Shown: one piece after another, positions 1 through 64,000 of the stretch | Numbering within the stretch: position 1 is the stretch's first letter | Layout: each line of letters starts with the position of its first letter | Source of the DNA: an uncultured Caulobacterales bacterium | Lineage (GTDB): Bacteria > Pseudomonadota > Alphaproteobacteria > Caulobacterales > CAYPOX01 | Assembly: GCA_964412525.1 (NCBI GenBank) | Contig: CAYPOX010000002.1 | Location: forward strand, 27-64,026 | Direction: 5' to 3' | DNA length: 64,000 nucleotides | Made by a program: the position numbers and the translations under genes | The notes under the pieces: generated by a model | The model's database searches: none | What the model was told of the DNA's origin: nothing | What the model saw: only the letters and a program-made list of their open reading frames with translations

Positions 1-822
1 CGGGGGCGGGGCGGCGCGTCGGCCTTCAAAGCGGAAGCGGCCGCCGTCATCCGCTTCGGCTTGGAGCGCGGCGGCGTAGGCTTCCGCCACCTCTTTGGCG
101 GGGCCGTCCATGCGCACCCGTCCCCCGTCGATCCAGAGCGCGCGTCGGCACAGGGACAGCACCTGGTCGGGCGCATGGGAGACGAAGAGGAGGGCGCCAT
201 GGGCCTCGAAACTCCGCACATAGCGCATGCAGCGTTGGGCGAAGGCGGCGTCGCCCACGGCCAAGAGCTCGTCGACGATCAGGACGTCCGCCTCGGCGTG
301 GGCGGCGACGGCGAAGGCGAGGCGCGCCTGCATGCCGGCGGAATAGGTCTTGAGCGGCTGGTCGAAGAAATCGCCAAGGGCCGCGAAGGCCTCGATCTTG
401 GCCATGCGATCCTTCAGATCGCGTTCGTCGAGGCCCAGGGCGGCGGCTTGCAGGCGGGCGTTCTCCCGGCCGGTGAATTCGGGGTTGAAGGTGGCGCCCA
501 GATCCAGGAGCGGGGCGATCCGGCCATAGGACGCGACGTCGCCATGGCTTGGCGCGAGGGCGCCCGCCAGGATCTTCAAAAGGGTCGATTTGCCCGCGCC
601 GTTGCGGCCCAAAACGCCAACCGTCTCGCCCCGGCGGATGTCGAGATCGACGCCTTCCAGCGCCCAATAATCATGGTGCAGCTTGGCGCGCCGGAGGATC
701 ATCTGCCAGAGCCGATGCTCGGGCTTTTTGTAGATCCGATAGGCCTTGGCGAGCCCGCGCGCGCGGATCAGGAGATCCGGATCGGGCGCGGCCTTCATCT
801 GCGCAGGCGGGGCGGGGTTCAT
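1..822 (-). CDS. ABC transporter ATP-binding protein, polysaccharide/O-antigen exporter type (Wzt/KpsT/TagH-like); C-terminal part lies outside the window
   Basis: Absent from the ORF track because it has no stop inside the window. Hand translation of the minus strand from ATG 822-820 gives MNPAPPAQMKAAPDPDLLIRARGLAKAYRIYKKPEHRLWQ...RRGETVGVLGRNGAGKSTLLKILAG (Walker A), LKTYSAGMQARLAFAVAAH (signature-like) and ADVLIVDELLAVGD (Walker B). The frame stays open to nt 1 (274 codons). The 61..984 plus ORF is its antisense shadow. Confidence 0.85.
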   Translation of the reverse strand, partial: MNPAPPAQMKAAPDPDLLIRARGLAKAYRIYKKPEHRLWQMILRRAKLHHDYWALEGVDLDIRRGETVGVLGRNGAGKSTLLKILAGALAPSHGDVASYGRIAPLLDLGATFNPEFTGRENARLQAAALGLDERDLKDRMAKIEAFAALGDFFDQPLKTYSAGMQARLAFAVAAHAEADVLIVDELLAVGDAAFAQRCMRYVRSFEAHGALLFVSHAPDQVLSLCRRALWIDGGRVRMDGPAKEVAEAYAAALQAEADDGGRFRFEGRRAAPPP

Positions 823-837
823 GGACGCGCTTCTAGA

Positions 838-853
838 CCGGGGGCGCCCCCGG
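838..853. repeat. perfect 16-bp GC palindrome CCGGGGGCGCCCCCGG, 15 nt upstream of the ABC ATPase start codon
   Basis: Read directly; self-complementary. Lies in the gap between the WbqC-like stop (974) and the ATPase start (822). No U-tract on either side, so operator versus terminator cannot be decided. Confidence 0.5.
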
Positions 854-973
854 ACGGAAGGGCGGGGCGTATTCGGTCCTCCCAGCGTCGTATCAGCTTA
901 GAAACGCTTTCGACGCGGAGTCCGCCTCGAAGGCATGTGAGTGAGGATTCGAGTCCTAGGCGACGAACGCATC

Positions 974-1840
974 TCAATCTTTAAGCGGTTCAAAAGATGC
1001 GGCCCCAGACGACACCTTCGCCGGGTGATCGCGCACCGTTTTCAAGAAGTTGTGACCTGGGTGCGTAGACAAAAGATAGTTCAGCGCATCCCGTTCCGTC
1101 ATCAGTAGCAAATCGAGGGCTGAAACTTTTTCATGATAATCTTCAGATAACTGTCGGTAGCGTGGATAGCCTGTAAAATCCGCGACTCTCAATGTGATAC
1201 CTGCTTCCAGGAATTGCGCTTCGTCAAGGTATGTCAACGCCGCGGGCCCCGATACATAACGTGTTGCGCTCACCGCATGACACATTTCAATGAGTTGGTG
1301 ATTGCGTCGATATCGTTTTGCGACCGGGTCTTCATCTGTTTGCGGTGAATCGGTGGATTCGACACCAACGCGCCTTAAAATATCTCGAGATGAAATAAAC
1401 TCAACCGAGATATCTAGATTTTTCACTAAAAAATCAATAAATATGCGGTTGATCGAACTTAGCCTGTCCAAATTTGCTGCAGAATTGTATATGTCTTCGA
1501 TGTCATTTTTAATTCTACGGTACCCTTGTTCCTTTGAGTAATTTTGCTGAATGGCTCGAAAATGCTTTTTCGTCCACTGGGATCCATCAACTTCAGCTTG
1601 ATCTATCGTCTCTCCAAACCGGCGTTTGACAGGGATCGTCAGCCAGAAGGGGCCGTTGGGGCTCATGATTTTGTTACGGTTGCGCCAATCATTGCGCGTA
1701 TATTGAGCATGATCAAATAATACAAAAGTATCCGCAATGTTAGCTAAGTCAAGTACGCCGCGCCATGGCAAGTAGCTTGACTGTAAAATGACAGCGGTAC
1801 GATTATGTTCCATTGTTCGTTGGACGTAACGGATTCCCAT
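974..1840 (-). CDS. WbqC-family protein (unknown function, associated with amino-sugar O-antigen clusters)
   Basis: 288-aa ORF. AVILQSSYLPWRGVLDLANIADTFVLFDHAQYTRNDWRNRNKI...PFWLTIPV matches my memory of the WbqC-like signature (QPxYxPWxGY..D.FV..D...NRNxI...LTVPV). The AT-richer segment begins here. Confidence 0.75.
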   Translation of the reverse strand: MGIRYVQRTMEHNRTAVILQSSYLPWRGVLDLANIADTFVLFDHAQYTRNDWRNRNKIMSPNGPFWLTIPVKRRFGETIDQAEVDGSQWTKKHFRAIQQNYSKEQGYRRIKNDIEDIYNSAANLDRLSSINRIFIDFLVKNLDISVEFISSRDILRRVGVESTDSPQTDEDPVAKRYRRNHQLIEMCHAVSATRYVSGPAALTYLDEAQFLEAGITLRVADFTGYPRYRQLSEDYHEKVSALDLLLMTERDALNYLLSTHPGHNFLKTVRDHPAKVSSGAASFEPLKD

Positions 1841-2073
1841 TTAAGAGCTGCAGCGATCCACGCGATCGGCCATATGATAATCAGGCGAATCGATCAATCA
1901 AACAAAACATAAAATAATTCTGCATCATGATGAAAATAGAACGTGTTATCGCTGCGCAAATGAGCCAGCCATTGCGTTGACGCATACGTCGGCTGTACGG
2001 AGACTCCGTCGGCGCAGTTTACAGAGCCGATCACGATCGAACGTCAGTGAGTTTTAGCTTTGATGTTTTCCAC

Positions 2074-2676
2074 ATGAGGTCATTTGGTCAAAAAAAGCTT
2101 ATCATCTTGTCCGATGGAGAGCCGCCCTACGACGTAATCGCCGGCGCTTCCGACATATTCAACGAAGTGACGATGCGCCATGCGGACGATCTTTCGCCGA
2201 TTTCACCCGGTGGAGGCGAGGTTTTTGTCGGGATAGAAGATGCCGAGCTTCGCTGGAGCGTCTTAGATCGCCTGACGGGTGAGGGCGTCGCTTTCGCCCG
2301 GCTCATTCATCCCGGCGCGGTGATCGAGCCGGACGTGCGGCTCGCCTCGCACGCAGCGGTAGGCTTCGGCGCTCATGTCCAGCGTGGTGCGGAGTTAGAG
2401 GACGGCAGTTGGATGATGCCGTTTAGTTTTCTCGGTCATGAAGCCGTTCTTGGGCGGTGCAGCACCCTTGGCGTCGGCGCCCTGGTCAATGGGCGCTGTG
2501 TGATAGGAGCGCGTGTGCGGATTGGATCCAACGCCGTTGTTTTGCCGGACGTGACGATCGGGTCCGATTGCGTTCTTGATCCGGGTGTGGTGGTGACCAG
2601 CGACGTGCCGGACCGACACGATGTTCGGTCGCCGCCTTCACGCGTTATCGCGGCGCCGAGAGATTACTCCCTGTGA
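2074..2676 (+). CDS. left-handed beta-helix sugar acyltransferase (NeuD/PglD-like, degenerate N-terminal Rossmann motif)
   Basis: ORF 2047..2676. I prefer ATG 2074 (MRSFGQKKLIILSDG), the usual family N-terminus. Hexapeptide-repeat C-terminus GRCSTLGVGALVNGRCVIGARVRIGSNAVVLPDVTIGSDCVLDPGVVV. Its stop overlaps the next start (GTGA). Confidence 0.7.
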   Translation: MRSFGQKKLIILSDGEPPYDVIAGASDIFNEVTMRHADDLSPISPGGGEVFVGIEDAELRWSVLDRLTGEGVAFARLIHPGAVIEPDVRLASHAAVGFGAHVQRGAELEDGSWMMPFSFLGHEAVLGRCSTLGVGALVNGRCVIGARVRIGSNAVVLPDVTIGSDCVLDPGVVVTSDVPDRHDVRSPPSRVIAAPRDYSL

Positions 2677-3323
2677 CCGACGCCCATAAGCCGCTTTTGA
2701 TTTTTGGCGCGGGGGCGATGGCGGAATTTGTGTTTGACCTTTGCATTGCGGCCAAGCGCGCGGTCGCCGGCTTCGTTGTCGACACGCCCCGTGAGGTTGT
2801 GTTCCGAAGCCGTCCCGTAATCTCCGCAGCGGATGTGCTGCAGACCGCGCCGCCTTCAAACCATGAGATGTTCGTCGCCATCGGCTATTCGCGACGGCAC
2901 GTTGTGAGGCGGGATAAACGGTTGTGGGCGCAACAGCTTGGCTATGCGCAACCCTGGCTTGCCCACAAGAGCGCATGGATTGATCCGTCCGCAGATCTTG
3001 GCGCGAACGTCATGGTTCATGGCTTGGCCTATGTTGGCGCGGGCGCGCGCCTTGGCGCAGGCGCCACGCTTCTAGGCGGCCGCGTCATGCGGGATGCGCA
3101 AATCGGAGAGGACGCAATTTTGACGCATCGCTCCGTTGTCGACGCACATGCGGTCGTCCACGCGCGCGCGTTCCTCGGGAGCCTCAGTTACGTCGCGCCG
3201 ATGACTACGATCGGACACAGCGTCATTATGGCGTCCGGCGCGGTGGCGGCCGCTGATGTCGCTGAGGACTTCCTTGTTTCCCCGCGCCCATCTGCGCGCC
3301 AAACGCCGCGCGTCAACGTGTGA
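2673..3323 (+). CDS. NeuD/PglD-family sugar N-acyltransferase
   Basis: 216 aa. N-terminal PLLIFGAGAMAEFVFDL (GxGxxA Rossmann-like) followed by hexapeptide repeats (VGAGARLGAGATLLGGRVMRDAQIGEDAIL). Paralogous to, and translationally coupled with, the preceding gene. Confidence 0.8.
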   Translation: MTDAHKPLLIFGAGAMAEFVFDLCIAAKRAVAGFVVDTPREVVFRSRPVISAADVLQTAPPSNHEMFVAIGYSRRHVVRRDKRLWAQQLGYAQPWLAHKSAWIDPSADLGANVMVHGLAYVGAGARLGAGATLLGGRVMRDAQIGEDAILTHRSVVDAHAVVHARAFLGSLSYVAPMTTIGHSVIMASGAVAAADVAEDFLVSPRPSARQTPRVNV

Positions 3324-3528
3324 ACGCAATCCGCGCCCCACGACGCCGGGCCCTGGAGCGTTGACGATCGCGGCCATCCGTCGTCGAAGCGGATTTGAGA
3401 GTTTAAATTTGATCGAAAAGAAAATCCATGTAGGCCACGGTCTTGAAAGTCCTTGCGCGTGCGTACGCCGCGCAGCACCTGCACGTTTAAGGGCAAAAGT
3501 AAGTCACGAATACGCAGGAAAGCTTCAA

Positions 3529-3942
3529 ATGGAGAAAGATGATGCGCAGAGTTGGGTTGGGCGGCGCGCAGAATTCAACTTCGTCATCCGCTCCGAGGAC
3601 ATGACGTGGTTCCGTCAACTAAGCCAAGACACCAGCTTGATCCACACTGATCCCGCGTTTGCGCAGGCGCATTATTATGATGACGTCGTCGTATATGGCG
3701 GCTTACAGCTCGCACAATTATCCCGATTGCTCGGACGGCATTTGCCAGGCGCATGCGGCGTGTCCGCGGAATGGTCAATCGCCTATCGGGCGCCGCTCTA
3801 TGTCAACGAAGAAGCTTGCTTGACGGGAGAAGTCACACAACACGCCGTATCCGCCGGGGTTATTGAAATCTCGTTCGAAATATATAGCATAACACGCGGC
3901 TTATTGTCTAAAGGCAAAGCGCGATCTCGGATATTGGCGTAG
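3529..3942 (+). CDS. MaoC-like hot-dog fold (de)hydratase
   Basis: Track ORF 3256..3942. The internal ATG at 3529 is preceded by AGGAA and avoids overlap with the upstream gene. Motif SLIHTDPAFAQAHYYDDVVVYGGLQLAQLSRLLG resembles the MaoC dehydratase hydratase motif. Confidence 0.7.
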   Translation: MEKDDAQSWVGRRAEFNFVIRSEDMTWFRQLSQDTSLIHTDPAFAQAHYYDDVVVYGGLQLAQLSRLLGRHLPGACGVSAEWSIAYRAPLYVNEEACLTGEVTQHAVSAGVIEISFEIYSITRGLLSKGKARSRILA

Positions 3943-3962
3943 TTACATTGAGGCAGCGCTTC

Positions 3963-4907
3963 ATGTCAAAACAAGAAATACCCCACTTTCTCGAAAAAAT
4001 TGGCTCATATCCGTCTGTTCATAGAATATGTGAACACGTTCTTAATGTATTTCCGGAGCATATCGACGTTCTTTCCGCAAGCTTTGATTGCCCAGAGGAT
4101 CACCTGTTATTTGCAGAACTTCTTGCATCTCAGGTTCTTGCTATTGTTGGAGATTCTCTCGTCGATTATGCGAAAGGATACGCCTGGCTTTGTCGAACTG
4201 TTCTACATGAAGAGCTTCATTTTCGGAAGACGGGCGAATATCGACTAAGTTCTTTTGAGGATGCATGCTCTCAAGTATATCAAAATACTGAAATAATGAC
4301 CCCTTACATGCGCGGGTTACTTTTGTCGCAGGTGTTGTGGAGCAATCATAGGCAGGTTTTTCGTTTTTATCGAGATAATTTTTTGCATAATCATGCAGCT
4401 GATGTTCGGCATCTCGAGATAGGGCCTGGCCACGGATTATTTCTTTCATTTGCGGCGGCGAACAAACGCATTGGATCTCTTGAAGCATGGGACATCAGCG
4501 AATCCAGTCTTCGTGAAACGCGTTTGGCTTTGGACTGTCTTGGTGTGACGCGCCCCATTCATCTTTTGCGACAAGATATGTTTGATGCCGAGGAAAAATT
4601 TGGTGCATTCGACTCAATTGTTTTCTCGGAAGTTTTAGAACACCTTGATAGCCCTCGAGAGGCGCTGGATATTTTGCGTCGCATAGCCTCGAACAATGCA
4701 AAGTTATTTATTAACGCGCCGGCCAATTCACCAGCGCCAGACCACATTCATCTTTTCGCCGATCCCGCGGATGTCGGTGCAATGGTGCGTGAAGCCGGCT
4801 TCGCCGTAGAGATGGAAGCGCTCTTCCCAGCGACCGGAAGCACCTTGGAGCGGGCGCGCCGGCGGCGTATCGCAGTGTCGGCGTGCATCATCGCGCGACC
4901 GGCTTGA
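3963..4907 (+). CDS. class I SAM-dependent methyltransferase
   Basis: VRHLEIGPGHGLFLSF (motif I) and FDSIVFSEVLEHLDSPREALDILRRIASNNAKLFINAP (post-I/II motifs). ATG 3963 is preferred over TTG 3948. Confidence 0.8.
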   Translation: MSKQEIPHFLEKIGSYPSVHRICEHVLNVFPEHIDVLSASFDCPEDHLLFAELLASQVLAIVGDSLVDYAKGYAWLCRTVLHEELHFRKTGEYRLSSFEDACSQVYQNTEIMTPYMRGLLLSQVLWSNHRQVFRFYRDNFLHNHAADVRHLEIGPGHGLFLSFAAANKRIGSLEAWDISESSLRETRLALDCLGVTRPIHLLRQDMFDAEEKFGAFDSIVFSEVLEHLDSPREALDILRRIASNNAKLFINAPANSPAPDHIHLFADPADVGAMVREAGFAVEMEALFPATGSTLERARRRRIAVSACIIARPA

Positions 4908-4935
4908 TGAACGTTAAGGAGCGAGGGGCGAACCG

Positions 4936-6660
4936 ATGCAAGATGCACCGGCGCTGAATCTGGCGAAGATCCTCTCAGCGGAGCGCCGCGCGCGCGCTGA
5001 AGGCCCGAATGCCCGTGGTCGAATACGCGTTGCGTTCGGCGGCGATTGCACTCTTGATAATCTGGCGGCGGCCGCCTCCCACTTCGCACGTGCGCGCGCC
5101 ATTGAAATCGAGCCGGACATTCTTTCGTTCGATGGTTGGACCGCCGATGTTTTGAACCCGAACTTTGCGGCCGACCTTGCCGTCATCTGGGTGTCGGCGC
5201 TGGGATTGAGCGCCGGCGGGACGCGGCGTGAGGTCGATGACAAACTGGACGACATTGTCCTTGGGCTTAAGGCCCTAAACGACAAGGGCGTGAAGACGAT
5301 TCTCTTGACTCCAGAGCGCATGGCGGAGGAGGTCGAGCCGGGTTCGCCATGGGCCTCCTGGCGCAGGCGCGTCAAGGCGCGCCTAGAGCCGCTTGAAGGT
5401 CCACGTTTGACATTTCTGGATCCCGACATCTTCGCGCCCGAAGGCGGCTTCAAAGATTTTCGTTGGTGGACCCAAGCAAAAATAATCGGCGCGCCTGACG
5501 ACGTCATTCCCATCGCCCGCGCGCTGGCCGACACGTTGGCCAATCTTCGAAAGCACCCCGTAAAAGCGATTCTCGTCGACGCCGATGATACCCTATGGGG
5601 CGGCGTGCTGGGCGAAGTCGGCGTCGAAGGCGTGCTTCTTAACCCGGCAGGCGCGGGGGCCGCGTTCTTGCGGTTGCAACACTATCTAAAGGATGCGCTT
5701 CTCGACGGCGTGGCGCTTGGCGTCGCCTCCAAAAACGATCCGGGATCGGTGGCGGAAGTTCTCGATCGTCGCATGGAAATGGTGCTCAAGCGGTCCGATT
5801 TTCTGTTTATACGCGACGATTGGACCCCAAAATATCTCGCCGCCGTCGCATTCTGCGAACAATTGAATATCGGAACGGACGCTCTTGTTTTCTTGGACGA
5901 CAACCCTCACGAGCGTGCGGAGATGCGCGCGATGCTGCCGGACGTCATCGTGCCGGACCTTTCTGCTGATCCGCACGAGCGAGCAAGATTTCTTTCTAAT
6001 CTCAGCTTAATAAGAAAACCGACGCGATCACAAGAAGATCAGGCGCGAATTAGTTATTTTAAACAAGATATTGAGCGCGCGCATGCACAAAAGTCCGCGC
6101 AATCGAGAGATGACTACTTGCGTTCGCTAAATATCAATTTGAACATCGAACCAATCGACGGATCGAATCTGCCTCGCGTGACGGATCTTATTCACAAGAC
6201 AAATCAATTTAATCTGACGTGCCGCCGCCACAACCCGACGGAGCTGCAGCAATTCTTAGCGCCGCCGCATTACGCCCGCGCCTTCCACGTCACCGATCGA
6301 TTTGGCCCTGCGGGGCTGGTGGGCGTGATCCTCGCCGCCCGCAACGAAACCGTGCTCGAAATTGACACGTGGCTGTTATCTTGCCGAGTTCTTGGGCGCA
6401 CCGTCGAGGAGGGCATGTTGGCGCATTTGATTGATTGGGCGCGACACGAGAACGTCGCGACGCTGCGCGGACGTTTTGTCGCTCATAAACGCAACGCTCA
6501 AGTCGCGGACATCTATCCTCGCATGGGATTTCAGCTAAGCTCAAATCATGACATGGGAACAGGTCAAGTGTATGATGCCCAAATCAAACAACTGAACTTG
6601 CCAAAAACATTTGTTCGTTTTGTCGAGCCATCCAGCCACAAGGAGTTACTTGGTGACTGA
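4936..6660 (+). CDS. FkbH-like HAD-IIIC family protein (phosphatase/acyl-loading enzyme with C-terminal GNAT-like domain)
   Basis: 574 aa. HAD DxDxT motif in AILVDADDTLWGGVLGE, then GVASKNDPGSVAEVL and LVFLDDNPHERAEM (HAD motifs II/III). The C-terminal HKTNQFNLTCRRH region is typical of FkbH-like proteins as I remember them. Confidence 0.75.
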   Translation: MQDAPALNLAKILSAERRARAEGPNARGRIRVAFGGDCTLDNLAAAASHFARARAIEIEPDILSFDGWTADVLNPNFAADLAVIWVSALGLSAGGTRREVDDKLDDIVLGLKALNDKGVKTILLTPERMAEEVEPGSPWASWRRRVKARLEPLEGPRLTFLDPDIFAPEGGFKDFRWWTQAKIIGAPDDVIPIARALADTLANLRKHPVKAILVDADDTLWGGVLGEVGVEGVLLNPAGAGAAFLRLQHYLKDALLDGVALGVASKNDPGSVAEVLDRRMEMVLKRSDFLFIRDDWTPKYLAAVAFCEQLNIGTDALVFLDDNPHERAEMRAMLPDVIVPDLSADPHERARFLSNLSLIRKPTRSQEDQARISYFKQDIERAHAQKSAQSRDDYLRSLNINLNIEPIDGSNLPRVTDLIHKTNQFNLTCRRHNPTELQQFLAPPHYARAFHVTDRFGPAGLVGVILAARNETVLEIDTWLLSCRVLGRTVEEGMLAHLIDWARHENVATLRGRFVAHKRNAQVADIYPRMGFQLSSNHDMGTGQVYDAQIKQLNLPKTFVRFVEPSSHKELLGD

Positions 6661-6898
6661 AGATCAGATTCTTGTGCGAATGCAGGACACGTTCGCGGAG
6701 ATCCTTGAAATATCAAAAGATAAAGTCACTCTATTTCTTGGTAAAGACGACGTCGAAAATTGGGACTCGTTCGTAACCATATCAATGATTTCCGCTATCG
6801 AAAATGAGCTCGAGATTTCATTGGACTTGGAGGCTGCAATGTCTGCTAGAACCGTAGGAGCGCTGCTTGCGATCGCATGCGGCAAGCCGTCTCCATGA
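6653..6898 (+). CDS. acyl carrier protein
   Basis: Track ORF 6611..6898. In-frame GTG 6653 lies 7 nt after AGGAG (6641-6645) and overlaps the FkbH-like stop. About 81 aa with a phosphopantetheine-site-like motif, ENWDSFVTISMISAIENEL (DSx in helix II position). Confidence 0.7.
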   Translation: MTEDQILVRMQDTFAEILEISKDKVTLFLGKDDVENWDSFVTISMISAIENELEISLDLEAAMSARTVGALLAIACGKPSP

Positions 6899-6938
6899 TG
6901 TTTCCGCATTTTGATTGGGGGCGACGGCTGCTTTGAGT

Positions 6939-7877
6939 TTATTGAAAGCGATTGAATTCGTGGGTTTCGACCACATGGACCAACTCTTCGTCGAAACGGC
7001 GAGTCGGTCGCCAGCCCAATCGACGTAGTTTGGCGTCGTCGACGGAATAGCGCACGTCTTGACCGGCGCGATCACCTGAAAACACCCAGCCCTGCCCCTC
7101 CTTCGCGGGCACGCCCAAGAGCGCGCAAAGTTTGCGCGCGACATCAATATTGCGGTGCTGCTCATCACCAGACACGTTATAAATTGTCTGGCGTGCACCG
7201 TCTTCGATAATTCGGAACAATGCTTCCGCGGTGTCGTCGGCATGCAGCCATGTACGAATATATGATCCGTCACCATGCAATGGTATCGGCCGACCGCGCT
7301 TCAAGCGACCGATCGCCTTCGGAATAAGTTTTTCAGGATATTGATGGCATCCATAATTGTTTGTCGGGCGCGCAATGTTCCAAGGCAGGCCATATGTACG
7401 CCCCCAGCTCATCACAAGCATGTCGGCCGCCGCTTTTGTCGCCGAGTACGGATTCGAAGGCTTAAGGAGCGCGTTTTCGTCAAAGCTACCCTCGATGTTA
7501 TCGCCATAAACTTCATCGGTGGATATTTGTAAATATAATGGAGTATCTTGATAGGCTTTGCCTCGAATCAACTCGAGTAATTTTTGAGTCCCAACGATAT
7601 TCGAACGAACGAATTTCGCGTTAGAAGAAATGGAAGCATCTACGTGGCTTTCGGCGGCGAAGTGCACAACGACATCACACTCTGGAATAAATTCAAGGTC
7701 CACGACATCAGCATGAATGAGACGGTAGTTTGGATGACGTGTAAATTCATCGGAGATTTTTACGTCTGCTGCGTAATTGATGCAGTCTATGTTTTTGACA
7801 AAATGCCCTCTTTGCAAAGCGCATTGAATAAAATGCTTTCCAATAAAACCAAGGCCGCCAGTCACAAGAATTATCAT
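6939..7877 (-). CDS. dTDP-glucose 4,6-dehydratase-like NAD-dependent SDR
   Basis: MIILVTGGLGFIGKHF (GxxGxxG), ISTDEVYG, and PYSATKAAADMLV (YxxxK). These are classical RmlB-type motifs. Confidence 0.85.
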   Translation of the reverse strand: MIILVTGGLGFIGKHFIQCALQRGHFVKNIDCINYAADVKISDEFTRHPNYRLIHADVVDLEFIPECDVVVHFAAESHVDASISSNAKFVRSNIVGTQKLLELIRGKAYQDTPLYLQISTDEVYGDNIEGSFDENALLKPSNPYSATKAAADMLVMSWGRTYGLPWNIARPTNNYGCHQYPEKLIPKAIGRLKRGRPIPLHGDGSYIRTWLHADDTAEALFRIIEDGARQTIYNVSGDEQHRNIDVARKLCALLGVPAKEGQGWVFSGDRAGQDVRYSVDDAKLRRLGWRPTRRFDEELVHVVETHEFNRFQ

Positions 7878-7885
7878 AATAATAC

Positions 7886-9034
7886 CTAATTATTAATTTC
7901 GGACATAATGCGCCTGATTGACGCGGTCACATATTCCAGTTCTTTCATTGTCATTTTTGGAAAGAATGGAAGTGAAATTTGGCCGGCGCCCCATTCGACC
8001 GATTCCGGCGTTCGCTCGGCTGCGTCTGGATATTTGTCGCGATAATAGGTCAATGTTGGCACGGCCCGGTAGTTGACTGTGACGGCGACGCCGGCGGCGT
8101 TCAACTCGGCGATGATTGCGTCTCGCTGCACCGGCGGAACGTGCACAGGATACAGATGCCGCGCATGACGCACCCGTCCATCGATCGTTGGCCGTCTGAC
8201 CGGAACATCATCCAAAAGCGCGTCATATTTCGCCCAAAGAGCGTCGCGTGTGGCTAGACGATCTCGGATCGTCTCAATCTGCTTTGGTAGCAGCGCCGCG
8301 AGCAAATCGGGCAAATTTGCTTTCACGCCGAGCCGTTTCATGTCCCAATGGTTGTAGCGGCCGCCGCGAAAACGATCGGCCGCAATGGCGGACATGCCGT
8401 GGAGGCGGGTTTCACGGACGGCGGCTGCGAGATCGGCGTCACCCGTGATCACTGCGCCGCCCTCACCGCATGTTACATTTTTGGTGGCGTAAAACGAGAA
8501 CACCGCGCAATCGCCGTCCGATCCGGGCGGCCGATCGTCAAAGGCGCCTTCAAAGCAATGCGCCGCGTCCTCCAAGATTTTGACGTCTGAACGGCCATTG
8601 GCGTCCAACGCTTTGCGTATGGCCGCTACGTCGCACATTTGCCCATAAAGATGAACGGGAATGACTGCGCGGGTGCGCGAGGTCAATGCATCGACAACGT
8701 GTTCTGGCGTCACCAGCAACGTTTCCGGATCAACGTCCACGAACACCGGGTTTGCGCCTGTCAACGCAACCACATTGGCCGAGGCGATAAAGGTTTGCGC
8801 AGGCACGAGCACGTCGTCCGCCGGCCCGACTCCCCAAGCCAGAAGCACAGCGATCGCGCCATTGGTCCAAGAATTGACGAGGAAAGCGTGTCGAATGTCA
8901 AAAAATTCTTGGAGTTGCTCTTCGACCGCCCGGCCGACGGATCCTGACGTCAAAAAAGGCGAGTCCAACACCGCTCCGATCGACGCCGCAGAGCTGGAGT
9001 CCAGTTCATGTCGGTAGAATGGAACGTTCATCAC
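7886..9034 (-). CDS. DegT/DnrJ/EryC1/StrS-family sugar aminotransferase
   Basis: 382 aa. SFYATKNVTCGEGGAVIT contains the PLP-lysine motif of this family. Only an 8-nt gap to the dehydratase gene. Confidence 0.9.
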   Translation of the reverse strand: MMNVPFYRHELDSSSAASIGAVLDSPFLTSGSVGRAVEEQLQEFFDIRHAFLVNSWTNGAIAVLLAWGVGPADDVLVPAQTFIASANVVALTGANPVFVDVDPETLLVTPEHVVDALTSRTRAVIPVHLYGQMCDVAAIRKALDANGRSDVKILEDAAHCFEGAFDDRPPGSDGDCAVFSFYATKNVTCGEGGAVITGDADLAAAVRETRLHGMSAIAADRFRGGRYNHWDMKRLGVKANLPDLLAALLPKQIETIRDRLATRDALWAKYDALLDDVPVRRPTIDGRVRHARHLYPVHVPPVQRDAIIAELNAAGVAVTVNYRAVPTLTYYRDKYPDAAERTPESVEWGAGQISLPFFPKMTMKELEYVTASIRRIMSEINN

Positions 9035-9035
9035 G

Positions 9036-10142
9036 TCACCTCTTTATAAAATAATTCATATTGCCGATCATTGGTAAAGGGAGATTTGGTTTCACAAAGT
9101 AAAAGCCACACTTCTCAAATAACGCCCGCTCTTGACCGGAATATCTTCGATTCCGGACAAGATGCGACACCATTGGAAGTCCGAAAGAGCTAGAAAGAAA
9201 TAATACGCCGCCCGGACGAATACATTTATTCAAAGTTTCGAGAACGCCCTCAACGTCCAGCACATGCTCCAACACTTCGATGCAGACGCCGAAATCACAT
9301 GGGCCACCGATTTGCTCTAAAACAGCTTCCGGGTCATGATTACTACAGTAGCGGACATTAGAAATGCCAGCGATTTCGTCGCGCCAGCGAGCGAATGCAA
9401 GCGCCTGTGTCGATGGTTCTATCAACGTTACAGACGGAACGCCCGCTTGCGCCAAAGCCGAGGTGATCATGCCGACGTTACCACCAAGATCGAACGCTTT
9501 TTGCGCCTTAATTTCGCGCGCGATTGCGACGCTTGTGCCGCGAATCGCTGCGCCCAAAGCGTGCTCGGCGATTAAATGTAGATGGACGCCCATCGGAAAA
9601 GGAATTCCATCATAGAATTTGGTGAGCTGTTCTTCAGTCACATTTTCTTCGTCGGGAACGCAAGCACCCCAAAGGTCTTTGACTGTTTGTTCAGCGTTGT
9701 TCAATTTGTCTTCGACGTCACCAATGTCTTCACCAAGAAAATCCGCATAAAGCGCCAATGCGACGGTACGCCGATCGCGAAGCACGAAGTTGGGAAACCG
9801 GGTGCGTACGTGCTCAACAATAGGTGCGCCAAACAAAGCGTCATAGAGAAAGTAAGAGTATCTCTCAACTTGGATGGCGATTGATAGGTCGTTCAACCAC
9901 GTTTTCGCGCTATTTGTGTTCAATTTTTGAGTTTCGGACGCATAATACGCCGCCGCACGTGCAAATTCGGGCGCGGAAAAACCAAATATTTCGTGCCCAG
10001 CGCTATTTGTGAACTTTCTGGGCGGCCTCAATTGAGAGATTTTGTTTAAAACGGCGTCAAACTCATCCATAGGGCGAATGGTGCTCCTGTACAGTTGATT
10101 CGCGTCTTGTGGGCTTCGAAAGTCAGGCGACGCCGATGACAA
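9036..10142 (-). CDS. SAM-dependent methyltransferase with about 200-aa N-terminal domain of unknown function
   Basis: C-terminal half has AFDLGGNVGMITSALAQAG (motif I) and FGVCIEVLEHVLDVEGVLETLNKCIRPGGVLFLS. The track start is TTG with poor RBS spacing; the real start may be M25 (MDEFDAV). Confidence 0.7.
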   Translation of the reverse strand: MSSASPDFRSPQDANQLYRSTIRPMDEFDAVLNKISQLRPPRKFTNSAGHEIFGFSAPEFARAAAYYASETQKLNTNSAKTWLNDLSIAIQVERYSYFLYDALFGAPIVEHVRTRFPNFVLRDRRTVALALYADFLGEDIGDVEDKLNNAEQTVKDLWGACVPDEENVTEEQLTKFYDGIPFPMGVHLHLIAEHALGAAIRGTSVAIAREIKAQKAFDLGGNVGMITSALAQAGVPSVTLIEPSTQALAFARWRDEIAGISNVRYCSNHDPEAVLEQIGGPCDFGVCIEVLEHVLDVEGVLETLNKCIRPGGVLFLSSSFGLPMVSHLVRNRRYSGQERALFEKCGFYFVKPNLPLPMIGNMNYFIKR

Positions 10143-10185
10143 CCTCGTGGTTAGGTCGTTAACACAAGAAAAACTAAACGATCTT

Positions 10186-12312
10186 TTATAAGATGACCGT
10201 GTTTAGGTTTAACGTTTCCCGCCATACGGCTTGCGCCGCCTCCGGGCCGTAGCGGGCCGCCGCATGGGCGCGTCCGGCCGCCGCGATCCGGCCCCACAAG
10301 GCGGCGTCGCTCAAAAGGTCAGCGAGCGCTTCGGCGAAGGCCTGCGCGTCGCCGGCGATCCGGGCGGTCAGGCCGTCCGCAAGGGCGAGCCCTTCCGCCC
10401 CCATAGGCGTCGTCGCCACCGGCAGACCATGGACGAGGGCGTCGATCAGCTTGCCCTTGATGCCGGCGCCGTAACGCAGGGGCGCCGCCATGGCGCGGCA
10501 TTCCACAAACAGACTGCTGAGATCTTTAACCCAGCCGCGCGCCTCGATTCCCGGCAGGGCGCCAAGGTCGCGCAGTTCCGGCCCCATGGCCGCCCCCGCC
10601 AGGATCAGCCGGGCCTCGGGGATCCGGACGCGCGCCAAGGGCCAGATCTCCCGCGCAAGAAAGCGCGCCGCGTCCACATTGGGCGGATGGCGATAATTGC
10701 CGAGAAAGACCGCCTGGGGCGGCCGGGCGTCGAAGGGCGGGCCCGGATCGCGCAGGGTTTCGATCCAGGGCAGCACCGTGACCGGCGCCGCCTCCGGCCA
10801 GGACCGGATCAATTGGGCCTCGACGTCGGAATGCACCATCACATGATCGGCGGCCGCGCATAGCCGGCGTTCGCGCGCCTCATAGGCGCGGGCCGCGCGG
10901 GCCGCGGCTTTCGAGCCCGTGGCCTCGGCCTCCCGGGCGAGACGCAAATGGTGCAGGTCGGCCGGGTGAAAGACGATCGTCGCCTTGGGCGCGCGGCGCC
11001 GGATCCGGGCGAGCCGCCCCTCCGCGACGTCGGCGCGAAACAGCACCGCCGCGGCGAGGCCCGGCGCCTCGCGTTTCAGAAGCGCGCCGAAGGCCGGCGC
11101 ATAGGGCGCCGCATGGGCCTCCACGCCGGCGGCGCTCCACAAATCCTGGCGCGCCACAGCCCCCCTCGGCGCGCTTTCCGCCCAAAAGACCGGGCGCTGG
11201 CCGCAAGCCGTGATCGCCTGCATCAAAGCGAGCGTGAAGCGGGAGCCGGCGTCGCGGTCCGGATCGGGCGGATGTTGATCGACCACCAAGACGCGCGCCC
11301 GCCCGCGCGAGGGATCGGCCGGATCCCGGTCAGCCCCGGCGGCGAGATCGGCCCGTGGCGGCGGCGGCCCGAAGGGCGTGAGCACATCCCTATGCCGGCG
11401 CGCCAACAAGGCTTGGTGCTTCGGTTGATAGGCCTTCACCCCCTGGGCGACATCCCGGCCATTCGTTGCGCCTTCGATATGAACCAGTTCGCACAAAGGT
11501 TCATAGAGCGTCGTCCAGCCATCCCCCCGCGCCCTGAGGCACAGATCCGCGTCCTCCCCATAGGCGGGGGCGAAAGCGGGATCGAAGCCGTGGAGGGCGG
11601 CGAAAACCTCCCGGCGCACGGCCACGGCGGCGGCGGAGGCGTAATCGACCGGGCGGCGAAATTGATAGGCGGGCCGGTTCGGATCGTCGCCGCCGCCCCA
11701 ACGCCAGGCCGTTCCGTCTTCAAACAAGAGCGCGCCGGCCTCCTGCAACGTTCCGTCCGGGTTCAGGAGTTTCGCGCCGACCATGCCCGCTTGCGGCTCC
11801 GCCTTGAGCGCGGCGAGAAGCGCGGCGAGCGCGTTCGGCCGAAGGAAGGCGTCCGAATTCAGAAAAAACAGCACCGGAGCGCGGGCCGCCGCCGCGCCCG
11901 TATTGCAGGCCGCGCCGAAGCCTTGATTGGCCTCATGGCGGATCAGGCGCACCGGGCGGACGGCGCAGCCCTCGGCCAGGATCTGGGACTGCGGCATGGG
12001 GCTGGCGTCATCGACGACGAGCGTCTCATAGGCGACCCCCCCGCCATGGGCGGCGAGCCCGTCCAGCGCCGCCAAGGCCAGCTTGGCCTGGCCGTAGACC
12101 GGCATGATGACGGACATCTCCAAATCCGCCTCCGGCGTGCGCGGCCAGGGATCTTGCGGCGGCGGCAAGCCTTTCACGCGCCGGGACGGACCGCCCGGAA
12201 TTCGCCCGGCGACGCGCCACGCCATCGCGCGCGCCCGCGCTTTCCACAGGCTTGGCAAAGGCGCGGCCCGATAGAGCGCACGGGCGAAGCGAAAGGCGGC
12301 GGCGTCATCCAT
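10186..12312 (-). CDS. two-domain glycosyltransferase (N-terminal GT2, C-terminal GT-B/GT4-like)
   Basis: MSVIMPVYGQAKLALAALDGL...ETLVVDDASP and NQGFGAACN (GT2). C-terminus RYGAGIKGKLIDALVHGLPVATTPMGAEGL (GT4-like). Very GC-rich, unlike both neighbours. The last ~10 codons (ETLNLNTVIL) are AT-rich. Confidence 0.8.
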   Translation of the reverse strand: MDDAAAFRFARALYRAAPLPSLWKARARAMAWRVAGRIPGGPSRRVKGLPPPQDPWPRTPEADLEMSVIMPVYGQAKLALAALDGLAAHGGGVAYETLVVDDASPMPQSQILAEGCAVRPVRLIRHEANQGFGAACNTGAAAARAPVLFFLNSDAFLRPNALAALLAALKAEPQAGMVGAKLLNPDGTLQEAGALLFEDGTAWRWGGGDDPNRPAYQFRRPVDYASAAAVAVRREVFAALHGFDPAFAPAYGEDADLCLRARGDGWTTLYEPLCELVHIEGATNGRDVAQGVKAYQPKHQALLARRHRDVLTPFGPPPPRADLAAGADRDPADPSRGRARVLVVDQHPPDPDRDAGSRFTLALMQAITACGQRPVFWAESAPRGAVARQDLWSAAGVEAHAAPYAPAFGALLKREAPGLAAAVLFRADVAEGRLARIRRRAPKATIVFHPADLHHLRLAREAEATGSKAAARAARAYEARERRLCAAADHVMVHSDVEAQLIRSWPEAAPVTVLPWIETLRDPGPPFDARPPQAVFLGNYRHPPNVDAARFLAREIWPLARVRIPEARLILAGAAMGPELRDLGALPGIEARGWVKDLSSLFVECRAMAAPLRYGAGIKGKLIDALVHGLPVATTPMGAEGLALADGLTARIAGDAQAFAEALADLLSDAALWGRIAAAGRAHAAARYGPEAAQAVWRETLNLNTVIL

Positions 12313-12411
12313 GGCCCCGCCATTAACACAAGCGGGAAACGGTTCCGTCGCTGGATCTCACCTCAAGGGCGTTGCCCCGAACTGGCGACAACGTTGCTTA
12401 GGGCTTAAACC

Positions 12412-13959
12412 TTAACACAACCGAGCCCGGAATGCTGTCAGCATATCGCCGGCGACGGTCTGCAAACTTCGGCCTTCAGCGTAATAGATGCGCGCAAGTT
12501 CAGCGTGACGTCCGTAGAGATCGGGATCGGAGACATATGCTTGGACACGCTCCAGACAGGCCGCGTAGTCTCGAAGGCGGAAGTCGTGGGGACTGTTGCT
12601 GGCGACGTCGCCATAATCGACGGTGACGACCGGTGCGCCGCATCCCAACGCCTGACAGGCTGACGTGCCGCCGCCGCTGCGAGTGGGATTGAGAAAGATA
12701 TCGCAGATCGGGAACAAACCCATCAGATCGGCATAGCCGGCGTAGTGATAACGAGACCGTGGAATGCGCGCGACGTCGCAGTGTCTTTCGACGTTCTGAT
12801 ACTGGCCTGCGAAAACAAAATAGGCGTTGGGGACGGCCTCAAGAACATTGCGCAGAAGCGCCAAAAACTCAACAGAAATTTCCGCGTCTAATCGTGTGCC
12901 CACAACAGTAATCACAAAGTCCGTTGCTGAAGCGCCAAGGTCCGCAAGCGAATAAGCTTTTTGCGCCTGCGGCATTTCATAAGCCGGCGCCACGTGAAGA
13001 ACTCCATTCAAATCGTAGTTAAGCGCATCGCAGAGCGCACGATCTCGATCGGTTATGGATCGCGTCAAAACTGCGCCGGCGCATTGATAGGGGGCGAGTT
13101 CGCTTGAGGTGTTGAAAGCGAAGACCGTTGCGAACGCCGCGCATAGATCAGAAACATAGTTCGGCACGCCGTATGTCAGCACAAATTCGGGTTGAATACG
13201 CGCGATTTCGGTCAGAATCATCGCAAAGTCGGGTCCATTTGGCATCGGATTCTTCGCTTGCAAATAAGGAATCTGAAGGCCAGCGTAAGCAATGTTTCTG
13301 CACTCGTTCAGTTGACTGTTATGACTACTAATAAATGGTCGGAACAACGGTGCGGAAACAGTGCGCGGCAAGGTTGCCGTATTAATAATGAAGGGACGCA
13401 CATCGTGTGCCGCCATCATTGCCGTAGCGAGATCAAGAACACCTTTTGTCGGCGCATGCTGCAAACCTAAAAATTGACCGGTCACAAACACGACACTACC
13501 GTGCGTGCGGGGGAGAGGCATAGTCGGTGTCATATCCGACGTTGTTTCCATCAATTTTGCCAGGAAGGTCCTATAATATTCATGACATGAGATAGAAGCC
13601 TCCAAAGAAATAGCCTCGGAATTGACAAACATTTTTGACAAAATCTGTATCAAAACTTGCCATTTACCCGAAAAACTTAGGTGTGACTGATCAGCCACGC
13701 GCAGAAGCGTGGCGATCGTCGCCGGAGATGGCGACAATTGAAATGAAATAGAAGATAAAAATACTCGCTGGACTGACGTTAAGGGCTGTAAATCCTCAAT
13801 AAGATCTTGTGCAATTTGATATTTTTCTTGTTTATTAAGATCTTCCGTCGCCTTTATGTATTTTTCAATTTCTGCATGGCAGTTATTGAAATGAGCCGTA
13901 CTCGTTAAACTGAGAACGGTTTGTCGAATGGCGGATAGATGCTCGTTGTTCGATTCCAT
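12412..13959 (-). CDS. GT41-like (SPY/HMW1C-like) glycosyltransferase candidate with helical N-terminal domain
   Basis: 515 aa, AT-richer. C-terminal CDIFLNPTRSGGGTSACQALGCGAPVVTVDYGD resembles the GT41 signature D-I/L-x-L-D-x-x-P-x-x-G-x-T-T-x-x-x-A-L-x-x-G-x-P-V-V-T. The rest is unrecognised. Confidence 0.45.
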   Translation of the reverse strand: MESNNEHLSAIRQTVLSLTSTAHFNNCHAEIEKYIKATEDLNKQEKYQIAQDLIEDLQPLTSVQRVFLSSISFQLSPSPATIATLLRVADQSHLSFSGKWQVLIQILSKMFVNSEAISLEASISCHEYYRTFLAKLMETTSDMTPTMPLPRTHGSVVFVTGQFLGLQHAPTKGVLDLATAMMAAHDVRPFIINTATLPRTVSAPLFRPFISSHNSQLNECRNIAYAGLQIPYLQAKNPMPNGPDFAMILTEIARIQPEFVLTYGVPNYVSDLCAAFATVFAFNTSSELAPYQCAGAVLTRSITDRDRALCDALNYDLNGVLHVAPAYEMPQAQKAYSLADLGASATDFVITVVGTRLDAEISVEFLALLRNVLEAVPNAYFVFAGQYQNVERHCDVARIPRSRYHYAGYADLMGLFPICDIFLNPTRSGGGTSACQALGCGAPVVTVDYGDVASNSPHDFRLRDYAACLERVQAYVSDPDLYGRHAELARIYYAEGRSLQTVAGDMLTAFRARLC

Positions 13960-14471
13960 AAATGCTCTTGTGCAATTTGAACGGAGATCGGTGGAAGTTG
14001 ATATTGGCGCATCACTCTTGTGCGCTCGCCTAACGTGCGGCCTACGCGACGATACTTTGATGATCCGGATTCCGATTATGTGGCCTGTTGCGAGGGTGTC
14101 AAAGCATCGTTACGGATTCTCGGACTTGTCTTTGCTGCGAGAGCATCTTTCACGATAGCGGGAATGAGGTAATTTCTGCGTTCGAGGGATCGACGTAAAG
14201 CTAACATGTCAGCTACGAGCAAAAACCGAATGTGTATTTACCCGTATTGCGTCATCGGCCGTTCTGTTTCCCTTGATCACGGATTGTAAGGCCTATCACC
14301 GCCTCGGTTATCGAAACTTTACCACAAGCGGCCGCCGGAGGCCCGAGAACGGGTCCGAAGCGGCCAAGCGCGCGCACCGCGCCCCAGCGCCGCTTCGTCC
14401 TTTCTCTCTAGGGACAGGACGGCAGGCGCTGTGGTAATGTTACATATGATATTGGGCGGTTTTCCAACAAG

Positions 14472-14978
14472 GTGCATATGCCTATGATCTATCAGGTTTT
14501 TTTCTGCCCTCAGCGCGTTTCTGAAGATGATTTGATCGCCATTTCCGTGGATCACCGGGCGCGGATCGTTTTGATCGACGTCTTCGGCTGCATCTGGCCG
14601 TCCGGAGATCTCGTGACGAAGGGGTTGAGCGCGCTCGGCGACGCGATCGCCCGCCATGGGGACGATTACGCTTTCATCTTCGACTATACGGACTACCGTC
14701 TGGAGACGCTCACCGGCGAAGCGGTCGCCCAATTCCAGGCGGCCGCGGCGGCCTTGCAGGCCTTTCGGGTGCGAACCCTGATCCGCGTCATCCCCGCGCG
14801 TCTGCGCGACGCCTTCGCGCCGTTTCTGGCGGTGGCGCAGGCCGAGGCGCCGAACGGAATCAACGTTTTTGATCGGGAGGAAGCGCTCGGCGCCTTGCGG
14901 GCGCTTGCGGCGACGGAGGCGGAGGAGGAGAAGGCGGCGTTCCACGAGGCGTATGGCGACGGCGCGCTGCGGCGCTGA
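14472..14978 (+). CDS. hypothetical protein (possibly STAS/SpoIIAA-like)
   Basis: 168 aa. Strong third-position GC bias in this frame when read by eye. No motif recognised with confidence. The start could be ATG 14478 or 14484. Confidence 0.5.
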   Translation: MHMPMIYQVFFCPQRVSEDDLIAISVDHRARIVLIDVFGCIWPSGDLVTKGLSALGDAIARHGDDYAFIFDYTDYRLETLTGEAVAQFQAAAAALQAFRVRTLIRVIPARLRDAFAPFLAVAQAEAPNGINVFDREEALGALRALAATEAEEEKAAFHEAYGDGALRR

Positions 14979-15034
14979 TCCATCGGCCCGCCTTTGACGT
15001 AAATTGTCCATATCTCTGGCGACAAGGCGGCGGT

Positions 15035-15568
15035 TTGCGGATGACGCGGTTGTTTCTTGCGCTTGTCGTCATCGTGGCTGCGCTCGGCGCGCAGCGCGCG
15101 TCGGCCCATGGGGATGACGACAGCCTGCATATCGGCCTGCGCGTGCTGCGTTTCGCGCTCGGCGTGTCCGCCGGGTCCACCGTCGCCGTGCTCTATGACC
15201 CCGCCTCCGCGGCGAGCGCGGCGGAGGCGCGCATGATCGTGGCGGCCCATCCGGGCGGCCTGCGCGACCGAGACGAGGTCTTGCGGGTCGAGTCGGTGCG
15301 GATCGACGCGCTCGACCGCCTCGATCAGGCGCGGGTCGCCTATGTCACCCGAGAGCTGAACCGCGCCCAACATGCGGCGATCGCCGGGGCGGTCGAGAAC
15401 CGGGGGGTCGTCACCATCACCGCCGACGTCGCCTGCGTCCGGGCGGGGCTGTGCGTGCTGGGGGTCGAGACGGAGCCGCGGGTGGAGTTCTTCGTGTCCG
15501 AGGCGGCGTCGCGCCGCGCGGGCTTGTCCTGGACCAATATGTTTTTGATCACCGCCCGGGAGTTGTGA
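15035..15568 (+). CDS. YfiR-like / DUF4154 periplasmic protein
   Basis: Signal peptide MRMTRLFLALVVIVAALGAQRASAHG. C-terminal VVTITADVACVRAGLCVLGVETEPRVEFFVSEAASRRAGLSWTNMFLITAREL resembles the DUF4154 C-terminus (..LTvsd...Gg.i.f..e..rv.f.iN..aa...gl.is..lL.lA). Confidence 0.6.
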   Translation: MRMTRLFLALVVIVAALGAQRASAHGDDDSLHIGLRVLRFALGVSAGSTVAVLYDPASAASAAEARMIVAAHPGGLRDRDEVLRVESVRIDALDRLDQARVAYVTRELNRAQHAAIAGAVENRGVVTITADVACVRAGLCVLGVETEPRVEFFVSEAASRRAGLSWTNMFLITAREL

Positions 15569-15570
15569 GG

Positions 15571-17667
15571 ATGCGGAACGTCTGGCGGGCCGCGGCCGGC
15601 GCGGCGGCATTGGCGGGGGCGGCGCACGCCCAGAGCGTGGACTATGAAGGTCTCGCCTTCGCCTTTGGCGAGCCGGTGACGCTCGCCGCGACCGGGACGC
15701 CGAAACGGGCCTCGCAGACCCCGTCCAACGTCACCATCATCACCGCCGACGAAATCGCCCGCTCCGGCGCCCGCGACTTGCCGGATCTGTTGAACCGTTT
15801 TGTGGGGATTCAGAGCGTGACCGGCGCGGCGGACGCTCCGGAAGTGGCTGTGCGCGGCTACGTTCAGGGCCTTTCCCGCCAGCTTCTGGTGCTCGTGGAC
15901 GGGCGCGAGCACTACAACGCCTTCTTGCCGTCGGTCTATTGGAGCGCGCTTCCCGTCACGCTCGACGACATCCAGCAGATCGAGATCGTGCGCGGGCCGG
16001 CGGTCGCCCAATTCGGCCTCAACGCCGCTTCGGGCGCGGTCAACATCGTCACCAAAGCGCCCGGCGGCGCCCCGAGCGGCGCGGTCGCGGCGCGGGCCGG
16101 GGGCGCGGGCGTGCTTGAGACGTTCGGCGTCGCGCGCGGCGCCCTGGGCCGCCACGGCTTCAGCTTATCTGGCCGGGCGAGCCGGAGCGACGCCTTTGAC
16201 GACCGCGCCTTGCCGGAGGCCTTTCTGGATGAGGTCGAGGATCCGGATTCCGGTTTCGCCGCACTGCGCAGCGCCCATGACTTGACGCCGCGGCTGCGTC
16301 TGGAGACCGAGACGACGGTCGCGCGGCTCACCGAGACGCACACCTTCATCAACGGCAATTTCGGCGTCGACTATACCCGGTTCACGGCCAAGGCGGCGGC
16401 GACCTGGGAGGTCGGCCCCTTCGTGCTGTCCGCGGACGCGGTTTATGAGCGCGCCGAACAGGAGGCCCAGGCCACCGACGCGCCGGGGGCCGACGTCGCC
16501 ACGGTGTTCCGTTTCGACAATGACTATGTGCGCGGCCGTCTCGGCGGCATATGGAATTCCGATCGCTTCGGGGTCTGGCGCGGATCGCTCGAATATCGTC
16601 GTTCCGCCCAGCCCGCCTCCTTCAGCTTCGCTGCGGACACGGCGGCGGACACCTATTCGGCCGCCTTGTCCTGGGATCGGCGCTTGACGGAATGGGCGGC
16701 GCTCAATCTCGCCGGCCGGGCGGACGTGCGGCGCTTTTCCTATGAAGGCGACCTTCCGTTTCCGGTGCGCGGCAACGCCTCAGGCGAGCGGACCTTCGCC
16801 GTGTTCGCCGCCAATGCCGGCCTGATTCTGACCCCGACCGCCCAGGATACGGTCAAGCTTTTGTTCGGGCGCGGCCATGTGGCGCCTTCGCTCTACGATT
16901 CGGCGGCGGTGCAGGTTTTCTCGCCGGGCGTGCCAGGGTTCTTCCCGCCCACCGCGGCGTCCAGCAATCCCGAATTGGAGCCGACCCGGGTGCATTCGGT
17001 GGAAGCGAATTATGTCCGCGCGTTTCCGCCTTGGGATCTGACCGTGACCGCCGCCGCCTACGCCAAATTCTATGACCAAGTGATCGACGATGGCGGCCTG
17101 GACACGCCCGTGCGCACGACGCCCGAGGGCGTGGTCGTGACCACGGTGGAGAATATCGGGCGCTCGCGCGCTTACGGTCTTGAGGCGGAGGCGGTCGGCC
17201 GCCCGACCGCGTGGCTCTCTTGGCGGGTCAATTACGCCTATCTGATGATCGAGGATGATTTTCGCTCCACCGCCTTCGGCCAGGACATTCCGCGGACCAC
17301 GACCGATCCCGAAACCGGTGCGGAGATCCCCGCGGTCGACTCGCTCTTCTTTCAGGACGGCGCGCCGAAGCATGAAGTGAACGCCATATTGGAGGGGCGC
17401 TGGCGGCGGTTTTCGGGCAATCTCGTCGCCGCCTATCGCACCGAATATCGCCGACCCCGCAGCAACCGCTTCGCGGTGGCGCCGGAGGATTACCGCTTCG
17501 TCGCGATTGACGATCAGGCGGTGTTGGGCGGTCGTTTGGCCTATGAGCTGGTCGACGGGCTCGTCGCCTCGATCCAGGTCAATGAGGCGCTTGAGGATCG
17601 TCTTCCAGAGACCGGCGTTCAGCAGGCCGAGCGCCGATGGTTCGCCGAGCTGCGCTATGTCTGGTGA
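15571..17667 (+). CDS. TonB-dependent outer-membrane receptor
   Basis: Track ORF 15451..17667. ATG 15571 gives the signal peptide MRNVWRAAAGAAALAGAAHA. Plug motif TPSNVTIITADEIARSGARDLPDLLNRFVGIQ; C-terminal aromatic ...ELRYVW. Confidence 0.85.
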   Translation: MRNVWRAAAGAAALAGAAHAQSVDYEGLAFAFGEPVTLAATGTPKRASQTPSNVTIITADEIARSGARDLPDLLNRFVGIQSVTGAADAPEVAVRGYVQGLSRQLLVLVDGREHYNAFLPSVYWSALPVTLDDIQQIEIVRGPAVAQFGLNAASGAVNIVTKAPGGAPSGAVAARAGGAGVLETFGVARGALGRHGFSLSGRASRSDAFDDRALPEAFLDEVEDPDSGFAALRSAHDLTPRLRLETETTVARLTETHTFINGNFGVDYTRFTAKAAATWEVGPFVLSADAVYERAEQEAQATDAPGADVATVFRFDNDYVRGRLGGIWNSDRFGVWRGSLEYRRSAQPASFSFAADTAADTYSAALSWDRRLTEWAALNLAGRADVRRFSYEGDLPFPVRGNASGERTFAVFAANAGLILTPTAQDTVKLLFGRGHVAPSLYDSAAVQVFSPGVPGFFPPTAASSNPELEPTRVHSVEANYVRAFPPWDLTVTAAAYAKFYDQVIDDGGLDTPVRTTPEGVVVTTVENIGRSRAYGLEAEAVGRPTAWLSWRVNYAYLMIEDDFRSTAFGQDIPRTTTDPETGAEIPAVDSLFFQDGAPKHEVNAILEGRWRRFSGNLVAAYRTEYRRPRSNRFAVAPEDYRFVAIDDQAVLGGRLAYELVDGLVASIQVNEALEDRLPETGVQQAERRWFAELRYVW

Positions 17668-17688
17668 GCACGCCGATGCGGCGATATT

Positions 17689-17712
17689 TTGCGATAATCA
17701 GCATTATCGCAA
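17689..17712. terminator. 10-bp-stem hairpin TTGCGATAAT-cagc-ATTATCGCAA between convergent genes (possible bidirectional terminator or binding site)
   Basis: Perfect inverted repeat read directly, located between the TBDR stop (17667) and the doc stop (17760). No clear U-tract. Confidence 0.4.
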
Positions 17713-17759
17713 CTAACGCAGCCGCGACCCGTAGTGACGCGCATTGGACGTAAGCGTTA

Positions 17760-18173
17760 TCAACGCGAAGACCCTGTACCCATCCGCTCCCGGAACCAAG
17801 CCGCCAGCGCCGCCTCGGTCACGGCGCCGCTCGCGACGCGTTCCATGGTCCCGATCGCATCCAGCGGCTCGAAGCGGAGCCGGTAACCGTTATCGGCGAG
17901 GAACAGTCGCGCCGCGACCCACGCTGTGCGTTTGTTGCCGTCCACAAAACTGTGATTCTTCGCGATGCCAAACGCGTAGGCCGCCGCGAGATCGGCCGCG
18001 TCCGGGTCGCCGTACTTGGCGAGATGGATAGGCCGGGCAAGCGCGCTCTCGATACGGCCGGCGTCGCGGACGCCCTCGGCTCCGCCATGCTCGGCAAGCT
18101 GCCGATCATGCACGGCGGCGATGACAGCCGGATCAATCCAGCGCCAATTTTTGGATGTTCGGTCGGCGTTCAC
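17760..18173 (-). CDS. doc: Doc (death-on-curing) Fic-fold toxin
   Basis: 137 aa with the Fic/Doc motif HSFVDGNKRTA. 4-nt overlap with the upstream antitoxin gene. Confidence 0.9.
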   Translation of the reverse strand: MNADRTSKNWRWIDPAVIAAVHDRQLAEHGGAEGVRDAGRIESALARPIHLAKYGDPDAADLAAAYAFGIAKNHSFVDGNKRTAWVAARLFLADNGYRLRFEPLDAIGTMERVASGAVTEAALAAWFRERMGTGSSR

Positions 18174-18400
18174 TTCGCTAGAGCGCGCAGCACCTCGCGA
18201 TCATCATGCATGATATCATCGGCAAGCGCCATTTGACGCGCGAATTCCGGGTTGTAGGGCGTCAAGCGATAGCCGCCGTCGGCCGCCTCAGTCAGGTAGA
18301 GCGTGTCGCCTTTCTTGACCTTCAGATGGGCCATGATCTCCTTGGTCAGGATCACGCCGGACGAAGCCCCGACCGTCGTGATTTTCAGCGTTTTCATCAC
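18170..18400 (-). CDS. AbrB/MazE/SpoVT-type antitoxin
   Basis: 76 aa. ITTVGASSGVILTKEIMAHLKVKKGDTLYLTEAADGGYRLTP is a swapped-hairpin AbrB-like domain. Overlaps doc. Confidence 0.85.
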   Translation of the reverse strand: MMKTLKITTVGASSGVILTKEIMAHLKVKKGDTLYLTEAADGGYRLTPYNPEFARQMALADDIMHDDREVLRALAK

Positions 18401-18409
18401 GCGACCTCA

Positions 18410-18432
18410 ACTTATATAATAATACTTATATA
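18410..18432. promoter_or_regulatory. likely promoter/operator of the antitoxin-doc operon: direct repeat ACTTATATA x2, 14-bp spacing
   Basis: aACTTATATAataatACTTATATAg begins 10 nt upstream of the antitoxin start. AT-rich with TATAAT-like hexamers in an otherwise GC-rich region. Confidence 0.5.
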
Positions 18433-18832
18433 GCTCGAAGTGGAAGCGCCACGCAACTTTTCCCGACCCGCCTTGAGCGTGAATGGTTAGCGTCCAGTGA
18501 TCCACGCGGACCCGTCTCCCGCATCGCGAGACTCGATCGAGCCTAGGTTCGCTGCAAGGCGGTGCTGGTCGAGCGTTTACGTTGGTCGAGCTGATGATGT
18601 TGTTCGTCCAACGCGTTTCTGTCCAGGATAGCGCGGCTTAACAAGGCGTCGCCGCAGCGTTTGGTGCTTGGTTCGATCGCAGCACGATTTGCGATAATAT
18701 TCCTTATGCGGGTTGAGTCGCCACGCCCTAATGCGCGCAATCGAAGCGATTCTCTCCCTTCCTACCTGGCGATCAATAGAAAGCGATGGAGCTTCGCTTC
18801 GCCGCAAAGCGGCATCGGTCGCGCGCTTGCTC

Positions 18833-19264
18833 TCAAACGGCGCGCCATGGATTCTCCACGCTCAAGCCGACCTCGTCGAATTCACGCTCATTGCGTGTCA
18901 CCAGGATCATGTCGCGACATCGGGCGGTCGCAGCGATCATGGCGTCCGGCAGGTGTGCATCCATCGGCCGTCCGGATCGGCGCTTGCGCTCCATGATCTC
19001 CGCACAGGCCATTGCATCCGCCTGGTCCCAAGGAAGCACCCTGTCGCGGAACAATGAGGTCAAAAGCGTGTCGAAACGACTTCGAATATCGTCACGCCGC
19101 CGACCCGGATCCAGAAGCCGAACGCCGTTCTGGATTTCCCAACTCGTGATGACGGAAATCGCCAAGCCGTATTTTGCGTTTCGATCAAGATAGTCGCTGA
19201 CGCGTCGATCCGGTGTCGGCCGCATCATTTCAGAGATGACGTTGGTGTCGAGCAGAAACTTCAC
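18833..19264 (-). CDS. vapC: PIN-domain toxin VapC (FitB-like)
   Basis: MKFLLDTNVISEMM... and ...MILVTRNEREF are conserved PIN acidic-residue contexts. 5 nt downstream of its antitoxin. Confidence 0.9.
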   Translation of the reverse strand: MKFLLDTNVISEMMRPTPDRRVSDYLDRNAKYGLAISVITSWEIQNGVRLLDPGRRRDDIRSRFDTLLTSLFRDRVLPWDQADAMACAEIMERKRRSGRPMDAHLPDAMIAATARCRDMILVTRNEREFDEVGLSVENPWRAV

Positions 19265-19269
19265 TCAGG

Positions 19270-19530
19270 TCACGCCTCGCCGGGCGGGTCCGAGAAATCG
19301 AGCGGTCGATAAGCGGCATGAGACTCGAAGGGAAGATCGACGCCATGCTCAGGCCCGAACAACGCCGCGAACGTCGCCGACGGCGTTTCAGCGGCCTCGC
19401 GCTCGCGGCGCTTTTCGTGGACGAGGCGGCGAATGAAGGCCTCCATCGAAAGCCCAAGGCGCTTCGCCTCTTGTTCCACCCAAGCCTTGTCGGACGGATC
19501 GAGATTTCTCACCGTGATTGTCGTGCGCAT
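19270..19530 (-). CDS. RHH antitoxin (FitA/plasmid-stability-protein-like)
   Basis: Track ORF 19270..19560. M11 start gives MRTTITVRNLDPSDKAWVEQEAKRLGLSMEAFIRRLVHE, the typical Arc/MetJ-type N-terminus of FitA-like antitoxins. Confidence 0.75.
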   Translation of the reverse strand: MRTTITVRNLDPSDKAWVEQEAKRLGLSMEAFIRRLVHEKRREREAAETPSATFAALFGPEHGVDLPFESHAAYRPLDFSDPPGEA

Positions 19531-19563
19531 CGTCGAACCGCTCCGGTACAGCGCCAGCAATCC

Positions 19564-19596
19564 ATGCTAGCATCTTTCCCATAGGGATCACGTGAT
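19564..19596. promoter_or_regulatory. two perfect 10-bp palindromes (ATGCTAGCAT, ATCACGTGAT) upstream of the RHH antitoxin gene; candidate operators
   Basis: Read directly at 19564-19573 and 19587-19596, i.e. 34-66 nt upstream of the antitoxin start on the minus strand. Confidence 0.45.
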
Positions 19597-19886
19597 TGTG
19601 GCTCGACGAAGATCAATCATCTCGAAATTCGTTCTTTGCGTCAGCGATGGGACGAACGCCTTCCGGCCGGTTCGACGCGCCAAGATCGCGCGCGCCGCGA
19701 CGGCTCCGTCATTTTCAAGCGCCCGACTGATGGCGCACGCAGGATGCGAAGCTGGCCGCCTTCGGCTTCTTGGTGTCCGCGGTTTAGGCGCCAAGTCCCT
19801 GGCGCATGCATGATCTGGGAACATCTCAAGCAGCCACGGTCCGGGAGAGCCGGCCCGCCCGCCGACTCTCCCGGCCGTCATCCGCC

Positions 19887-20000
19887 TCACGCCAGGCCGA
19901 GGGTCGGCGCGAAGGCGTGGACGAAGCCGAGCGTGACGAGACCCGTCACGGCGAGGGCGGCGATTTGATCGACAAAACGGTTGATGGCGATGCGGTTCAT
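19887..20000 (-). CDS. unannotated 37-aa hydrophobic small protein
   Basis: Below the track's size cutoff. Hand translation gives MNRIAINRFVDQIAALAVTGLVTLGFVHAFAPTLGLA(stop). AAAGAGG lies 7 nt upstream of the ATG. Nearly every codon ends in G/C, as in bona fide genes here. A GC hairpin (CCGGGAGAG...CTCTCCCGG, ~19841-19874) follows the stop. Confidence 0.45.
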   Translation of the reverse strand: MNRIAINRFVDQIAALAVTGLVTLGFVHAFAPTLGLA

Positions 20001-20078
20001 GACGTACCTCTTTGGTGTTGACTGCCTCTTGTGAAGCCGGCCTGCCCGCCGTCTTCTCGATAAACAATAAGGCCTTAT

Positions 20079-20106
20079 CGAAAAACGTCAAGCGTTTTTC
20101 GTTTTT
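20079..20106 (+). terminator. rho-independent-terminator-like hairpin CGAAAAACG-tcaag-CGTTTTTCG followed by TTTTT
   Basis: Read directly. The U-tract is on the plus strand although both flanking genes are on the minus strand, so it may end an unrecognised plus-strand transcript or act bidirectionally after the CBS gene. Confidence 0.45.
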
Positions 20107-20189
20107 CGATATGGCTTTTTGGTTGGCTTCGCGCAAGCCATTGAATCCAAAGCATTTTTCAGTGCAATTTTTGAGCGCCGGTCCGGCGT

Positions 20190-20690
20190 TCAGAACGCGA
20201 TCAGCGCCATGATCATGGCGTAGACCACCGCCCCTGCTCCGATGAACACGAATTGGCGAAAGCGATTGGCGCGCGTCGCGTTCATCTTCAGGGCCATGGC
20301 GGCGGCGTCCGCGAGGGAGAAGGACACCACGTCCCGTTGGGACACGACCCCTTGATAGCGGCCGTCCGCGTGGACGATGGGCACGTGCCGAAAGCCGCCG
20401 GCCTGCATGATTTGGGCGACCTTGCTCAAATCATCCTCCGGGCGCGCGGTCTGCGGATCGGCGGTCATCGCCTCGCGCACGCGCACGCTGTTGGGGTCGA
20501 GGCCCTTTGCCACCACCCGATTCATCACGTCCCGCTCGGACACAACGCCGGCCAGCCGGTCGCCTTCGATCACCGGCAGAAAACCGATATTGGCCTCCGC
20601 CATGCGGGCGGCCGCTTCGGTCATGGTCATGTCCGGCGCGCCCAGAATGGTGCGGCGGTCGCGATAGCTCTCCAGATCTTCGACACGCAT
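20190..20690 (-). CDS. CBS-pair domain protein with C-terminal transmembrane helix
   Basis: Track ORF 20190..20948; internal start MRVEDLESYRDRR. Two CBS-like units (..IGFLPVIEGDRLAGVVSERDVMNRV.. and ..FRHVPIVHADGRYQGVVSQRDVV..), then hydrophobic FVFIGAGAVVYAMIMALIAF. Confidence 0.8.
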   Translation of the reverse strand: MRVEDLESYRDRRTILGAPDMTMTEAAARMAEANIGFLPVIEGDRLAGVVSERDVMNRVVAKGLDPNSVRVREAMTADPQTARPEDDLSKVAQIMQAGGFRHVPIVHADGRYQGVVSQRDVVSFSLADAAAMALKMNATRANRFRQFVFIGAGAVVYAMIMALIAF

Positions 20691-21361
20691 GGATGCGCTC
20701 CCCGTTCGGTTGTTATCTCCGGAGATACGTATGGCGGCCGCCCGAGGATGGGTCGGCGCATGCGCAAGGCGCGGCGCGATGATCGGCCGCCTCAAGGCGT
20801 TTTGAGAGAACGCCGTTTGACCGCAGTTAATGGAACGCCTGGAAAAGTCACGCCGACCCCGCTGCGAGCCCGGCCAGATGAGAACGGAAATTTCGGAATG
20901 AGCTTTCACCGTCCTGCCGACACGATGGTCGAGAACTTCATCACACAACCCTGATTACTTGGGAGCGAATTTTCGGTCGTTTTGCACCGGATTTGATAAC
21001 GCCGTGTAACGTTCCGAAGGTTGGCGAAAATGGGCGCAAGCATGTCGCACGAAAGCCTGTGCTTTACCGTTTTGCGATAAAATCCGTGGCACGCTGTCTT
21101 TCTATATTTCAATGACTTAGCGACTTTCCGGTAGCCTTCCGGTAAAAAGTAAACGCCGGCGACCTCGCTAAACCGTTGATCGCAAACGCTTCGGCCATTT
21201 TCCCTTCTTAGCGCTTTGTGCGTTACGTGTACTGCCGGAGGGCCAAGCTGGGGCGGGCTTGGCGTCGATTCCTTCTCTGATCGTCGCGAAACCGGCTAAG
21301 CTGCTGAAAAAACCAAGGAAACGGCACTACGGTCGAAGGATCGATCGGATGGCAATGCCGA

Positions 21362-21442
21362 TGTTAATGACATGCGCGCGATGTTAATTTGTGTTAATGA
21401 GAATGTTAATACATGTTAATGAAAATGCTAATATATGTTAAT
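21362..21442. repeat. array of seven direct TGTTAAT heptamers (one TGCTAAT) phased at alternating 10/12 bp; iteron- or centromere-like
   Basis: Heptamers start at 21362, 21382, 21392, 21404, 21414, 21426 and 21436. The last five form a 22-bp tandem unit (TGTTAATGAgAATGtTAATAcA / TGTTAATGAaAATGcTAATAtA). Confidence 0.85.
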
Positions 21443-21707
21443 GTCGCCCTGATTTTGCGGATCGACTGTTGACGATCGGCCAAAAAAACTCGCCAGATTG
21501 CGGGTTAGTTGGGGGCGTGGGGGAATTTTTTAGAAAAGAATACCGATGATGGTCAATGGTCTGAGGACGCGCGAACAAACAAGGACCCATTGCGTCGTCG
21601 GGTTGACTTCAATGACGGTTGTCATGTCCTTGGTCCTGGGGATACGGCTCCAAGGGGATCGCCCTTGGGTCCAGGTTCTTAGAGGTCCGCGCCTTGTTGG
21701 GCCGCAG

Positions 21708-21938
21708 TCATCGTGCGCCCGCGTCATAATGGAAGCGTCGCGCCCAGCGTCTGTAGGTTTGGAAAATGTCGCCGCCCGTTGGGCGGCGGTCGCCTGGCGT
21801 GATGATCGTCGCGTCCGTCCGCTGTATGTCGAGGTTCCCGGGGATGGCGCGAACCACCCTTGGCTCCTGTGTCGTGCGCGAATGCACGGCGGCGTTTTCC
21901 CGTTCGGTGACGCGCGCGTAGAGGACCTCTAAGTGCAT
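21708..21938 (-). CDS. hypothetical 76-aa protein
   Basis: Internal start of track ORF 21708..21998. GAGGAGG lies 5 nt before ATG 21938. High third-position GC by eye. Sequence MHLEVLYARVTERENAAVHSRTTQEPRVVRAIPGNLDIQ... is not recognised. Confidence 0.4.
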   Translation of the reverse strand: MHLEVLYARVTERENAAVHSRTTQEPRVVRAIPGNLDIQRTDATIITPGDRRPTGGDIFQTYRRWARRFHYDAGAR

Positions 21939-22071
21939 CCAATCCTCCTCAAAGGATCCGGGATCTCGAGCGTGGAATCCTCGCGACTGGCGATGCAATG
22001 GGTGATCCCGTCCAAGGCGTGAGACTGTTCAACAACACCAATGTGTCCGCTAACGCCTTGCGCTCCGTCGT

Positions 22072-22536
22072 TCAGATAGTCATTCCGTGTCGGTCGAGGG
22101 CCGCGTTTGCGGCTTCGTCGAACGGGTTGATGATTTCAACGCCGCCGATGACGGCGCGTGCGTCCATATCTTCCGTCACCAAAGCGGTGATTCCCCCTTT
22201 CGACAGCGTCGCGACAAGAAGCGCATCCCAATAGGAAAGGCGATCGCTATTCCACCAATTGAGCGCCAGATCGACCGCCCCTTTCGTTGCGGCCACGGTT
22301 TCGAAGGCCTGCAACCAGTCCTGCGCGGCGAGCGTGGCGTCCGATTTTGAAAGTACGCCCTTTCGCACGATTGCTGAGGCGAACTCACCGACCGTTTGAA
22401 GCGCCAAACTGCCGGATTTGGCATGCAACGCGTGACCAATGATGAGCCGGCACCGCGCTCGTTTCATCCCGTCACGATGGTCCATCGTGTAAAAAAGAAT
22501 GTTGGCGTCGAACGCGATCCGACTGGCGGCGGACAC
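22072..22536 (-). CDS. vapC: PIN-domain toxin VapC
   Basis: 154 aa. IAFDANILFY near the N-terminus and ALVTEDMD near the C-terminus (PIN acidic residues). 3 nt downstream of a Phd/YefM antitoxin gene. Confidence 0.85.
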   Translation of the reverse strand: MSAASRIAFDANILFYTMDHRDGMKRARCRLIIGHALHAKSGSLALQTVGEFASAIVRKGVLSKSDATLAAQDWLQAFETVAATKGAVDLALNWWNSDRLSYWDALLVATLSKGGITALVTEDMDARAVIGGVEIINPFDEAANAALDRHGMTI

Positions 22537-22539
22537 TTG

Positions 22540-22836
22540 TTAAAGCGACCGATCATGAAGAGCGTCGCGGTCGCCTCGGAAAGTCCATCCGTCGTGAGAG
22601 CATCGCTTTTGATCCATCATCGCTTCGAGGCGCTTGACGGCGGCTTCGCGACGCGTCTCTGCAATCTGCTCGTCGCTTTCGATGGGCGTTATCCGCGCGA
22701 TCGGGCGATTGTTCTTGGTCACGAGAAAGCGCGCCCCTTCCGCAACGCGGCCGATCAACTTCGAGAAATTTTGATTCGCCTCTCGAACGCTGATCTCTTG
22801 ATCGCTTTTCCGATCTTGTTCGACCGCCATGGCCAA
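22540..22836 (-). CDS. Phd/YefM-family antitoxin
   Basis: ISVREANQNFSKLIGRVAEGARFLVTKNNRPIARITPI is a typical Phd/YefM N-terminal domain. Confidence 0.85.
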   Translation of the reverse strand: MAMAVEQDRKSDQEISVREANQNFSKLIGRVAEGARFLVTKNNRPIARITPIESDEQIAETRREAAVKRLEAMMDQKRCSHDGWTFRGDRDALHDRSL

Positions 22837-22849
22837 AACCTTCTCTGAT

Positions 22850-22868
22850 GTAGCACGAAAGTAGCACG
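22850..22868. promoter_or_regulatory. direct repeat GTAGCACG x2 (11-bp spacing) upstream of the Phd/VapC operon; candidate operator
   Basis: Read directly; 14-32 nt upstream of the antitoxin start codon (22836). Confidence 0.45.
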
Positions 22869-23088
22869 CCGTCAGGAAACGCGCAAATCACCGATGGCGC
22901 GCTCCGAAAGCGAGCGTTCGCCGTCCTCACTTTCCTGGCCGTATGCTTTGGGAACCGACTGCGCGCAGCGCCGGGACGCGCATTGCGTATCGTAAAGTCA
23001 CGGAATTCTTTGAGAAGGCTCAGGGCATCCGCCTTTTGCGTCCGTCCGCCTTTTTGGCGCGAACGCCGGCGCTGCGGGCGGCGACCGC

Positions 23089-23514
23089 TTAGCGGCGATG
23101 GGGTGCGGCGCAGATCTCTTCGTCGGAGAGGCGCGCGCCGGCGAGGCCCGACGCGATATAGGCCCAGCCCGGCGCCAAGGCGCCGTCCGGGCCTTGAATG
23201 GCGACGCCCCAAGCGTCGCAAGCCTCGACGAAGGTCTTTTGCGTGACCGCGTAAACCCAGGCCTCGCCCCGGTCGGCGATCTCCGCACTCAAACGCACGC
23301 CGAGACGGTCGAGCACGTCCACCGCAGCCACCCATTCCGCGCGCGTGACGTCGCGTTCGTCCGGCGGCGATCCGTCCAAGCGGCGCACCTTGCCGAGTTC
23401 GCGCTGATAGGCCGCGACCACGTCCTCAAAGGCGATGCGGAAGCGCGGGCGGATCGGTTCGTAATTGATGGCGGCGAGATTCACCATGACCGACACTCTC
23501 TGGGGCGCCGTCAC
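23089..23514 (-). CDS. hypothetical protein
   Basis: 141-aa ORF with plausible codon bias. No motif recognised. The opposite-strand ORF 23098..23526 looks like its shadow, but I cannot exclude the reverse. Confidence 0.4.
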   Translation of the reverse strand: MTAPQRVSVMVNLAAINYEPIRPRFRIAFEDVVAAYQRELGKVRRLDGSPPDERDVTRAEWVAAVDVLDRLGVRLSAEIADRGEAWVYAVTQKTFVEACDAWGVAIQGPDGALAPGWAYIASGLAGARLSDEEICAAPHRR

Positions 23515-23601
23515 GCCGACGGCTGACGATTTCGTTTCTACCTCCGAAGTATGAACGATCCGTTGGGAAAGGATTGACCGCGCCTTAAGAGGCGGCCGCC
23601 C

Positions 23602-24315
23602 TCAATTGATCACCCGATAGTCCTTCAGCAGCCTGTCGATCGCGCCTTCGGCGCGCATGGCGGCGAGCGTGTCAGCCACCCGCGCGGCGAGCGCGTCACA
23701 GTTGCAGCTCTTCGCCCGAGCCAGGACCACCGGTTCCGTCCGCAATTCGAGCCAACCGCGCAACCGCACCCGGTTCTCACGCTCCGCCCAAGCCAGGCTC
23801 GCCATCGGGCCGGCGACGCCATCGAGCCTGCCGGCGGCGGCCGCCGGCATGAGTTCGGCGTAAGCCCCCTCCACCTTCTCGATCGCGTCCGCGGCGTCGA
23901 AGGCCGGTTCGTAGCGGCCGCCGGGCAGCACCCCGATGCGCTTGCCGTAAAGATCCGCCAATGTCGCGAAGCGGGCGCCCGGCGCGCCCCGCACGCCGAT
24001 GGAGAGTTCGAGCACCACCACCTCCCGCTCGGCGACGGCGGCCAAGCGATCGGACCAAAACAACAGGGCGAAGTCCGCCGCGCCCTCATCAAACGCCGCA
24101 AAAATTTCTGCAGGTGCGCCCGTCGTAATCTCCACCTGCGCCCCTGTGCGACGGCCGACTTCTTCAAACAACTGATCCGTGATGCACGGCGCCGCGCCGC
24201 AAGCCCCGCCCCATGGCGGCGCCGCCAAGGCGATGGCGCGAATGCGATCCTCCGCCTCCGCGCGGCCGAATCCGAGCGCGCACACCCATGCGACGATCAT
24301 CAGAAAACGCATCAC
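23602..24315 (-). CDS. periplasmic solute-binding protein (family-3/amino-acid-type fold, weak)
   Basis: Signal peptide MMRFLMIVAWVCALGFGRAEA. Size and segments (KRIGVLPGGRYEPAF, AEGAIDRLLKDY) are reminiscent of SBP_bac_3 proteins. Last gene of the minus-strand repeat-protein array. Confidence 0.6.
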   Translation of the reverse strand: MMRFLMIVAWVCALGFGRAEAEDRIRAIALAAPPWGGACGAAPCITDQLFEEVGRRTGAQVEITTGAPAEIFAAFDEGAADFALLFWSDRLAAVAEREVVVLELSIGVRGAPGARFATLADLYGKRIGVLPGGRYEPAFDAADAIEKVEGAYAELMPAAAAGRLDGVAGPMASLAWAERENRVRLRGWLELRTEPVVLARAKSCNCDALAARVADTLAAMRAEGAIDRLLKDYRVIN

Positions 24316-24445
24316 CCCACCCTTCCTCGTAAGCCCTGGCGGACACTAAAAGGCTGATCCGCAGGCGCCATCATCAATTCGTATAGGAAGGAAGGCGTCG
24401 CAGGGCGCCGGGGAATGTCAGGAACGCGCACGACTCTTGCGTCGC

Positions 24446-26341
24446 TTAGATCAAGGCGTCCGTTTCGGCATCGAGCGAACGCGCGCCCGCATCCGCCTCG
24501 GCGAGGCCCGGCCGGCCTTCGGCGAGACCCGATTCCAAGAAATGCTGGAGATAGGTGATCAGGCCGAGATTGGACTCAGGGCCGGCGTTCACGAAATCGG
24601 CGACGTCCGGATTCTCCGCGGCGTAGAAGACCGGATCAAAGCCGACGAGCCCGTCCGTCGTCCGGTCGCCCGCCAGAATCTCCGCCTCGCCGAATTGCAG
24701 ATAGTGGACGAACGGGTCGACCGGTTGGCCGTTCGTGTCCACGGCGGCGGCGATGTCCGGATTGGCGGCGCGGTAGGCCGCCGGGTCGAAAAAGGGATTG
24801 GGGTTGAACTGCCGGCCGCCCGAACCGTCCGGCGTGTCGAGGGCGGATCCTTCACGGACGTAGTGCTCGAGCGCGGTGTCGTAGGTGACGACGTCGAGGC
24901 TCGTTTGGGTCGAGGCGTCCTGCTCCAGATAAAAGGCCTCGTCGAACATCGCATCGACGGACAGAAGCGGCGAATATTCGCGCCCCTCCTCCAAGCCGAC
25001 ATCGAACCAATGGGCGAAGCCGTCCAGAGCCGTCGTCACCCCGGCCGCCGCAAGATCCGCGTTGCCGCCGCGGCCGAGATAGAACGCTTGATCGAAGAGG
25101 GCGACCTCGAATTCCCGCAGATCATCCGCTACGAACACCACCTGCTCCCAAGCACCCAACTCTTCCAAGAAGGTGATGCGAAGGCGCAGATCGCCTGCGG
25201 TCAGATCCGCGCCGCTCGGCATCAAGCCGCTCGGCACGTCGACGATCTGGTCCCAAGCATCGTCGCCATTAAGTTCGAAATAGAACCGAGGCGCCTGGCC
25301 GAGCCCGTCCGGCCCGGCCGCCGGATCGATCTCCACGATCGCAGCGTAAGGACTTGGCGCTTGCGCCGGATCGACGGTTCCGAGCGCCGTGGACGTCAAT
25401 GTCTGAGGCTCCTGATCGCTGCGCGCCAGAATCGCGTCCTCGGCGCCAAAATCAAACCAAGTCGCGATCCGATCGATCGCGGGCGCGTCTGTCGGGGTCA
25501 ACGCCCCGTCCACCAGCAAAAGATCCGGCCCCTCGTCGCCAAACAGGCTGAGCGGTCCGGCGAACCCCTCCAGACTGACCAGATCAAGCCCTTCCTGGGC
25601 GATCACCTGCACGCCCCCGAGCCCGGCGTCCGGGCCAAGCTGAACGAGGTCGTTGCCGCCCGTGCCGGTCAGACCGCCGGCGCGCAATCCGTCTTGGGCG
25701 ACGTCCGCGGTGGTGAGGACCGGCGCATTGTCGCCGGCGTTCAACACGCCTCCGGCCTGGGGCGCGAGCGCCAACACCAATTGGTAGGCGCCGCCTTGGG
25801 GATCGAAGAAAAGCTCGGCCTGCAAGGTCTCCGCCGTCACGTCCGCGCCCACCCGAAAGGGCTGATCCGGAAAGATCACGCGATAATCCCAGATCGTATC
25901 GCCCGTCGCCTCCACGAACAGAATGGACAAGGGCTCCGGATCGAGCTCCGGAAAGACGCCGCGGGCCACGCCGACGTCATAAGGCGCGGCCGCAGCGGTC
26001 TCCGACACGTCGACCGCGCGGAGATCGCCCGGCTCCGCCGGCAAGACCACGATCAACTCATCCAAGGCGCTGAAACTCGGCAACAGCGCGTCGCCCGCGC
26101 CGAACGTCCCGGACGCGCCGTCCAGAGGCGCATCGCCCACGCCCACGCCGAAGGTGTCCGCGCCGGGGCCGCCATAAGCGACCGTCGGGCTTTGCCCAAG
26201 GCCGACGATGAGATCGTCGCCGTCGCCGCCGATCAACTGATTGACCCCGGTTCCGAGCGGAGTGAAGTCAAACAAATCGTCGCCGCCGCCCCCGAGGGCG
26301 AATTCGGTCTCCGCGGCGTTTTGTTCGCTGAAAGATCGCAT
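24446..26341 (-). CDS. secreted repeat protein with N-terminal RTX-like Gly/Asp motifs and a C-terminal four-repeat 'FDxxxYLxxNPDV' module
   Basis: 631 aa; AAGGAG lies 7 nt before the ATG; no signal peptide. N-terminus GGGGDDLFDF...LIGGDGDDLIVGLG...YGGPGADTFGVG. C-terminus FDPAAYRAANPDIAAAV..HYLQFGEAE and FDPVFYAAENPDVADFV..LQHFLESGLAEGRPG. The 745-aa plus ORF is its shadow. Confidence 0.75.
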   Translation of the reverse strand: MRSFSEQNAAETEFALGGGGDDLFDFTPLGTGVNQLIGGDGDDLIVGLGQSPTVAYGGPGADTFGVGVGDAPLDGASGTFGAGDALLPSFSALDELIVVLPAEPGDLRAVDVSETAAAAPYDVGVARGVFPELDPEPLSILFVEATGDTIWDYRVIFPDQPFRVGADVTAETLQAELFFDPQGGAYQLVLALAPQAGGVLNAGDNAPVLTTADVAQDGLRAGGLTGTGGNDLVQLGPDAGLGGVQVIAQEGLDLVSLEGFAGPLSLFGDEGPDLLLVDGALTPTDAPAIDRIATWFDFGAEDAILARSDQEPQTLTSTALGTVDPAQAPSPYAAIVEIDPAAGPDGLGQAPRFYFELNGDDAWDQIVDVPSGLMPSGADLTAGDLRLRITFLEELGAWEQVVFVADDLREFEVALFDQAFYLGRGGNADLAAAGVTTALDGFAHWFDVGLEEGREYSPLLSVDAMFDEAFYLEQDASTQTSLDVVTYDTALEHYVREGSALDTPDGSGGRQFNPNPFFDPAAYRAANPDIAAAVDTNGQPVDPFVHYLQFGEAEILAGDRTTDGLVGFDPVFYAAENPDVADFVNAGPESNLGLITYLQHFLESGLAEGRPGLAEADAGARSLDAETDALI

Positions 26342-26505
26342 GGCTCCGGCTCCTTAAGGGCTTCGCGTGAAAGGGGTTCGGCTGTCGGGCTGTTGCGCGG
26401 CGGCCCTGCGATCGGCGCGGGCCGCGTCTTTGGTACAGTCAGTCGCTGTACTTCCTGTAAAGCACAATGCGCCGCGCGACGAAACCGGGGCGCCGGCTTT
26501 GCGCG

Positions 26506-27003
26506 TCAGCTCGAGAGCATGGGCGCGCGGGTCCAGACCTCCGCGCCCAAAGTGCGCCCTTTCACTGTCGACCAGGCGCCGGCCATGCGGTCGTCTCCCG
26601 TCACCTCGAACAGGGCCGCGCCGCCATTGAACGCGATCGCCAGCGCCTTGGCGGAGGCGACCCCCAAGCCTTGATAGCTTTGGCCCTTCATGGCGCCGCT
26701 CTCTATGCGCCAATGCACGGCGTAGACATGGCCGGCAGGCCGGATGTCCACGGCCCCGGCGTAACGGGCACCGTTGGGCGCGAAGCCTTCGATCCGCCAC
26801 CGGCCGATCAGATCGACCCGCGGCGCCGGTTCGGGCGCCGGCGCGGGGGTCGGGCGTTTGCGGAACCAGCCGGCGGCGCGCCGCCAGAGGTTATGGATCA
26901 GACGGAGCGGATCACGCGGGGCGGCCGCGGAGTCGCGGCGAAGGGTCGTCGTCGTCATGTCGTGTCGTCGTTCGGACGGATCAGGGGCGGCGCGCGGGAT
27001 CAT
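26506..27003 (-). CDS. hypothetical protein, translationally coupled to the cadherin-like gene
   Basis: 165 aa. Its ATG (27003-27001) overlaps the upstream TGA (27002-27000) as ATGA. The C-terminal ~100 aa look beta-rich (GRWRIEGFAPNGARYAGAVDIRPAGHVYAVHWRIESG...). No family recognised. Confidence 0.5.
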   Translation of the reverse strand: MIPRAAPDPSERRHDMTTTTLRRDSAAAPRDPLRLIHNLWRRAAGWFRKRPTPAPAPEPAPRVDLIGRWRIEGFAPNGARYAGAVDIRPAGHVYAVHWRIESGAMKGQSYQGLGVASAKALAIAFNGGAALFEVTGDDRMAGAWSTVKGRTLGAEVWTRAPMLSS

Positions 27004-30000
27004 GCGATCGCATCAATCGGCAGGCCGAAAAAGGCGACCCCATCGTCGGCGAGGCCGTCGGCGACGCCCGCATCCCGCGCCTCTTCGCCGGGCGCATAGG
27101 TCAGATCCCCGGTGATCGGATCGCGCAGCCGGAAGACCGGCACGGCCCCGGCCGTCTCCTCCAGAACGCCGCCAAAGCCGACGCCCTCAAACCGGGCTTG
27201 GCCGAACAACGCGTCGCGCTCATCGGGATCGTCGGTGAACACATAGCTGCCGGTAGTCGGATCGAAGAGACGAAAGACAGGCACGCTGTCTTCCAGGCCG
27301 ACGCGGTCGCTTGGGAACACTTGGATCGCGAAATCGGGATCGGCGAGGAAATCCGGCGAGGCGTCAAGCGCGGCCCGCTCGCTGGCGGTCGCGGTCAAGA
27401 GTTCGCCGCCGGCGGCGAGATTGTCAAAGGCGGTGAGCGTCACCGGCGCAGTGAGATCGAAGAGCGGCTCGCCCTCCACGTCATAGACGTAGAAGGCGAT
27501 CCCTTCGAAGCGGAAGGAGGCGGGATCGAAGAATTGCGAGGTGCCGACCGCGGCGGTGGTGTAGAAATGGGAGCCGCGATTGAGATCGAAAAAGCGCACA
27601 ATGGCCGTCGCGCCGTCAAAGGCCTCCGGGAAGGCGGAGAACACCGCCGCCTCGAATTGGAAGCGCGGATCGGCGATCACCGCGTCCCGCTCGACCGGAT
27701 CGATCGTGAAGAAATGGGTTCCGGTTTCAAGATTGACGAAGCGGAAGACGAGTTCGGAGCCGCCGAGGCCGGCGTCCGCGGCGTTCAGGGTCAACAGATC
27801 GAGGGGCTCGTCGTCGAAGGCCGGCGATGCGTCGAGCGCCGCTTGCTCCTCCGGGCTGACGGAGAACAGGAAGTCGCTCGCCGACGGATTGAAATAGCCC
27901 GGCACGATCACCGCCCGATCCTCCACCGTGCGCGGATCGGTTTCGTCTCCCACAAGGTCGAGAATTTCGATCGTCAGCGCGCGGCTGTCGCCGGTCACCG
28001 CGCCGTCCCGCGCCGCGACCGTGATCTCATAGAAATTGTCGCCATTCGCGTCCGCAGGCGCTTCGAAATCGGCGCGCGCGGCGAAGATCAGATCGCCGGT
28101 GAGCGGATCTACGAGAAAATCCGCCGCATCCGGCCCGCCCAAAATGACGAGGTCCGGATCATCGCCCGGATCGGGATCAAAGGCGGAGACCGCCGCCACG
28201 CCGCGGCTGTTTTCAAGCACGCGAATGATCCCGTCCTCGCCGGTCTGACCCAGTTCCGGATCGACGATCACGGTCGGCAGATCGTCCACGCCCGTGACCG
28301 TGACCTGAATCTCGGACTCCGCGACCCCGCCTCGGGCGTCCAGGACGGCGTAGGTCGCGACGTCGAGCGCGCTTTCGCCCGGCAGGAGCACGTCAAAGGC
28401 CCCGTTCGGGTCATAGGCGAAGAAGCCGTCATTGCCGACCGTGAGGATCGCGCCGGACGGCAAGATGAGAGGCGCGTCCACGGCCTCGGCGAGACCGTCC
28501 ACGGCGGTCACCACGAAGGGATCGCCGTTCGGATCGAAATCGTTGAAGAAGGCGTTGCCGTTCAAGACTTGGTCCGCCGGCGTCGTCACGTCGTCGACGC
28601 GCGCGGTCGGCGGATCGTTCTCCGCCACCTGGATCGTCACCGGGCCGGTGGAGAGGCCTTGGGGATCCTTCAACTCCACGTCGAAGCTGCCCATCCGCAT
28701 TTGCGGATTGGCGAGCACGAAGATGATCTCTCCCGCGGCGATCTCGGAGGAGGCGATCTCGATCGCGACCGCTTCGGGATCGGAGGTGCGCGCGAGAAAG
28801 CCGTTGGTGGCGTTCGAGACGAAGAAGATGAGCTCGTCCTGGGTCGCGTCCGGATCAACGCCGATCAGATCCTCGGCCGTGACCGGCACCACCGGCACGC
28901 TTTCGATCGTGACGGTGCGATCGCCTTCGATGACGGGGACGTCGTTCTCGCCTTCGATCGTCAGCGTCACACGGCCGAAGCTGATCCGATCGGTCGTGTC
29001 GATGATCGCGTATTGGAAGCTGTCTTCGGCGGTCTCTCCGTCAAGGAGGAAATCAAAGGCGTCGAGAGGATCGTAGAAAACGTCGCCGTCCTGGACGAGC
29101 TGCACGAAGGCGCCGGAATTCAGATCTGCGTCCAGGCGCAATTCCGGTTCGAACACCAGCGTGCCGATCCCATCCTTGAAGGGCCCGAACAGATCGACCC
29201 GGATGAAGTCGCCGTCGACGTCGAAATCGTTTTCAAGCACGTCGAGGGAGAGGATTTCATTCTCCCCCACCCGGCCGTCTTCGCCCACCTCGACCACATC
29301 GTCGATCGCCGTCGGATCGTCCTCCACCGGCGTCACGGTGAGATTGATCGTGATTTGGGCGGTCTCCTGATCGTCGGTGACCTCGACGATCAGGGAGTCG
29401 CTGCCGAAGAAATCCGGGTTCGGCGTGTAGAGGAGCTTCGTCGTCGGGGTGACGGGGTCGATCTCGGTCGTCGGCTCGAGCTTCGCCGCCTCAACAGTCT
29501 CCCGCACATTAAGAAAGAGATTGGTCTCGCCGTTTGCGGGCGCCGTCACGATCCGCCAGGACAAGCGGTCTCCGTCATCCGGATCGAACACCTCAAGCAA
29601 GGAGGTTAGATCGACATCGACGGAGTCCTCCGGGAGGGTTAGCGACGCCGTCGCGCCTTCCGTAAAGACCGGCGCGTCGTTCACCGGCAGGATGGTGACG
29701 TCGACTTTGAGGGTCGCGGTCAGCCCCGCGCTGTCCGTGGCGCGGATGACGAAAACGTCCGTCCCGGTCTCGTTCAAATTTGGTATATATTCGATGCCTG
29801 TCGGCGTGTTGCCGACTTTGTCGATGCTTGGAACGACGAAGGGGACCCCCTCCACCACGCCGCGGGTCGGGAGAAGATTCGCGTCGGTCTCGTCGAAATC
29901 CCAGCGGATATTTTCGCCAAGATCGCGATCGTCGACGAGCAGCAAGGCGTCAAGATCGAAGGGCGTGTCCTCCGTCACCTCGATCGCAATCTCCGTGCGT

Positions 30001-31370
30001 TCGTCGAAATCGGGCGGCGATCCGCCGACGGGCGGCGCATCCGCCACGCCGGCGATCTCGATGGTGACGACCGACGTGTCCTTGTCGCCAAAGGCGTCGA
30101 CGATCGTGACCTCAAAAGTGTCGATTCCAGGCGCGCCGCCCTCGACGAGGAAATCGAACTTCGCGTTCGGATCGTAGATGAGCGTTTGCGTGTCCTTGTC
30201 GAACAGAACCGCGCCTTTGGTTCCAGCCGTCGACACGCTGTCGATCACAAGATCGCCGCGCGGACCATCGATGTCGGAATCATTCCCAAGAATGGGCTCG
30301 TAAAGATTGTTCGTCCGTTCAATCTCCGAGCCGGCGAAGACATCATCAGCCGCCGTCGGCGCGTCGTTCTGGCCGGTGACGGTGACGAGCACCGCGCCGG
30401 TCGTTTGCTCGCCGTCGCCATTGCGCGCGGTGAAGGGAACACGGTCCGTCGCCGTTTGACCCTCCGCGAGGGTCTCGAAACCGCCGGCCGGATCGTAGCT
30501 CAAAATCCCCTTGTCAGCGTCGAAGATCGCCGTTCCCACCAAATTCGGCGCATCGAGCTCAAACTCAAAGATTTCATAGGATTCTGGAACGCCGTCAGGA
30601 TCCGAGACAACCGCAAGCACTTCATTCAACGTGATCGTCGCCGCAGGACCGTCTTCCTTGGCGCTGAGCGGCGCCTCGCCCGCCACCAGCGGATCGTTGA
30701 CGCCGATCAAGCGTATGACGCTGGTGACCTCGCTGACGCCGCCGACGCCGTCGGAGATCTCGACCGTGACGGAGTCGAAGAATTCGTCGCCCACGCGGAC
30801 GAAGTTGAACTGATCGTTCGGGTCGTAAACATAGGTCCCGTCAGCCTGGACGGTGACGAGGGCGCCGGACGCGAGCGTCGTCTCCACGCCCACCGCGGCC
30901 GCCGATCCCTCCACCTTGCTGACAAAGATGATCTCGCCGTCGGCGTCGAAAGCGTCTTCGAGGAGTTCGCTCGCGACGGGCGGGCCGTCTTCAGTGGTCG
31001 AGACCTCCTCGTCCGGCGCAAAGGGCGCGTCGTTCTGGCCAGTGATGGTGACGACCACCAAGGCGGTCGCTTGGTTCCCGTCTTCATCCTCAATCGTGTA
31101 AGCGAAGGAGTCCGTCGCCGTTTCACCCTCGGCCAGGAACTCGAATAGGCCACGTCCGTCATAAACGACCGTGTCGGCGTCCGGATCATAAACGGCCGTT
31201 CCGATCGTGTCGGAATCGTCCACCCCGACAATGACCAGCGGGGAGCCTTCGGCGTCGCTGTCGTTCAAGATCAGCGTTTTCGAGCCGATGGTGAGGCGGG
31301 CGTTGTCCTCAAGCAGGCTCGCGGCGTCGTCCAAAGCGATCGGCGGCGTCGTCATAAAGGCATCCGTCAT
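27000..31370 (-). CDS. 1456-aa cadherin-like/VCBS-repeat surface protein with C-terminal DUF5648-like repeats
   Basis: About ten ~100-aa units end in the cadherin-like/VCBS signature (VVVTITGQNDAPFA, VLVTVTGQNDAPTA, VDVTILPVNDAPVF, IQVTVTGVDDLPTV...). The last ~250 aa carry four repeats such as VPVFRLFDPTTGSYVFTDDPDERDALF. No Sec signal (MTDAFMTTPPIALDD). Confidence 0.8.
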   Translation of the reverse strand: MTDAFMTTPPIALDDAASLLEDNARLTIGSKTLILNDSDAEGSPLVIVGVDDSDTIGTAVYDPDADTVVYDGRGLFEFLAEGETATDSFAYTIEDEDGNQATALVVVTITGQNDAPFAPDEEVSTTEDGPPVASELLEDAFDADGEIIFVSKVEGSAAAVGVETTLASGALVTVQADGTYVYDPNDQFNFVRVGDEFFDSVTVEISDGVGGVSEVTSVIRLIGVNDPLVAGEAPLSAKEDGPAATITLNEVLAVVSDPDGVPESYEIFEFELDAPNLVGTAIFDADKGILSYDPAGGFETLAEGQTATDRVPFTARNGDGEQTTGAVLVTVTGQNDAPTAADDVFAGSEIERTNNLYEPILGNDSDIDGPRGDLVIDSVSTAGTKGAVLFDKDTQTLIYDPNAKFDFLVEGGAPGIDTFEVTIVDAFGDKDTSVVTIEIAGVADAPPVGGSPPDFDERTEIAIEVTEDTPFDLDALLLVDDRDLGENIRWDFDETDANLLPTRGVVEGVPFVVPSIDKVGNTPTGIEYIPNLNETGTDVFVIRATDSAGLTATLKVDVTILPVNDAPVFTEGATASLTLPEDSVDVDLTSLLEVFDPDDGDRLSWRIVTAPANGETNLFLNVRETVEAAKLEPTTEIDPVTPTTKLLYTPNPDFFGSDSLIVEVTDDQETAQITINLTVTPVEDDPTAIDDVVEVGEDGRVGENEILSLDVLENDFDVDGDFIRVDLFGPFKDGIGTLVFEPELRLDADLNSGAFVQLVQDGDVFYDPLDAFDFLLDGETAEDSFQYAIIDTTDRISFGRVTLTIEGENDVPVIEGDRTVTIESVPVVPVTAEDLIGVDPDATQDELIFFVSNATNGFLARTSDPEAVAIEIASSEIAAGEIIFVLANPQMRMGSFDVELKDPQGLSTGPVTIQVAENDPPTARVDDVTTPADQVLNGNAFFNDFDPNGDPFVVTAVDGLAEAVDAPLILPSGAILTVGNDGFFAYDPNGAFDVLLPGESALDVATYAVLDARGGVAESEIQVTVTGVDDLPTVIVDPELGQTGEDGIIRVLENSRGVAAVSAFDPDPGDDPDLVILGGPDAADFLVDPLTGDLIFAARADFEAPADANGDNFYEITVAARDGAVTGDSRALTIEILDLVGDETDPRTVEDRAVIVPGYFNPSASDFLFSVSPEEQAALDASPAFDDEPLDLLTLNAADAGLGGSELVFRFVNLETGTHFFTIDPVERDAVIADPRFQFEAAVFSAFPEAFDGATAIVRFFDLNRGSHFYTTAAVGTSQFFDPASFRFEGIAFYVYDVEGEPLFDLTAPVTLTAFDNLAAGGELLTATASERAALDASPDFLADPDFAIQVFPSDRVGLEDSVPVFRLFDPTTGSYVFTDDPDERDALFGQARFEGVGFGGVLEETAGAVPVFRLRDPITGDLTYAPGEEARDAGVADGLADDGVAFFGLPIDAIA

Positions 31371-31426
31371 GGCGAGCGGGGCGACCTTCGGTATAAACCG
31401 TCCGTCGCCCGCGCCCTAGCCTTGGA

Positions 31427-32965
31427 TCACTCCGTGAAGGCGGTCTCCAAAGGCAAACCGAACGCCTTCATCGCCGGTGCGGTGTTGACGAGGAAGCGAT
31501 CGGCCTGCTTGCGCAACTCGGCCTTCGCCGCGTCGTCATTCTCAGCAGGCTTGCCTTCAATCATCACATTGCGTCCTTTGGATCTCAGATCCGCCAACAC
31601 GCGATCGACGATGCCGTCCGCCGACCCGTCGCCGAAATGCTTGGCGTAGATCTGATCCATGGCGCTCATCGCGAACCCGGCGCCCAAGCCGGAGGCGAGC
31701 ACGTGGACGGTGCGTTCCGTCAAAGTGCGGTCCAAGACCTCGCGGTTGAACGGCTTCGGCGGCGCGCCATCCTTCCGCATCACCGGCGACGCCTGGCCAG
31801 AGATCAAAAGCGCTTCGACGGCGCTGTAAGCCTTCTCAAAGGTGTCGGCCCCGGATGCGGCATGGAGTTCGCGGATCGTCTTCGGGCCGTCCGCCAGGGC
31901 CTCGACCGCGGCGCGCACGACCGGCGTGTCGAATTTGGCCTGCCGTCCCATGAGCTGGGCTTCGAACTTAATCCCCTCGCCGCCGACCCGTAGCGCGATC
32001 ACGCTGTCGGCGAGAACGTCCCGCTGTTCATTGCGGCTCAATCGGCGACCGCCGCGGGTGTAAATGTCGCGCCGGAACTGGGCGTTGGTGCAGTAATCGC
32101 GCGCCAGCTCCCGCAACTCCATAGTGGGCAGCTCGTTGACAAGTTGGAGCTGATCCTGTGTCAACGTGTATCGGAAATTGTTTTCCGCAAACGTCGCCGA
32201 CGCCGCGAAGGTGAGCTTCGCCTCCCCCATCTCCGCCATCGCTTGGGTGACGTAGAGCGGATACCAGGCCTGATTGAGATACTCCTGGGCGAGATAATTC
32301 ACGGGCTTTTTCTCGAGCCCTTCCATCATCTTCGACATGCGCGCATTGGTGGCGAAAGCGACGGCCTTGGCGTCCTTCAGCTTCTCGCCGAATTGGATCG
32401 CCTGGCGCACCTTATGGGTGGATTGGCCCGGCACGATCGCCGCATATTCGGAAAACAGCCGCTGGAGCGGCGCGATCGTCGCCCAACCCGGCAGGGTGTT
32501 GTAGCTCACATAAACGAGCCCCCCCGGCGCCAAGAACTTCCGGATGAACTCCACCATCTCCCGGCGGTTCTCCGGCGTGATCCAGGAATAGACGCCATGG
32601 GTCACGATATAGTCGAACTGCGGAAAATCCGCATCGACCGCATCGGCGAAGGCCATTTCGTGAAACGCGACATTGCCGATATCGCCCTCCCGCGCGAGCC
32701 GTCGCGCATTGGAGATGTGCACGGGCATGAAATCGATCCCATGCACCTCCGCCTCCGGATTGGCCGCGGCGAAGACATTGGTGGACAGGCCGTTGCCGCA
32801 ACCAAGTTCGCAATAGCGAAAGCGCGCGCCGTCATGCTCCGGCGGCGCGACGCCGCGCGTGACGGCGGCGAAGTTCAAATGCGCCGGGCCGAGCTCTTGG
32901 AAAAATTGGGTCGTGTATTCCTGATCGACAACATACCCGTCTGACCAATCGGACATGGGTGACAT
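31427..32965 (-). CDS. SAM-dependent methyltransferase of the 'methyltransferase regulatory domain' (PKMT-like) family
   Basis: Track ORF 31427..33007; ATG 32965 follows AGGAAAGGA. RYCELGCGNGLSTNVF (motif I) and FDYIVTHGVYSWITPENRREMVEFIRKFLAPGGLVYVSYNTLPGW, which I recognise as the hallmark of this ~520-560-aa family. Confidence 0.8.
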   Translation of the reverse strand: MSPMSDWSDGYVVDQEYTTQFFQELGPAHLNFAAVTRGVAPPEHDGARFRYCELGCGNGLSTNVFAAANPEAEVHGIDFMPVHISNARRLAREGDIGNVAFHEMAFADAVDADFPQFDYIVTHGVYSWITPENRREMVEFIRKFLAPGGLVYVSYNTLPGWATIAPLQRLFSEYAAIVPGQSTHKVRQAIQFGEKLKDAKAVAFATNARMSKMMEGLEKKPVNYLAQEYLNQAWYPLYVTQAMAEMGEAKLTFAASATFAENNFRYTLTQDQLQLVNELPTMELRELARDYCTNAQFRRDIYTRGGRRLSRNEQRDVLADSVIALRVGGEGIKFEAQLMGRQAKFDTPVVRAAVEALADGPKTIRELHAASGADTFEKAYSAVEALLISGQASPVMRKDGAPPKPFNREVLDRTLTERTVHVLASGLGAGFAMSAMDQIYAKHFGDGSADGIVDRVLADLRSKGRNVMIEGKPAENDDAAKAELRKQADRFLVNTAPAMKAFGLPLETAFTE

Positions 32966-33133
32966 TCCTTTCCTTAAAGGCGAACGCGCGGGCGCGCCGA
33001 CGCGCACGAGCTTTCGTCTCGCTTGAACCAGGCTTGCGCGCGCCGCGCAACACCCCTCGCCGCCGGACGGCGGCCCAAAAGAAAAGGGCGGGGCCGAAGC
33101 CCCGCCCTGAAGGCGTGATCCGACTGGATCCGA

Positions 33134-36100
33134 TTAGAAGATGAAATCGGCCGTCGAGAAGCCGAGCGACGTCTCTGTAGAATTCAAATCGCCGTCGACC
33201 ACGATATCGAACGCCAAGTCCGCGGCATCGAGATTGCCATCATTATTGACGTCGACAAAAACGCGGAAGACGTCGTCCAGCGTGGCGTCGCCAACAAAGT
33301 CCGCAACCGCGTCGTTGAATTCGACCTTGACGCCATCATCCGTGCCGCCGTCATCGAAGAAGTTAGCTCCCCCAGCGGCCGCCGTGAAAACGCCAACCGA
33401 CGCGACCGTCCCGTTCACCGTCTGATTGGTGAGGCTCAAATTCGACAAATTGATCCGGTCGGACCCATCTTCGAAGTTGATAATCACGTCGCCCGTGCCG
33501 CCGGTGGCATTGGCTTCCGTCGACAAGATCGTGCCTGCGCCATCGTCGAAGAAGAACGTGTCCGCCGACGCGCCGCCGTCCAACACGTTCTGCGTGCCAG
33601 CCGCGCCAGAGCTGATCGTGTCCGCGAAGCCCGTGCCGATCACGTCGACAAAGCCCTCAAGACCGTCATCGTCCGCGCCGCCAACGAAGCCGTCAGTGTC
33701 GCCGAAGCCGCCGCCGGAAATGACAAGCTTCGTGTCGTCGCCGGACGTATCGTTGAACAGGTTCACCGTCACGCTCGTGGTGCCCAGCGAAAGGTCGAGA
33801 ACCTCATCGCCCGTACCCGAAGCCTTATCCTGCTCGCCGTCCGGAGAGACGCGGAACGTGTCAACACCGCCAGCCGTGAGGGTGATGATGTCTTCACCAC
33901 CGCCGTCGACAACAATGTTGTCGTCCGTTGAGTCAGCGACCTTATCGTCGCCGTCGCCGAGAATGATATTCTCGAGTTTGTTCGCTCCGAACGCCAGATT
34001 GCCCGCCGCTTCGATGTCGGTCGCGCCCGCCACCGTGCCGGCCGCGAGGTCGACGGTCAGATCCTCATTGTCTGCGGAAAGATCCGCCGTATCGCCGAGA
34101 ACCTCATTGCCTTCCGCATCCGCCGACAGATCGACCGACGTTTCGTCCACGCCGTCATCCGACAGAATGATCAGATCATCGCCGTCGCCGCCAAGGATCG
34201 TGTCCGCACCGTCACCATCACGGATCGTGTCCTCGCCAGCGCCGCCATCAATCGTGTCATCGCCGGCGCCGCCCTCGATAATGTCATCTCCGGCGAGGCC
34301 CGTCAGCGTGTCGCCTCCTTCGCCGCCATAGAGTTCATCGTCTTGGAGGCCGCCGGTGAGCACGTCGTCGCCCTTCAGACCAAAGAAGATCTGCGGGGCG
34401 GACCCGCCAACGAACGTGTCGACTTGCGTCGCGTCGTCCGAACCGACGATGACCTCAATGTTGAGGATCGAGCCGTCGTCGATCGTAAACGCTCCTGAGA
34501 AATCCGTGTCGAAGTTGTCGGAGGAACCCACCGACAAATCGATCAGCAGGGCCTTGCCGACGACATCTCGAAGATCGAGGACGTCGAAATTGCCCGCGTT
34601 GCCGTTGAACACGTCGTCGCCGCCCAGATCATCGGTGAAGACCAGGAAGATGTCGTTCCCATCGCCGCCATTCGCCTGATCTTCGCCTTTGCCGCCAACA
34701 AGAACGTCGATCCCCTCGCCGCCAAACAACACGTCGTCTTCATCGTCGCCGATCAAAACGTCGTTTCCAGCGCCGCCGTCCAACGTGTCCGTGCCCGTGC
34801 CAGTGGTCAAAAGCTGGACCTTGTTTGAGCCGGTCGTCGGAAGACCAAGATCCACGACCAAATCGACATCGAACGGATCCGGATTGCCGTCGCGGTCCAG
34901 GTCAATCGTCGTCGTGGAAAGCACCCGGTCGCCCGTCTTCAGATCGATCGCGCTTAGGGCCAAAGCGACCTCGGCGTCGTCGATCTGCAGGCGGTTACCG
35001 CCAATCAAGATGTCGTCGCCGCCGCCGCCCGTAAACGAGTCGTTGCCGCCATCGCCGAGGAACAGGTTCTCGCCGGCAGTGCCCGCTTCCGTGTCGCCGT
35101 TCACCGTGCCGACGAAAATGATGTCGCCGATCGGCTCGAACTGAATCTCGCCAAGTTGGCCGCCATAATCGACGCGCAAACCGTTGGTGAAGAGATCCGC
35201 TTCGTTGAGATCGAATGCGAGATCCGTGTCTTCGTCAAAATCACCGTTACGGTCGAGGTCGACGAAAATCCGGAAATTGTTGATATCGCCGATCTCTGTG
35301 CCACCGAGCTGCTCCGCCACTATGACGACATCGCCGCCAAAGATTGTGGAGTTGAAGAAGTCGGCCTTGCTGTCCGTGGTGCCGGTCGTCGAACTGACGC
35401 GGACATCAAGAACCTGAAGGGCGTCATCAATGCCGTCGCCATTCTCCGCGCCCTTGCCGCCATCAAAGGCGGCGTCATCGTCGCCCGGCGATTCATTGCC
35501 TTTAACGCCATCGCCATCGACGTCGAAGATCGCGTCGCCACCGGTGTTCTCAAGGCCGCCAGCCTTGTTCTCGATCGAAAAATCGGAAATGTCGATCAGA
35601 TCGTTGCCCGCAGTAAAGCCGACGATCGTGTCGATGCCTTCCGTCGTCGAGTCGAGCGCACCGCCCGGGTTGTTGTCGTCGAACACCAACTCCGCACGAC
35701 CGTCATTAAACTCGAGATCGACCAGCGGGTCGACCGAGTCGGTGAACTCGATCCGGATCACCAAGTCCCGAGCCGAAATCGTGCCGGCGACGTCGTTGAG
35801 CTCCGAAACGAGCACCAAGGTGTCACCGGAGTCGATCGCCCCATTATTGTTGGTGTTTTCATAGTAGAAGATACCGACATCGTTGTCGCTATCTTTGACA
35901 ACCAAGAAGATATCATCGCCATTATCAAGATCAGAGATCACGCCGAACTTGGCTGCAGCATCCCCAAGATCAAAATCTTCAATCTTAATGCCGATATTGT
36001 CTTCCAAGAAGAACACGCCGCCTTCATCAACATCAAAGCTGTTGATCGAACCGGCGTTGATCACGCCATTCGTGGTCAACACGTTCGTCAGTCCGCCCGA

Positions 36101-39100
36101 GAACACCACAAAGTCTTCCGAAGTCGTGAAGTTCGAAACCGAGTCCGCCGAACCCGTGCCGACTGAAAGGCCGCCACCGGTCGGAACCGTGTTGCCGTCC
36201 GACACAGACGTGTAGATCACCCGATCGACCAGCTCGCCCGCAGGCGCGCCACTATTGGCAAGGTCGATGACGTCGCCGCCTGCTTGGCCGGTGATCTCGT
36301 CCTCGCCTTGGCCAGCCACGATCGTGTCCGCACCGTCGCCGCCGAGCACAACGTCGTCGCCCTCGAAGGCGTTGATAACGTTCACTGCCGACGAGCCGGT
36401 GATCACGTCGTTATATTTTGTGGCGTTGACGTCCTCGAAGCTGACGAACGTCGTGGTGTCGAGATTGCCGTCTTGGACGACGCCAGTGACCAAGTTGATG
36501 AAAATTTCTTCGACGCCGTCATCGTCGAAGGTGTCGTCGTCGGTCGCGCTGTCCTTGAACGGATCGATGTTGAACGACAGGTCCGCGCCGCCATTACGAA
36601 GATCGATCAAGTCCGACTTACCCGTACCGATGAAGGTGATGTCGCCTTCATTCGCCACGTAATCAACGCCGCCGAGATTGCCGGTCGTGATCTTCGCGTA
36701 TTGCTCGGCGTTCGTGTCGAAATCATTGACAAACCGACCAAGCGGATCGGCGTCGTCATTCGAGTTGCCGGTTAGATCGCCCGCGCCGTCGGATTCTTGG
36801 AATTCGCCCAAGAAAACCGTAATCGGCGCGCCGTCATTGGTGTTGTCGCCATCGTCCGAAAAGGTGTTGCCGGAGTAGTCGAGCACGTTCGCGCCGCCAT
36901 TCAGGAAGAAGTCCTGATTACGGTCCGCCTCATTGTTAGTGAGACGGATCGTGTTGGCGAAATCGGAGCCGATCACGCGATCGAATTCGAAGTTGCCGCT
37001 GTCCTCGATGAACGTAACAAACAGCGTGTCGTCAGCGCCCGTACCCTCTTTAACCGTGACGGTCTCGAAGGACGTGTCCGCACTGTCCTCCTCGCCGTTT
37101 TCGTCCGCGACGTCGCCCGCATTGAACTGAACGGTCAGATTCTCGTCCGTGGACGAAAGGTCGATCGTGTTGACGCCGGTGCCGCCAACATACTGCTCAG
37201 CTCCGCCATCCTTGAAGAGATCCACACGATCCTTCGCGCTGCCGTTCAAGTTGTTATCGTCACCTTCATCAACGAGCACCCAATCGACGTCGGCGATAAA
37301 GTCCGCCTCTTCATCTACCGAGGTGATCACGAAGTTCAGATCCGAGCCCTCATTACGATAATCGCCGATATCCGTGCCGCCGGCCAGAGAGAATTGAAGC
37401 AGCACGACATTGTTCGCCGCCACTTCGCCGGCCACGTCGATCTTGCCGTCGCCGTCGTCGGCGATGCCGAACTCGGTCGTGAAGCCCAAAGCGGCTTCAA
37501 GGAAGCCAACCTTCAGACCCGCATCGTCGTCTTGGTTCACCTGATTGTCCGCCAAGATGACGCGGTCGTTGCCGGACGAACCCGTGACGCGCTCGAACTG
37601 AGTGATGCCGTCGATTTCAACGGTCTCATTGCCGAGGGTCGAGTCGTTCACCGTCACGCCGCCGGCCTCGAGAGTGTTGCCCTCCAGGATCGTCAGCGAG
37701 CTGACCGCGCCGTCCACGCCGCCCTTGGTGTCATCCAAGGCGACCGGGCCGCCGAAGTTGACCACCGCGCCGCCGAGATTGGAGACGTCAAGGACGTCTT
37801 GCCCAAAACGAACGTCCGCATCGTCGTCGTCGTCTAGATCAGTGAAGTCGATGCCGGTCGCCGCCAAGGTGGCGTCAAAGCGCTCGACATCCACCAACGT
37901 ATCGTCGGACCCGCCAGCGTAGCTGATCACATCCGTTTCCGTCGCCGTTTCAACGGTGAAGGTGATCGTCGGCCGCACCGAAAGATCGTCTTCCGCGTCG
38001 CCCGCGACGCCGTCGCCGTCATTGTCCGCCGTGGACGTCACGTTGGAGTGGTCGACGGTGACCTTGTCGTCGTTCTCATTGCGGCCCGTGATGTCGCCGT
38101 CCGTCTGATCGCCGAGGGACAGCGTGTTGGCCACGCCGAGCTGCGACTGGTCGAGATAAACAAGATCGTTGGCTTTGCCGGTGATGATGTTTTCCGCACC
38201 GAGCACAAGCACCAGTCCGCCCAGGTCGACTTCATCCTTATCCGTAAAGATGTCGTCATTGGTCAGCGCGTCGTTGTCGTTGACGTCCTTGTCATAGGTG
38301 ACGCCCGCATCGCCGGCGCCGTTGGTCTCCGTCGTCAGGCGGATGTTCAGACCTTCGAAGTCCGGTTGGTTGTCGCCGCCCGCGTTCACATTGTCGTCCG
38401 GACCGATGACGTTGTCGCCCGCACGGTCCGCCACGATGTCGTCGGACACCGCCGACAGATCGTAGGTGTCGTTCTTCGTGTTGGACAGCGTACGCAACGT
38501 CTCAACGTTGAGGAGGTTCGTCCGGTACTCGATCTCCGCATCCGCATCGACATTCACGTTCACCACGGTCGTTTGATCAGCCGCCAAGAGGCCCGGCGCG
38601 ACGATCGTGAACTCCGCGAAGTCGCCGAACAGCTGCTCGTCGAACACGACATAGTCGTCGTCGCCGCCGCCGTCGATCGTGTCGGCGCCAATCAAGAGAA
38701 CGGACTTCGTGCCGTAAATAAGGTCGTCGCCCGATCCGGCGTTGATGACGTCGTCAACGTCCGAACCGACGATCAGATCGTCGCCGTTCTTGCCGTTGGT
38801 GTTCTCGTCAAAGCCCGTGATCGTGCCTTTGAACAGCGAACCGTCCGCACGGTCTACAAGAATGCCGGCCACGGAGTCTTCGTCCTCGAACGTGTCGTTC
38901 GTGCCCGCGCCCACGAAGAGAATGTCCTCTTTCGTGAAACCGCCATCCGGATCGTTGCGCACGTCGAAGCCGAACAAATCGACCGCCACGCCGACCGCAT
39001 CGTCCTGACCCGTATTGTCGAAGATCTTGACGAACTGCTCGCTCGCCGAGTCCACGTCGAGGAAGGCGACGTGACGGTTGGCGCCGCCGAACTGCGCGTC

Positions 39101-42100
39101 CGCCTGCGTCTCCAGACGGAATGCCAACTCGTCATTCGACTTGTCTTCGTCAAAGTCGAGCGTCGTCGCGCCGAGGCGCACGTCGATATTGGCCGCCTGT
39201 GAGTTCGGGTCACGGGATTCATCGGCGATCGAGTTGATAAACGTGTTGACGAAGAGTTCAAAGTCCGCAACGCCATTGTCGTTGTTGCCATCGGCCCCTC
39301 CTCCAGGGGCCCCCGTATTGTCCACAAACACCGTGCCGGCATAAGCCGCGCTTTCGAATTCGACGCCGTTGAGGGTGAGCTTCAACGTGTCGCCGACCGC
39401 AATCGTCGTTAGGTCGATGACGAACTCCACGATTTGGTCATTGGCGAGCGTCGTGCCGGTGTCGAGAACCCCATCCGCATCGAAATCGGACTGCACGGCG
39501 TCATTGCCGCCAAAGCGCTGCGCGCCGAAATCAATGACGAAGTCCGCGCCCTGGATGTCCAGATCGTTCGTCGTCTCATCGACGCGCGTATTGGTGTTCC
39601 GCGCGCTGTAGTCGACGAAAATCAGGCGGTCGCCGAGCAGAACCTCATCTAGGGTCGTAACGGCTTGAACGTCGAGCGGATCGTCGTCGATGTTGCCGGA
39701 GACCGAAGCGTTCTTGAAGGTGCGGCCAGCCGCATCCGTGATCGTGATGGTGGTCGCGCCGGCGACCGCCGTGATGTCCGGATCCGTGTTGGCTTCGTTG
39801 AACTCCGCCGCCAGCTCAGTCAGCGTCGTGGCGCCGCCCTCCAAGTCATTGATGCCGACATTGACGAGTTCGAAGCCGTCTTCGTCACTACCGATTTGGT
39901 AGCTGAAGAAGGTGATGTCGGGAATGTCGTCTTCGCCGCCGTCGACCGCATCGAAATTGAGGAATTGGTAGATGATCTGAGATTCCGCGTCGAGCTGGGC
40001 GCCGATGCGGTAATCCTTGGTGAACAGAAGCTCGCCAGTCGTCGGATCAACGTCTTGGAAGCCGTCACCGTTCAGATCGGCCTGGCGCCAGATCAGGTCG
40101 GCGTCATCGCTGACGGAGAACAGGAAGTCGTCCTTACCGTCATTGCCCGACAACAGGTCATCGCCTTCGCGGCCTTCCAGGACGTCGTCCCGGCCATTCG
40201 CATAGAGAGCGTTTTCGTTCGTGTCACCGCGCAGATCGAAGGGCTGGTTGATGCCGCCCAGATTGGCGCGCTCCGGAAGCACCTCAGCGTTACCGTCGCC
40301 GATGATGTTGTAATCAAAGCCGCCAAGGCCCGTCGTGATGACGTTTTCGAAGTTATCGATCTCAACCACGCCGCCGACCGCAAGCTCGGGCGCGACCGTC
40401 GATTGGAACGCCGTGCCGCCGACTTCAGAGTTGCCGTAATTGCGGAACGCCGCCAGGCCGGAGCCGACATTGCCGTCTCCGATGCCGTCTAAATTCGCGT
40501 CGCCGCCGGAACCGTTCTGGTTGCCGAGGTCGAAACGGATCGTGTTGTCCGAAAGACCCGCGCCAAGAGCGCCGCCGGACACGCCCGTCGTGCCGACGGT
40601 CGTGCCGACCGCCGCGCCGAGCGAGAACTCGGTGAGGAACAAGGTGTCGCCGTCATCAACCGGGTCGGCGTCATCGCGAATTTGGATCGAACCCAAATTG
40701 GTCGTGTCGTCGACGTTGCCGTCCGCCAAGCGGTCGGAAAGGTCGAACATTACGAAGTCATCGTCGGCGCCCGCATCGATCGAGTCCAACCCGTCGTCAA
40801 GAATCTTGCCGTCGGTGTCGTTGGCCGTCACGCGCACGGCGCCGAGCGTCGCCGCCGTTTCGAGGTCGCCTTGATCAAGCAGGTTCGAGTTGTTGCCGTT
40901 GCGGATCAAGAATTCGAGGTCGCCGCCGAGGATGACGTCATCCCCGTCGCCGGAACGGATCCGGTCATTGTCGTAGCCGCCGATGATGACGTTGCCCACC
41001 GGCGTGCCCTCAACAACGAGCTGCGCCGTGGAGCCCCGACCAAACGGCAGGAATGCGTCGCTCAAATCCCCGTCCTTATTGGGATCGGTCGCCGCGAGCG
41101 CGATATAGGTCTCGTCCGTGTCGCGCAGACCGCCAAGCTTCAGGCCCGCTTCAAAGAATTGCGCGCCGACCTCGGCGTCGAACACGCCGTAGAGGTTGCC
41201 CGAGGCGTCGAAGCTTTCGACGTCGATCAGGTCCGCCACCGTGACGCCCGACGAGTCCGTCACGTCCGCCGTGCCGGCGCCAGTGAACTGGCTGCCCGCG
41301 CCGCCTTCGTCGAGACGGACCGTGAACGGCTCTTCATCGTCCGTACCTTCGAAGAGCAAGAAGTCATTGTCCTGCAGCAGGGTGACTTCGTCGTCGCCGA
41401 TGATGCGCTCGTCGTCGACCGTCGAGCCGCCGTCGATCACCGTGAAGCCTTGGTTGCCGATGACGTTCTGATCCGGGATCGAGCCTTCAATGAAGATGAA
41501 GTCCGTGTTCCGACCCGTTTGAACCCGGTCGCCGCCGCCATTGACGCTATTGCCCTGAGCGCCGTTGACGAAACCGCCCGGCGCGATGAAGTCGTTGCCG
41601 ATGCCGGTCAGGATGTTGTCGCCGCCGAGACCGCCAAGGACCACGTTGCCGTCCGTCGCCGTGCCGTCGCCGCCGAAACCTTCGCCGCGGAAGTTCAACG
41701 ACCCGATGAAGTTGTTGGTCGCGTCGAACGCGCCGCCATTCACGTTGCGCGGCGCGGCGTCGAACAGCTTGAAGTTCGTGACGTTCAGGATCTCGCGGGC
41801 GTTGAACTCAGCCTGGGTGTCGAACACGCCGTCGCCGTCAAGGTCGATCTGCTCGATCTGCTCGCCCGTGTCCGTGATGTCGACGGAGAGATTGGCGTCG
41901 CCCGTAACGCGCAGCAGCGCCAGATCGCCCTCGCCGGTGAGGTCGATTTCACCGTTGCCGTCCAGGTCGCCCTGCTCGGGGCGAAGCGGGTTTTGGCCGC
42001 CATTGGTGTTGACCGTGAAGGTGACGATCTCGCCGGACAGATCCGTGAAGCCTTGGGAAACCTCGCCGCCGGACGGGATGCCAGGCCGACCCTCAGAGAA

Positions 42101-42778
42101 GCCGATCTGAATGAAGTGCTGCAGGCCGGTTTGCAGGCCGAGCGTGCCGAATTCCGGCGCCGCGTCGACGAAAGCCGCCACGTCCGGGTTGTTGTTCAAA
42201 TAGAAGACCGGATCAAAGCCTGGCGTGAAGCGCGCGTCGACACCCGGGGTGAAGACGTTGTCGCCGTTATTGTCCAGGAACGCCGGGCGCAGGCCTTGGC
42301 GGATTTCGCTCTCGCCGAATTCGAAATAGTGCAGATAGGCGTTGACGCCGGCCGCTGCGACATCCGGGTTCGCGGCGAGATAGGCCGCGGTGTCGAAGAA
42401 CTGGTTCGGGTCGGCTTGCGGATCGGAACCGTCAAGGGCTTGCTGATCGTCGAGGGAGTCGAGGTCGTTGCCGAAGCGCACATAGTGTTCAAAGGCCGAG
42501 CCCACTTGGCCGGCGTCGATGGCGTCTTGCGCCGCCGGGTTGTTCGCCAGGTAGCTCGCGTCGTCGAACAGATCGTCGTTCGCCGGCTCCAGGAACGGCG
42601 AGAAGGGACGGCCTTCGTCATTGCCGAAAGCGATGAAGTGATCGAAGGCGTCGATGCGCACCTCTTCGACCGTCGTGCCGGGCTCCGCGTTTACGAAGAA
42701 CGTTTCGCGGAGATCCGCGTTCGGGCCGACCGAGAGATAAAAGGTCGAGTCGAAGATCAAGATGTCGAAGTCAGTCAT
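33134..42778 (-). CDS. giant (3214-aa) acidic RTX-type repeat protein, probable T1SS adhesin
   Basis: Track ORF 33134..42847; ATG 42778 follows AGAGGGGA. No signal peptide. N-terminal four-repeat FDxxxYLxxNPDV module. Scattered and dense GGxGxD nonapeptides ([78 protein letters not shown]). Ends ...[19 protein letters not shown]. Confidence 0.9.
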   Translation of the reverse strand: [3214 protein letters not shown]

Positions 42779-43067
42779 CGGGTGTCCCCTCTTTGCAAAC
42801 CGATCAGCGAGCACAGCGCGCGCGCACGGACGCCGCACGCGCCGCACACTTGCCTACTCGGGTTGCGTAACTAACAAACACCCGTGAGTCTTCCAACCCG
42901 CCCAAGGCGCGATTGTGAATCTTTCTTTAGATTTTTTTTAACCAGATCCGCCCGGAACGGCGGCCTTGCTGAATTTGGATTCTAGCGCGATGGTTAGGAA
43001 GTTGCTATATAAGGACGGATGGCGACGCGGTCGCGGCCGCGCGCGGAGGCATTAGGACGAATCGCTC

Positions 43068-43394
43068 ATGTATACGCATCCCCAACATGGCGCGGCCCAG
43101 CAGGCCCATGATTTGCGCCGCCGAGCCGGGCAGTGGCTGAAGCGCCTGCGCACGGAACAAGGCCTTTCTCAAAGGGAGCTCGCGCGGAAGCTCGACCTCG
43201 AGGCCTACACCTTCATCTCGCAACTGGAATCCGGCCGCGGTCGGATCCCCCCCGATCGGATGGAGCGTTGGGCGGCGGCTCTCGGCCAGGAGCCGGGCGA
43301 TTTCGCCGCCGCGCTGATGCGCTTCTACGATCCCATCACCTTCCAACTTCTCTCACGCACCGGAAAATTGCAGGCGCCAGATCTCGACGTTTAA
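43068..43394 (+). CDS. XRE-family helix-turn-helix transcriptional regulator
   Basis: 108 aa; LKRLRTEQGLSQRELARKLDLEAYTFISQLESGRGRIP is a canonical HTH_XRE. Divergent from the giant RTX gene and upstream of the T1SS operon. Confidence 0.85.
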   Translation: MYTHPQHGAAQQAHDLRRRAGQWLKRLRTEQGLSQRELARKLDLEAYTFISQLESGRGRIPPDRMERWAAALGQEPGDFAAALMRFYDPITFQLLSRTGKLQAPDLDV

Positions 43395-43486
43395 GTCGAG
43401 CCCGGATTAAACAGAACCCGAGTTCGGGGGGACGCGAATCATATGGCCTGCAGGCAGGCGATATATAAAGAGACGGAGCGCGCATC

Positions 43487-45118
43487 ATGAGCGCCGCGCT
43501 GTTGGCCTTTCCGCAAGGCCCCGCGCCCTGGTCCAACCAGGAGCGCGCCGACGTTTATCGCGCCTTTCGTCTCCTGACCCAACAAGGCGCGGCGATCGAA
43601 CTGGTCGAAGGCGCCGCCGAAGACGGCGCGCCCTGGTTCGCCTTCGTGGATGCGGAAACGGGCGAGTCCATCCTTCATCTTGGCCGGGAAGGCGCCGGCG
43701 TGACCGCAGTCGACCGCTTGGGCCGGGTGCTGGCCCGCGGCCGCGACATGCGCCAGGTGATCGACCAAGCCGCCGGCGCGCGGCTGGCGCCGGTCTCGCC
43801 CTTTGGCGGCGCCGGCGAGGTGTTCGCCCATCCCGCGACCGGGCTGGCCGCCCTCGTCATCTCGCTCGCCGTGGTGGCGGAGACCGAGGCCTATGCGCAA
43901 TTGGCGCGCTTGGCGATCGACGCGGATGAGGCGGATCTCATTTCGGACGATCGGATGATCGTCGCCTCCGCGACGACGACCGTTGCGGCCGCTGCGCCTG
44001 ACGCGGGTTCCGACGCCGCCCCGAAGACGACGCCGACGCCGGCCGAAGCGGCGCAGGCCGCGGTCGCGGCGGCCCTGCCTGCACCGGGCGCGGCGTCGAT
44101 CGACATGGATTTGGCCGCGGTCTTGGCGTCCGCGATCGACGCGGCGCTGGCGGCGGCGACGTCCGCAGAGAGCTTGGCGCCCCTTCCCGCCCCCGAAACC
44201 GTGGCGGCGACGATCGATGCGGCGCGGCTGGAGCTCGACGGGCTTCGCGCGACGGCGGACGCCTTGCGCGCCGCCGCCGACGACGGATCGAGCGCCATTC
44301 TCGCGCAACGCCTTTTGGATGCCGCCGACATGGTCGATGCGCGCGTCGCGGCGGCGGAGGACCGGCTCGCCGAGGCGGAGGCGGCCTTGGAGACCGCCCT
44401 CGCCGAGGGCGAGACGACGGCGGCGCTTGAGAACGGCTCGGCGGTCCTGGGCGGCGACGGCGACGACGTGATCGCGGCCGGCGACGGCGACGACGTCATC
44501 TTGTCGGGCGCCGGCGCCGATTTGATCGACGCGGGCGACGGCGACGACGTGGTGTTCGCCGGCGTCGGAAGCGACGTGGTTCTGGGCGGCGACGGCGATG
44601 ATCTGATTTCGGCCGGCGACGGCGACGACGTGGTGGACGGCGGCGACGGGAACGACGTGATCCAAGGCGGTGCGGGCGACGACGTGATCGCCACCGGCGC
44701 GGGGGATGACGTGGTGGACGCCGGAGACGGCGACGACGTGCTGTTCGTCGGCGACGGCCACAATGTCGTGGACGGCGGCGACGGACGCGACCTCTTCGTG
44801 CATGACGCGACGAACGGCGTCGCGGTCCTGCGCGGCGGCGAAGGCATCAACGAGTTCGTCGCGGAAAGCGGCGACGGCGTCTATGTCCTCACGCCCGGCG
44901 ACATCGACGCCATCTATCTTCGAGGCGAAGAAGGCCATCTTGTCGTCGAGAACTTCGTCGTCGGCGAAGACTGGATCTATGTCGCCGATTCTCGGCTCGC
45001 CGACGTTTCTGTCGAATGGACCCATGGCGGCATTCGCATCGCTTTCAGCGAGGACGCCAGCCTGACCCTCGCCGGCTATGACGCCCTTCCGACGGCGCTC
45101 GACGATCTGTTGATCTGA
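43487..45118 (+). CDS. 543-aa RTX (hemolysin-type calcium-binding) protein, T1SS substrate candidate
   Basis: No signal peptide. Unrecognised N-terminal ~130 aa, an Ala-rich helical middle, then about 12 consecutive nonapeptides ([38 protein letters not shown]...). Located immediately upstream of the ABC/MFP genes. Confidence 0.85.
   Translation: [543 protein letters not shown]
44447..44797 (+). repeat. tandem 27-nt RTX nonapeptide-coding repeats (GGCGACGGCGACGACGTG-type)
   Basis: aa 321-437 of the 543-aa protein. The DNA-level repetition is visible as recurring ggcgacggcgacgacgt(g/c). Confidence 0.85.
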
Positions 45119-45237
45119 ATAGGGTGCGGCGTCTTTGACGGGCGCGCATGGATGCGCGTATGGCTGGCGCCGTCCGCGGAGCCGGCCCGGAGCGACCCGC
45201 GCCGAACGACGGAACGACCATTGAGGAACGAATTCTG

Positions 45238-47010
45238 ATGTCGCGATCCCCTGCGCCCGTGGCGGCGCTGTTGAAAGAGGCTTTGTCCCAGGTCCGCCGC
45301 GCCCTGGTGATCGTCGGCGCCTTCAGCTTGGCCTTGAACCTGCTGATGCTGACGGCGCCGCTCTATATGTTCCAAGTTTTCGACCGGGTGCTCGGCTCCG
45401 GCCGGGTCGAGACGCTGTTGCTGCTCACCCTGATCGCGGGCTTCGCGCTGATGACCTATGGCGCGCTGGAAGCGATCCGCCAGCGCCTGCTCGCCCGGGT
45501 GTCGACCTGGCTGTCGCTCGCCGCCTCGGACGATCTGATCGACCGCTCCGTGCGCGCGGCGACCCGCGGCGCGCGCTTTGGCGGCCAGCCTTTGCGCGAC
45601 CTGGCCACCATTCGCAGCTTTCTCGGCGGCCAGGGCGTGACGCCGCTCTTCGACGCCCCCTGGATGCCGATCTTTCTGGGCGTTCTCTTCCTGATGCACC
45701 CGATTCTGGGCATGCTGGCCGTGGGTGCGGCGATCATCCTGTTCTGCCTGGCGGTCCTGAACGAAGTTCTGACCCGCAAGCCCTTGGGCGAAGCCTCCGG
45801 CCTCCAGTCGACGCTTCTCAACCAGACCGACGCGGCGGTGGCCAACGCCGAAGTGCTCGAGGCCATGGGCATGACCAAGGGCCTGGTGAAGCGCTGGATG
45901 CGCCAGAACGCCGAAGTGCTGACCCGCCAGCAGGCCGCCGCCGATCGGTCGGGCATGCTGCTCGGAGCCACGAAATTCACCCGCCTGTTCGTGCAGGTCG
46001 GCATTCTGGGCGCCGGCGCCTATCTCGTCCTGCAAGGCCAGCTCACCTCCGGCGCGATGATCGCGGGCTCGGTGTTGATGAGCCGGGCGCTCGCCCCGGT
46101 GGAGCAGGCGATCGGCGCCTGGCGCCAGCTTGTCGCCGCCCGCACCGCCTATGATCGTCTGAAAAAGGTGATCGCCGCCCTGCCAGACCGAGAGCCGTCC
46201 ATCGAGCTGCCCGAGCCCAAGGGCAAGCTTGAGGTGCAAGGCGTGGTCTACGCTCCGCCCGGCGCGGCGAAGCCGATCCTGAAAGGCGTCTCCTTCGCTT
46301 TGGCCCCCGGCGAGGCCATGGGCATGATCGGCCCGTCGGCTTCCGGCAAATCCACCTTGTGCCGGCTTCTGGTCGGCGCGGCGCCGCCTTCCTCCGGCTC
46401 GGTGCGCCTTGACGGAGCGGAGATGAGCCAATGGGACGCCGAAGCGCGCGGCCCCTATATCGGCTATCTCCCCCAAGACGTGGAGCTGTTCCAAGGCACG
46501 GTGCGCGACAACATCGCCCGGCTGCAGTCGGACGCGTCCGACGCGGACGTGGTCGACGCCGCCCAACGGGCGGGCGTGCATGAGATGATCCTGCATCTGC
46601 CCAAAGGCTATGACACGGAAATCGGGCCGCGCGGCGCCCAGCTCTCCGGCGGCCAGCGCCAGCGACTGGGCCTCGCCCGCGCCTTGTTCGGCGCGCCCAA
46701 ACTGATCGTGCTCGACGAACCCAACGCCAGTCTCGACCAGGCCGGCGAGGCGGCGCTGCAGGACTCGATCTTAAAGGCCAAGGAAACCGGCGCCACGGTC
46801 ATTCTCGTCGCCCACCGCCCGGCCATGATGAAGCATGTGGACAAGGTTCTGCTCATGCGGGACGGCCAGGTGGAGGCGTTCGGGCCGCGGGATCAGGTGC
46901 TCGCCAAGGTGATGCGCCCCGCCCCCGTGCCGACGCCCAAGGCGGGCGGCGGCCAAAGCGGTCCGGCCGGCTCGGACATGGTGACCATCACGGACATGGC
47001 GGGCGGCTGA
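45238..47010 (+). CDS. type I secretion system ABC transporter (PrtD/AprD/HasD-type, no C39 peptidase domain)
   Basis: Track ORF 45148..47010; ATG 45238 follows GAGGAA. TMD start LNLLMLTAPLYMFQVFDRVLGSGRVETLLLLT is typical of PrtD-type transporters. Walker A GPSASGKSTL, signature LSGGQRQRLGLARAL, Walker B LIVLDEPNASLD. Confidence 0.9.
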   Translation: MSRSPAPVAALLKEALSQVRRALVIVGAFSLALNLLMLTAPLYMFQVFDRVLGSGRVETLLLLTLIAGFALMTYGALEAIRQRLLARVSTWLSLAASDDLIDRSVRAATRGARFGGQPLRDLATIRSFLGGQGVTPLFDAPWMPIFLGVLFLMHPILGMLAVGAAIILFCLAVLNEVLTRKPLGEASGLQSTLLNQTDAAVANAEVLEAMGMTKGLVKRWMRQNAEVLTRQQAAADRSGMLLGATKFTRLFVQVGILGAGAYLVLQGQLTSGAMIAGSVLMSRALAPVEQAIGAWRQLVAARTAYDRLKKVIAALPDREPSIELPEPKGKLEVQGVVYAPPGAAKPILKGVSFALAPGEAMGMIGPSASGKSTLCRLLVGAAPPSSGSVRLDGAEMSQWDAEARGPYIGYLPQDVELFQGTVRDNIARLQSDASDADVVDAAQRAGVHEMILHLPKGYDTEIGPRGAQLSGGQRQRLGLARALFGAPKLIVLDEPNASLDQAGEAALQDSILKAKETGATVILVAHRPAMMKHVDKVLLMRDGQVEAFGPRDQVLAKVMRPAPVPTPKAGGGQSGPAGSDMVTITDMAGG

Positions 47011-47089
47011 CGATTCGCCCGCCCCGCATCTTTTGCGAGACGCCTGACCTTCCCATCTATCCCGCGACCGCAAGGGAGTTCGCGAGACC

Positions 47090-48544
47090 ATGAAACCGCC
47101 CTTCACCCTCACCGGATGGATTCCGAAAGGCGCGCCGTTCAGCCGCCGCGCCAAGAAAGAGGCCGACGCGCCGAATCTCGAGGCGATCGAGGACGCCGAA
47201 GCGCCGCCGCCGATGCCGGAAGGCCCTTCCCCCTTTGCGGAGAAGCCGCAACTCATCAGCCTGTCGAAATCCACCATCGCCGCCGGCGCGGTGGTGGTCG
47301 GCGTGTTCTTCGTCGGCTTTGGCGGCTGGGCGATGACCGCGCCGCTCTCCTCCGCCGCGATCGCGCCGGGCGTGATTTCGCCCAATGGCTATCGCCGGAC
47401 GGTGCAGCATCTGGAAGGCGGCATCATCGCGGACATCCTTGTCGAGGACGGCGACACGGTGCGGGCGGGCGACCCGCTGGTCGTGCTCGACGACGTGCGC
47501 GCCCAGGCGAATTACGAAGTCATCCGGAACCAAACCTTCACCAATCTCGCCATCCAGGCGCGCCTGCTCGCCGAGCTGGCGGGCGACGTCGAGATTGGTT
47601 TTCCCGCCCAGGTCCGCGCCGCCATGAACCGCCCCCAGGTGGCCGACGTGGTGACCGCCCAAAGCAATCTCTTCGACGCCCGGCGCGAGTCCCGCACGAA
47701 GCAGATCGAGATCCTCCAGGCGCGCATCCGCCAATTGGACGAGCAAATCATCGGCTTTGAGGAGGAGATCGCCTCCCAGGATCGGCAGATCTCCATTTTG
47801 GACGAACAGATCGCCGACCAGCAGCAGCTCTGCGACAAAGAGCTTTGCCTGAAGTCCAATCTGCTCGGCCTGCAGCGCCTGCAAGCGGAGGTTGAAGGCG
47901 AACGCGCCCGCAACCGCGCCGCCATCGCCCAGGCCCGCCAATCGATCGGCGAGACCGAACTCCAGATCGCCGCGGTCGACACCGAGCGGCTGGACGAAAT
48001 CAACACGCAGCTGACCCAGGTCCGCGGCGAACTCGCCGAGCTTGAGGAACGCCTGATCGTCGGCGAGGACACGGTGAAGCGCACCATCATCGCCGCCCCG
48101 ATCGACGGCACGGTGGTCAATCTGCGCTACAAGACCTTGGGCGGCGTGATCCGCGCCGGTGAGCCGATCGTGGACGTGGTGCCCGACGACGAAGAGTTGT
48201 TGATCGACGCGCGGGTCTCGCCCGTGGACATCGACAACGTTAAGCCGGGCCTCAAAGCCTCGGTCGTGTTCTCCGCCTTCAAGCAGCGCAATATCGGCCG
48301 CATCGAAGGCGTGGTGCGCACGGTCTCCGCGGATGCGCTGGTCGACGAGAACACCGGCATGAGCTATTTCGCCGCCCGCATCGAGGTCGACGACGAGGTG
48401 GTGAAGCGCCAGCTTCCGCCCGATGCGGAGCTGACCCCGGGCATGCCGGCCGAGGCCTTCATCATGACCGGCGACGGCACCGTCTTCAGCTATCTCATGG
48501 ATCCGGTGACCGGCACGCTGCGCCGGGCGATGCGGGAGTTCTAA
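47090..48544 (+). CDS. HlyD-family type I secretion membrane fusion protein
   Basis: 484 aa with a single N-terminal TM (AAGAVVVGVFFVGFGGWAM). TVQHLEGGIIADILVEDGDTVRAGDPLVVLDD (lipoyl-like motif), a long coiled coil, and C-terminal ...GMPAEAFIMTGDGTVFSYL. Confidence 0.9.
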   Translation: MKPPFTLTGWIPKGAPFSRRAKKEADAPNLEAIEDAEAPPPMPEGPSPFAEKPQLISLSKSTIAAGAVVVGVFFVGFGGWAMTAPLSSAAIAPGVISPNGYRRTVQHLEGGIIADILVEDGDTVRAGDPLVVLDDVRAQANYEVIRNQTFTNLAIQARLLAELAGDVEIGFPAQVRAAMNRPQVADVVTAQSNLFDARRESRTKQIEILQARIRQLDEQIIGFEEEIASQDRQISILDEQIADQQQLCDKELCLKSNLLGLQRLQAEVEGERARNRAAIAQARQSIGETELQIAAVDTERLDEINTQLTQVRGELAELEERLIVGEDTVKRTIIAAPIDGTVVNLRYKTLGGVIRAGEPIVDVVPDDEELLIDARVSPVDIDNVKPGLKASVVFSAFKQRNIGRIEGVVRTVSADALVDENTGMSYFAARIEVDDEVVKRQLPPDAELTPGMPAEAFIMTGDGTVFSYLMDPVTGTLRRAMREF

Positions 48545-48600
48545 GCGCCCGTCTGGACGCGCCGACCGCCCCCCGTCTAGGACCCTGGGCGGGGGATTTC

Positions 48601-49566
48601 ATGACCATTTGGCCGCTCGGATTCCGTCTCGACGACGGCGCGCTCGACAAGGCGCGCGCCGAGCCGGCCCGCATCCTGCGGGTCGAGGGCTGGGCCGCCG
48701 GACCGCCGCCGCGCGTGCGGTTGCGGCCGGCCGCCGAGGCGCTTGCTCTGTCGCCGACCCTCGCCCTCAAGACCTGCCGGCCAGACGTGGCGCGCGACCA
48801 TGAGGGGCTCGATTCCTGGTGCGGCGTGGCGCTTGAATGGCGCCGGCCGCCGCCGCTCGCCGACGGCGCGGCTCTCGTGCTTCCGGACGGCCGGCAGGCG
48901 CCTTTGCCGCCCGGCGCGCGCGCCGTGCTGAACGGTCCGGATCTTCCTTATGCGGGCCTGCTGGACGATCCCGCGCCATGGGGCCGGGACCAGCTTTACG
49001 GCCAGGGACCGCCAGATCCCGGCGTGGCGTCGGACTTCATCGATCTTGCGCGCAAGCTCACGCCGCCGGTGCTCGACGTGGGATGCGGCGCGGGACCTCT
49101 GGTGGCGGCGCTCCGCGCGGCCGGCGTCGACGCCTATGGGGTCGAGTTGGATCAGCCGCGGATCCGCGAGGCGCTTCTGCCCGAGGCGCGCCCCTATGTG
49201 ACCCTGATCGATCCGGATCGGCCCCTGCCCTTCGCCGACAAGACCTTTGGCGGCGTTCTCGCCTTCGAGGTCTTGGAGCATGTGCCCGATTGGCGGCGGT
49301 TGGTCACGGAGATGCTGCGGCTGGCGCGCCGCGCCGTCGCCGTATCCGTACCGGATATGAGCGCGGTGCCCCGCGGCCATCCCCATGGCGCCGTGCCCTG
49401 GCATATTTTAGACAGCGACCATGTGCATTTTTTCACGCCCCCCGCCCTTGCGGCGCCGTTTCGCGCGCAGGGTTGCGCGCTCGAATGGCGGGCTTTGAAT
49501 GCGGAACGACTGGAAGGCGGCGTTTGGCCGGGCAGTCTCGGTCTTTTGGCGCGTTTGCCCGGTTGA
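48601..49566 (+). CDS. class I SAM methyltransferase with ~150-aa N-terminal beta-rich domain (paralog 1)
   Basis: PPVLDVGCGAGPLVAALRAAGVDAYGVELD (motif I), FGGVLAFEVLEHVPDW. The N-terminal LRVEGWAAG...CRPDVARDH...ALEWRRPPP domain is shared with 49968..50984. Confidence 0.75.
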   Translation: MTIWPLGFRLDDGALDKARAEPARILRVEGWAAGPPPRVRLRPAAEALALSPTLALKTCRPDVARDHEGLDSWCGVALEWRRPPPLADGAALVLPDGRQAPLPPGARAVLNGPDLPYAGLLDDPAPWGRDQLYGQGPPDPGVASDFIDLARKLTPPVLDVGCGAGPLVAALRAAGVDAYGVELDQPRIREALLPEARPYVTLIDPDRPLPFADKTFGGVLAFEVLEHVPDWRRLVTEMLRLARRAVAVSVPDMSAVPRGHPHGAVPWHILDSDHVHFFTPPALAAPFRAQGCALEWRALNAERLEGGVWPGSLGLLARLPG

Positions 49567-49625
49567 ACTGAAGGCGTTTGACGATCGATACTGCCACGCG
49601 CAGCGAGCAACGGCGGAGGAACGGC

Positions 49626-49913
49626 ATGGCGTCGCCGGAAGAACGTGCGAAAGCGGACATCGGCGGCGCGCCGGCCGGAAAACCGGGGGAATTCTCGGCG
49701 GATTTCGACGAGTTTTCGCCGGAACAGATGCGCGCCTATCTGGACGCCGTCGTCGCGGAGGCCAAGGCGGCCGGCCGGGAGGTGACCTCGATCTGCATGC
49801 CGCCGGATTTCGACGCCTTTCTGAAATCCGCGGGCGCCAGCTATCCCGGCGCAGAGCTGACGGTGGCGGCGGATTATGAAGGCATGGTCTACGGCGTCGC
49901 CTCGCCCGCTTGA
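49626..49913 (+). CDS. hypothetical small protein
   Basis: Internal ATG of track ORF 49578..49913 (MASPEERAKADIGG...). Lies between the two paralogous methyltransferase genes. No motif recognised. Confidence 0.35.
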   Translation: MASPEERAKADIGGAPAGKPGEFSADFDEFSPEQMRAYLDAVVAEAKAAGREVTSICMPPDFDAFLKSAGASYPGAELTVAADYEGMVYGVASPA

Positions 49914-49967
49914 TCTGATGCGCGCCGGCGCTGCGGCGCGCCGGGACGCCGTAACGACGGAGTTTTC

Positions 49968-50984
49968 ATGACCCTTTCTCCAGGGCTGGGCGGCCGCGCC
50001 GTCCGGCTCGACCTTGGCCTATCCGGCGAGTCCGGAACCCTCGACGCTGTCGTGATCGAACCGACCGGCGTGTTGCGCGCGCTCGGCTGGAGCGCCGATC
50101 GGGCCGGCCCGCCCGAAGCGCGGCTGCAGATCGATGCGGCGAGCCTTCCGCCCGACGCGGTTTATCGCACCCCGCGCCCGGACGTGCGCGCCACGCGTCC
50201 GGCCCTGCCCCTGTTCTCGGGCTTTGCGCTCGAATGGATCCGACCGCCGGCCGGCGGCCGGGGCGCGCTCGCCCTTGGGGTCGATCTGGTCGCCCGCCTG
50301 CCTGCGGAGGTGCTTGCGGCGCTGGACCGGCCGGCGCCCCATTATCCAGAGCTTCTCGACGCCGATGGGGTGTGGAGCCGGGACGACATCTACGCCTCCG
50401 GACCGCCGGATCCCTTCGTCCAGCCGGAGGTGCTGGAGCTCGCCCTCGGCCTGCCCGCGCCGATCCTTGATGTGGGCTGCGGGACGGGCGCGCTTGTGGC
50501 GGCGTTACGGCGTCGCGGCGTTGCGGCGTTCGGTTTGGAGCTCGACCGCCCGGAGATCGCCGCCGCTTTGGATCCCCAGGCGCGCGGCGCGGTCGCGTTT
50601 TATGACGGCGGCCGCATGCCCTTCGCCGACGAGGCGTTTGAAAGCGTGTTCGCGACGGAAGTGCTGGAGCATGTGCCCGCCTTCATGCCTCTGATCGACG
50701 AAATGGCCCGGATCGCCCGGCGCGGCCTTGGACTGACGGTTCCGGACATGAGCGCCGTGCCGGCCGGCGCCGCCGCGGGGATCGTCCCCTGGCATCTCTT
50801 GGAATCGACCCATGTGAATTTCTTCACCTGGCGGAGCTTGAAGGCGACGCTCGCGCGCCGGTTTCCGGACGTGACCCTGTTCCAGATTGGAGCGCGGCCC
50901 GTCGAAGGCGCGCATATGCCCGGCAGCCTCGGCGCCCTCGCCTTTAAACCGGGCGGACGTCCGCTCTTTCCGCAAGATCGCTGA
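49968..50984 (+). CDS. class I SAM methyltransferase with N-terminal beta-rich domain (paralog 2)
   Basis: APILDVGCGTGALVAALRRRGVAAFGLELD, FESVFATEVLEHVPAF, LTVPDMSAVPAGAAAGIVPWHLLESTHVNFFT. Collinear with paralog 1 (VSVPDMSAVPRGHPHGAVPWHILDSDHVHFFT). Confidence 0.75.
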   Translation: MTLSPGLGGRAVRLDLGLSGESGTLDAVVIEPTGVLRALGWSADRAGPPEARLQIDAASLPPDAVYRTPRPDVRATRPALPLFSGFALEWIRPPAGGRGALALGVDLVARLPAEVLAALDRPAPHYPELLDADGVWSRDDIYASGPPDPFVQPEVLELALGLPAPILDVGCGTGALVAALRRRGVAAFGLELDRPEIAAALDPQARGAVAFYDGGRMPFADEAFESVFATEVLEHVPAFMPLIDEMARIARRGLGLTVPDMSAVPAGAAAGIVPWHLLESTHVNFFTWRSLKATLARRFPDVTLFQIGARPVEGAHMPGSLGALAFKPGGRPLFPQDR

Positions 50985-50996
50985 CCGCCGCAATCC

Positions 50997-51269
50997 CGTA
51001 ATGACGGGGCACCGGCGCCCTGGATCATTGCTCGCGCCGAACAGCGAAGTGCCGTAACAACGGCGCGCCGTAATTGTTGTACTACAGTGTTACGATGTTA
51101 CGTGGCGACGTGACGCCAGATTTCCGGTGTTGCGGACTGGCCGTGGCCTTTTCTTCTGTTTACGCTTGGGTCTCATGGTGATTCGCCTGCAAGGCAGGTA
51201 TTCCTGTTTTCCGTAACATCGGTGTTACGGTGTTACGCAGTTGCGGATCACCTTTGTTACGTCATTACG
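50997..51269. repeat. about 11 copies of the heptamer TGTTACG / CGTAACA (both orientations) upstream of parA; candidate centromere/operator
   Basis: Copies read at 50997, 51053, 51069, 51088, 51096, 51157 (TGTTTACG), 51212, 51223, 51231, 51255 and 51263 (CATTACG). The array ends 10 nt before the parA start. Confidence 0.65.
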
Positions 51270-51279
51270 GAGCGCTGTC

Positions 51280-51978
51280 ATGCCAGTCGTGTCCTTCGCC
51301 TCCGCCAAGGGCGGAGTCGCCAAGACCACCACCGCCATGCTGTTGGGATCCGAGCTCGCCCGGCTCGGCGCCTCGGTCGTGTTCCTGGACGCCGACGCCA
51401 ACCAGCCTCTTTCACGCTGGTGGGCGAAACGCTGGCGCGCCCTCGGCCCCGGGGCCGACTATCCGAACCTTCTTTGCGAGGCCGATGTCAGCCGCGAGCG
51501 CATGCTGCCTTTGATCAAGCAGCATCGCGACGCGGATCCCGCCCGTTGGATTTTGATCGACCTACCCGGCGAAAGCTCCCAGACGGTCACCTACGCCATG
51601 TCCCGCTCGGACATCGTGATCGTGCCCGCCCAAACCTCCGAAATGGACGCGAAAGAAGCCCACCGCGCCATCGCCTTTCTGCGGGAGGCGGAGGAGCTGT
51701 TCGGCCGCACGGTCTTTCACCGAGTCCTGTTCACCAAGGTTCACCCGTTCAAGACGCGGATCGGCGAGCATATGGAGGCCGAGTTCGAAAAGGCGGGCGT
51801 TCCGGTGTTCAACACCCGGATCGTCGAGCGGGTCGCCTTCCGTGAGATGACCTTGGACGGCGTGCCGCCCAGCTTCCGCAACCCCAAATCTTCGGCGGCG
51901 AAGAATGTCCGGGCCCTGTTCGACGAGTTGGTCAGCCTGCTCGAATCCGAACCGGCCGCGGCCCAAGCGGCCGAGTGA
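51280..51978 (+). CDS. parA: ParA/Soj-family partition ATPase (small, type-Ib-like)
   Basis: Track ORF 51241..51978; ATG 51280 follows GGAG. MPVVSFASAKGGVAKTT deviant Walker A; LIDLPG Walker B-like. About 232 aa with no N-terminal HTH extension. Confidence 0.9.
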   Translation: MPVVSFASAKGGVAKTTTAMLLGSELARLGASVVFLDADANQPLSRWWAKRWRALGPGADYPNLLCEADVSRERMLPLIKQHRDADPARWILIDLPGESSQTVTYAMSRSDIVIVPAQTSEMDAKEAHRAIAFLREAEELFGRTVFHRVLFTKVHPFKTRIGEHMEAEFEKAGVPVFNTRIVERVAFREMTLDGVPPSFRNPKSSAAKNVRALFDELVSLLESEPAAAQAAE

Positions 51979-52045
51979 GAGATCGGCCGTTCCGCGCCGC
52001 GCCGCGCGCCTTTTTCACGCCGGCCCGGTGCGGGCCTCTGATGAG

Positions 52046-52492
52046 ATGTCCATGACCAAAACCAAGAAAACGACCAAGCCCGACCTGCCGCCTGCGCTCC
52101 CCGACGATGACGAGGACGACGCCCGCTTCCGCTCCAAGCTCGAAGCGCTGTCCGCGCGATTCGGCTACGGCGCTGCGGAACCCCGGAATGACGGCGCGCC
52201 GTCGTCTGAGCCGTCCCCGGAGCCCCTCATGGCGGCTGAGCCGGAGCCCCGCCCAACGCCCGCGCCGCCGCCGCGCGCGCCAAAGGCGTCCGGCGGACCC
52301 GGGGAGGGGCGGCCCGCCCACCGCCAACGCAAGGTCACCTTCGAGGTCTCCGACGATCTTCTGCATCTGCTGGAGATGGAGGCCGCGCGCCGGCGCGTCT
52401 CCCAACGGCTCTTGCTGGTCGAGGGGCTCGCCGCCCTGGGCCTCGCCGTACCGGAGATCGACCGGCGCGATTGGCGCCGTCGCAGGCGGTGA
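52046..52492 (+). CDS. partition adaptor candidate (ParG-like: disordered Pro/Ala-rich N-terminus, RHH-like C-terminus)
   Basis: Track ORF 51905..52492; start MSMTKTKKTT. The C-terminal QRKVTFEVSDDLLHLLEMEAARRRVSQRLLLVEGLAAL looks like a strand-helix-helix. Position is immediately after parA. Confidence 0.55.
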   Translation: MSMTKTKKTTKPDLPPALPDDDEDDARFRSKLEALSARFGYGAAEPRNDGAPSSEPSPEPLMAAEPEPRPTPAPPPRAPKASGGPGEGRPAHRQRKVTFEVSDDLLHLLEMEAARRRVSQRLLLVEGLAALGLAVPEIDRRDWRRRRR

Positions 52493-52533
52493 GGCGCTGG
52501 CGACGGCTCTCTTCAACCGCTATCATCCTCATC

Positions 52534-52926
52534 ATGACGCTGATGATCGACACGCTCGCTTTCACCAAAGAATTGGAGGCTGCGGGCGTGCCGCGCGCCC
52601 AGGCGGAGGCGCACGCCAGCGCGCTCAACCGCGTCGCCGCGGATCAGCTGACGACGAAATCAGACATCGCCGCACTCCGGCAACGAATCGATCAGGTCGA
52701 AACGCGTCTGTCCGGTGAGATCGCCCAAGTTCAAGGCGAGGTCGCACAAGTCCGGGGCGAGATCACGCAAGTCCGAGGCGAGATCACGCAAGTCCGAGGC
52801 GAGATCACGCAAGTCCGAGGCGACATGACGAAAATCGAAGGTCGGTTGATGATCCGGATTGGCGCATTGGCGGGCGGGATCGCTGCGCTCGCCGTTTTGG
52901 CCTCGCGCTTTCTGCCATCGCCATAA
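52534..52926 (+). CDS. DUF1640-like coiled-coil protein with C-terminal TM helix
   Basis: Track ORF 52471..52926; start MTLMIDTLAFTKELEAAGVPRAQAEAHASAL (DUF1640-type opening as I recall it). Heptad run GEIAQVQGEVAQVRGEITQVR..., ending in IGALAGGIAALAVLA. Confidence 0.55.
   Translation: MTLMIDTLAFTKELEAAGVPRAQAEAHASALNRVAADQLTTKSDIAALRQRIDQVETRLSGEIAQVQGEVAQVRGEITQVRGEITQVRGEITQVRGDMTKIEGRLMIRIGALAGGIAALAVLASRFLPSP
52714..52839 (+). repeat. in-frame 21-bp tandem repeat (6 units, 3 perfect: GGCGAGATCACGCAAGTCCGA) encoding GEITQVR heptads
   Basis: Perfect units at 52756-52776, 52777-52797 and 52798-52818. Degenerate units at 52714, 52735 and 52819. Confidence 0.9.
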
Positions 52927-53141
52927 GGTTCGGCGCGCCGTAACGTCGCACCTCTTGCCGCCACGACGCTCCGCTGTCGGAAGGCTGGGGATGATCGCTC
53001 AATGTTTCGCAAAAGTTTCACGGAAGGCTGCTAGCTCCCGGCCATCAGGGGACACGGGTCCGTGGGTTGGCCACGACCCTCCGCGCGCCATCCGTCGACG
53101 GGTCATGCGGCGCGCGCCAAGGTTCAAAGGGGAGAACATCC

Positions 53142-55724
53142 ATGTCGTTCCAGCTGCAGCTTTTGCACGCCTCCGACCTCGAAGGCGGCGTCGACGCAAT
53201 CCAAAACGCGCCGAACTTCGCGGCCATCGCGAACTATTTCGAGACGACCTTCACGCCGGATGACGGCAACACCGGCGGCACGCTGATCATCTCGGCCGGC
53301 GACAACTACATCCCGGGCCCGTTCTTCGGCGCCGGCGCGGAGATCCGCAGCGAACAGCAAGACGTGTTCGAACGCTTCTACGGCCTTGAAGCCGGCACGC
53401 TCTCCCAACTCGAGGCCGACTCCGGCCGGGTCGACATCGGCATCATGAACATTATCGGGTTCGACGCCTCCGCGGTCGGCAACCACGAATTCGACGCCGG
53501 CACGAGCCTGTTCGAGCCGGGCAACTCATCCGCCACGGTTTCGCCGGAATTCGATTTCGGCAATTTCGACGGCGGCAACGGCCCGGGCCTCGGCGCGGAT
53601 CCGATCAACGGCTTTGAGTGGTTCGGCGCCAACTTCCCCTATCTTTCGGTCAATCTCGACTGGTCGGCGGACGAAGCCGCGGGCGTCTTCACCGACGAGA
53701 TCCGCCCGGTCGAGGCCTACATCACCAACCCGTCCGACCAGACCTTCATCGACAACGCGGTGAACACGCCGGAGAAAGTCGCGCCGTCCAGCTTTGCCGT
53801 CGTGGACGGCAATTTGGTCGGCATCATCGGCCTGACGACGCCGGCGGTGGAGAGCATCTCCTCCACGGGCCTCGTCGACGTGATCGATCCAGAGACGACG
53901 GATCAAAGCCTGATCCCGACAATCCTGCCGGGCGTCGCTGACCTCATCAACGCGGAAGTCGCACGTCACCGCGCGCTGGGCGTCGAGACGATCATCCTCA
54001 CGAGCCACCTCCAGCAATTTGGTTTTGAAGAAGAACTCGCGCCGTTGCTCAACGGCGTCGACGTCATCATCGCCGGCGGCTCGGACACGATCCTGCTCGA
54101 CGAAAACGACGTGGCGCGCGGCGGCGACACGGCCGATCGCAACGAGTATCCGGTGCTGACGACGAACGCCGAAGGCAATCCGGTCGCCATCGTCTCCACC
54201 AATGGCGAATACACCTATGTGGGCCGCCTCGTCGTGGAGTTCGACGAAAACGGCAACCTCGTCGCCGATTCGATCGATGCGGTGGAATCCGGGTCCTATG
54301 AGACGACGAATGACGGCGTGCTGCGCGTCGTCACCGACGGCTCGGCCACCGTGGATGGCGACTCGATCTCCTTTACGGAAAACTCCGTCGCCGACCTCGT
54401 TCAAGATCTCGCCGGCGCGGTCGAAGCGGTCGTCATCGAACGCGACGCGCTGATCCTGGCGGAATCGGACGTGTTCCTGGAAGGCCGCCGGACTCAGGTC
54501 CGCACGGAAGAGACCAACCTGTCCAACGCCATCGGCGACGGCCAGATCTTTTACGCCCAGCAGTTCGACCCGACTGTTCAAATCTCCATCCAGAACGGCG
54601 GCGGCATCCGCGCAGAGATCGGCTCGATCGAGAACGATCCGGACACGGGCGTCACGACGCTCGGCCCGACCGAGGCGAACCCGCTTTCGGGCAAAGAGGC
54701 CGGAGAAGTCTCCGCCCTCGACGTGGAGAACACGCTGCGCTTCGACAACGCGCTGACCTTGCTCACGCTGACTGCCGAGGAAATCCTCCAAGTGGTCGAG
54801 CACGGCGTGTCGTCCAGCTCGGAAGTCTTCGGCGAAGCGACGCCGGGCCAGTTCATCCAGGTCTCCGGCCTGACCTTCTCCTTCGACCCAAGCCTGCCGG
54901 CCAATGAGCGCGTCGGTTTCCTGGCGGTGACCGATGAAGACGGAAACATCATCGACGTGCTCGCCAACAATGGCGAAATCGTCGGCGACGCGAACCGCAC
55001 TTATCGGATCGTGACGAACAGCTTCATCGCCGACGGCGGCGACGGCTATCCCTTTGCAGACTTCGCGGCGGCCGATCCGAGCCGGGTTAATGTCGTCGGC
55101 CTGCGCGACGAGGGCGTCGATCCGGCGACCTTCGATCCGGGCCGCGTCGAAGTCACGGAGACGGGCGGTCAACGCGACGCGTTCGCCGAATATCTCGCCT
55201 TCTTGTCCGAGCAGGGCACGACCTTCGACACGGCTGAAACGCCCGTCACCGAAGACCTGCGCATTCAGAACCTCACCCAGCGCGATTTCGCCTCGATCGA
55301 TACGGACGCGGTGGTGACGGCGGTGGTCGGCGCCAATGGAGCCCCGACCTATGTCGCCGGCGCGGATACGGCGGACGGCACGGTCGCCGGTTCGTTCCAG
55401 GCGCTGCCGGACGACGCCGACCAAGGCGTCGACGTGTTCCGCTTCGTGAATGCTGCGAATGGCGACACGGTGCTGACGACCAGCACGGTTGAAGCTGACG
55501 CCATCCGTAGCGCCGGCCTTCTGACCGATGACGGCTCCGTGTTCAACGCCTTCGCGACTGACCAGGGCGACGCCACGATCCCGGTGTTCCGCGTCTTCTC
55601 GACCGGCCTCGGCCACGTCTACACGGCCGATGAAGCCGAACGCGACGCTTTCCTCGCCGACGGCTTCCTCGATGAGGGCGTCGCCTTCTTCGTCTTCGGC
55701 TCGGACGTCGATCTCATCGGCTAG
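53142..55724 (+). CDS. metallophosphoesterase / 5'-nucleotidase-family phosphatase with C-terminal DUF5648-like repeats, leaderless
   Basis: Track ORF 53067..55724; ATG 53142 follows AAAGGGGAG. LQLLHASDLEG, ISAGDNYIPG and VGNHEFDAG (calcineurin-like motifs), then a 5'-nucleotidase-C-like middle. C-terminus VDVFRFVNAANGDTVLTT... and IPVFRVFSTGLGHVYTADEAERDAF. Confidence 0.75.
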   Translation: MSFQLQLLHASDLEGGVDAIQNAPNFAAIANYFETTFTPDDGNTGGTLIISAGDNYIPGPFFGAGAEIRSEQQDVFERFYGLEAGTLSQLEADSGRVDIGIMNIIGFDASAVGNHEFDAGTSLFEPGNSSATVSPEFDFGNFDGGNGPGLGADPINGFEWFGANFPYLSVNLDWSADEAAGVFTDEIRPVEAYITNPSDQTFIDNAVNTPEKVAPSSFAVVDGNLVGIIGLTTPAVESISSTGLVDVIDPETTDQSLIPTILPGVADLINAEVARHRALGVETIILTSHLQQFGFEEELAPLLNGVDVIIAGGSDTILLDENDVARGGDTADRNEYPVLTTNAEGNPVAIVSTNGEYTYVGRLVVEFDENGNLVADSIDAVESGSYETTNDGVLRVVTDGSATVDGDSISFTENSVADLVQDLAGAVEAVVIERDALILAESDVFLEGRRTQVRTEETNLSNAIGDGQIFYAQQFDPTVQISIQNGGGIRAEIGSIENDPDTGVTTLGPTEANPLSGKEAGEVSALDVENTLRFDNALTLLTLTAEEILQVVEHGVSSSSEVFGEATPGQFIQVSGLTFSFDPSLPANERVGFLAVTDEDGNIIDVLANNGEIVGDANRTYRIVTNSFIADGGDGYPFADFAAADPSRVNVVGLRDEGVDPATFDPGRVEVTETGGQRDAFAEYLAFLSEQGTTFDTAETPVTEDLRIQNLTQRDFASIDTDAVVTAVVGANGAPTYVAGADTADGTVAGSFQALPDDADQGVDVFRFVNAANGDTVLTTSTVEADAIRSAGLLTDDGSVFNAFATDQGDATIPVFRVFSTGLGHVYTADEAERDAFLADGFLDEGVAFFVFGSDVDLIG

Positions 55725-55765
55725 GTCTCAGCCGCACAGTTTCCCGGCTACGGGGAAATGGGGGG

Positions 55766-55800
55766 AGGGGGCGCGTCTTCGGGCGCGCCCTCTTTTTTTT
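55766..55800 (+). terminator. rho-independent terminator after the phosphatase gene
   Basis: GC stem GGGCGCG (55769-55775) / CGCGCCC (55784-55790), extendable to ~10 bp, followed by T8 (55793-55800). Confidence 0.8.
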
Positions 55801-55935
55801 CGCTTTATCACGCAGTTGCGCGACTTGAGAGGTTTTTGCGCGCAACCCTGCGGCGTGCGCCGGCCTTGCGCTCTGGCCTCAACCGCCACGGCGCGCTAGG
55901 ACCGGCGCTTTCCGATTCATGAAAAGGACCACGAG

Positions 55936-56211
55936 ATGAGCGACAAATTCGCTTTGAACCCGGAGAGCGACCGCGGCGCCCGCGTGATCGAGATCCGCGA
56001 CCAGATCGCCCGCCCGGCGTTGCAGCAGACGCTTAAAACGGCGAAAGACAAAGGCCATGACGAAAAGGACATTCTGAACGGCGTGTCCGCAGCCTATCAG
56101 CAAATGCTGATCGCCGTGCTCGGCCCGAAGGGCGCCGCCGCGCTCATGAAAGGCCATGCGGAGTTTCTGGCCGAGGCCGCGGAAAAGGCCGAAGCCGCGA
56201 CCAAGAACTGA
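55936..56211 (+). CDS. hypothetical 91-aa helical protein
   Basis: AAAAGGA lies 8 nt before the ATG. No recognised motif. Convergent with repA. Confidence 0.4.
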   Translation: MSDKFALNPESDRGARVIEIRDQIARPALQQTLKTAKDKGHDEKDILNGVSAAYQQMLIAVLGPKGAAALMKGHAEFLAEAAEKAEAATKN

Positions 56212-56218
56212 GCGGCGA

Positions 56219-57157
56219 TCAGCCGGCTTGGCGGCGGTTGAAGCCCAAGGGCGCAAGACGGCGCTCGGGCACCGCCGGGCGCGACGGGTGGAGGCGCAAA
56301 CCGCGTTCCTCCACATCCACCCGCGCGTCCGGATAAACGGCGAGGGCGAGCTTCAGGGCGTTCAAGAATTGCGGTTTGAAGTGGTGCACGGATTTATAGG
56401 CGCCGAACTGCTTCATCAGCGCGAGCCAGGACACGGAGATCGGCGCGTCGAGCGACCGCAATCGATAGGCGAGCCAAATATAAATATCGATCGCCAAGGA
56501 TTTGCCCGAAATCCGCTTCAACGCCTCTTCCCAGATCGGCACTGGATGCGCTTTCAAGCTTTCAAAAAACGTCTCGGACAGCTCCACCACATCTGACCAT
56601 AGTTCGCCTTGGGCTAGATCACGATCCGATTTCACTTGGATCGCGGAGGTGACGATTGGGTCTTGGCGGCGCGCCTTCACCCGATCGTCCTCCCAGAAAA
56701 AGGTGATCGAGCAGGCTGAAATCCGGTCCGCCTGATCGCGCACTTGGGCGTAGGTGTTGCCGCCGATCGAAAGTCCCATTCGGGTCAGCCAATCATGCAT
56801 GGATCGGCCCAACTCCACTTTGCGGGAATTGGTCTGAAGCGAACGCGTCTGCAAATAAAGCAGGATCATGCGCGCCTTCGAACCATAGGGCACGCCTACC
56901 AAACTCTCATTTCGATCGACGCCGGACTGCACGATGAGCGTGATCTTATGGCCGTCGCGCTTCCATGTGGGCTCATTGATCTTCTTGTGAGGCAAGCCTG
57001 TCATGCAAAAGCCAGAGTAGGTGATGCCCAATCTCTGGCTTTCTTCAGCCAACACTTCGGCCGCCACGTCGATCGCCAAGCGATCATGGGCGGTTTTCGC
57101 TTCGGCGCGCGCTGCTGCGAGACCCTTTTCTAAGATGAGGTCATGAATTTCGGCCAT
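56219..57157 (-). CDS. repA: plasmid replication initiator protein A (RepA, RPA family)
   Basis: 312 aa. GLPHKK...LVGVPYGSKARMILLYLQTRSLQTNSRKVELGRSMHDWLTRMGLSIGGNTYAQVRDQADRISACSITFFW matches the 'replication initiator protein A' family pattern. Iterons lie immediately upstream. Confidence 0.85.
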   Translation of the reverse strand: MAEIHDLILEKGLAAARAEAKTAHDRLAIDVAAEVLAEESQRLGITYSGFCMTGLPHKKINEPTWKRDGHKITLIVQSGVDRNESLVGVPYGSKARMILLYLQTRSLQTNSRKVELGRSMHDWLTRMGLSIGGNTYAQVRDQADRISACSITFFWEDDRVKARRQDPIVTSAIQVKSDRDLAQGELWSDVVELSETFFESLKAHPVPIWEEALKRISGKSLAIDIYIWLAYRLRSLDAPISVSWLALMKQFGAYKSVHHFKPQFLNALKLALAVYPDARVDVEERGLRLHPSRPAVPERRLAPLGFNRRQAG

Positions 57158-57422
57158 AAGGCGAAGTCCTTGCCGGAGAGGCGTTGCTTTGAGCGGCTTC
57201 TTTGAGTCGTGTGACAGCTAAAACCGTGCAGGCGTCGGAGTCGATTTGGATTCTACCGTTTGGACTCTTCCGGGCGTTCAATAGGAATTTTGTAGGAATC
57301 TTATCTATTAGATTCCTCGGTAGAGTCCTGGGGACAACCTCATGAATCCGCGCTGGAGTCCAAATTTGTCTCGGCGCAATCCAAATTGACTCGGCAGAGT
57401 CCTGGGGACGACTCGGGTGATC

Positions 57423-57431
57423 TGTGGATAA
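57423..57431 (-). promoter_or_regulatory. DnaA box (perfect TTATCCACA on minus strand)
   Basis: The plus strand reads TGTGGATAA, embedded in the 13-bp repeat ATCTGTGGATAAC. Confidence 0.7.
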
Positions 57432-57478
57432 CTTTCTCAACCCCGTGCGGCGGAGTCCTGGGGACAAGTCGGAGCATC

Positions 57479-57487
57479 TGTGGATAA
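57479..57487 (-). promoter_or_regulatory. DnaA box (perfect TTATCCACA on minus strand)
   Basis: Second copy of ATCTGTGGATAAC, 56 bp from the first. Confidence 0.7.
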
Positions 57488-57739
57488 CCATATATGTCTG
57501 CGCGCGAGGCGAGGGGGCCGAACCGGAACGGCGCCGATCCTCATCCGATTCTGAACCGGCTGTGACCCGATCGAAAACCCGCTTTCCGACCGTTTGGACT
57601 CTACCGCGCGAGTCCGGGCGCCCATAGGCCGTGGGGGGCGGCCTTTCCGCCGGTCCAATTCCCGCTCGGTAGAATCCAAACGCATTGTCGACGGGTCGAC
57701 GAGCCTGCGCTAACTGCGCGTTGTTGGAGAAGATCGGGA

Positions 57740-58933
57740 GTGCACACGATTCAAGGGTTCCTCCATATAGGCCTCGGCAAATGCGCGAGCAGCTATCTGC
57801 AGACAGTGTGGGATCGTGACGCTGGGCATCACTCGTTCAACTTCCTCAAAGTCGCAAACGTCGTTCGAGAGTTGGTTGAGAAACGGGAGAACAGGCCGCT
57901 GTCATTCAATCTCCCGGTTTCGCCAGGAACCACGCGTGTCGCCACCTGTGAAGGCTTAACCTGGGGTTGGATCAATCAGTCGGCGCGGCACGATTTGATT
58001 CCTGAACTCCACCGTATGGGCGCGTCTTTGTTGGGACGCGCCGGCGCGCCGAAAACGGTTCTTCTGATGGTGCGCGATCCGATCGATTGGATCCGGGCCG
58101 CCCATGAGCAAAGCTTGAAGGAGGGGGGCGTTGACGCCCGCAGCGCCTTTCTCGTTTCCCACGATCGCTTCATTCGTCACGTGCTGAATCTTGAGAGCTT
58201 GGGCGCGGCCTATGAGGCTTGTGGCTTTCGGATCGTGATTCTCTCGGCCGACGAGTTGCGCGCGGACCCGGATGCGTTTTGGGCGCGTTATGAGGACCGC
58301 CTCGACGCACCGATTCCGAACGCTGCAATCCGTACGGAGGTCGGCGCAGACTCTATGCTGAGCAATACTGGTTTCGGTGCGCTCGCGCCGGCGCTCGCGG
58401 ACATGAACCGCTTGTTCGACGCGCTGTTCCATTTCTTCGAAACACAAGGCAGCGCCGCCCAACAAGCGCAAAGCGTCCGCTTGCGACCGATCATGCGGCC
58501 CTTCGGCGCGGCCATGCTTCGTCGGCTGTCTGGTGCGGACGCCAATGCATTGCGCGCGCAGATCCGCGCCTTGGCCGCGGAGACGTCGTCCGTTGAATGG
58601 GCGCAAGCTTGCACCGCCGCGCTTGAAACTATGATGTCGGCCTGTGAAGCGAGCGGCGATCCGCGCGATGTCGCCTTTGTCGACGCGCTGCGCAATGCGT
58701 TCGGTCTTGTTGGTCCAACGGCTCTTTCTGTGCGCGGCGCGGAGGCTTTGGAGGCGGTGCAGGCGCGCTTGCCCGAGGCCGGTCCTCCGGATGACGAAGC
58801 GTTTTTCGAAGGTTCGCCGTCGCCCGATTTGCGCGATCATTTGAAGGCGCGCTTTCTTGCGCCGCTTCGCGCGAAGGCGGACATTCCGTCGGACATTTTG
58901 GATCGTTATTCGGCCGCGCTTGACGGGGCTTAG
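57740..58933 (+). CDS. sulfotransferase-like protein (tentative)
   Basis: GTG start preceded by GGAGAAG. FLHIGLGKCASSYLQ resembles the 5'-PSB loop (hIPKtGgTsl). LLMVRDPIDWIRAAHEQ resembles the 3'-PB motif (vRdPvdRl.S). The C-terminal half is Ala-rich and unrecognised. Its stop overlaps the convergent GT2 stop (TTAG). Confidence 0.45.
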   Translation: MHTIQGFLHIGLGKCASSYLQTVWDRDAGHHSFNFLKVANVVRELVEKRENRPLSFNLPVSPGTTRVATCEGLTWGWINQSARHDLIPELHRMGASLLGRAGAPKTVLLMVRDPIDWIRAAHEQSLKEGGVDARSAFLVSHDRFIRHVLNLESLGAAYEACGFRIVILSADELRADPDAFWARYEDRLDAPIPNAAIRTEVGADSMLSNTGFGALAPALADMNRLFDALFHFFETQGSAAQQAQSVRLRPIMRPFGAAMLRRLSGADANALRAQIRALAAETSSVEWAQACTAALETMMSACEASGDPRDVAFVDALRNAFGLVGPTALSVRGAEALEAVQARLPEAGPPDDEAFFEGSPSPDLRDHLKARFLAPLRAKADIPSDILDRYSAALDGA

Positions 58934-61182
58934 GCGCCGCGCCGCCAGGGTTTGTCGACACGGGGCGGGAAAGCTGGCCGGAAGATGAGGCCCGCCCGCG
59001 CCATGTTCGGGGAGTAATAGGGATCTTCCTCAACCCAAGATCCCCAGCGCGCCTTCATCACGGCGGCCTCTCGATCAAGGCGGGCGGCCTTCTCGGCGTC
59101 CATCATGTCGAGGCCGCGGCTTGCGGATTCATGGTGGATCAACAGGGCGCGCGGCTCGTAGATCACGTTCAGGCCCGCCTTGCGCACCTTCAGGCAGTAA
59201 TCGATGTCGTTGAAGGCGACCTTCAAATGGTCCGCATCGAGCCCGCCCAGCCGGTCATAGACCGCCTTGCGGGTGAGCAGGCACGCGCCCGTCACCGCGC
59301 CGATCTCCTGGGCGAGATCCGCACGTCGAAAATAAGAATCGTCGCCGTTTTTCAGGCCGCAAAAGGCGTGGGAGCCGATCCCCCCCAGGCCCATCACCAC
59401 GCCGGCATGCTGAATGCGCCGATCCGGATAGAGCAGCTTGGCGCCGACCGCCCCCACCTCCGGACGCATCGCTTGGGCGACGAGGGCGTCGAGCCAATGG
59501 GGCTCGACCATTTCGATGTCGTTGTTCAGAAGCAGCACGAGATCGCCGGACGCGGCGGCCGCCGCCCGGTTGTTGAGGGCGGAGAAGTTGAACGGGCCCG
59601 GCGCGTCGAGCACCCGCACCCGGTCGTCTTCGAGGATCTCCCGAAAATAGGCGCGGCTTTTCGCTTCGACCGAACCGTTGTCGATCACGATCACCTCAAG
59701 GTCCGGATAGGCGGTCTTCGAAAGGGCGCCGCTCACCGCCATGCGCAAAAGATCGACCCGATCCCGGGTCGGAATCAGAATGGACACTTTGGGGGCCGGA
59801 TCCGGCCGCTCCCGCACGATCCGATGATAATCCGCCGGGCCGGGCTCGATCCGCGCCCGGATCCCGCAGGCGTCGAAATGGTCCGCGAGCGCGCGCCGGG
59901 CGGAGGCGGCCGTCGCCGCGCGCTTGCGGGTGGAATAGGTCGCCGCCCCATCGCCGATGCGCCAGTGATAGAGGACATGGGGGACGTGGCGGATCGCCTT
60001 CGAACCGACCCGGGCGAGGCAGCGCAACGCCAGGTCGTGATCCTGGCTGCCCTCATAGCCCTCCCGGAAGCCGCCCGCGGCCCGGGCCAGGCTCATCCGG
60101 TAGACGCCCAGATGGTTGATCAGGTTCTGCCCGTAAAACAGCTCCTCATTAAAGATCGGCTTGAAATGGGGCTGGCGGCGGCGACCTTGGGAGTCGAGGG
60201 CGTCTTCATCCGAATAGAGAATGTCCGGCTCCGGCTCCCCCTGCATGGCGCCGGCCATCACGGCCAGGGCGTGAGGCGCCAGAAGATCGTCATGGTCGAG
60301 AAGGGCCAGATAATCGCCCGTCGCCGCGGCGAGCCCGTCATTGGAGGCCGCCGAGATGTTGCCGTTGACGGGCCGATAGAGCGCGCGGATGCGCGGATCG
60401 CGGGCCTCGGCGGCGCGCAGGATCCGCCGGGGCGCGTCGGAGGGGGAGGCGTCGTCCACCAGGATCAGCTCCCAATCCGGGTAGAGCTGGGTCTCCACGC
60501 TGGCGATCGCCGCCTCCAAATGGGCGGGGTTTGACGCGTAGACCGGAACCAGGACGGAGAAGCGCGGCCGACGGCGAAAGCCGGCGATCCAGGTGCGGAT
60601 CTGGGCTTCGTCCTCCGCCGTCAGCGTGTCGAATTCGACGATCCAACGGGCGTAATCGACCGCCTGCTCCGGGGCGGCGAGCGCTGTCATCAAACGGCCC
60701 AGGCCCGCTTTGGGGCCGCGCCGCAAGGCGAGGCCGAGCGCCGCGCGCGCCTCGCCGGGCCGGGCGCGCATCGCGTGGGCGAGCACCGCCGGCCAGGTGG
60801 TCTCGACCGCCTCCACATGACGAAACCGCGGCGTGGGGCCGGGCCGGTCATGGGGCAGGAGGTGAAGCGGCCGGCCGGCCGGCAGATGAACGAGCCGGCG
60901 ATAGCGGCCGCCGCCGAGCCCGGGCAGGGGGATCGGATCGGCGCCTTCGGGCGCAAGATGCATATGCAGCGGCGGATCGTCGGGCTCGGTCGCCACCGTC
61001 ACCCAGGTCCAACCCTCGGGCGGATGGTCGGCGGTCGCCAAGCGCAGGCGCGAGGCCCGCGCCTCGACCGCGATCCGCCCGTCGGGCTGGAGCCGCGTGC
61101 CCACATCCGGGCAGACGCGAAGCGCCACCCGGCGCGTGCGGAGAAGTTTCGATGCGCGGCTGCGAAGCATGGCGGGGCTCAA
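58930..61182 (-). CDS. tandem GT2-GT2 glycosyltransferase (O-antigen polymerising type) with ~200-aa N-terminal domain
   Basis: FSVLVPVYASNPAHLEAAIASVETQLYPDWELILVDDASP and VSILIPTRDRVDLLRMAVSGALSKTAYPDLEVIVIDNGS give two GT2 DxD-type domains. Confidence 0.85.
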   Translation of the reverse strand: MSPAMLRSRASKLLRTRRVALRVCPDVGTRLQPDGRIAVEARASRLRLATADHPPEGWTWVTVATEPDDPPLHMHLAPEGADPIPLPGLGGGRYRRLVHLPAGRPLHLLPHDRPGPTPRFRHVEAVETTWPAVLAHAMRARPGEARAALGLALRRGPKAGLGRLMTALAAPEQAVDYARWIVEFDTLTAEDEAQIRTWIAGFRRRPRFSVLVPVYASNPAHLEAAIASVETQLYPDWELILVDDASPSDAPRRILRAAEARDPRIRALYRPVNGNISAASNDGLAAATGDYLALLDHDDLLAPHALAVMAGAMQGEPEPDILYSDEDALDSQGRRRQPHFKPIFNEELFYGQNLINHLGVYRMSLARAAGGFREGYEGSQDHDLALRCLARVGSKAIRHVPHVLYHWRIGDGAATYSTRKRAATAASARRALADHFDACGIRARIEPGPADYHRIVRERPDPAPKVSILIPTRDRVDLLRMAVSGALSKTAYPDLEVIVIDNGSVEAKSRAYFREILEDDRVRVLDAPGPFNFSALNNRAAAAASGDLVLLLNNDIEMVEPHWLDALVAQAMRPEVGAVGAKLLYPDRRIQHAGVVMGLGGIGSHAFCGLKNGDDSYFRRADLAQEIGAVTGACLLTRKAVYDRLGGLDADHLKVAFNDIDYCLKVRKAGLNVIYEPRALLIHHESASRGLDMMDAEKAARLDREAAVMKARWGSWVEEDPYYSPNMARAGLIFRPAFPPRVDKPWRRGA

Positions 61183-61264
61183 TGTTCTCTTAAGGACGGG
61201 GCTTGGGCGGCTCGTTCCGCCGTCCGGGTCGACGCGCGTTCGAGCTGATCACGGCGCGGCGCCT

Positions 61265-62149
61265 TCACAACACGTCCGCGAAGGCTTTGCGGGTTTTGGC
61301 GAAAAGGAAATAGCCGATCCAGCAGCAGAGAAGGCCGATCCCGGCATGGCCGGCGGTGCGGGCGAGATCCGGGACGGCGCCGAAGAGGAGAGCGTCGCGC
61401 AGCCCGTCCACGCTCGGGGCGATGGGATTGATCGCCAGGAAAGGCCGCGCCGGCCCCGGCGCAAGTTCGGCCGGATAGAAGACCGGGCTCAAAAACAAGA
61501 CGCCGGTGAGGATCGGAGGAAGGATCTGCTGCAGATCTCTGAGAAAGACGCCCAGCGCCCCTAGCGCGAAGGTGAGACCAAGCGCGATCAGGATGAGCGG
61601 CGCAAGGGCCAGGAGGGCCAAGGGCGCCGTCCAGGGCGGCGCGCCGGTCGTGATCACGACCGCGGCGAGGAGGATCAGGATTTGCGGCGCGGCGTTCATC
61701 AATCCGGCCGCCACGCTCGCCCAGGGCAGGATGTCCAAGGGAAAATTCGGTTGGGCGGCCAAGGTTCGATGTTTCAGCACAAGGACCGGCGCCCGGATCG
61801 CCGCATCGGCGAAGAGATTGAACACGATCAGGCCGGAGAACAGGATCACCACGGTCGGAACGCCGGTCTCCGCGCCGGGGGCCGGGGCGCCCCACCGGGC
61901 TTGAAACACTGCGCCGAACACGAAGGCGTAGACCCCCAGCATGAGAAGCGGCGTGATCAGGCCCCAGGCCGCGCCGAGCAAGGTTCCGCGCCGGGCCTCC
62001 GCCGCCTCCCGCACGGCGAAACGGCCGATCAAAGCGGGCCGGCGCAGGAGCGGGAAAAGAAAGGCCCAGGGCGCGCGGGCGGCGCGCTCATAGGCGCGCA
62101 CCCGGTCATGATAGCTTGCGGACGCCGCCGCTTCGGTCGAAGCGGTCAC
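61265..62149 (-). CDS. wzm: ABC-2 type polysaccharide/O-antigen export permease
   Basis: Track ORF 61265..62236. In-frame GTG 62149 overlaps the upstream TGA (GTGA). Opening ...LIGRFAVREAAEARRGTLLGAAWGLITPLLMLGVYAFVFGAVFQ is typical of Wzm/KpsM-type permeases; multiple TM segments follow. Confidence 0.8.
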   Translation of the reverse strand: MTASTEAAASASYHDRVRAYERAARAPWAFLFPLLRRPALIGRFAVREAAEARRGTLLGAAWGLITPLLMLGVYAFVFGAVFQARWGAPAPGAETGVPTVVILFSGLIVFNLFADAAIRAPVLVLKHRTLAAQPNFPLDILPWASVAAGLMNAAPQILILLAAVVITTGAPPWTAPLALLALAPLILIALGLTFALGALGVFLRDLQQILPPILTGVLFLSPVFYPAELAPGPARPFLAINPIAPSVDGLRDALLFGAVPDLARTAGHAGIGLLCCWIGYFLFAKTRKAFADVL

Positions 62150-63657
62150 CGCCGTCGGACCAGCTTGCGCACGGGCTCGGGCGTGACCCGGCGCGCGAGC
62201 CGGCCGAGGCCGCGCAGGGGCGCGGCGAGTTTCCAAGAGCGCGACCGATAGACCGCCCCCAGCCGGGTTTCGAGGGCGCCGAGCCGGGCCTTGAGGGCGG
62301 CGTGCTGTTGGGCCTCCGCCCGGGCGACGTCATGGGCGTGGTCGCAGGCGCGTTGAAGCTTGTCGCGTTCATGAACGAGCGCCGAAAGTTCCGTTGCGTA
62401 ATCCGCGTCGCGCGTTTCCCGCTCCAGAGCGAAGGCGAGCCGCTCCGCGTCGAGCGCCGCCTCGGTTTCGCGGATGGCGTGATCGAAGGCGGCGCGGGAC
62501 TCCGCCCATTGGGCGCGTTCCTGCTCGAAAGCCGCGCGTTCCTGCTCAAAACCCGCCCGTTCCGTCTCGAGCCGGGCCCGCCATTCGGCGAAGCGGGCCT
62601 CGAGCCCGGCGCGGGCCGCGCGTTCGCCTTCAAGCGCCGCGGCGGCGATCTCGGCGCGGCCGATATGGCGTTGGGCGTCCGCCTGGGCGGCGCGGATGGC
62701 GTCCTGGGCCTCCGCCCGCGCCTTCTGGGCGAGCGCCTCCGCGTCCGCGCGCGCCTGGGCGATGGCGCGGCCGGCCTCGTGATGCGCGGCCTCCGCATGG
62801 CGTTCCGCGCCCCGGACCGCCTCCGCCGCATCGGCGTGCGCTTTTTCGACGGCGGCGCGCAGACCGTCCCGCGCGGCCTTCTCCGCGGCGCGGGCGCGGC
62901 CCATGGCGCGCACCCCTTCGCCCAGACGGCCGAACAGCGCTCGGATTTGGTCCGCCTCCTCGGCCGGCGCGTCGAACAGGGGCGCGAGCGCTTTCGGGGC
63001 CTTTCCGGGGGCCAGCACGCCGAGGCCGTGCTCGTGACGGAAGGCGAAGGCGCGGCCGGGATGGGATTTTTCGAGATCGTCCCAGAGCGCCCAGACGCCG
63101 AAGCCGCGCTCGCGCACGTCGATGTCGTGGAACAGGACGACCCCTTCGGCGGTCAGCTTGGGCGTCCAGCTTTCAAGATCTCGGCGCACGGACTCCGCGT
63201 CATGGGCGCCGTCTATATGCAGAACATCGATCGTTCCGTCTTCAAAATGTTTCAGCGCCTCGTCGAAATCCGCGCGCACCAGGCGGGAGCGGGCGCCGTG
63301 GCGCGGCTCGTGAACGGCTTTCAGATCCTGATAGACGTCCTCGTCATAGAAGCCCGCATGGGCGTCGCCGCGCCAATGGTCGACGCCATAGACCCGGCTT
63401 CCGGAGAGGCCGAAGCGCTCCAGCGCCTCGCAAAAGGCGGTGAGCGAAAAGCCGTTATGGACGCCGAGCTCGACGATCCTTTTGGGTCTCAAAACGCCCG
63501 TCAGCCAAACCGCGAAGGGTCCGTGACCGAGCCAAGAGGAGTCCGGCAGGCGTTCAGGGGTCCAGAGCACGGCTTCGGGGAAGACCGGGCCGAGCCTGGC
63601 GAGGGCGCGCGGCGTGGGGCCGTCTGCGGAACCGCCCGTCGGGGCGTCCGGCGTCAC
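62146..63657 (-). CDS. SAM methyltransferase (class I, Methyltransf_24-like) fused to a long Ala/Glu/Arg coiled coil; WbdD-like chain terminator/ruler candidate
   Basis: Track ORF 62146..63789. In-frame GTG 63657 overlaps the Wzt-like TGA (GTGA). RIVELGVHNGFSLTAF, IDVLHIDGAHDAESV and GVVLFHDI, then ~250 aa of AEAAHHEAGRAIAQARADAEALAQKARAEAQDAIRAAQADAQ... Confidence 0.75.
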   Translation of the reverse strand: MTPDAPTGGSADGPTPRALARLGPVFPEAVLWTPERLPDSSWLGHGPFAVWLTGVLRPKRIVELGVHNGFSLTAFCEALERFGLSGSRVYGVDHWRGDAHAGFYDEDVYQDLKAVHEPRHGARSRLVRADFDEALKHFEDGTIDVLHIDGAHDAESVRRDLESWTPKLTAEGVVLFHDIDVRERGFGVWALWDDLEKSHPGRAFAFRHEHGLGVLAPGKAPKALAPLFDAPAEEADQIRALFGRLGEGVRAMGRARAAEKAARDGLRAAVEKAHADAAEAVRGAERHAEAAHHEAGRAIAQARADAEALAQKARAEAQDAIRAAQADAQRHIGRAEIAAAALEGERAARAGLEARFAEWRARLETERAGFEQERAAFEQERAQWAESRAAFDHAIRETEAALDAERLAFALERETRDADYATELSALVHERDKLQRACDHAHDVARAEAQQHAALKARLGALETRLGAVYRSRSWKLAAPLRGLGRLARRVTPEPVRKLVRRR

Positions 63658-64000
63658 GCGGCCGCGTTTCGGGGCGCTCCGGCTTTTTGAGGAAGGGGTT
63701 CGAGAACGATCGCCTCCATCGGCGCTCCCACCAGCCCGCGGGCCACGTGGCTCGACAGCACGCGTAGAAATAAGCAGTCCTCCATCCACACGCAGATGCG
63801 GTGGTTTTCCTGGGCGCCGTCGGCGACGGCCGCCGCCACCGCGTAATCCCCGGTCTTGAGATAAGGCAAGCGAAAGCGGAAGCGCGCTTCGAAGGCTTGA
63901 CCTTCCGCCACCGCCGGCGCGGCGTCCTGATAGGTGAGCCAGGTGTTGTCGCCGAACAATTCCTGGCCCAGCGAGTCGCGCAGAAAGAAGCCGACGATCG
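63654..64000 (-). CDS. wzt: C-terminal glycan-binding-type domain of a Wzt-like ABC ATPase (5' part outside the window)
   Basis: The frame is open from nt 64000: ..IVGFFLRDSLGQELFGDNTWLTYQDAAPAVAEGQAFEARFRFRLPYLKTGDYAVAAAVADGAQENHRICVWMEDCLFLRV... This resembles the beta-sandwich Wzt C-terminal domain. The track lists only the part from TTG 63959. Confidence 0.65.
   Translation of the reverse strand, partial: IVGFFLRDSLGQELFGDNTWLTYQDAAPAVAEGQAFEARFRFRLPYLKTGDYAVAAAVADGAQENHRICVWMEDCLFLRVLSSHVARGLVGAPMEAIVLEPLPQKAGAPRNAAA

Follow-up and report, generated by a model that had tools for sequence, protein, structure and literature searches.

To our knowledge, the only bacterial surface proteins known to carry multiple methylated lysines are rickettsial OmpB and AtaA of Acinetobacter, both of them type V autotransporters. 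HlyC-type acyltransferases are cytoplasmic enzymes encoded in cargo/T1SS clusters that modify lysines of RTX proteins before T1SS export. In the case of FliB, the gene of the enzyme adjoins that of its substrate. Salmonella FliB multiply methylates flagellin lysines and alters surface hydrophobicity and adhesion (PMC11784438, PMC10450907). The Rickettsia enzymes PKMT1 (RpPKMT1, 5DNK/5DO0) and PKMT2 (RtPKMT2, 5DOO/5DPL) represent the 'OM PKMT R' subfamily. Their substrates are OmpB and further proteins of the outer membrane (PMC8232902). The first-pass annotation of the DNA discussed here regarded these two as the only characterised members of their family. This is outdated: KmtA from Acinetobacter sp. 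Tol 5, described in 2024 by Inoue, Yoshimoto and Hori as a member of the 'OM PKMT A' subfamily, acts on AtaA, a lysine-rich trimeric autotransporter adhesin with 234 lysines in 3630 aa, of which it methylates more than 130 (PMC11784438).

A gene for a PKMT/KmtA-family SAM-dependent protein methyltransferase is found in the window, i.e. the whole stretch of 64,000 nucleotides from an uncultured Caulobacterales bacterium that was analysed. It is located on the minus strand (31427..32965). The ORF opens with GTG 33007 and closes with the stop at 31427. The previously chosen start, ATG 32965, yields 512 aa. ATG 32956 (MSDWSDGY...) is the likelier start: an AGGA Shine-Dalgarno sequence is located about 10 nt upstream, and the database protein P0001, which is 100% identical to the window methyltransferase, comprises 509 aa. 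The GC content at the three codon positions (0.63/0.44/0.80) indicates that the ORF is a real gene. No signal peptide was found in the protein.

The proposed affiliation with the PKMT/regulatory-domain family was borne out by both the HMM search and the comparison with Rickettsia PKMT1/2. PF10119 (MethyTransf_Reg) matches residues 223-304 with an E value of 1.4e-20 and 74.3 bits, far over the cut-off of 25.5, and the match covers profile positions 3-84 of 84. Methyltransf_12 (E 1.2e-16), Methyltransf_31, _25 and _11 all match residues 50-174. These Pfam matches are far above chance level. NCBIfam holds no specific model for the protein; every match there is far under its cut-off. The SAM motif ELGCGNG, which is of the GxGxG type, comprises residues 53-59 and an Arg-rich motif, FRRDIYTRGGRR, residues 297-308. 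The two peptides RYCELGCGNGLS and FDYIVTHGVYSWITPENRREMVEFIRKFLAPGGLVYVSYNTLPGW emphasised in the first-pass annotation are both present in the translation. The best PDB sequence matches obtained with phmmer are PKMT1 (5dnk, 6e-28) and PKMT2 (5doo, 4e-25), with alignments to the Rickettsia PKMTs that cover only residues 21-320.

At the level of the fold, the match is full-length. An AF2 model with a pLDDT of 95.4 and a pTM of 0.94 was compared by Foldseek with 5dnk, 5do0, 5dpl and 5doo, which yielded TM scores of 0.67-0.72 over 524-538 columns and 17-18% identity to PKMT1/2 over the whole structural alignment. The full four-domain PKMT architecture composed of AdoMet-binding, dimerization, middle and C-terminal domains is kept. 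The three best structural neighbours are protein-lysine methyltransferases. The next fold match after PKMT1/2 is Rv2067c from Mycobacterium tuberculosis (8HKR), with TM scores of 0.50 when normalised to the query and 0.64 when normalised to the target. Rv2067c resembles the window enzyme in fold and in the predicted protein-lysine methyltransferase activity. Unlike the window enzyme, it has about 384 aa, is itself secreted, methylates host histone H3K79 and lacks an adhesin context. An HlyC/TAAT acyltransferase fold was considered and rejected, since all sequence and fold matches are class I methyltransferases.

Residues D78 and H123, which are invariant in an alignment of 69 homologs, align to Asp102 and His146 of RpPKMT1. 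These two residues hydrogen-bond AdoMet (PMC11784438). RpPKMT1 Leu103 and Ile130, which affect the Km for OmpB, align to F79 and F106. Therefore, substrate recognition differs from that of PKMT. As KmtA does not carry Leu103 and Ile130 either, they mark OmpB recognition and not family membership. The window enzyme probably belongs to the KmtA-like 'A' subfamily, to judge by its low identity to PKMT1/2 and by the genera of its homologs: those of 80 homolog loci, among them Azospirillum, Microvirga, Methylobacterium, Duganella, Undibacterium, Rubrivivax, Piscirickettsia, Synechocystis and Geomonas, agree with the Cluster A list in Table S5 of the KmtA paper (PMC11784438). Membership of Cluster A was defined there by CLANS with BLAST P below 1e-60, and is judged here by genera and by identity to PKMT1/2.

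The methyltransferase gene is framed by two genes for large proteins that are, as annotated before, located on the same minus strand at distances of 168 nt and 56 nt. Their earlier description as giant RTX and cadherin-like proteins is corroborated by the Pfam matches. The upstream gene (33134..42847, minus strand) encodes a protein of 3237 aa when translated from GTG 42847; alternatively, translation could begin at Met24 (about 42778). This giant protein contains HemolysinCabind repeats, with RTX nonapeptides near residues 2690-2890, and ends with a T1SS-signal-like tail (...GFSTADFIF). With both RTX repeats and a putative C-terminal T1SS signal, it is the predicted main cargo and substrate. 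The downstream gene (27000..31370, minus strand), which begins 56 nt 3' of the methyltransferase stop, encodes a cadherin-like/Big_9 repeat protein of 1456 aa. Pfam and NCBIfam matches were obtained for this protein, the Pfam domains being Big_9, Cadherin_4, Cadherin_5, Cadherin_3, Cadherin and a C-terminal DUF5648. Neither a signal peptide nor RTX repeats were found in it, and we infer that it is also exported by the T1SS. In a relative with an 82%-identical enzyme (locus L001), the start codon of the cadherin-like gene corresponds to Met6 (window 31355). A start at this position would widen the gap to the methyltransferase gene to about 71 nt.

A strong intrinsic-terminator hairpin (33085..33108, minus strand; 10 bp stem with 9 GC pairs, TTCG loop, T-tract) is located 26 nt past the stop codon of the giant gene and is supported by RNA folding of the spacer between the giant and the methyltransferase gene. 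An equivalent hairpin with a changed stem sequence follows the giant ortholog in L001 (9457-9484). Owing to this hairpin, the giant gene and the methyltransferase gene either lie in separate transcription units or are joined by attenuated read-through only. Between the methyltransferase and the cadherin-like gene no terminator was found. The two genes are therefore probably co-transcribed.

Further genes of the window belong to the same surroundings. The start of a gene for a 165-aa protein (26506..27003, minus strand; weak LIC10280-family match) overlaps the stop of the cadherin-like gene by 4 nt, which suggests translational coupling. A Gly/Asp-rich 631-aa protein with three N-terminal GGxGxD motifs and zero lysines (24446..26341, minus strand) shares FDPxxY...NPDV repeat modules with the N-terminus of the giant RTX protein, and similar modules are present in the enzyme-adjacent RTX proteins of three homolog loci (L074, L020, L086). 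Divergent from the giant gene, a 543-aa RTX protein with a HemolysinCabind match and one lysine is encoded (43487..45118, plus strand), whose N-terminal domain recurs in three other enzyme-linked loci (L019, L079, L087). It is followed on the plus strand by genes for a T1SS ABC permease/ATPase of the PrtD/RsaD type (45148..47010; TIGR01842, 717.5 bits versus a cut-off of 510.15) and a T1SS HlyD-family periplasmic adaptor (47090..48544; TIGR01843, 385 bits versus 208.65). Taken together, a genuine T1SS is encoded in the window, along with at least two RTX proteins whose C-termini are T1SS-like. A T1SS outer membrane (OEP) component was not identified among the scanned window ORFs. Directly 3' of the T1SS genes, two paralogous class I methyltransferases of 321 and 338 aa are encoded (48601..50984, plus strand), which are 46% identical to each other and belong to a different family than the PKMT-like enzyme. 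At the other enzyme loci, no homologs of the 165-aa protein or of the 321- and 338-aa methyltransferases were found, and the cadherin-like protein was found only in L001. This set of genes is lineage-specific.

The linkage of the enzyme to secretion systems was surveyed at 80 species-level homolog loci. All counts are raw and stand without a matched random-gene control; the ORF maps of high-GC loci were filtered by codon-position GC. T1SS ABC and HlyD-family adaptor genes are present in 12 of the 80 loci. In eight of these, the ABC gene is orthologous to that of the window (41-48% identity) and lies at a distance of 145-1375 nt from the methyltransferase gene, always in the same orientation. 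In about ten further loci, a large RTX/DUF4214/RsaA-like protein adjoins the homolog. The enzyme-adjacent large proteins contain DUF4214 or RsaA_NTD together with RTX repeats and T1SS-like tails. The arrangement large RTX cargo, methyltransferase, T1SS is shared by loci from different orders of Alpha- and Betaproteobacteria and by one Binatia genome. L001 keeps the order giant gene, methyltransferase gene, cadherin-like gene; in this one close relative only, the cadherin-like neighbour is kept beside the enzyme. Among the six nearest relatives with 45-47% identity, three (P0008, P0017, P0035) are preceded by an RTX protein of 2311-2606 aa and followed by ABC-MFP-OMP genes, and at the other three (P0004, P0007, P0013) no secretion genes were found nearby. 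When metagenomes were scanned for relatives between these identities, one 2-kb fragment only was obtained, so that the gap between 82% and 47% identity remains. In RefSeq annotations, plasmids of Ruegeria TM1040 and of Rhodospirillum rubrum carry the same module. Several T1SS operons consist of cargo, methyltransferase and T1SS genes alone, without glycan genes. In the 41 loci that lack a secretion context, by comparison, no family dominates or is similarly recurrent among the immediate neighbours (TPR being the most frequent, 5 of 81 proteins).

The enzyme family is known, whereas its secretion context is new. As the gene is flanked by adhesin genes and relatives in many other bacteria are found in the same kind of secretion operon, the enzyme probably methylates these adhesins before export. 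The fold, the SAM site and the OM PKMT family of the window enzyme are established. We consider it reasonably probable that it is a cytoplasmic SAM-dependent protein-lysine N-methyltransferase which serves a plasmid-borne T1SS adhesin module as accessory enzyme and would methylate the flanking proteins before export. The methyltransferase would bind its acidic cargo in the cytoplasm, prior to folding, and move methyl groups onto the epsilon-amino groups of the few lysines present, lysine being the presumed target residue. The cargo would be the 3237-aa RTX protein encoded upstream and probably also the co-transcribed 1456-aa cadherin-like protein. Subsequently, the PrtD-type ABC/HlyD system (45148-48544) would export the methylated proteins. 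Adhesion or surface display might be tuned in this way, as by KmtA in the case of AtaA, or lysines might be protected. The recurrent RTX-methyltransferase-T1SS order raises considerably the likelihood of a dedicated adhesin methyltransferase as proposed in the first-pass annotation.

The principle would resemble that of HlyC, which acylates RTX toxins, or of FliB, which methylates flagellin. With HlyC, the window enzyme would share an analogous working only: the folds are unrelated, and SAM-dependent methylation stands against acyl-ACP-dependent acylation. FliB belongs to a different protein family, and its substrate leaves via the flagellar type III system. Like PKMT1/2, the window enzyme comprises a class I domain, PF10119 and the middle and C-terminal domains, and the AdoMet-contacting Asp and His are kept. 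In both cases the enzyme is cytoplasmic and the known (PKMT) or predicted (window) substrates are large exported surface proteins. In contrast to the type V autotransporters methylated in Rickettsia, the neighbours in the window are predicted T1SS cargo. The window gene is embedded among these putative cargo genes, whereas a search of the literature found no reported enzyme-substrate gene linkage for rickettsial PKMTs and OmpB or for KmtA and AtaA. With KmtA, the window enzyme would share a fibrous adhesin of several thousand residues as target. AtaA, however, is a Lys-rich autotransporter, whereas the putative T1SS proteins that flank the window enzyme are Lys-poor, and the KmtA paper gives no T1SS or T6SS linkage (PMC11784438).

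The caution expressed in the first-pass annotation that both neighbours contain few lysines holds: the giant RTX protein has 47 in 3237 aa (1.45%) and the cadherin-like protein 14 in 1456 aa (0.96%). Between the giant protein and its ortholog in L001, lysine is the least conserved residue (23% versus a mean of 55%), which provides no evidence for fixed target sites, and no conserved target site is visible in this comparison. In two enzyme-linked loci, a nearby RTX protein contains only one (L064) or four lysines (L010); in both, it is not directly beside the enzyme or is encoded on the other strand. Many enzyme-adjacent cargo proteins share a C-terminal motif, D(F/I)VVKLTG, with a conserved lysine. 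This residue was rejected as target, because it is replaced by E, H or R or is absent in four loci (L036, L010, L085, L064) and because the motif is absent from the giant protein of the window.

Three other explanations have to be weighed. The enzyme might act in trans on surface or secreted proteins in general, and its position between adhesin genes would then be incidental or reflect mere co-regulation on a plasmid for surface structures. Rickettsial PKMTs are reported to modify several proteins of the outer membrane, namely OmpB, OmpA, Sca1 and a porin. A secretion context is lacking in about half of the 80 homolog loci and in three of the six relatives with 45-47% identity. In addition, the terminator behind the giant gene shows that this gene and the methyltransferase gene are not a simple bicistron. 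However, the tight same-strand placement by cargo and T1SS genes recurs across orders with otherwise differing flanks, and a high specificity for a single adhesin has been reported for KmtA. We regard a general enzyme as unlikely.

Alternatively, the methyltransferase might modify a component of the secretion machinery or regulate secretion, with the cargo left unmodified. T6SS machines are regulated post-translationally. Type VI secretion clusters enclose a methyltransferase homolog in 12 of the 80 loci, where it sits within the core cluster between tssG and clpV; on Aureimonas pAU20a, it adjoins a protein kinase. Moreover, in the T1SS loci the enzyme is equally close to the ABC gene and the cargo. 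By contrast, every member of the family characterised to date acts on surface proteins that are exported, and the T1SS genes of the window are divergent and located beyond the giant gene, 12 kb from the methyltransferase gene, which is flanked by putative cargo genes on both sides. The T6SS-linked enzymes form a clade of their own in an NJ tree, and may therefore differ in function. We regard a machinery target as quite improbable.

An equally improbable non-protein substrate, e.g. an O-antigen or anchoring-polysaccharide sugar from neighbouring glycosyltransferase genes, would accord with the glycan genes common in homolog loci, with the double GT2 (58930-61182), the ABC-2 exporter (61265-62236) and the two further methyltransferases of the window, with the homolog on Azospirillum plasmids, which overlaps a GT4 gene within an LPS-type cluster, and with a GT between RTX gene and enzyme in L064, but is opposed by the retention of the whole four-domain PKMT architecture beyond the Rossmann core (TM about 0.71), by three top structural neighbours that all methylate protein lysines, by the minimal cargo, enzyme and T1SS operons devoid of any glycan genes and by the T6SS-embedded clade without glycan context.

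Methylation of the flanking adhesins before export, the reading preferred here, may apply beyond this locus. Literature searches found no described T1SS cargo methylation and no T6SS-embedded lysine methyltransferase, and nothing relevant that joins lysine methylation or methyltransferases with T1SS, RTX, S-layer, T6SS or PF10119. Tentatively, since we give this generalisation somewhat less than even chances, KmtA-type PKMTs may act in many bacteria as dedicated cargo-modifying accessory enzymes of secretion systems. They could be the methyl-lysine counterpart of HlyC for T1SS RTX adhesins and S-layer-like proteins, including the giant adhesins of the window, with a separate clade in T6SS clusters. 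Tractable minimal-operon loci composed of cargo, methyltransferase and ABC-MFP-OMP genes are found on pTM2 of Ruegeria sp. TM1040, on the plasmid of Rhodospirillum rubrum ATCC 11170 and in Duganella. A conserved operon link between enzyme and T1SS cargo would point to testable substrates in hundreds of bacteria, both environmental and plant-associated. Multiple lysine methylation would thereby reach RTX adhesins and S-layer-like proteins, which are drivers of biofilm formation, and the link would provide T1SS biology with a second pre-export modification of cargo beside the acylation of toxins.

The methyltransferase ORF extends on the minus strand from a GTG at 33007 to 31427. The first-pass annotation had started the gene at the ATG at 32965, which yields 512 aa including both peptides quoted there, and had placed it 168 nt after the stop of the giant RTX gene and 56 nt before the start of the cadherin-like ORF; the peptides and both distances were confirmed. 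The codon-position GC (0.63/0.44/0.80) is the coding pattern of the surrounding 60–70% GC replicon, and the gene is real. ATG 32956 is the likelier start, because AGGA is located ~10 nt upstream and the database protein P0001, 100% identical to the window enzyme, comprises 509 aa.

The window enzyme is very probably a protein methyltransferase of the protein-lysine methyltransferase (PKMT) family. Pfam assigns a class I methyltransferase domain to residues ~50–175 and MethyTransf_Reg (PF10119) to residues 223–304 (E 1.4e-20, 74 bits vs. a cut-off of 25.5), as anticipated from the sequence; no NCBIfam model specific to the enzyme was found. Searched against the entire PDB, the sequence matches Rickettsia prowazekii PKMT1 best (5dnk, E 6e-28), followed by R. 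typhi PKMT2 (5doo, E 4e-25); these are the relatives proposed earlier. These alignments span residues 21–320 and are followed by generic methyltransferases at E 2e-7 or weaker. An AlphaFold2 model based on 69 homologs (pLDDT 95.4, pTM 0.94) was compared with the PDB using Foldseek. Eight PKMT1/PKMT2 chains rank first (E 1e-25 to 6e-23; TM 0.67–0.72 over 524–538 columns, i.e. full length), and the next match is Mycobacterium tuberculosis Rv2067c, a histone-lysine methyltransferase. As the fold match covers the full length, the poorly aligning C-terminal 190 residues are predicted to adopt PKMT architecture, too.

In RpPKMT1, Asp102 and His146 hydrogen-bond AdoMet (PMC11784438). They align to D78 and H123 of the window enzyme, which are invariant in two alignments of 24 and 69 homologs. 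Leu103 and Ile130 of RpPKMT1 influence the Km for OmpB, and neither is conserved in KmtA from Acinetobacter (PMC11784438); the window enzyme has F79 and F106 instead. Its FRRD motif is invariant in the homolog alignment, and an Arg-rich stretch is present at residues 297–308. The KmtA authors locate the predicted substrate cleft in this region (PMC11784438), which could fit very acidic cargo. Since direct reading of the sequence revealed no N-terminal signal peptide and a SAM-dependent enzyme needs the cytoplasm, the protein should be cytoplasmic.

Methylation by PKMT1 and PKMT2 targets OmpB as well as further outer membrane proteins (PMC8232902). The earlier statement that they are the sole characterised members is outdated: KmtA from Acinetobacter sp. 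Tol 5 acts on AtaA, a 3630-aa trimeric autotransporter adhesin with 234 lysines, of which it methylates >130 (Inoue, Yoshimoto and Hori, J Bacteriol 2024, PMC11784438). The family was divided into subfamilies A (KmtA-like) and R (Rickettsia-like), and Cluster A genera are given in Table S5 of the same paper. Azospirillum, Microvirga, Methylobacterium, Aureimonas, Chelatococcus, Novosphingobium, Duganella, Undibacterium, Rubrivivax, Piscirickettsia, Azonexus, Synechocystis and Geomonas occur both there and among our homolog loci. Because of this coincidence of genera, the window enzyme probably belongs to subfamily A. PMC11784438 is silent on gene neighbourhood and on type I and type VI secretion systems (T1SS, T6SS); it states that species without trimeric autotransporters 'may methylate other OM proteins'.

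The giant RTX protein (3237 aa, 33134–42847, −) carries HemolysinCabind repeats near residues 2690–2890 and ends in ...GFSTADFIF, a T1SS-type tail. The cadherin-like protein (1456 aa, 27000–31370, −) comprises Big_9 and Cadherin_4/5/3 repeats and a C-terminal DUF5648. A 165-aa gene overlaps its stop by 4 nt and is followed by a gene for a 631-aa Gly/Asp-rich protein (24446–26341, −). Divergent from the giant gene, a 543-aa RTX protein (43487–45118, +), a PrtD-type T1SS ABC transporter (TIGR01842, 717 bits vs. a cut-off of 510) and a T1SS HlyD adaptor (TIGR01843, 385 vs. 209 bits) are encoded. A strong, GC-rich terminator hairpin with a TTCG loop is located 3' of the giant gene (33108–33085, −), and no terminator was found between the methyltransferase and cadherin-like genes. 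Therefore, two transcription units are likely: one holds the giant gene by itself and may be read through, the other is an operon that joins the methyltransferase, cadherin-like and 165-aa genes. In L001, the locus of an 82%-identical relative, a hairpin with a differently composed stem is retained after the giant gene (9457–9484). The hairpin suggests that the structural gene is highly expressed, whereas read-through into the two genes behind it, methyltransferase and cadherin-like, is attenuated.

Further features of the window concern its replicon and additional modules. The adaptor gene is followed by two class I methyltransferase paralogs (48601–49566 and 49968–50984, both +), which are 46% identical, have N-terminal extensions of ~150 aa and show weak DVU_1556/MetW-like matches only; no homologs of them were found in the other methyltransferase loci. 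L019, L079 and Ruegeria pTM2 (L087, 5879–7573) also encode the N-terminal domain of the 543-aa RTX protein, in all three opposite in strand to the methyltransferase. DUF5648 also forms the C-terminus of an 885-aa 5'-nucleotidase-like protein (53067–55724, +) and may serve both proteins as a module for surface anchoring or export. The window probably belongs to a plasmid or chromid of a Rhodospirillales-like alphaproteobacterium, since it carries a ParA/VirC1-like gene (51241–51978, +) and a RepA (RepA_C) gene (56219–57157, −) whose region shares ~65% DNA identity with Azospirillum plasmid RepA genes. Many homolog modules are plasmid-borne, too (R. rubrum, Ruegeria TM1040, Azospirillum, Aureimonas). 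The adhesin/T1SS region has a GC content of 0.60–0.70, whereas positions 1–14000 are patchy (0.49–0.58 in several 2-kb windows, a 0.69 island at 10–12 kb), which suggests a mosaic replicon.

Among the proteins examined, the family comprises 860 members at E 1e-10 or better, and relatives are encoded in at least 581 stretches of species-representative genomes. L001 keeps the order giant RTX (at least 3144 aa, cut by the contig end), methyltransferase, cadherin-like gene. Three of six homologs at 45–47% identity display an RTX-methyltransferase-T1SS arrangement. In P0008, a gene for a 2311-aa DUF4214+RTX protein is followed by the methyltransferase, ABC, AprE-type adaptor (MFP) and outer membrane component (OEP) genes; in P0017, a 2606-aa RTX protein precedes the methyltransferase and a second PKMT-like paralog, with ABC, MFP and OEP further on; in P0035, a 2367-aa RTX protein precedes the methyltransferase, with two ABC genes, MFP and OEP further on. 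Unrelated gene contexts surround P0004, P0007 and P0013. In a wider survey of 80 genome loci (32–44% enzyme identity), T1SS ABC and HlyD genes lie within 10 kb of the enzyme gene in 12, a count that stands without a matched random-gene control. In eight of them (L029, L034, L036, L044, L049, L058, L078, L084), the ABC protein is 41–47% identical to that of the window, and its gene is always on the methyltransferase strand at a distance of 145–1375 nt. They come from an alphaproteobacterial MAG, Tabrizicola, several Burkholderiales and a Binatia genome. The adjoining large proteins combine an N-terminal DUF4214 with RTX repeats and tails of the T1SS-like kind; the Tabrizicola cargo begins with RsaA_NTD, which is found in the S-layer protein of Caulobacter. 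In several loci a gene for a TolC-like OEP is next. In ~10 more loci an RTX/DUF4214-type large protein adjoins the enzyme, with no T1SS genes in the fetched flank. Independent RefSeq annotation shows the module as well, on two plasmids: pTM2 of Ruegeria sp. TM1040 (DUF4214, a 1081-aa 'hemolysin-type calcium-binding region' protein, methyltransferase, DUF6447, T1SS ABC, HlyD, glycosyltransferases) and the 53.7-kb plasmid of Rhodospirillum rubrum ATCC 11170. Among the enzyme's immediate neighbours in the remaining 41 loci, no family recurs; TPR proteins are commonest (5 of 81). Close spacing, a shared strand and recurrence in different orders usually mark a functional operon link, and they argue for one here. 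T1SS/RTX-linked enzymes are scattered through the neighbour-joining (NJ) tree of the family and many members are unlinked; thus, the link is either old or was repeatedly gained. PKMT-like paralogs in tandem, reminiscent of the rickettsial PKMT1/PKMT2 pair, were observed in L092 (10001–13089; directly 3' of a 2606-aa RTX protein and 5' of T1SS genes), L075 and possibly L020. The two in L092 share 36% identity over 365 aa, and their C-terminal parts have diverged.

We propose that the cytoplasmic PKMT would methylate lysines of T1SS cargo ahead of export. In the window, this cargo would be the giant RTX protein, probably joined by the cadherin-like protein that is co-transcribed with the enzyme. 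That the enzyme acts on this flanking cargo is somewhat favoured; its target residue, substrates and physiological effect are inferred. HlyC, which acylates RTX toxins, and FliB, which methylates flagellin, serve solely as functional analogies. The first-pass caveat that both neighbours are Lys-poor holds and counts against the proposal: 47 of 3237 residues in the giant and 14 of 1456 in the cadherin-like protein are lysines, and two further candidate substrates, the 543-aa RTX and 631-aa proteins, contain one and none, respectively. Also unfavourable is that no residue of the giant protein is less conserved in its ortholog than Lys (23% vs. a mean of 55%; Arg 66%). Enzyme-linked cargo elsewhere contains 0.08% to 4% Lys. 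The RTX proteins of L064 and L010 have one and four lysines; there, the RTX gene is non-adjacent or on the opposite strand. In several S-layer-like cargo proteins, K far exceeds R despite high GC (Duganella 32 K/3 R, Ruegeria 35 K/2 R), which is compatible with lysine as the relevant basic residue and may simply be an S-layer trait. A general PKMT acting in trans, to be weighed against the operon link, is an unlikely alternative.

Still less probable is that the enzyme modifies or regulates the secretion machinery, as suggested by a T6SS-embedded clade. In 12 of the 80 loci (L025, 5699–15239; L018, L022, L026, L028, L032, L033, L035, L039, L071, L077, L082) the PKMT-like gene lies inside a T6SS core cluster with the order ImpE, TssE, TssF, TssG, methyltransferase, ClpV, Hcp. 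TssF is on the methyltransferase strand in all but L039. On pAU20a of Aureimonas sp. AU20 (L088, RefSeq), the methyltransferase gene and tssG share 4 nt, and the next gene encodes a protein kinase. Ten of the 12 enzymes (L018 and L077 were left out of the NJ tree) and that of pAU20a form one clade, in which the non-T6SS L023 is nested. A full-text literature search found no description of a T6SS-embedded lysine methyltransferase, although absence there is no proof of absence. Directly after the methyltransferase homolog in L085, an odd T6SS/T1SS chimera is encoded (4455–7811). This protein, 1119 aa long, joins six domains of the T6SS tube type (Hcp) to an RTX repeat, and its C-terminal tail is T1SS-like.

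A glycan or LPS substrate is as improbable as the machinery: glycosyltransferase neighbours are frequent and the enzyme gene overlaps a GT4 gene on Azospirillum plasmids, but several operons consist of cargo, methyltransferase and T1SS genes alone, which disfavours it. Large cytoplasmic glycosyltransferases are frequent in T1SS and methyltransferase loci (L029, 270–6845; L064, 8178–9983; L065, 3840–7982; L087, 2126–5670 and 18250–21025), e.g. a 2192-aa TPR+GT41+FkbM-methyltransferase protein ahead of ABC, HlyD and methyltransferase, or a GT1 between RTX cargo and methyltransferase. This hints that T1SS cargo of these bacteria may receive several modifications.

As the family is known and structurally characterised, the enzyme is not categorically new. 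New are the conserved association between KmtA-type PKMTs and T1SS cargo operons, of which the full-text search found no description (again no proof of absence), and the monophyletic enzyme group inside T6SS clusters. The T1SS link predicts a third substrate class for the family, RTX adhesins and S-layer-like proteins, which would leave the cell by a different secretion route.

What the first reader, a model, noticed from the sequence alone, without database searches (positions are those of the whole stretch)
33137..36151. Giant RTX protein carries three copies of a C-terminal-secretion-type domain, two of them internal and in tandem
Seen: three segments share the same layout. Copy 1 (35756-36151): ADSVSNFTTSEDFVVFSG...NDVGIFYYENTNNNGAIDSGDTLVLVSELNDVAGTISARDLVI. 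Copy 2 (35189-35644): IDTIVGFTAGNDLIDISDFS...INNFRIFVDLDRNGDFDEDTDLAFDLNEADLF. Copy 3 (last ~130 aa, 33137-~33530): GDVIINFEDGSDRINLSNLS...DDVFRVFVDVNNDGNLDAADLAFDIVVDG...STADFIF(stop). Known: many alphaproteobacterial RTX proteins end with exactly this kind of domain (..DxIxxFxxGxDxIDLS ... xDxNGDGxxDFxI ... DFxL), which contains the T1SS signal. Inference: the gene may be a fusion of formerly separate T1SS substrates. Alternatively, internal secretion-like domains may serve another role such as folding nucleation, processing sites or stalling in the translocon.
Basis: partly seen in the sequence, partly recalled or inferred. Interest (0 to 1): 0.6.

Follow-up and report, generated by a model that had tools for sequence, protein, structure and literature searches.

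The report
RTX protein with buried old C-terminus
A 3,214-residue secreted calcium-binding (RTX) protein keeps its family's original tail buried inside, because about 658 residues with a new secretion tail were added after it; internal copies of this tail domain are common in giant RTX proteins, so this is a clear but ordinary example.

Summary
The three segments exist at the stated coordinates. Copies 2 and 3 are homologous to each other (hhalign 95%, E 3e-8) and to the serralysin-type cap that ends many RTX proteins. An independent profile of 21 other RTX C-termini places its only two positive hits in this protein on copies 3 and 2. Copy 1 is only weakly related to them.

The fusion or extension idea is supported by comparison with relatives. 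The two closest relatives (P0013, 2,272 aa; P0026, 2,445 aa) are collinear with this protein. Both end with copy 1 plus copy 2, then a stop codon and an intrinsic terminator. Their ends, ADFIFA* and TDFIFVI*, align with an internal GDIIFV in the window. After it come 658 aa of RTX blocks plus copy 3 (…ADFIF*), then the window's own terminator. The downstream methyltransferase and the type I secretion (T1SS) ABC gene are shared with the P0026 locus.

I found no free-standing homologue of the added part. A 1-nt indel, real or a sequencing error, at a GTGA overlap could explain the join.

Internal copies are not unusual: 35 full-length internal caps occur in 12 of 120 giant RTX proteins. Verdict: real, largely explained, modest novelty.

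The parts
33134..42778 (-). Giant RTX protein gene. The ORF is open from 42847; the likely start is Met24 at 42778, giving 3,214 aa, identical to P0001.
   Evidence: Pfam HemolysinCabind, E 7.8e-18, 11 stretches.
36260..36343 (-). Short RTX nonapeptide block (GGDGADTIVAGQGEDEITGQAGGDVIDL) directly upstream of copy 1.
35747..36226 (-). Copy 1 (ORF aa 2208-2367): a cap-like domain, internal in this protein and also in its two closest relatives.
   Evidence: Collinear with P0013 and P0026. Best match of the c1 family is the terminal domain of the wider family. Not significant against c2, c3 or the canonical profile.
35108..35695 (-). Copy 2 (ORF aa 2385-2580): a serralysin-type C-cap that forms the true C-terminus in the closest relatives.
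35111..35128 (-). Relic of the ancestral extreme C-terminus, GDIIFV. It aligns with ADFIFA* of P0013 and TDFIFVI* of P0026.
35101..35104 (-). GTGA: an in-frame GTG (codon 2582) whose TG, plus the next A, forms TGA in the +1 frame. This is a possible former start/stop overlap of two coupled genes.
   Evidence: Chance of such a motif in a 5-codon window is about 6%. Inference only.
33137..35110 (-). C-terminal extension of 658 aa, absent from the relatives: RTX blocks plus copy 3.
   Evidence: It matches only itself in the window. No free-standing homologue found.
34643..34804 (-). RTX block within the extension (ORF aa 2682-2735).
34166..34327 (-). Main RTX block within the extension, seven consecutive nonapeptides (ORF aa 2841-2894).
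33137..33562 (-). Copy 3 (ORF aa 3096-3237): the present C-terminal cap, ending ...STADFIF*. Presumed T1SS secretion signal.
   Evidence: AF2 model pLDDT 61. Best PDB matches are serralysin-family C-terminal domains and AlgE R-modules.
33085..33108 (-). Intrinsic terminator-like hairpin (10-bp stem, 9 GC, then a T-run) 26 nt after the stop codon.
   Evidence: The relatives have equivalent terminators right after copy 2.
31427..33007 (-). Methyltransferase (Methyltransf_12 plus MethyTransf_Reg) directly downstream. It serves as a synteny marker.
45148..47010 (+). T1SS ABC transporter. It has no N-terminal C39-like domain; ABC_membrane starts at aa 54.
   Evidence: 42% identical to the partial ABC gene in the P0026 locus.
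47090..48544 (+). HlyD-family membrane fusion protein of the T1SS.
43487..45118 (+). Second, smaller RTX protein (543 aa) just upstream of the T1SS genes. It ends ...ALDDLLI*.

Best explanation
The gene encodes a T1SS substrate of a family of RTX proteins of roughly 2,300-2,500 aa. In its closest relatives the protein ends with copy 1 followed by copy 2, and copy 2 carries the extreme C-terminal motif DFIF.

In the window's lineage the stop codon after copy 2 was lost. A 658-aa module now follows in frame, made of RTX blocks plus its own serralysin-type cap (copy 3, ending ADFIF*). Because T1SS recognises an uncleaved signal at the very C-terminus, any C-terminal addition has to bring its own signal. 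So copy 3 is now the working signal, and copy 2 is a buried former terminus.

The internal copies most likely act as structural C-caps. During C-to-N export they emerge after the new module and fold with calcium. They protect or nucleate the adjacent beta-roll and add steps to the folding ratchet. They are probably not signals or cleavage sites.

**Shown:** homology of c2 and c3 with canonical caps; the relatives ending at c2 with a terminator; synteny; T1SS genes next door.

**Inferred:** the direction of the event (a gain), the mechanism of the join (possibly a 1-nt insertion at a GTGA overlap with a downstream RTX gene), and all functional roles.
For: **Relatives end at copy 2.**
- P0013 aligns in one gapped BLASTP alignment with P0001 25-2524 onto 4-2250 of its 2,272 aa (29% identity, E 5e-169).
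- P0013 and P0026 both end with c1 plus c2. Their last residues align with the internal GDIIFV.
- Both genes are followed by strong intrinsic terminators 50-60 nt after the stop.
- The window has no terminator after c2 and a strong one after c3.

**Synteny.**
- In the P0026 locus the giant gene is directly followed by the same kind of methyltransferase, and a homologous T1SS ABC gene is present.

**Wider family.**
- At least eleven further collinear family members end with a single terminal domain. Both the c1 and the c2 families match that domain best.

**Homology of c2 and c3.**
- hhalign gives c3 against the c2 family 95% (E 3e-8), c3 against the canonical profile 88% (E 3e-6) and the c2 family against the canonical profile 90% (E 2e-6).
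- The canonical HMM's top two hits in the protein are c3 and c2.
- A canonical example matches PF08548.
- The c3 model best matches serralysin C-terminal domains (1go8 at 3e-5, also 1kap and 1sat) and AlgE R-modules.

**Secretion context.**
- T1SS ABC and MFP genes lie 2.3 kb upstream of the gene's start.

**Retention of c2.**
- The internalised c2 is as similar to its orthologues (33-34%) as they are to each other (34%). This fits either retained function or a recent fusion.

**Literature.**
- The serralysin C-terminal domain caps the RTX roll and holds the signal in its last ~20 aa. C-terminal flanking caps are needed for calcium-induced folding and for the Brownian ratchet (PMC6891781; PMC3034196).
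Against: - Only two relatives carry the c1-c2 tandem, at 29% identity. There is no close relative of the window's genome, so neither the timing nor the reality of the junction can be checked against a second sequence.
- No free-standing homologue of the extension was found.
- c1's relationship to c2 and c3 is weak.
- The AF2 model of c1-c2 was unusable (pLDDT 34) and the c3 model has only moderate confidence (pLDDT 61, TM about 0.45).
- c2 is not directly preceded by RTX repeats, so a role in capping a beta-roll is less obvious for it than for c1 and c3.
- No secretion, folding or processing data exist.
Confidence: 0.66

Rival explanations
1. Two genes were joined by an error or by a very recent frameshift. 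In the real genome the giant gene would end two codons after IIFV at the TGA of GTGA. A separate gene of about 655 aa, with copy 3 as its own signal, would start at that GTG. A 1-nt indel in the assembly merges the two.
For: There are 7 nt (GGCACGG) between GTC (the V of IIFV) and the +1-frame TGA. Removing one base gives ...IIFVxR* overlapping a GTG start. From the GTG the downstream part reads MNGDTEAGTAGENLFLGDGGNDSF..., which by my own recollection resembles the N-terminus of small RTX proteins; this was not tested. c2 shows no extra decay. The protein is a singleton known from one contig only.
Against: A GTGA motif arises by chance in about 6% of 5-codon windows of this gene. No Shine-Dalgarno-like sequence precedes the GTG. 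Other genes inspected in the window are intact full-length ORFs. No terminator or intergenic relic follows c2. The P0026 locus has no RTX gene between the giant gene and the methyltransferase.
Confidence: 0.13
2. The internal copies, copy 2 above all, are still functional secretion or processing elements. They might give extra docking sites for the ABC/MFP complex, stall points in the translocon, or a cleavage site that yields two secreted products.
For: c2 keeps a near-intact terminal motif (DIIF against DFIF) and orthologue-level conservation.
Against: T1SS signals of this class are described as uncleaved and C-terminal (PMC6891781; PMC3034196). From my own recollection of Ghigo and Wandersman 1994 on PrtG, not checked here, the terminal motif must be exposed at the very end. 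Full-length internal caps ending in SDFVF are common in other giant RTX proteins as repeated modules. That argues for a structural role rather than a signalling one.
Confidence: 0.08
3. The long form is ancestral, and P0013 and P0026 lost the last 658 aa.
For: Only three members of the subfamily are known, so the direction of change rests on parsimony.
Against: Both relatives end at the same aligned residue with a canonical DFIF end and their own terminators. At least eleven more distant members also lack the extension. A truncation would leave a working signal only if c2 had stayed functional inside the protein.
Confidence: 0.05
4. The resemblance among the three segments is only compositional (Asp/Gly-rich, beta-strand-rich) and they are not homologous domains.
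For: c1-c2 is not significant. Single-segment phmmer and Pfam/NCBIfam scans find nothing. A 3-sequence profile found only the protein itself among 1.84 billion representatives.
Against: c2-c3 and c3-canonical are significant by hhalign. c3 and c2 are the only positive hits of an independent HMM across 3,214 aa of similar composition. Controls using other windows of the same protein rarely reach the observed scores. For c1 this rival remains partly open.
Confidence: 0.05

Closest known systems
Serralysin-family C-terminal domain (AprA 1KAP, serralysin 1SAT, PrtC 1GO8; Pfam PF08548 Peptidase_M10_C)
   Same: RTX beta-roll followed by a C-cap that carries the uncleaved T1SS signal and ends in an acidic residue plus hydrophobic residues (DFIF here). 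The layout is collinear: DxFxF ... DxIxxFxxGxDxIxL ... DxxxDG ... DFxF. These are the best structural matches of the c3 model. The adjacent ABC exporter lacks a C39-like domain, like PrtD.
   Different: There is no protease domain. c1, c2 and c3 do not reach any Pfam or NCBIfam threshold. The caps are longer, with Asp/Gly-rich insertions. Two cap-like domains are internal, and c2 has no RTX repeats directly before it.
AlgE mannuronan C-5 epimerase R-modules (Azotobacter vinelandii; 2AGM, 2ML1-3)
   Same: They are a structural match to the c3 model at E 3e-4 to 3e-3. From my own knowledge, not tested here, these are RTX-plus-cap modules repeated along one secreted protein, so that only the last one is C-terminal.
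   Different: AlgE modules are close paralogues interspersed with catalytic A-modules. Here the copies are very divergent (25% identity between c2 and c3), and one is demonstrably a former terminus.
CyaA RTX domain (five RTX blocks with linkers and caps; block V cap)
   Same: Several RTX blocks in one substrate. A C-terminal cap is needed to start vectorial C-to-N, calcium-driven folding that ratchets secretion (PMC6891781; abstracts of PMC9120197 and PMC10511787, listed).
   Different: There is no acylation or pore-forming region. Only weak structural matches were found (7rah, E about 2). The CyaA linkers are not serralysin-type caps ending in DFxF.
Giant multi-module RTX proteins such as P0038, P0074 and P0012 (Azospirillum Calx-beta protein)
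   Same: They contain many internal full-length copies of the same canonical cap, each preceded by RTX repeats and mostly ending in SDFVF.
   Different: In those proteins the internal copies quoted from P0038 and P0074 look very alike, which suggests internal module duplication; this was judged by eye and not measured. In the window the internal copy 2 is orthologous to the C-terminus of related proteins.

Membership tests
RTX protein / type I secretion substrate | Glycine- and aspartate-rich nonapeptide repeats (PF00353) | tested here: met
   Pfam HemolysinCabind, E 7.8e-18, 11 stretches. Repeat blocks mapped.
RTX protein / type I secretion substrate | Uncleaved secretion signal at the extreme C-terminus, here of the serralysin class (acidic residue plus hydrophobic residues at the end) | tested here: met
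   The protein ends ...STADFIF*. c3 matches the canonical C-terminal profile (12.9 bits; hhalign 88%, E 3e-6). This was tested at sequence level only.
RTX protein / type I secretion substrate | Dedicated ABC exporter and membrane fusion protein encoded nearby | tested here: met
   ABC at 45148-47010 and HlyD-family MFP at 47090-48544. No outer-membrane factor was seen among the ORFs scanned.
RTX protein / type I secretion substrate | Demonstrated export dependent on the C-terminal signal | not testable with these tools
   Needs secretion assays.
Pfam PF08548 Peptidase_M10_C (serralysin C-terminal domain) | Score above the Pfam gathering threshold (20.7 bits) | tested here: not met
   c1, c2 and c3 give no PF08548 hit even at E<=10. 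A canonical RTX C-terminus (P0050) scores 34.7 bits. Only fold-level similarity is seen, for c3.
NCBIfam type I secretion C-terminal target domain models (e.g. TIGR03661, recalled from memory) | Hit to any NCBIfam model for a T1SS C-terminal target domain | tested here: not met
   The NCBIfam scans of the whole protein and of the three segments returned no such family. I did not verify that this specific model is in the library.
LapA/MpIBP-type RTX adhesins | N-terminal retention module, long tandem Ig-like extender region and a single C-terminal RTX-plus-signal region | tested here: not met
   No NCBIfam or Pfam hit other than RTX. No long tandem repeat appears in the self-comparison.
Family of roughly 2,300-2,500-aa PF00353-only RTX proteins (P0013, P0026, P0069, P0095, P0106 and others) | Collinear similarity over the N-terminal 1,100-2,500 residues | tested here: met
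   BLASTP: P0013 over query 25-2524, P0026 over 93-1969, and the others from 288 to about 1360-1970.
Family of roughly 2,300-2,500-aa PF00353-only RTX proteins (P0013, P0026, P0069, P0095, P0106 and others) | Protein ends with the family's terminal cap domain (one domain, or the c1-c2 tandem) | tested here: not met
   The window protein continues for 658 aa beyond the aligned family terminus. This is the respect in which it departs from its family.

The most novel reading that the evidence does not exclude
Giant RTX proteins may grow by serial C-terminal capture. A downstream, translationally coupled T1SS substrate gene would be fused by a small frameshift at a start/stop overlap (GTGA here). 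It supplies a new terminal signal and leaves the old one as an internal fossil cap, which is then kept because it still helps calcium-driven folding and ratcheting. If this is general, the many internal caps ending in SDFVF in other giant RTX proteins would partly record such captures. This locus would then be a natural experiment on whether a T1SS signal works only at the extreme C-terminus.
Probability: 0.22. Interest if true: 0.5.

Novelty: new member of a known kind. Interest (0 to 1): 0.3.

Why it matters
The locus is a clean comparative example of how a very large T1SS substrate can be lengthened at the end that carries its secretion signal. The addition brings its own signal, and the old terminus persists inside the protein with its DFIF-like motif almost intact.

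This yields ready-made constructs for testing two things: whether serralysin-class T1SS signals depend on their position at the extreme C-terminus, and whether internal caps nucleate folding.

It also shows that motifs of the 'C-terminal secretion domain' type are frequent inside giant RTX proteins. They should therefore not be read as evidence of a fusion unless a comparison with relatives supports it.

Tried and rejected
**Searches that led nowhere.**
- Word-index homologue searches with c3 alone and with c1+c2 found nothing. They also failed to return the protein itself, which is in the database. These negatives are therefore unreliable, probably because of low-complexity handling.
- A profile of the three copies against 1.84 billion representatives returned only the protein itself and two spurious hits (a WD40 protein and a repeat protein). 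It did not return P0013 or P0026 either, so its sensitivity at that database size was too low.
- phmmer with single segments against the 122 retrieved proteins hit only the protein itself.
- Pfam and NCBIfam scans of the segments gave no family.
- phmmer against the PDB gave only non-significant EF-hand/dockerin-like loop matches.
- tblastn of c2, c3 and the 658-aa extension against plasmids gave no match.
- The methyltransferase found no relative in representative genomes.
- The extension in representative genomes gave only RTX-level matches.
- The junction region in metagenomes found nothing.
- The family alignment in metagenomes returned 18 loci. From the C-terminal sequences inspected they look like generic RTX or unrelated proteins rather than family members.
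- An exact look-up of contigs encoding P0001 found nothing on record.

**Analyses that were uninformative.**
- The AF2 model of the RTX+c1+c2 region, built with a 3-sequence alignment, was unusable (pLDDT 34).
- A first crude HMM that still contained RTX repeats was dominated by RTX hits and was replaced by a trimmed one.
- The GC3 profile along the gene shows no step at the junction, so it says nothing about a foreign origin.

**Ideas rejected.**
- The extension is not an internal duplication of another part of the gene. The self-comparison shows only RTX-level similarity.

Full report
**What is there.** The finding lies in one uninterrupted minus-strand ORF, 33134-42847. From Met24 (nt 42778) its product is identical to a 3,214-aa database protein, P0001. 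That protein is a singleton known from one NCBI contig of 64,293 bp. Pfam recognises only RTX nonapeptide repeats (E 7.8e-18, 11 stretches). NCBIfam gives only sub-threshold serralysin and RTX-toxin matches through the repeats.

The neighbourhood fits a type I secretion (T1SS) substrate. An ABC exporter without a C39-like domain lies at 45148-47010 and a HlyD-family adaptor at 47090-48544. A second RTX protein of 543 aa lies at 43487-45118. A methyltransferase lies directly downstream at 31427-33007.

**Checking the observation.** All quoted strings are at the stated coordinates. Pairwise similarity is weak but real for two of the three pairs.
- Smith-Waterman against 1,000 shuffles gives c1-c3 z 4.35 (0/1000), c2-c3 z 3.35 (5/1000) and c1-c2 z 1.46.
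- Other windows of the same Asp/Gly-rich protein almost never reach the c1-c3 and c2-c3 scores.
- BLASTP gives 8e-4, 5e-3 and not significant for the same pairs.

Several searches with the segments alone failed. Two of them did not even return the protein itself, so I treat them as insensitive, not as evidence of absence.

**The informative result: relatives.** A full-length search returned a set of PF00353-only proteins of about 2,300-2,500 aa that are collinear with the query.
- P0013 (2,272 aa) aligns in a single BLASTP alignment, query 25-2524 onto 4-2250, at 29% identity and E 5e-169.
- P0026 (2,445 aa) aligns over query 93-1969 and again at the RTX block before copy 1.

Both relatives end with copy 1 followed by copy 2. 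Their last residues...DFTIADFIFA* and ...PVFTDFIFVI*, align with ...FEPIGDIIFVG inside the window protein. The part with no counterpart in the relatives is 658 aa (33137-35110).

Both relatives' genes are followed, 50-60 nt after the stop, by textbook intrinsic terminators. The window has no terminator-like site after copy 2. It has a strong one (10-bp stem, 9 GC, then a T-run) 26 nt after the stop that follows copy 3.

The P0026 locus is syntenic with the window. Its giant gene is directly followed by methyltransferases 33% identical over their full length to the window's. The same contig carries an ABC exporter 42% identical to the window's. There is no RTX gene between the giant gene and the methyltransferase in that locus.

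At least eleven more distant family members end with a single terminal domain.

The parsimonious reading is that the window's lineage gained the 658-aa module after a former C-terminus.

**Are the three copies one domain type?**
- I built a profile from the C-termini of 21 other RTX proteins with the RTX repeats trimmed off. In the 3,214-aa protein its only two positive hits are copy 3 (12.9 bits) and copy 2 (11.6 bits). The next hit scores -0.2.
- hhalign gives c3 against the c2 family 95% (E 3.4e-8, 110 columns), c3 against the two c2 homologues alone 77% (E 2e-5), c3 against the canonical profile 88% (E 2.9e-6) and the c2 family against the canonical profile 90% (E 1.8e-6).
- A canonical member (P0050) matches positions 87-188 of Pfam PF08548, the serralysin C-terminal domain (34.7 bits).
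- An AF2 model of the last 260 aa, built with a 25-sequence alignment, has moderate confidence (pLDDT 61, pTM 0.61). Its best PDB matches are the C-terminal domains of serralysin-family proteases (1go8 at 3.4e-5, also 1kap and 1sat), followed by AlgE R-modules.
- Copy 1 is different. It is not significant against c2, c3 or the canonical profile. However, the c1 family best matches the terminal domain of the wider family: score 29.9 over 109 columns, ranked first of 31 windows along that family's alignment, with unrelated windows at 22 or less. The c2 family behaves the same way, with score 28.7 over 99 columns.

So c2 and c3 are serralysin-type C-caps. Copy 1 is probably a divergent relative. 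The AF2 model of c1-c2 was too poor to settle this (pLDDT 34).

**How unusual are internal copies?** They are not unusual.
- Running the canonical profile over the 120 giant RTX proteins gives 86 internal and 28 terminal hits at 9 bits or more.
- With stricter limits (at least 15 bits and at least 65 of 82 profile positions), there are 35 internal copies in 12 proteins. Of these, 34 are directly preceded by RTX repeats, and most end in SDFVF before the chain continues.

'RTX block plus cap' is therefore a common internal module. AlgE R-modules, which are among the structural matches to the c3 model, and, from the literature, the multi-block CyaA RTX domain are comparable multi-module precedents (PMC6891781). 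What is specific to this locus is that copy 2 is orthologous to the true terminus of related proteins.

**How the join may have happened.** The junction DNA reads GAC ATC ATT TTC GTC GGC ACG GTG AAC GGC GAC. Three codons after the relic terminus there is an in-frame GTG. With the next base it forms GTGA, which puts a TGA in the +1 frame. Seven nucleotides (GGCACGG) separate the V codon of IIFV from that TGA. With one base fewer, the upstream gene would end ...IIFVxR*, overlapping a GTG start of a 655-aa RTX protein beginning MNGDTEAGTAGENLFLGDGGNDSF....

A single-base insertion could therefore have fused two translationally coupled genes. The same logic means an assembly indel could mimic a fusion.

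The motif has about a 6% chance of occurring in any 5-codon window of this gene. No Shine-Dalgarno-like sequence precedes the GTG, and GC3 shows no step at the junction. I found no free-standing homologue of the extension and no close relative of the junction. This step is an inference.

**Mechanism proposed.** T1SS substrates of this class are exported C-terminus first, using an uncleaved signal in the last residues of the cap. Calcium-driven folding of RTX rolls requires the C-terminal flanking cap and ratchets the chain outward (PMC6891781; PMC3034196).
- Copy 3, ending ADFIF*, is therefore the working signal and the first folding nucleus.
- Copies 2 and 1 emerge later and most likely serve as structural caps or folding nuclei. 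Copy 1 sits right after a short RTX block at 36260-36343.
- Copy 2 is as similar to its orthologues (33-34%) as they are to each other (34%). So it is either retained for function or only recently internalised.

That internal copies act as extra signals, stall sites or cleavage sites is not excluded but has no support.

**Verdict.** The fusion or extension idea is supported by comparative evidence. The 'formerly separate gene' detail remains inferred, and a sequencing artefact at the junction cannot be ruled out (about 13%). Since internal caps are widespread and the module types are known, this is a new member of a known kind. It is a good illustration of C-terminal growth in a T1SS substrate, and of modest interest.

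Noticed in passing
window 42000-42780 (-), ORF aa 32-84, 118-161, 152-186, 211-258: The N-terminus of the giant protein carries about four degenerate repeats of the type FYLxxNPDVAAAGVNAYxHYxxFGxxEGR (self-BLAST E 0.003-0.02). Similar repeats open P0013 and P0026. No Pfam family matched.
   Followed up: partly
window 27000-31370 (-) and 53067-55724 (+): A 1,456-aa cadherin/Big_9 protein and an 885-aa 5'-nucleotidase-like protein both carry DUF5648 (PF18885), at aa 1160-1295 of 1,456 and aa 779-876 of 885 respectively, and neither has RTX repeats. A shared surface-anchoring or export role for this domain would be worth checking.
   Followed up: no
window 43487-45118 (+): A 543-aa RTX protein lies immediately upstream of the T1SS ABC/MFP genes. 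It has an Ala-rich N-terminal half and a tail (...VVENFVVGEDWIYV...SLTLAGYDALPTALDDLLI*) that resembles copy 1 more than copies 2 and 3. It is likely a second substrate of the same exporter.
   Followed up: partly
window 34600-34720 (-), ORF aa 2735-2796, and 33790-33900 (-), ORF aa 2983-3029: Inside the extension there are two partial cap-start-like motifs: DIFLVFTDD..DVFNGNAGNFDVLDLRDV and DTFRVSPDG..GDEVLDLSLG. The canonical profile scores them at about 0 bits, which is not significant.
   Followed up: partly
L001 14335-15033 (locus of P0026): The relative's locus encodes a SapC-family protein (PF07277) next to the giant RTX gene and the methyltransferases. From my recollection, not checked here, SapC is linked to S-layer protein export in Campylobacter fetus, which would hint that this protein family is S-layer-like. 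No SapC homologue was found in the window by tblastn.
   Followed up: partly
window 48601-49566 (+), 49968-50984 (+), 31427-33007 (-), 10186-13959 (-): Three methyltransferase genes and two glycosyltransferase genes lie on either side of the RTX/T1SS genes. This suggests a surface-polysaccharide or protein-modification island linked to the secreted proteins.
   Followed up: no
window 35300-35560 (-), ORF aa about 2430-2475: Copy 2 of the window protein carries an Asp/Gly-rich insertion of about 45 aa (GGLENTGGDAIFDVDGDGVKGNESPGDDDAAFDGGKGAENGDGIDD) that is absent from P0013 and P0026 at that position.
   Followed up: no
Homologous-protein tool behaviour (against 38): Word-index searches with Asp/Gly-rich sub-segments did not return the parent protein, even though it is in the database. 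Negative results for low-complexity queries with that tool should not be trusted.
   Followed up: yes

What the first reader, a model, noticed from the sequence alone, without database searches (positions are those of the whole stretch)
42080..42778. A ~220-230-aa four-repeat 'FDxxxYLxxNPDV...HYxxxGxxEGR' module is N-terminal in the giant RTX protein but C-terminal in the 631-aa protein
Seen: the first 233 aa of the giant protein (42080-42778) and the last 216 aa of the 631-aa protein (24449-25096) are collinear, repeat for repeat. Examples: FDSTFYLSVGPNADL..FDHFIAFGNDEGRPFSPFL vs FDQAFYLGRGGNADL..FAHWFDVGLEEGREYSPLL; FFDTAAYLAANPDVAAAGVNAYLHYFEFGESEI vs FFDPAAYRAANPDIAAAV..FVHYLQFGEAEI; FDPVFYLNNNPDVAAFV..LQHFIQIGFSEGRPG vs FDPVFYAAENPDVADFV..LQHFLESGLAEGRPG. 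Known: I have seen similar short repeats on secreted proteins and glycosyltransferases of alphaproteobacteria and cyanobacteria, but I know of no assigned function. Inference: this may be a shuffled cell-surface or glycan-anchoring module. Its presence at opposite termini in two co-operonic proteins argues that it works independently of position.
Basis: partly seen in the sequence, partly recalled or inferred. Interest (0 to 1): 0.6.

Follow-up and report, generated by a model that had tools for sequence, protein, structure and literature searches.

The report
Shuffled helical-repeat module on secreted proteins
Two secreted-type proteins in this window share an ancient four-repeat block from a very large helical-repeat family that has no database model, solved structure or known function, and that elsewhere sits mostly on sugar-polymer-building enzymes.

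Summary
The first 233 aa of the giant RTX protein and the last ~216 aa of the 631-aa protein align collinearly (42% identity, E=7e-46), and each of the four repeats is the reciprocal best match of its counterpart. A third protein from another contig, a serralysin-type RTX protease (P0371), carries the same block at 66% identity.

The block is a divergent, loop-expanded form of a canonical 38-residue repeat, FDxxxYLxxNPDVAAAGxNPLxHYxxxGxxEGRxP. That family has 33,232 50%-identity clusters and 1-24 copies per protein at either terminus or internally. Pfam, NCBIfam, the PDB and the searched literature hold no match. AlphaFold models the canonical repeat confidently (pLDDT 95-98) as short-helix units with no Foldseek analog.

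Partner domains are mainly glycosyltransferases, methyltransferases and RgpF. A second class consists of signal-peptide-less proteases, lipases and RTX proteins.

Both window proteins look like type I secretion (T1SS) substrates. A similar T1SS cassette, with repeats at the N-terminus of RTX proteins, recurs on Rhodospirillum rubrum and Aureimonas plasmids.

Position independence is supported. "Co-operonic" is not, because a strong terminator follows the giant gene. Glycan anchoring is the best-fitting but unproven mechanism (about 0.4).

The parts
42071..42778 (-). N-terminal four-repeat module of the giant RTX protein (aa 1-236). Repeats: G1 aa 9-62 (42593-42754), G2 aa 71-113 (42440-42568), G3 aa 128-165 (42284-42397), G4 aa 188-236 (42071-42217).
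   Evidence: Repeat HMM hits, BLASTP E=7e-46, cognate-pair scores, AF2 model with 3 short helices per repeat at pLDDT 72.
24497..25096 (-). C-terminal four-repeat module of the 631-aa protein. Repeats: S1 aa 416-459 (24965-25096), S2 aa 466-507 (24821-24946), S3 aa 518-561 (24659-24790), S4 aa 568-615 (24497-24640).
   Evidence: It is 66% identical to the C-terminal module of P0371.
24446..24496 (-). 16-aa tail after the module, ending ...LDAETDALI, plus the stop codon. It is a candidate extreme-C-terminal T1SS motif (Asp followed by three hydrophobic residues).
   Evidence: The motif definition is taken from PMC2642768.
33134..42778 (-). Giant RTX protein gene: 3214 aa, pI 4.05, no Cys, RTX repeats mainly at aa 2566-2863, ending ...TADFIF.
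24446..26341 (-). 631-aa acidic protein gene: pI 4.05, no Cys, RTX-like nonapeptides at aa 17, 38, 57, 226 and 268, module at the C-terminus.
   Evidence: The weak serralysin RTX-region hits are not significant. The identical protein is P0370.
33085..33108 (-). Terminator-like hairpin AGGGCGGGGCTTCGGCCCCGCCCT followed by TTTCTTTT, just downstream of the giant gene.
45148..47010 (+). T1SS ABC transporter (620 aa). The ABC_membrane domain starts at residue 54, so there is no C39/CLD domain and it is of the PrtD/AprD/RsaD type.
47090..48544 (+). HlyD-family T1SS membrane-fusion protein.
43487..45118 (+). 543-aa RTX protein ending ...DDLLI. Its N-terminal ~125 aa is conserved in genes adjacent to the T1SS genes of R. 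rubrum and Aureimonas plasmids.
43068..43394 (+). XRE-type HTH regulator between the giant gene and the T1SS operon. An HTH gene occupies the same position in the R. rubrum and Aureimonas cassettes.
   Evidence: HTH_3, E=2.9e-11.
31427..33007 (-). Methyltransferase with a MethyTransf_Reg domain, homologous to the R. rubrum cassette gene (37% identity over 511 aa).
27000..31370 (-). 1456-aa cadherin-like/Big_9 protein with a C-terminal DUF5648, ending ...IDAIA. It is another putative T1SS substrate.

Best explanation
SHOWN. The module is a divergent, loop-expanded four-repeat block of a very large, unannotated family of 38-residue tandem repeats with consensus FDxxxYLxxNPDVAAAGxNPLxHYxxxGxxEGRxP. 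Each repeat is predicted to form three short helices, and tandem copies are predicted to form a confident helical array. The block was copied as a unit among T1SS-type proteins: it is N-terminal in the giant RTX protein, C-terminal in the 631-aa protein, and C-terminal in a serralysin-type RTX protease from another contig. Both window proteins have the hallmarks of substrates of the adjacent ABC/HlyD type I secretion system.

INFERRED. The repeat array is an autonomous, position-independent binding module for a polysaccharide chain. On cytoplasmic glycan-synthesis enzymes it would hold the growing polymer. On T1SS-exported proteins it would tether the protein to the producer's own surface polysaccharide, here the product of the perosamine-type glycan clusters that flank the T1SS island. 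This would be functionally analogous to the alpha-helical N-terminal domain of Caulobacter RsaA, which binds a perosamine-containing O-antigen.
For: Identity and shuffling:
- BLASTP E=7e-46, cognate repeat pairs, and a third architecture in P0371 at 66% identity with 84 invariant columns in the three-way alignment.

Family:
- 33,232 clusters at E<=1e-3 and up to 24 repeats per protein.
- Canonical consensus.
- AF2 pLDDT 95-98 over the five canonical repeats of P0005.

Link to glycans:
- Among 37 randomly chosen top representatives, partner domains were GT2 (14), GT1 (12), methyltransferases, RgpF, WbsX, GT8/9/92, pyruvyl transferase and GH64.
- In GH64 and beta-helix proteins the repeats occupy the position where carbohydrate-binding modules usually sit.
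- P0014 (matrixin plus repeats) lies directly downstream of a polysaccharide cluster.
- In L007 a repeat protein lies about 1 kb from a repeat-bearing GT2+GT1 enzyme.
- The window's T1SS island is flanked by WbqC, PglD-like acetyltransferases, a GDP-mannose-dehydratase-like gene, a DegT aminotransferase, GT2/GT1 genes and many methyltransferases.

T1SS substrate status:
- ABC and HlyD genes are adjacent.

Recurrence:
- R. rubrum and Aureimonas plasmids carry a similar cassette, with repeats starting at residues 5-9 of RTX proteins.

Analogy:
- The RsaA N-terminal domain (aa 1-249) is alpha-helical and binds a PerNAc/Man O-antigen (PMC6978808).
Against: - There is no binding data of any kind.
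- The conserved residues (N-P-D, D/N-P, G, aromatics) can all be explained as helix caps and hydrophobic core, so no ligand site is evident.
- None of the glycosyltransferases in this window carries the repeat.
- Helical solenoids more often bind proteins than glycans.
- Contexts of other homologs are heterogeneous: P0005 lies in a prophage, and P0038 and P0040 are uninformative.
- There is no sequence or Foldseek similarity to the RsaA N-terminal domain or to any carbohydrate-binding module.
- A domain that folds in the cytoplasm of glycosyltransferase-bearing cells should hinder T1SS export when placed at the C-terminus.
Confidence: 0.4

Rival explanations
1. The repeat is a generic helical-solenoid scaffold. 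It serves as a protein-protein interaction or oligomerisation module, or as a rigid spacer or ruler, with no glycan binding. In large glycan synthases, arrays of up to 24 repeats would set the distance between catalytic domains. In the T1SS proteins, the repeats would mediate self-association or docking to partner proteins.
For: - Arrays of 10-24 repeats fill the space between methyltransferase and GT domains, for example in P0100.
- Some members also contain coiled-coil regions (ATG16/TMF hits), reminiscent of the coiled-coil rulers in WbdD and WbbB (from my own knowledge).
- The conservation pattern is explicable by structure alone.
- Tiny stand-alone proteins of 2-3 repeats exist.
- Tandem paralogs occur in the same locus.
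Against: - It does not explain why partner domains are so strongly biased towards glycan enzymes and extracellular hydrolases.
- A 3-4-repeat block at the extreme terminus is a poor spacer.
- The idiosyncratic loops of the four-repeat block are conserved across three proteins, which suggests a specific ligand surface.
Confidence: 0.25
2. The N-terminal module is a retention plug. It folds in the cytoplasm before the C-terminus-first T1SS export is complete, stalls translocation and leaves the giant RTX protein anchored in the secretion channel, as in LapA/MpIBP-type adhesins.
For: - The repeats evidently fold in cytoplasmic enzymes, and fewer than 2% of family members have a signal peptide or TM segment.
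- AF2 predicts a compact helical array without Ca2+ sites.
- In RTX proteins next to T1SS genes, the repeats start at residues 5-9 (window; R. rubrum RTX830 and M10C; Aureimonas CaBP).
- T1SS export proceeds C-terminus first (PMC4648471, listed).
Against: - The same block is C-terminal in the 631-aa protein and in P0371, where it would have to pass through the channel first.
- The ABC transporter lacks the C39-like domain typical of LapB-type systems.
- No LapG or LapD homolog was found among the ORFs scanned.
- The repeat occurs on small enzymes that are presumably released.
Confidence: 0.12
3. The repeats are a secretion-related domain. They would be an alternative to the RTX beta-roll that sits before, or contains, the C-terminal T1SS signal, or that acts as an intramolecular folding nucleus after export.
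For: - In matrixin/serralysin-like, trypsin-like and GDSL proteins without signal peptides, the repeats occupy the extreme C-terminus, where serralysins carry RTX plus the signal.
- Pseudoroseomonas M10 proteins end exactly with the last repeat.
Against: - Most family members are multidomain glycan-synthesis enzymes, with repeats N-terminal or internal.
- In the giant and in the R. rubrum and Aureimonas RTX proteins the repeats are at the end opposite to the secretion signal.
- P0371 has both RTX repeats and the module.
Confidence: 0.08

Closest known systems
[quoted passage not shown]
   Same: It is a ~240-aa alpha-helical module at the N-terminus of an acidic RTX-type protein exported by a PrtD/RsaD-type T1SS. 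The genes lie beside perosamine-type O-antigen genes, and the domain anchors the protein to the O-antigen (PMC6978808).
   Different: There is no detectable sequence or Foldseek similarity. The RsaA domain is not a tandem 38-aa repeat, and it is not found on glycosyltransferases or at C-termini.
SLH (S-layer homology) domains
   Same: They are short helical repeats, usually three copies, that form one module. The module is placed at either terminus of many different secreted enzymes and S-layer proteins and binds a secondary cell-wall polymer. This is the closest precedent for a position-independent anchoring repeat (from my own knowledge).
   Different: No Pfam SLH hit was found. SLH proteins carry Sec signal peptides and SLH is not found on cytoplasmic glycosyltransferases. 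The motif (TRAE) and the repeat length also differ.
N-terminal retention modules of LapA/MpIBP-type giant RTX adhesins
   Same: They lie at the N-terminus of giant T1SS-exported RTX adhesins and determine cell-surface retention.
   Different: Those systems use a LapB-type ABC transporter with a C39-like domain, plus LapG and LapD. None of these was found here. In addition, the present module also occurs at C-termini.
TPR / Sel1 / armadillo-type alpha-solenoid repeats
   Same: They are tandem helical repeats of 34-42 residues in variable copy number, fused to many enzymes including glycosyltransferases.
   Different: No significant Pfam match to any of these was found. A cumulative 'Arm' score in P0162 had no stretch that passed on its own. 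Foldseek found no solenoid analog in the PDB. The conserved FD...YL..NPDV...HY...G..EGR.P signature is distinct.
RTX nonapeptide beta-roll (HemolysinCabind)
   Same: It co-occurs in the same T1SS substrates and is also a tandem-repeat accessory region.
   Different: The RTX beta-roll is a Ca2+-dependent beta-roll of 9-residue repeats, always close to the C-terminal signal. The present repeat is helical, 38 residues long, and mostly found on non-secreted enzymes.

Membership tests
Any Pfam-A or NCBIfam family covering the repeat | A significant HMM match over the repeat region | tested here: not met
   The window modules gave no hit at E<=1. Canonical members with 5-10 perfect repeats (P0005, P0140, P0225) matched no Pfam family and gave no relevant NCBIfam hit. 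InterPro, CDD and SMART could not be queried.
RTX protein (HemolysinCabind) | GGxGxDxUx nonapeptide repeats matching PF00353 | tested here: met
   The giant scored E=7.1e-18 with 7 stretches. The 631-aa protein has 5 motif matches by regular expression but no Pfam hit, so its membership is inconclusive.
Protease/lipase-type T1SS substrate | Acidic, Cys-poor, no Sec signal, extreme C-terminus of Asp followed by hydrophobic residues, encoded beside ABC and MFP genes | tested here: met
Protease/lipase-type T1SS substrate | Export that depends on the ABC/MFP/OMF system | not testable with these tools
   This needs secretion assays in wild type and in ABC or HlyD mutants.
RsaA N-terminal O-antigen-binding domain | Sequence or fold similarity to RsaA aa 1-249 | tested here: not met
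RsaA N-terminal O-antigen-binding domain | Binds the O-antigen of LPS | not testable with these tools
   Only context supports this: perosamine-type genes flank the T1SS island.
LapA-type retention module | N-terminal position in a giant RTX adhesin | tested here: met
   The module starts at residue 9 of the giant protein.
LapA-type retention module | LapB-type ABC transporter with a C39-like domain, plus a LapG protease and a LapD receptor | tested here: not met
   The ABC_membrane domain begins at residue 54 of the 620-aa transporter. No Peptidase_C93 or LapD domains were found among about 40 scanned ORFs. These genes could lie outside the window.
SLH domain | Match to the Pfam SLH model, and a Sec signal peptide on the carrier protein | tested here: not met
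   No SLH hit. Only about 5 of 249 family proteins have a signal-peptide-like N-terminus.
TPR/Sel1/ARM solenoid repeats | Significant match to a repeat HMM, or fold similarity to a solved solenoid | tested here: not met
   (the Arm hit had no individually significant stretch). In Foldseek against the PDB the best hit had E=1.2 and TM 0.06.

The most novel reading that the evidence does not exclude
The FDxxxYLxxNPDV...HYxxxGxxEGRxP repeat is an undescribed, widespread polysaccharide-recognition solenoid with more than 33,000 sequence clusters. The same fold would hold the nascent polymer on cytoplasmic glycan synthases and anchor T1SS-exported adhesins, proteases and lipases to that polymer on the cell surface. 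It would be the Gram-negative counterpart of SLH domains, and a new fold class of carbohydrate-binding module.
Probability: 0.3. Interest if true: 0.8.

Novelty: new variant of a known kind. Interest (0 to 1): 0.6.

Why it matters
- A repeat family with tens of thousands of sequence clusters has no Pfam or NCBIfam model, no solved structure, and no mention in the searched literature. It is a large piece of unannotated protein space.
- Its partner domains tie it to surface-polysaccharide synthesis and to type I-secreted surface proteins. If it binds glycans, it would explain how many alphaproteobacterial and cyanobacterial T1SS substrates stay on the cell. It would also add a new helical class of carbohydrate-binding module and give a handle on multidomain O-antigen/EPS synthases.
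- If it instead acts as a plug or a scaffold, it still defines a conserved plasmid-borne T1SS cassette: ABC, HlyD, an HTH regulator, a conserved RTX543-like gene, a MethyTransf_Reg methyltransferase, and substrates tagged with the repeat.
- The window provides a compact, testable system: two substrates carrying the module at opposite ends, beside their transporter and candidate glycan genes.

Tried and rejected
- Chance or low-complexity similarity: rejected (E=7e-46, cognate repeat pairs).
- Recent duplication or assembly artefact: rejected. DNA similarity is only residual and GC3 equals that of the host genes.
- Known domain: Pfam and NCBIfam gave nothing for the window modules or for canonical members. 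The weak DUF7669 and Arm hits in P0162 were below threshold or had no significant stretch.
- Solved structures: sequence searches of the PDB found nothing. Foldseek against the PDB with both models and against BFVD found nothing significant.
- Literature: motif-string searches (NPDV, YLxxNPDV, NPDVAAAG, GWKEGR and others) returned nothing relevant.
The genome-contig scan returned only a distant Acidisoma relative. Megablast against plasmids gave only short 74-80% matches to Azospirillum and Skermanella, so the organism is probably a member of the Rhodospirillales but remains unidentified.
- Profile search with two-repeat units: it returned only proteins of 133 aa or fewer. The tool appears to limit hits by length, so it gave no partner-domain statistics. 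I obtained those instead.
- LapG/LapD-type retention machinery: none found in the scanned ORFs.
- Consistent T1SS adjacency for all secreted-type homologs: not found. It holds only for the RTX-type cases on the R. rubrum and Aureimonas plasmids.
Full report
**1.

The two genes lie on the minus strand. The giant ORF spans 33134-42847 and the 631-aa ORF spans 24446-26341. A Shine-Dalgarno-like sequence, aGAGGGGAcacccgATG, precedes ATG 42778. The giant protein is therefore 3214 aa and the repeats begin at residue 9.

BLASTP of the giant's N-terminus against the 631-aa protein gives one collinear alignment, with 42% identity over 240 columns and E=7e-46. An HMM built from the eight repeats finds four units in each protein and nothing else in the six-frame translation of the window.

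Each repeat's best partner is its positional counterpart. The scores are 90, 83, 101 and 150 for cognate pairs against 65 or less for all others. The four-repeat block was therefore duplicated as a unit.

Only residual DNA similarity remains, and GC3 matches that of the host genes, so the duplication is old. The giant is a confirmed RTX protein.

**2. What the module is**

A homolog search returned 99 proteins. In these the unit is a sharply conserved 38-residue tandem repeat, FDxxxYLxxNPDVAAAGxNPLxHYxxxGxxEGRxP. It occurs in 1-6 copies at either terminus. The window's repeats are degenerate versions: loops are inserted in repeats 1 and 4, NPDV is lost in repeat 2, and EGR is lost in repeats 2 and 3.

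A profile of the canonical repeat was run against 1.84 billion cluster representatives. It finds 33,232 clusters at E<=1e-3, 20,705 at E<=1e-10 and 5,823 at E<=1e-30, with up to 24 repeats per protein.

Despite this abundance, no database or paper describes it:
- Pfam-A and NCBIfam have no model. Proteins with 5-10 perfect repeats match no family.
- The PDB holds no relative by sequence.
- Full-text motif searches found no paper.

AlphaFold2 models the window's module at pLDDT 72. It models the five canonical repeats of P0005 at pLDDT 95-98. Each repeat forms three short helices of about 7, 6 and 7-9 residues, plus a short extra turn.

**3. Who carries it**

There are two classes of carrier.

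The first class is large multidomain glycan-synthesis enzymes. Among 37 randomly chosen top representatives, the partner domains were GT2 (14), GT1 (12), SAM methyltransferases (5), RgpF (4) and WbsX (3). Single cases had GT8, GT9, GT92, GT4, polysaccharide pyruvyl transferase, GH64 and coiled-coil regions. Plasmid annotations agree: glycosyltransferase, methyltransferase and GH99-like.

The second class is extracellular-type proteins without signal peptides. These include matrixin/serralysin-like and trypsin-like proteases, a GDSL lipase, CHRD, PPC, PAP2 and beta-helix proteins, and RTX 'calcium-binding' proteins.

Only about 5 of 249 family proteins have a signal-peptide-like N-terminus, and 2 have a TM-like segment. 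Small stand-alone proteins of 2-3 repeats also exist.

**4. The window's context**

The window appears to be part of a plasmid or chromid, because it carries a RepA_C gene and a PIN toxin.

A T1SS island lies at 24-56 kb. It contains an ABC transporter of 620 aa with no C39-like domain, a HlyD protein, an XRE-type HTH regulator and a 543-aa RTX protein. It also contains the giant, a methyltransferase with a MethyTransf_Reg domain, and a 1456-aa cadherin-like protein. The 631-aa protein and an 885-aa 5'-nucleotidase-like protein complete it.

The island is flanked by glycan genes: WbqC, PglD-like acetyltransferases, a GDP-mannose-dehydratase-like gene, a DegT aminotransferase, GT2+GT1 and GT1 genes, a double GT2, and six or more methyltransferases.

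The 'co-operonic' claim is not supported. A strong terminator-like hairpin follows the giant gene at 33085-33108. Two genes and a 660-bp gap separate the giant from the 631-aa gene.

**5. The block and the cassette recur**

P0371 is a 727-aa protein from another NCBI contig. It has a matrixin domain with the HEIGHVLGF zinc motif, RTX repeats and a Pro/Glu-rich linker. These are followed by the same idiosyncratic four-repeat block, 66% identical to that of the 631-aa protein, and a short tail. The three-way alignment is collinear with 84 invariant columns.

The Rhodospirillum rubrum ATCC 11170 plasmid carries a similar gene set. It includes a glycosyltransferase, an HTH regulator, HlyD, ABC and rfbC. 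It also has:
- an 830-aa RTX protein with repeats at residues 5-133;
- a MethyTransf_Reg methyltransferase, 37% identical over 511 aa to the window's;
- a 462-aa 'M10 C-terminal domain' protein with repeats at residues 9-166;
- RepA.

Aureimonas pAU20e has ABC, HlyD, an HTH regulator and a 919-aa calcium-binding protein with repeats at residues 6-142.

The N-terminal ~125 aa of the window's RTX543 is homologous to unannotated genes in both of these cassettes (E=1e-15 and E=3e-13).

Other arrangements also occur. Pseudoroseomonas has two tandem M10 proteases that end in six repeats. A 2296-aa Trichormus RTX protein has the repeats near its C-terminus.

**6. Mechanism**

What is shown: the module is an autonomous, shuffled helical-repeat block on probable T1SS substrates. 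It belongs to a family that is otherwise dominated by glycan enzymes.

What is inferred (confidence about 0.4): the block binds a polysaccharide chain and tethers exported proteins to the producer's surface glycan. The closest functional precedent is the alpha-helical N-terminal domain of RsaA, which binds a perosamine-containing O-antigen (PMC6978808). No homology to RsaA was detected.

The rivals are:
- a generic scaffold, oligomerisation or spacer solenoid (0.25);
- an N-terminal retention plug (0.12), weakened by the C-terminal copies and by the lack of LapB/G/D features;
- a secretion or folding domain (0.08), weakened by the N-terminal and glycosyltransferase-linked copies.

An unresolved tension remains. 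A domain that evidently folds in the cytoplasm on glycosyltransferases should hinder T1SS export when placed next to the C-terminal signal. The loop-expanded, acidic form seen in the window may be an adaptation to this, but I could not test that.

**7. Novelty**

The repeat is visible in thousands of database sequences. As far as Pfam, NCBIfam, the PDB and the searchable literature show, it is undescribed. The kind of thing it represents, a position-independent accessory repeat on secreted proteins and enzymes, is known. I therefore rate it a new variant of a known kind, with interest 0.6.

Noticed in passing
window 27000-31370 (-) and 53067-55724 (+): A second accessory domain, DUF5648 (PF18885), sits just before the C-terminal Asp-hydrophobic tail in two other putative T1SS substrates: the cadherin-like 1456-aa protein and the 5'-nucleotidase-like 885-aa protein. 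The island thus uses at least two different shared add-on modules.
   Followed up: partly
window 43487-45118 (+); L008 3141-3995 (-); L009 6846-8699 (+): The N-terminal ~125 aa of the 543-aa RTX protein is homologous to unannotated genes next to the T1SS genes on the R. rubrum and Aureimonas plasmids (E=1e-15 and E=3e-13). It is a conserved cassette component of unknown function.
   Followed up: partly
window 31427-33007 (-); L008 14747-16279 (+): A SAM methyltransferase with a MethyTransf_Reg domain lies among the T1SS substrate genes and is conserved in the R. rubrum cassette (37% identity over 511 aa, E=5e-95). It could modify the glycan or the exported proteins.
   Followed up: partly
window 33085-33108 (-): A strong intrinsic-terminator-like hairpin (10-bp stem, 9 G·C pairs, TTCG loop, T-run) lies about 25 nt after the giant gene's stop codon.
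   Followed up: no
window 1-14000 and 58900-63800: Perosamine/bacillosamine-type glycan clusters lie on both sides of the T1SS island: WbqC, PglD-like acetyltransferases, MaoC, a DegT aminotransferase, a GDP-mannose-dehydratase-like gene, fused GT2+GT1, a double GT2 and many methyltransferases. GC content dips to 0.49-0.55 at 4-10 kb, compared with 0.60-0.70 elsewhere.
   Followed up: partly
window 56219-57157 (-) and 18833-19264 (-): A RepA_C replication protein and a PIN-domain toxin suggest that the window is part of a plasmid or chromid. The identical 631-aa protein is on record from an NCBI contig of 64,293 bases.
   Followed up: partly
L002 10001-11167 (Halomonas sp. McH1-25, GCA_022348165.1): P0005 has an RTX-like N-terminus and five canonical repeats. 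It is encoded inside a prophage, between the replication/regulation genes and the GH108 endolysin/holin lysis cassette.
   Followed up: no
L005 635-2482; L006 1554-5177; L010 7771-11852: Repeat-bearing genes often occur as tandem paralogs: two adjacent genes in L005, several small ones in L006, and two adjacent M10 proteases in Pseudoroseomonas.
   Followed up: no
P0250-P0369: Many proteins of 76-133 aa consist of only 2-3 canonical repeats, some of them on long contigs (for example Methylobacterium sp. 4-46 and Aliarcobacter butzleri). The repeat therefore also exists as a stand-alone protein, although some of these may be fragments.
   Followed up: no
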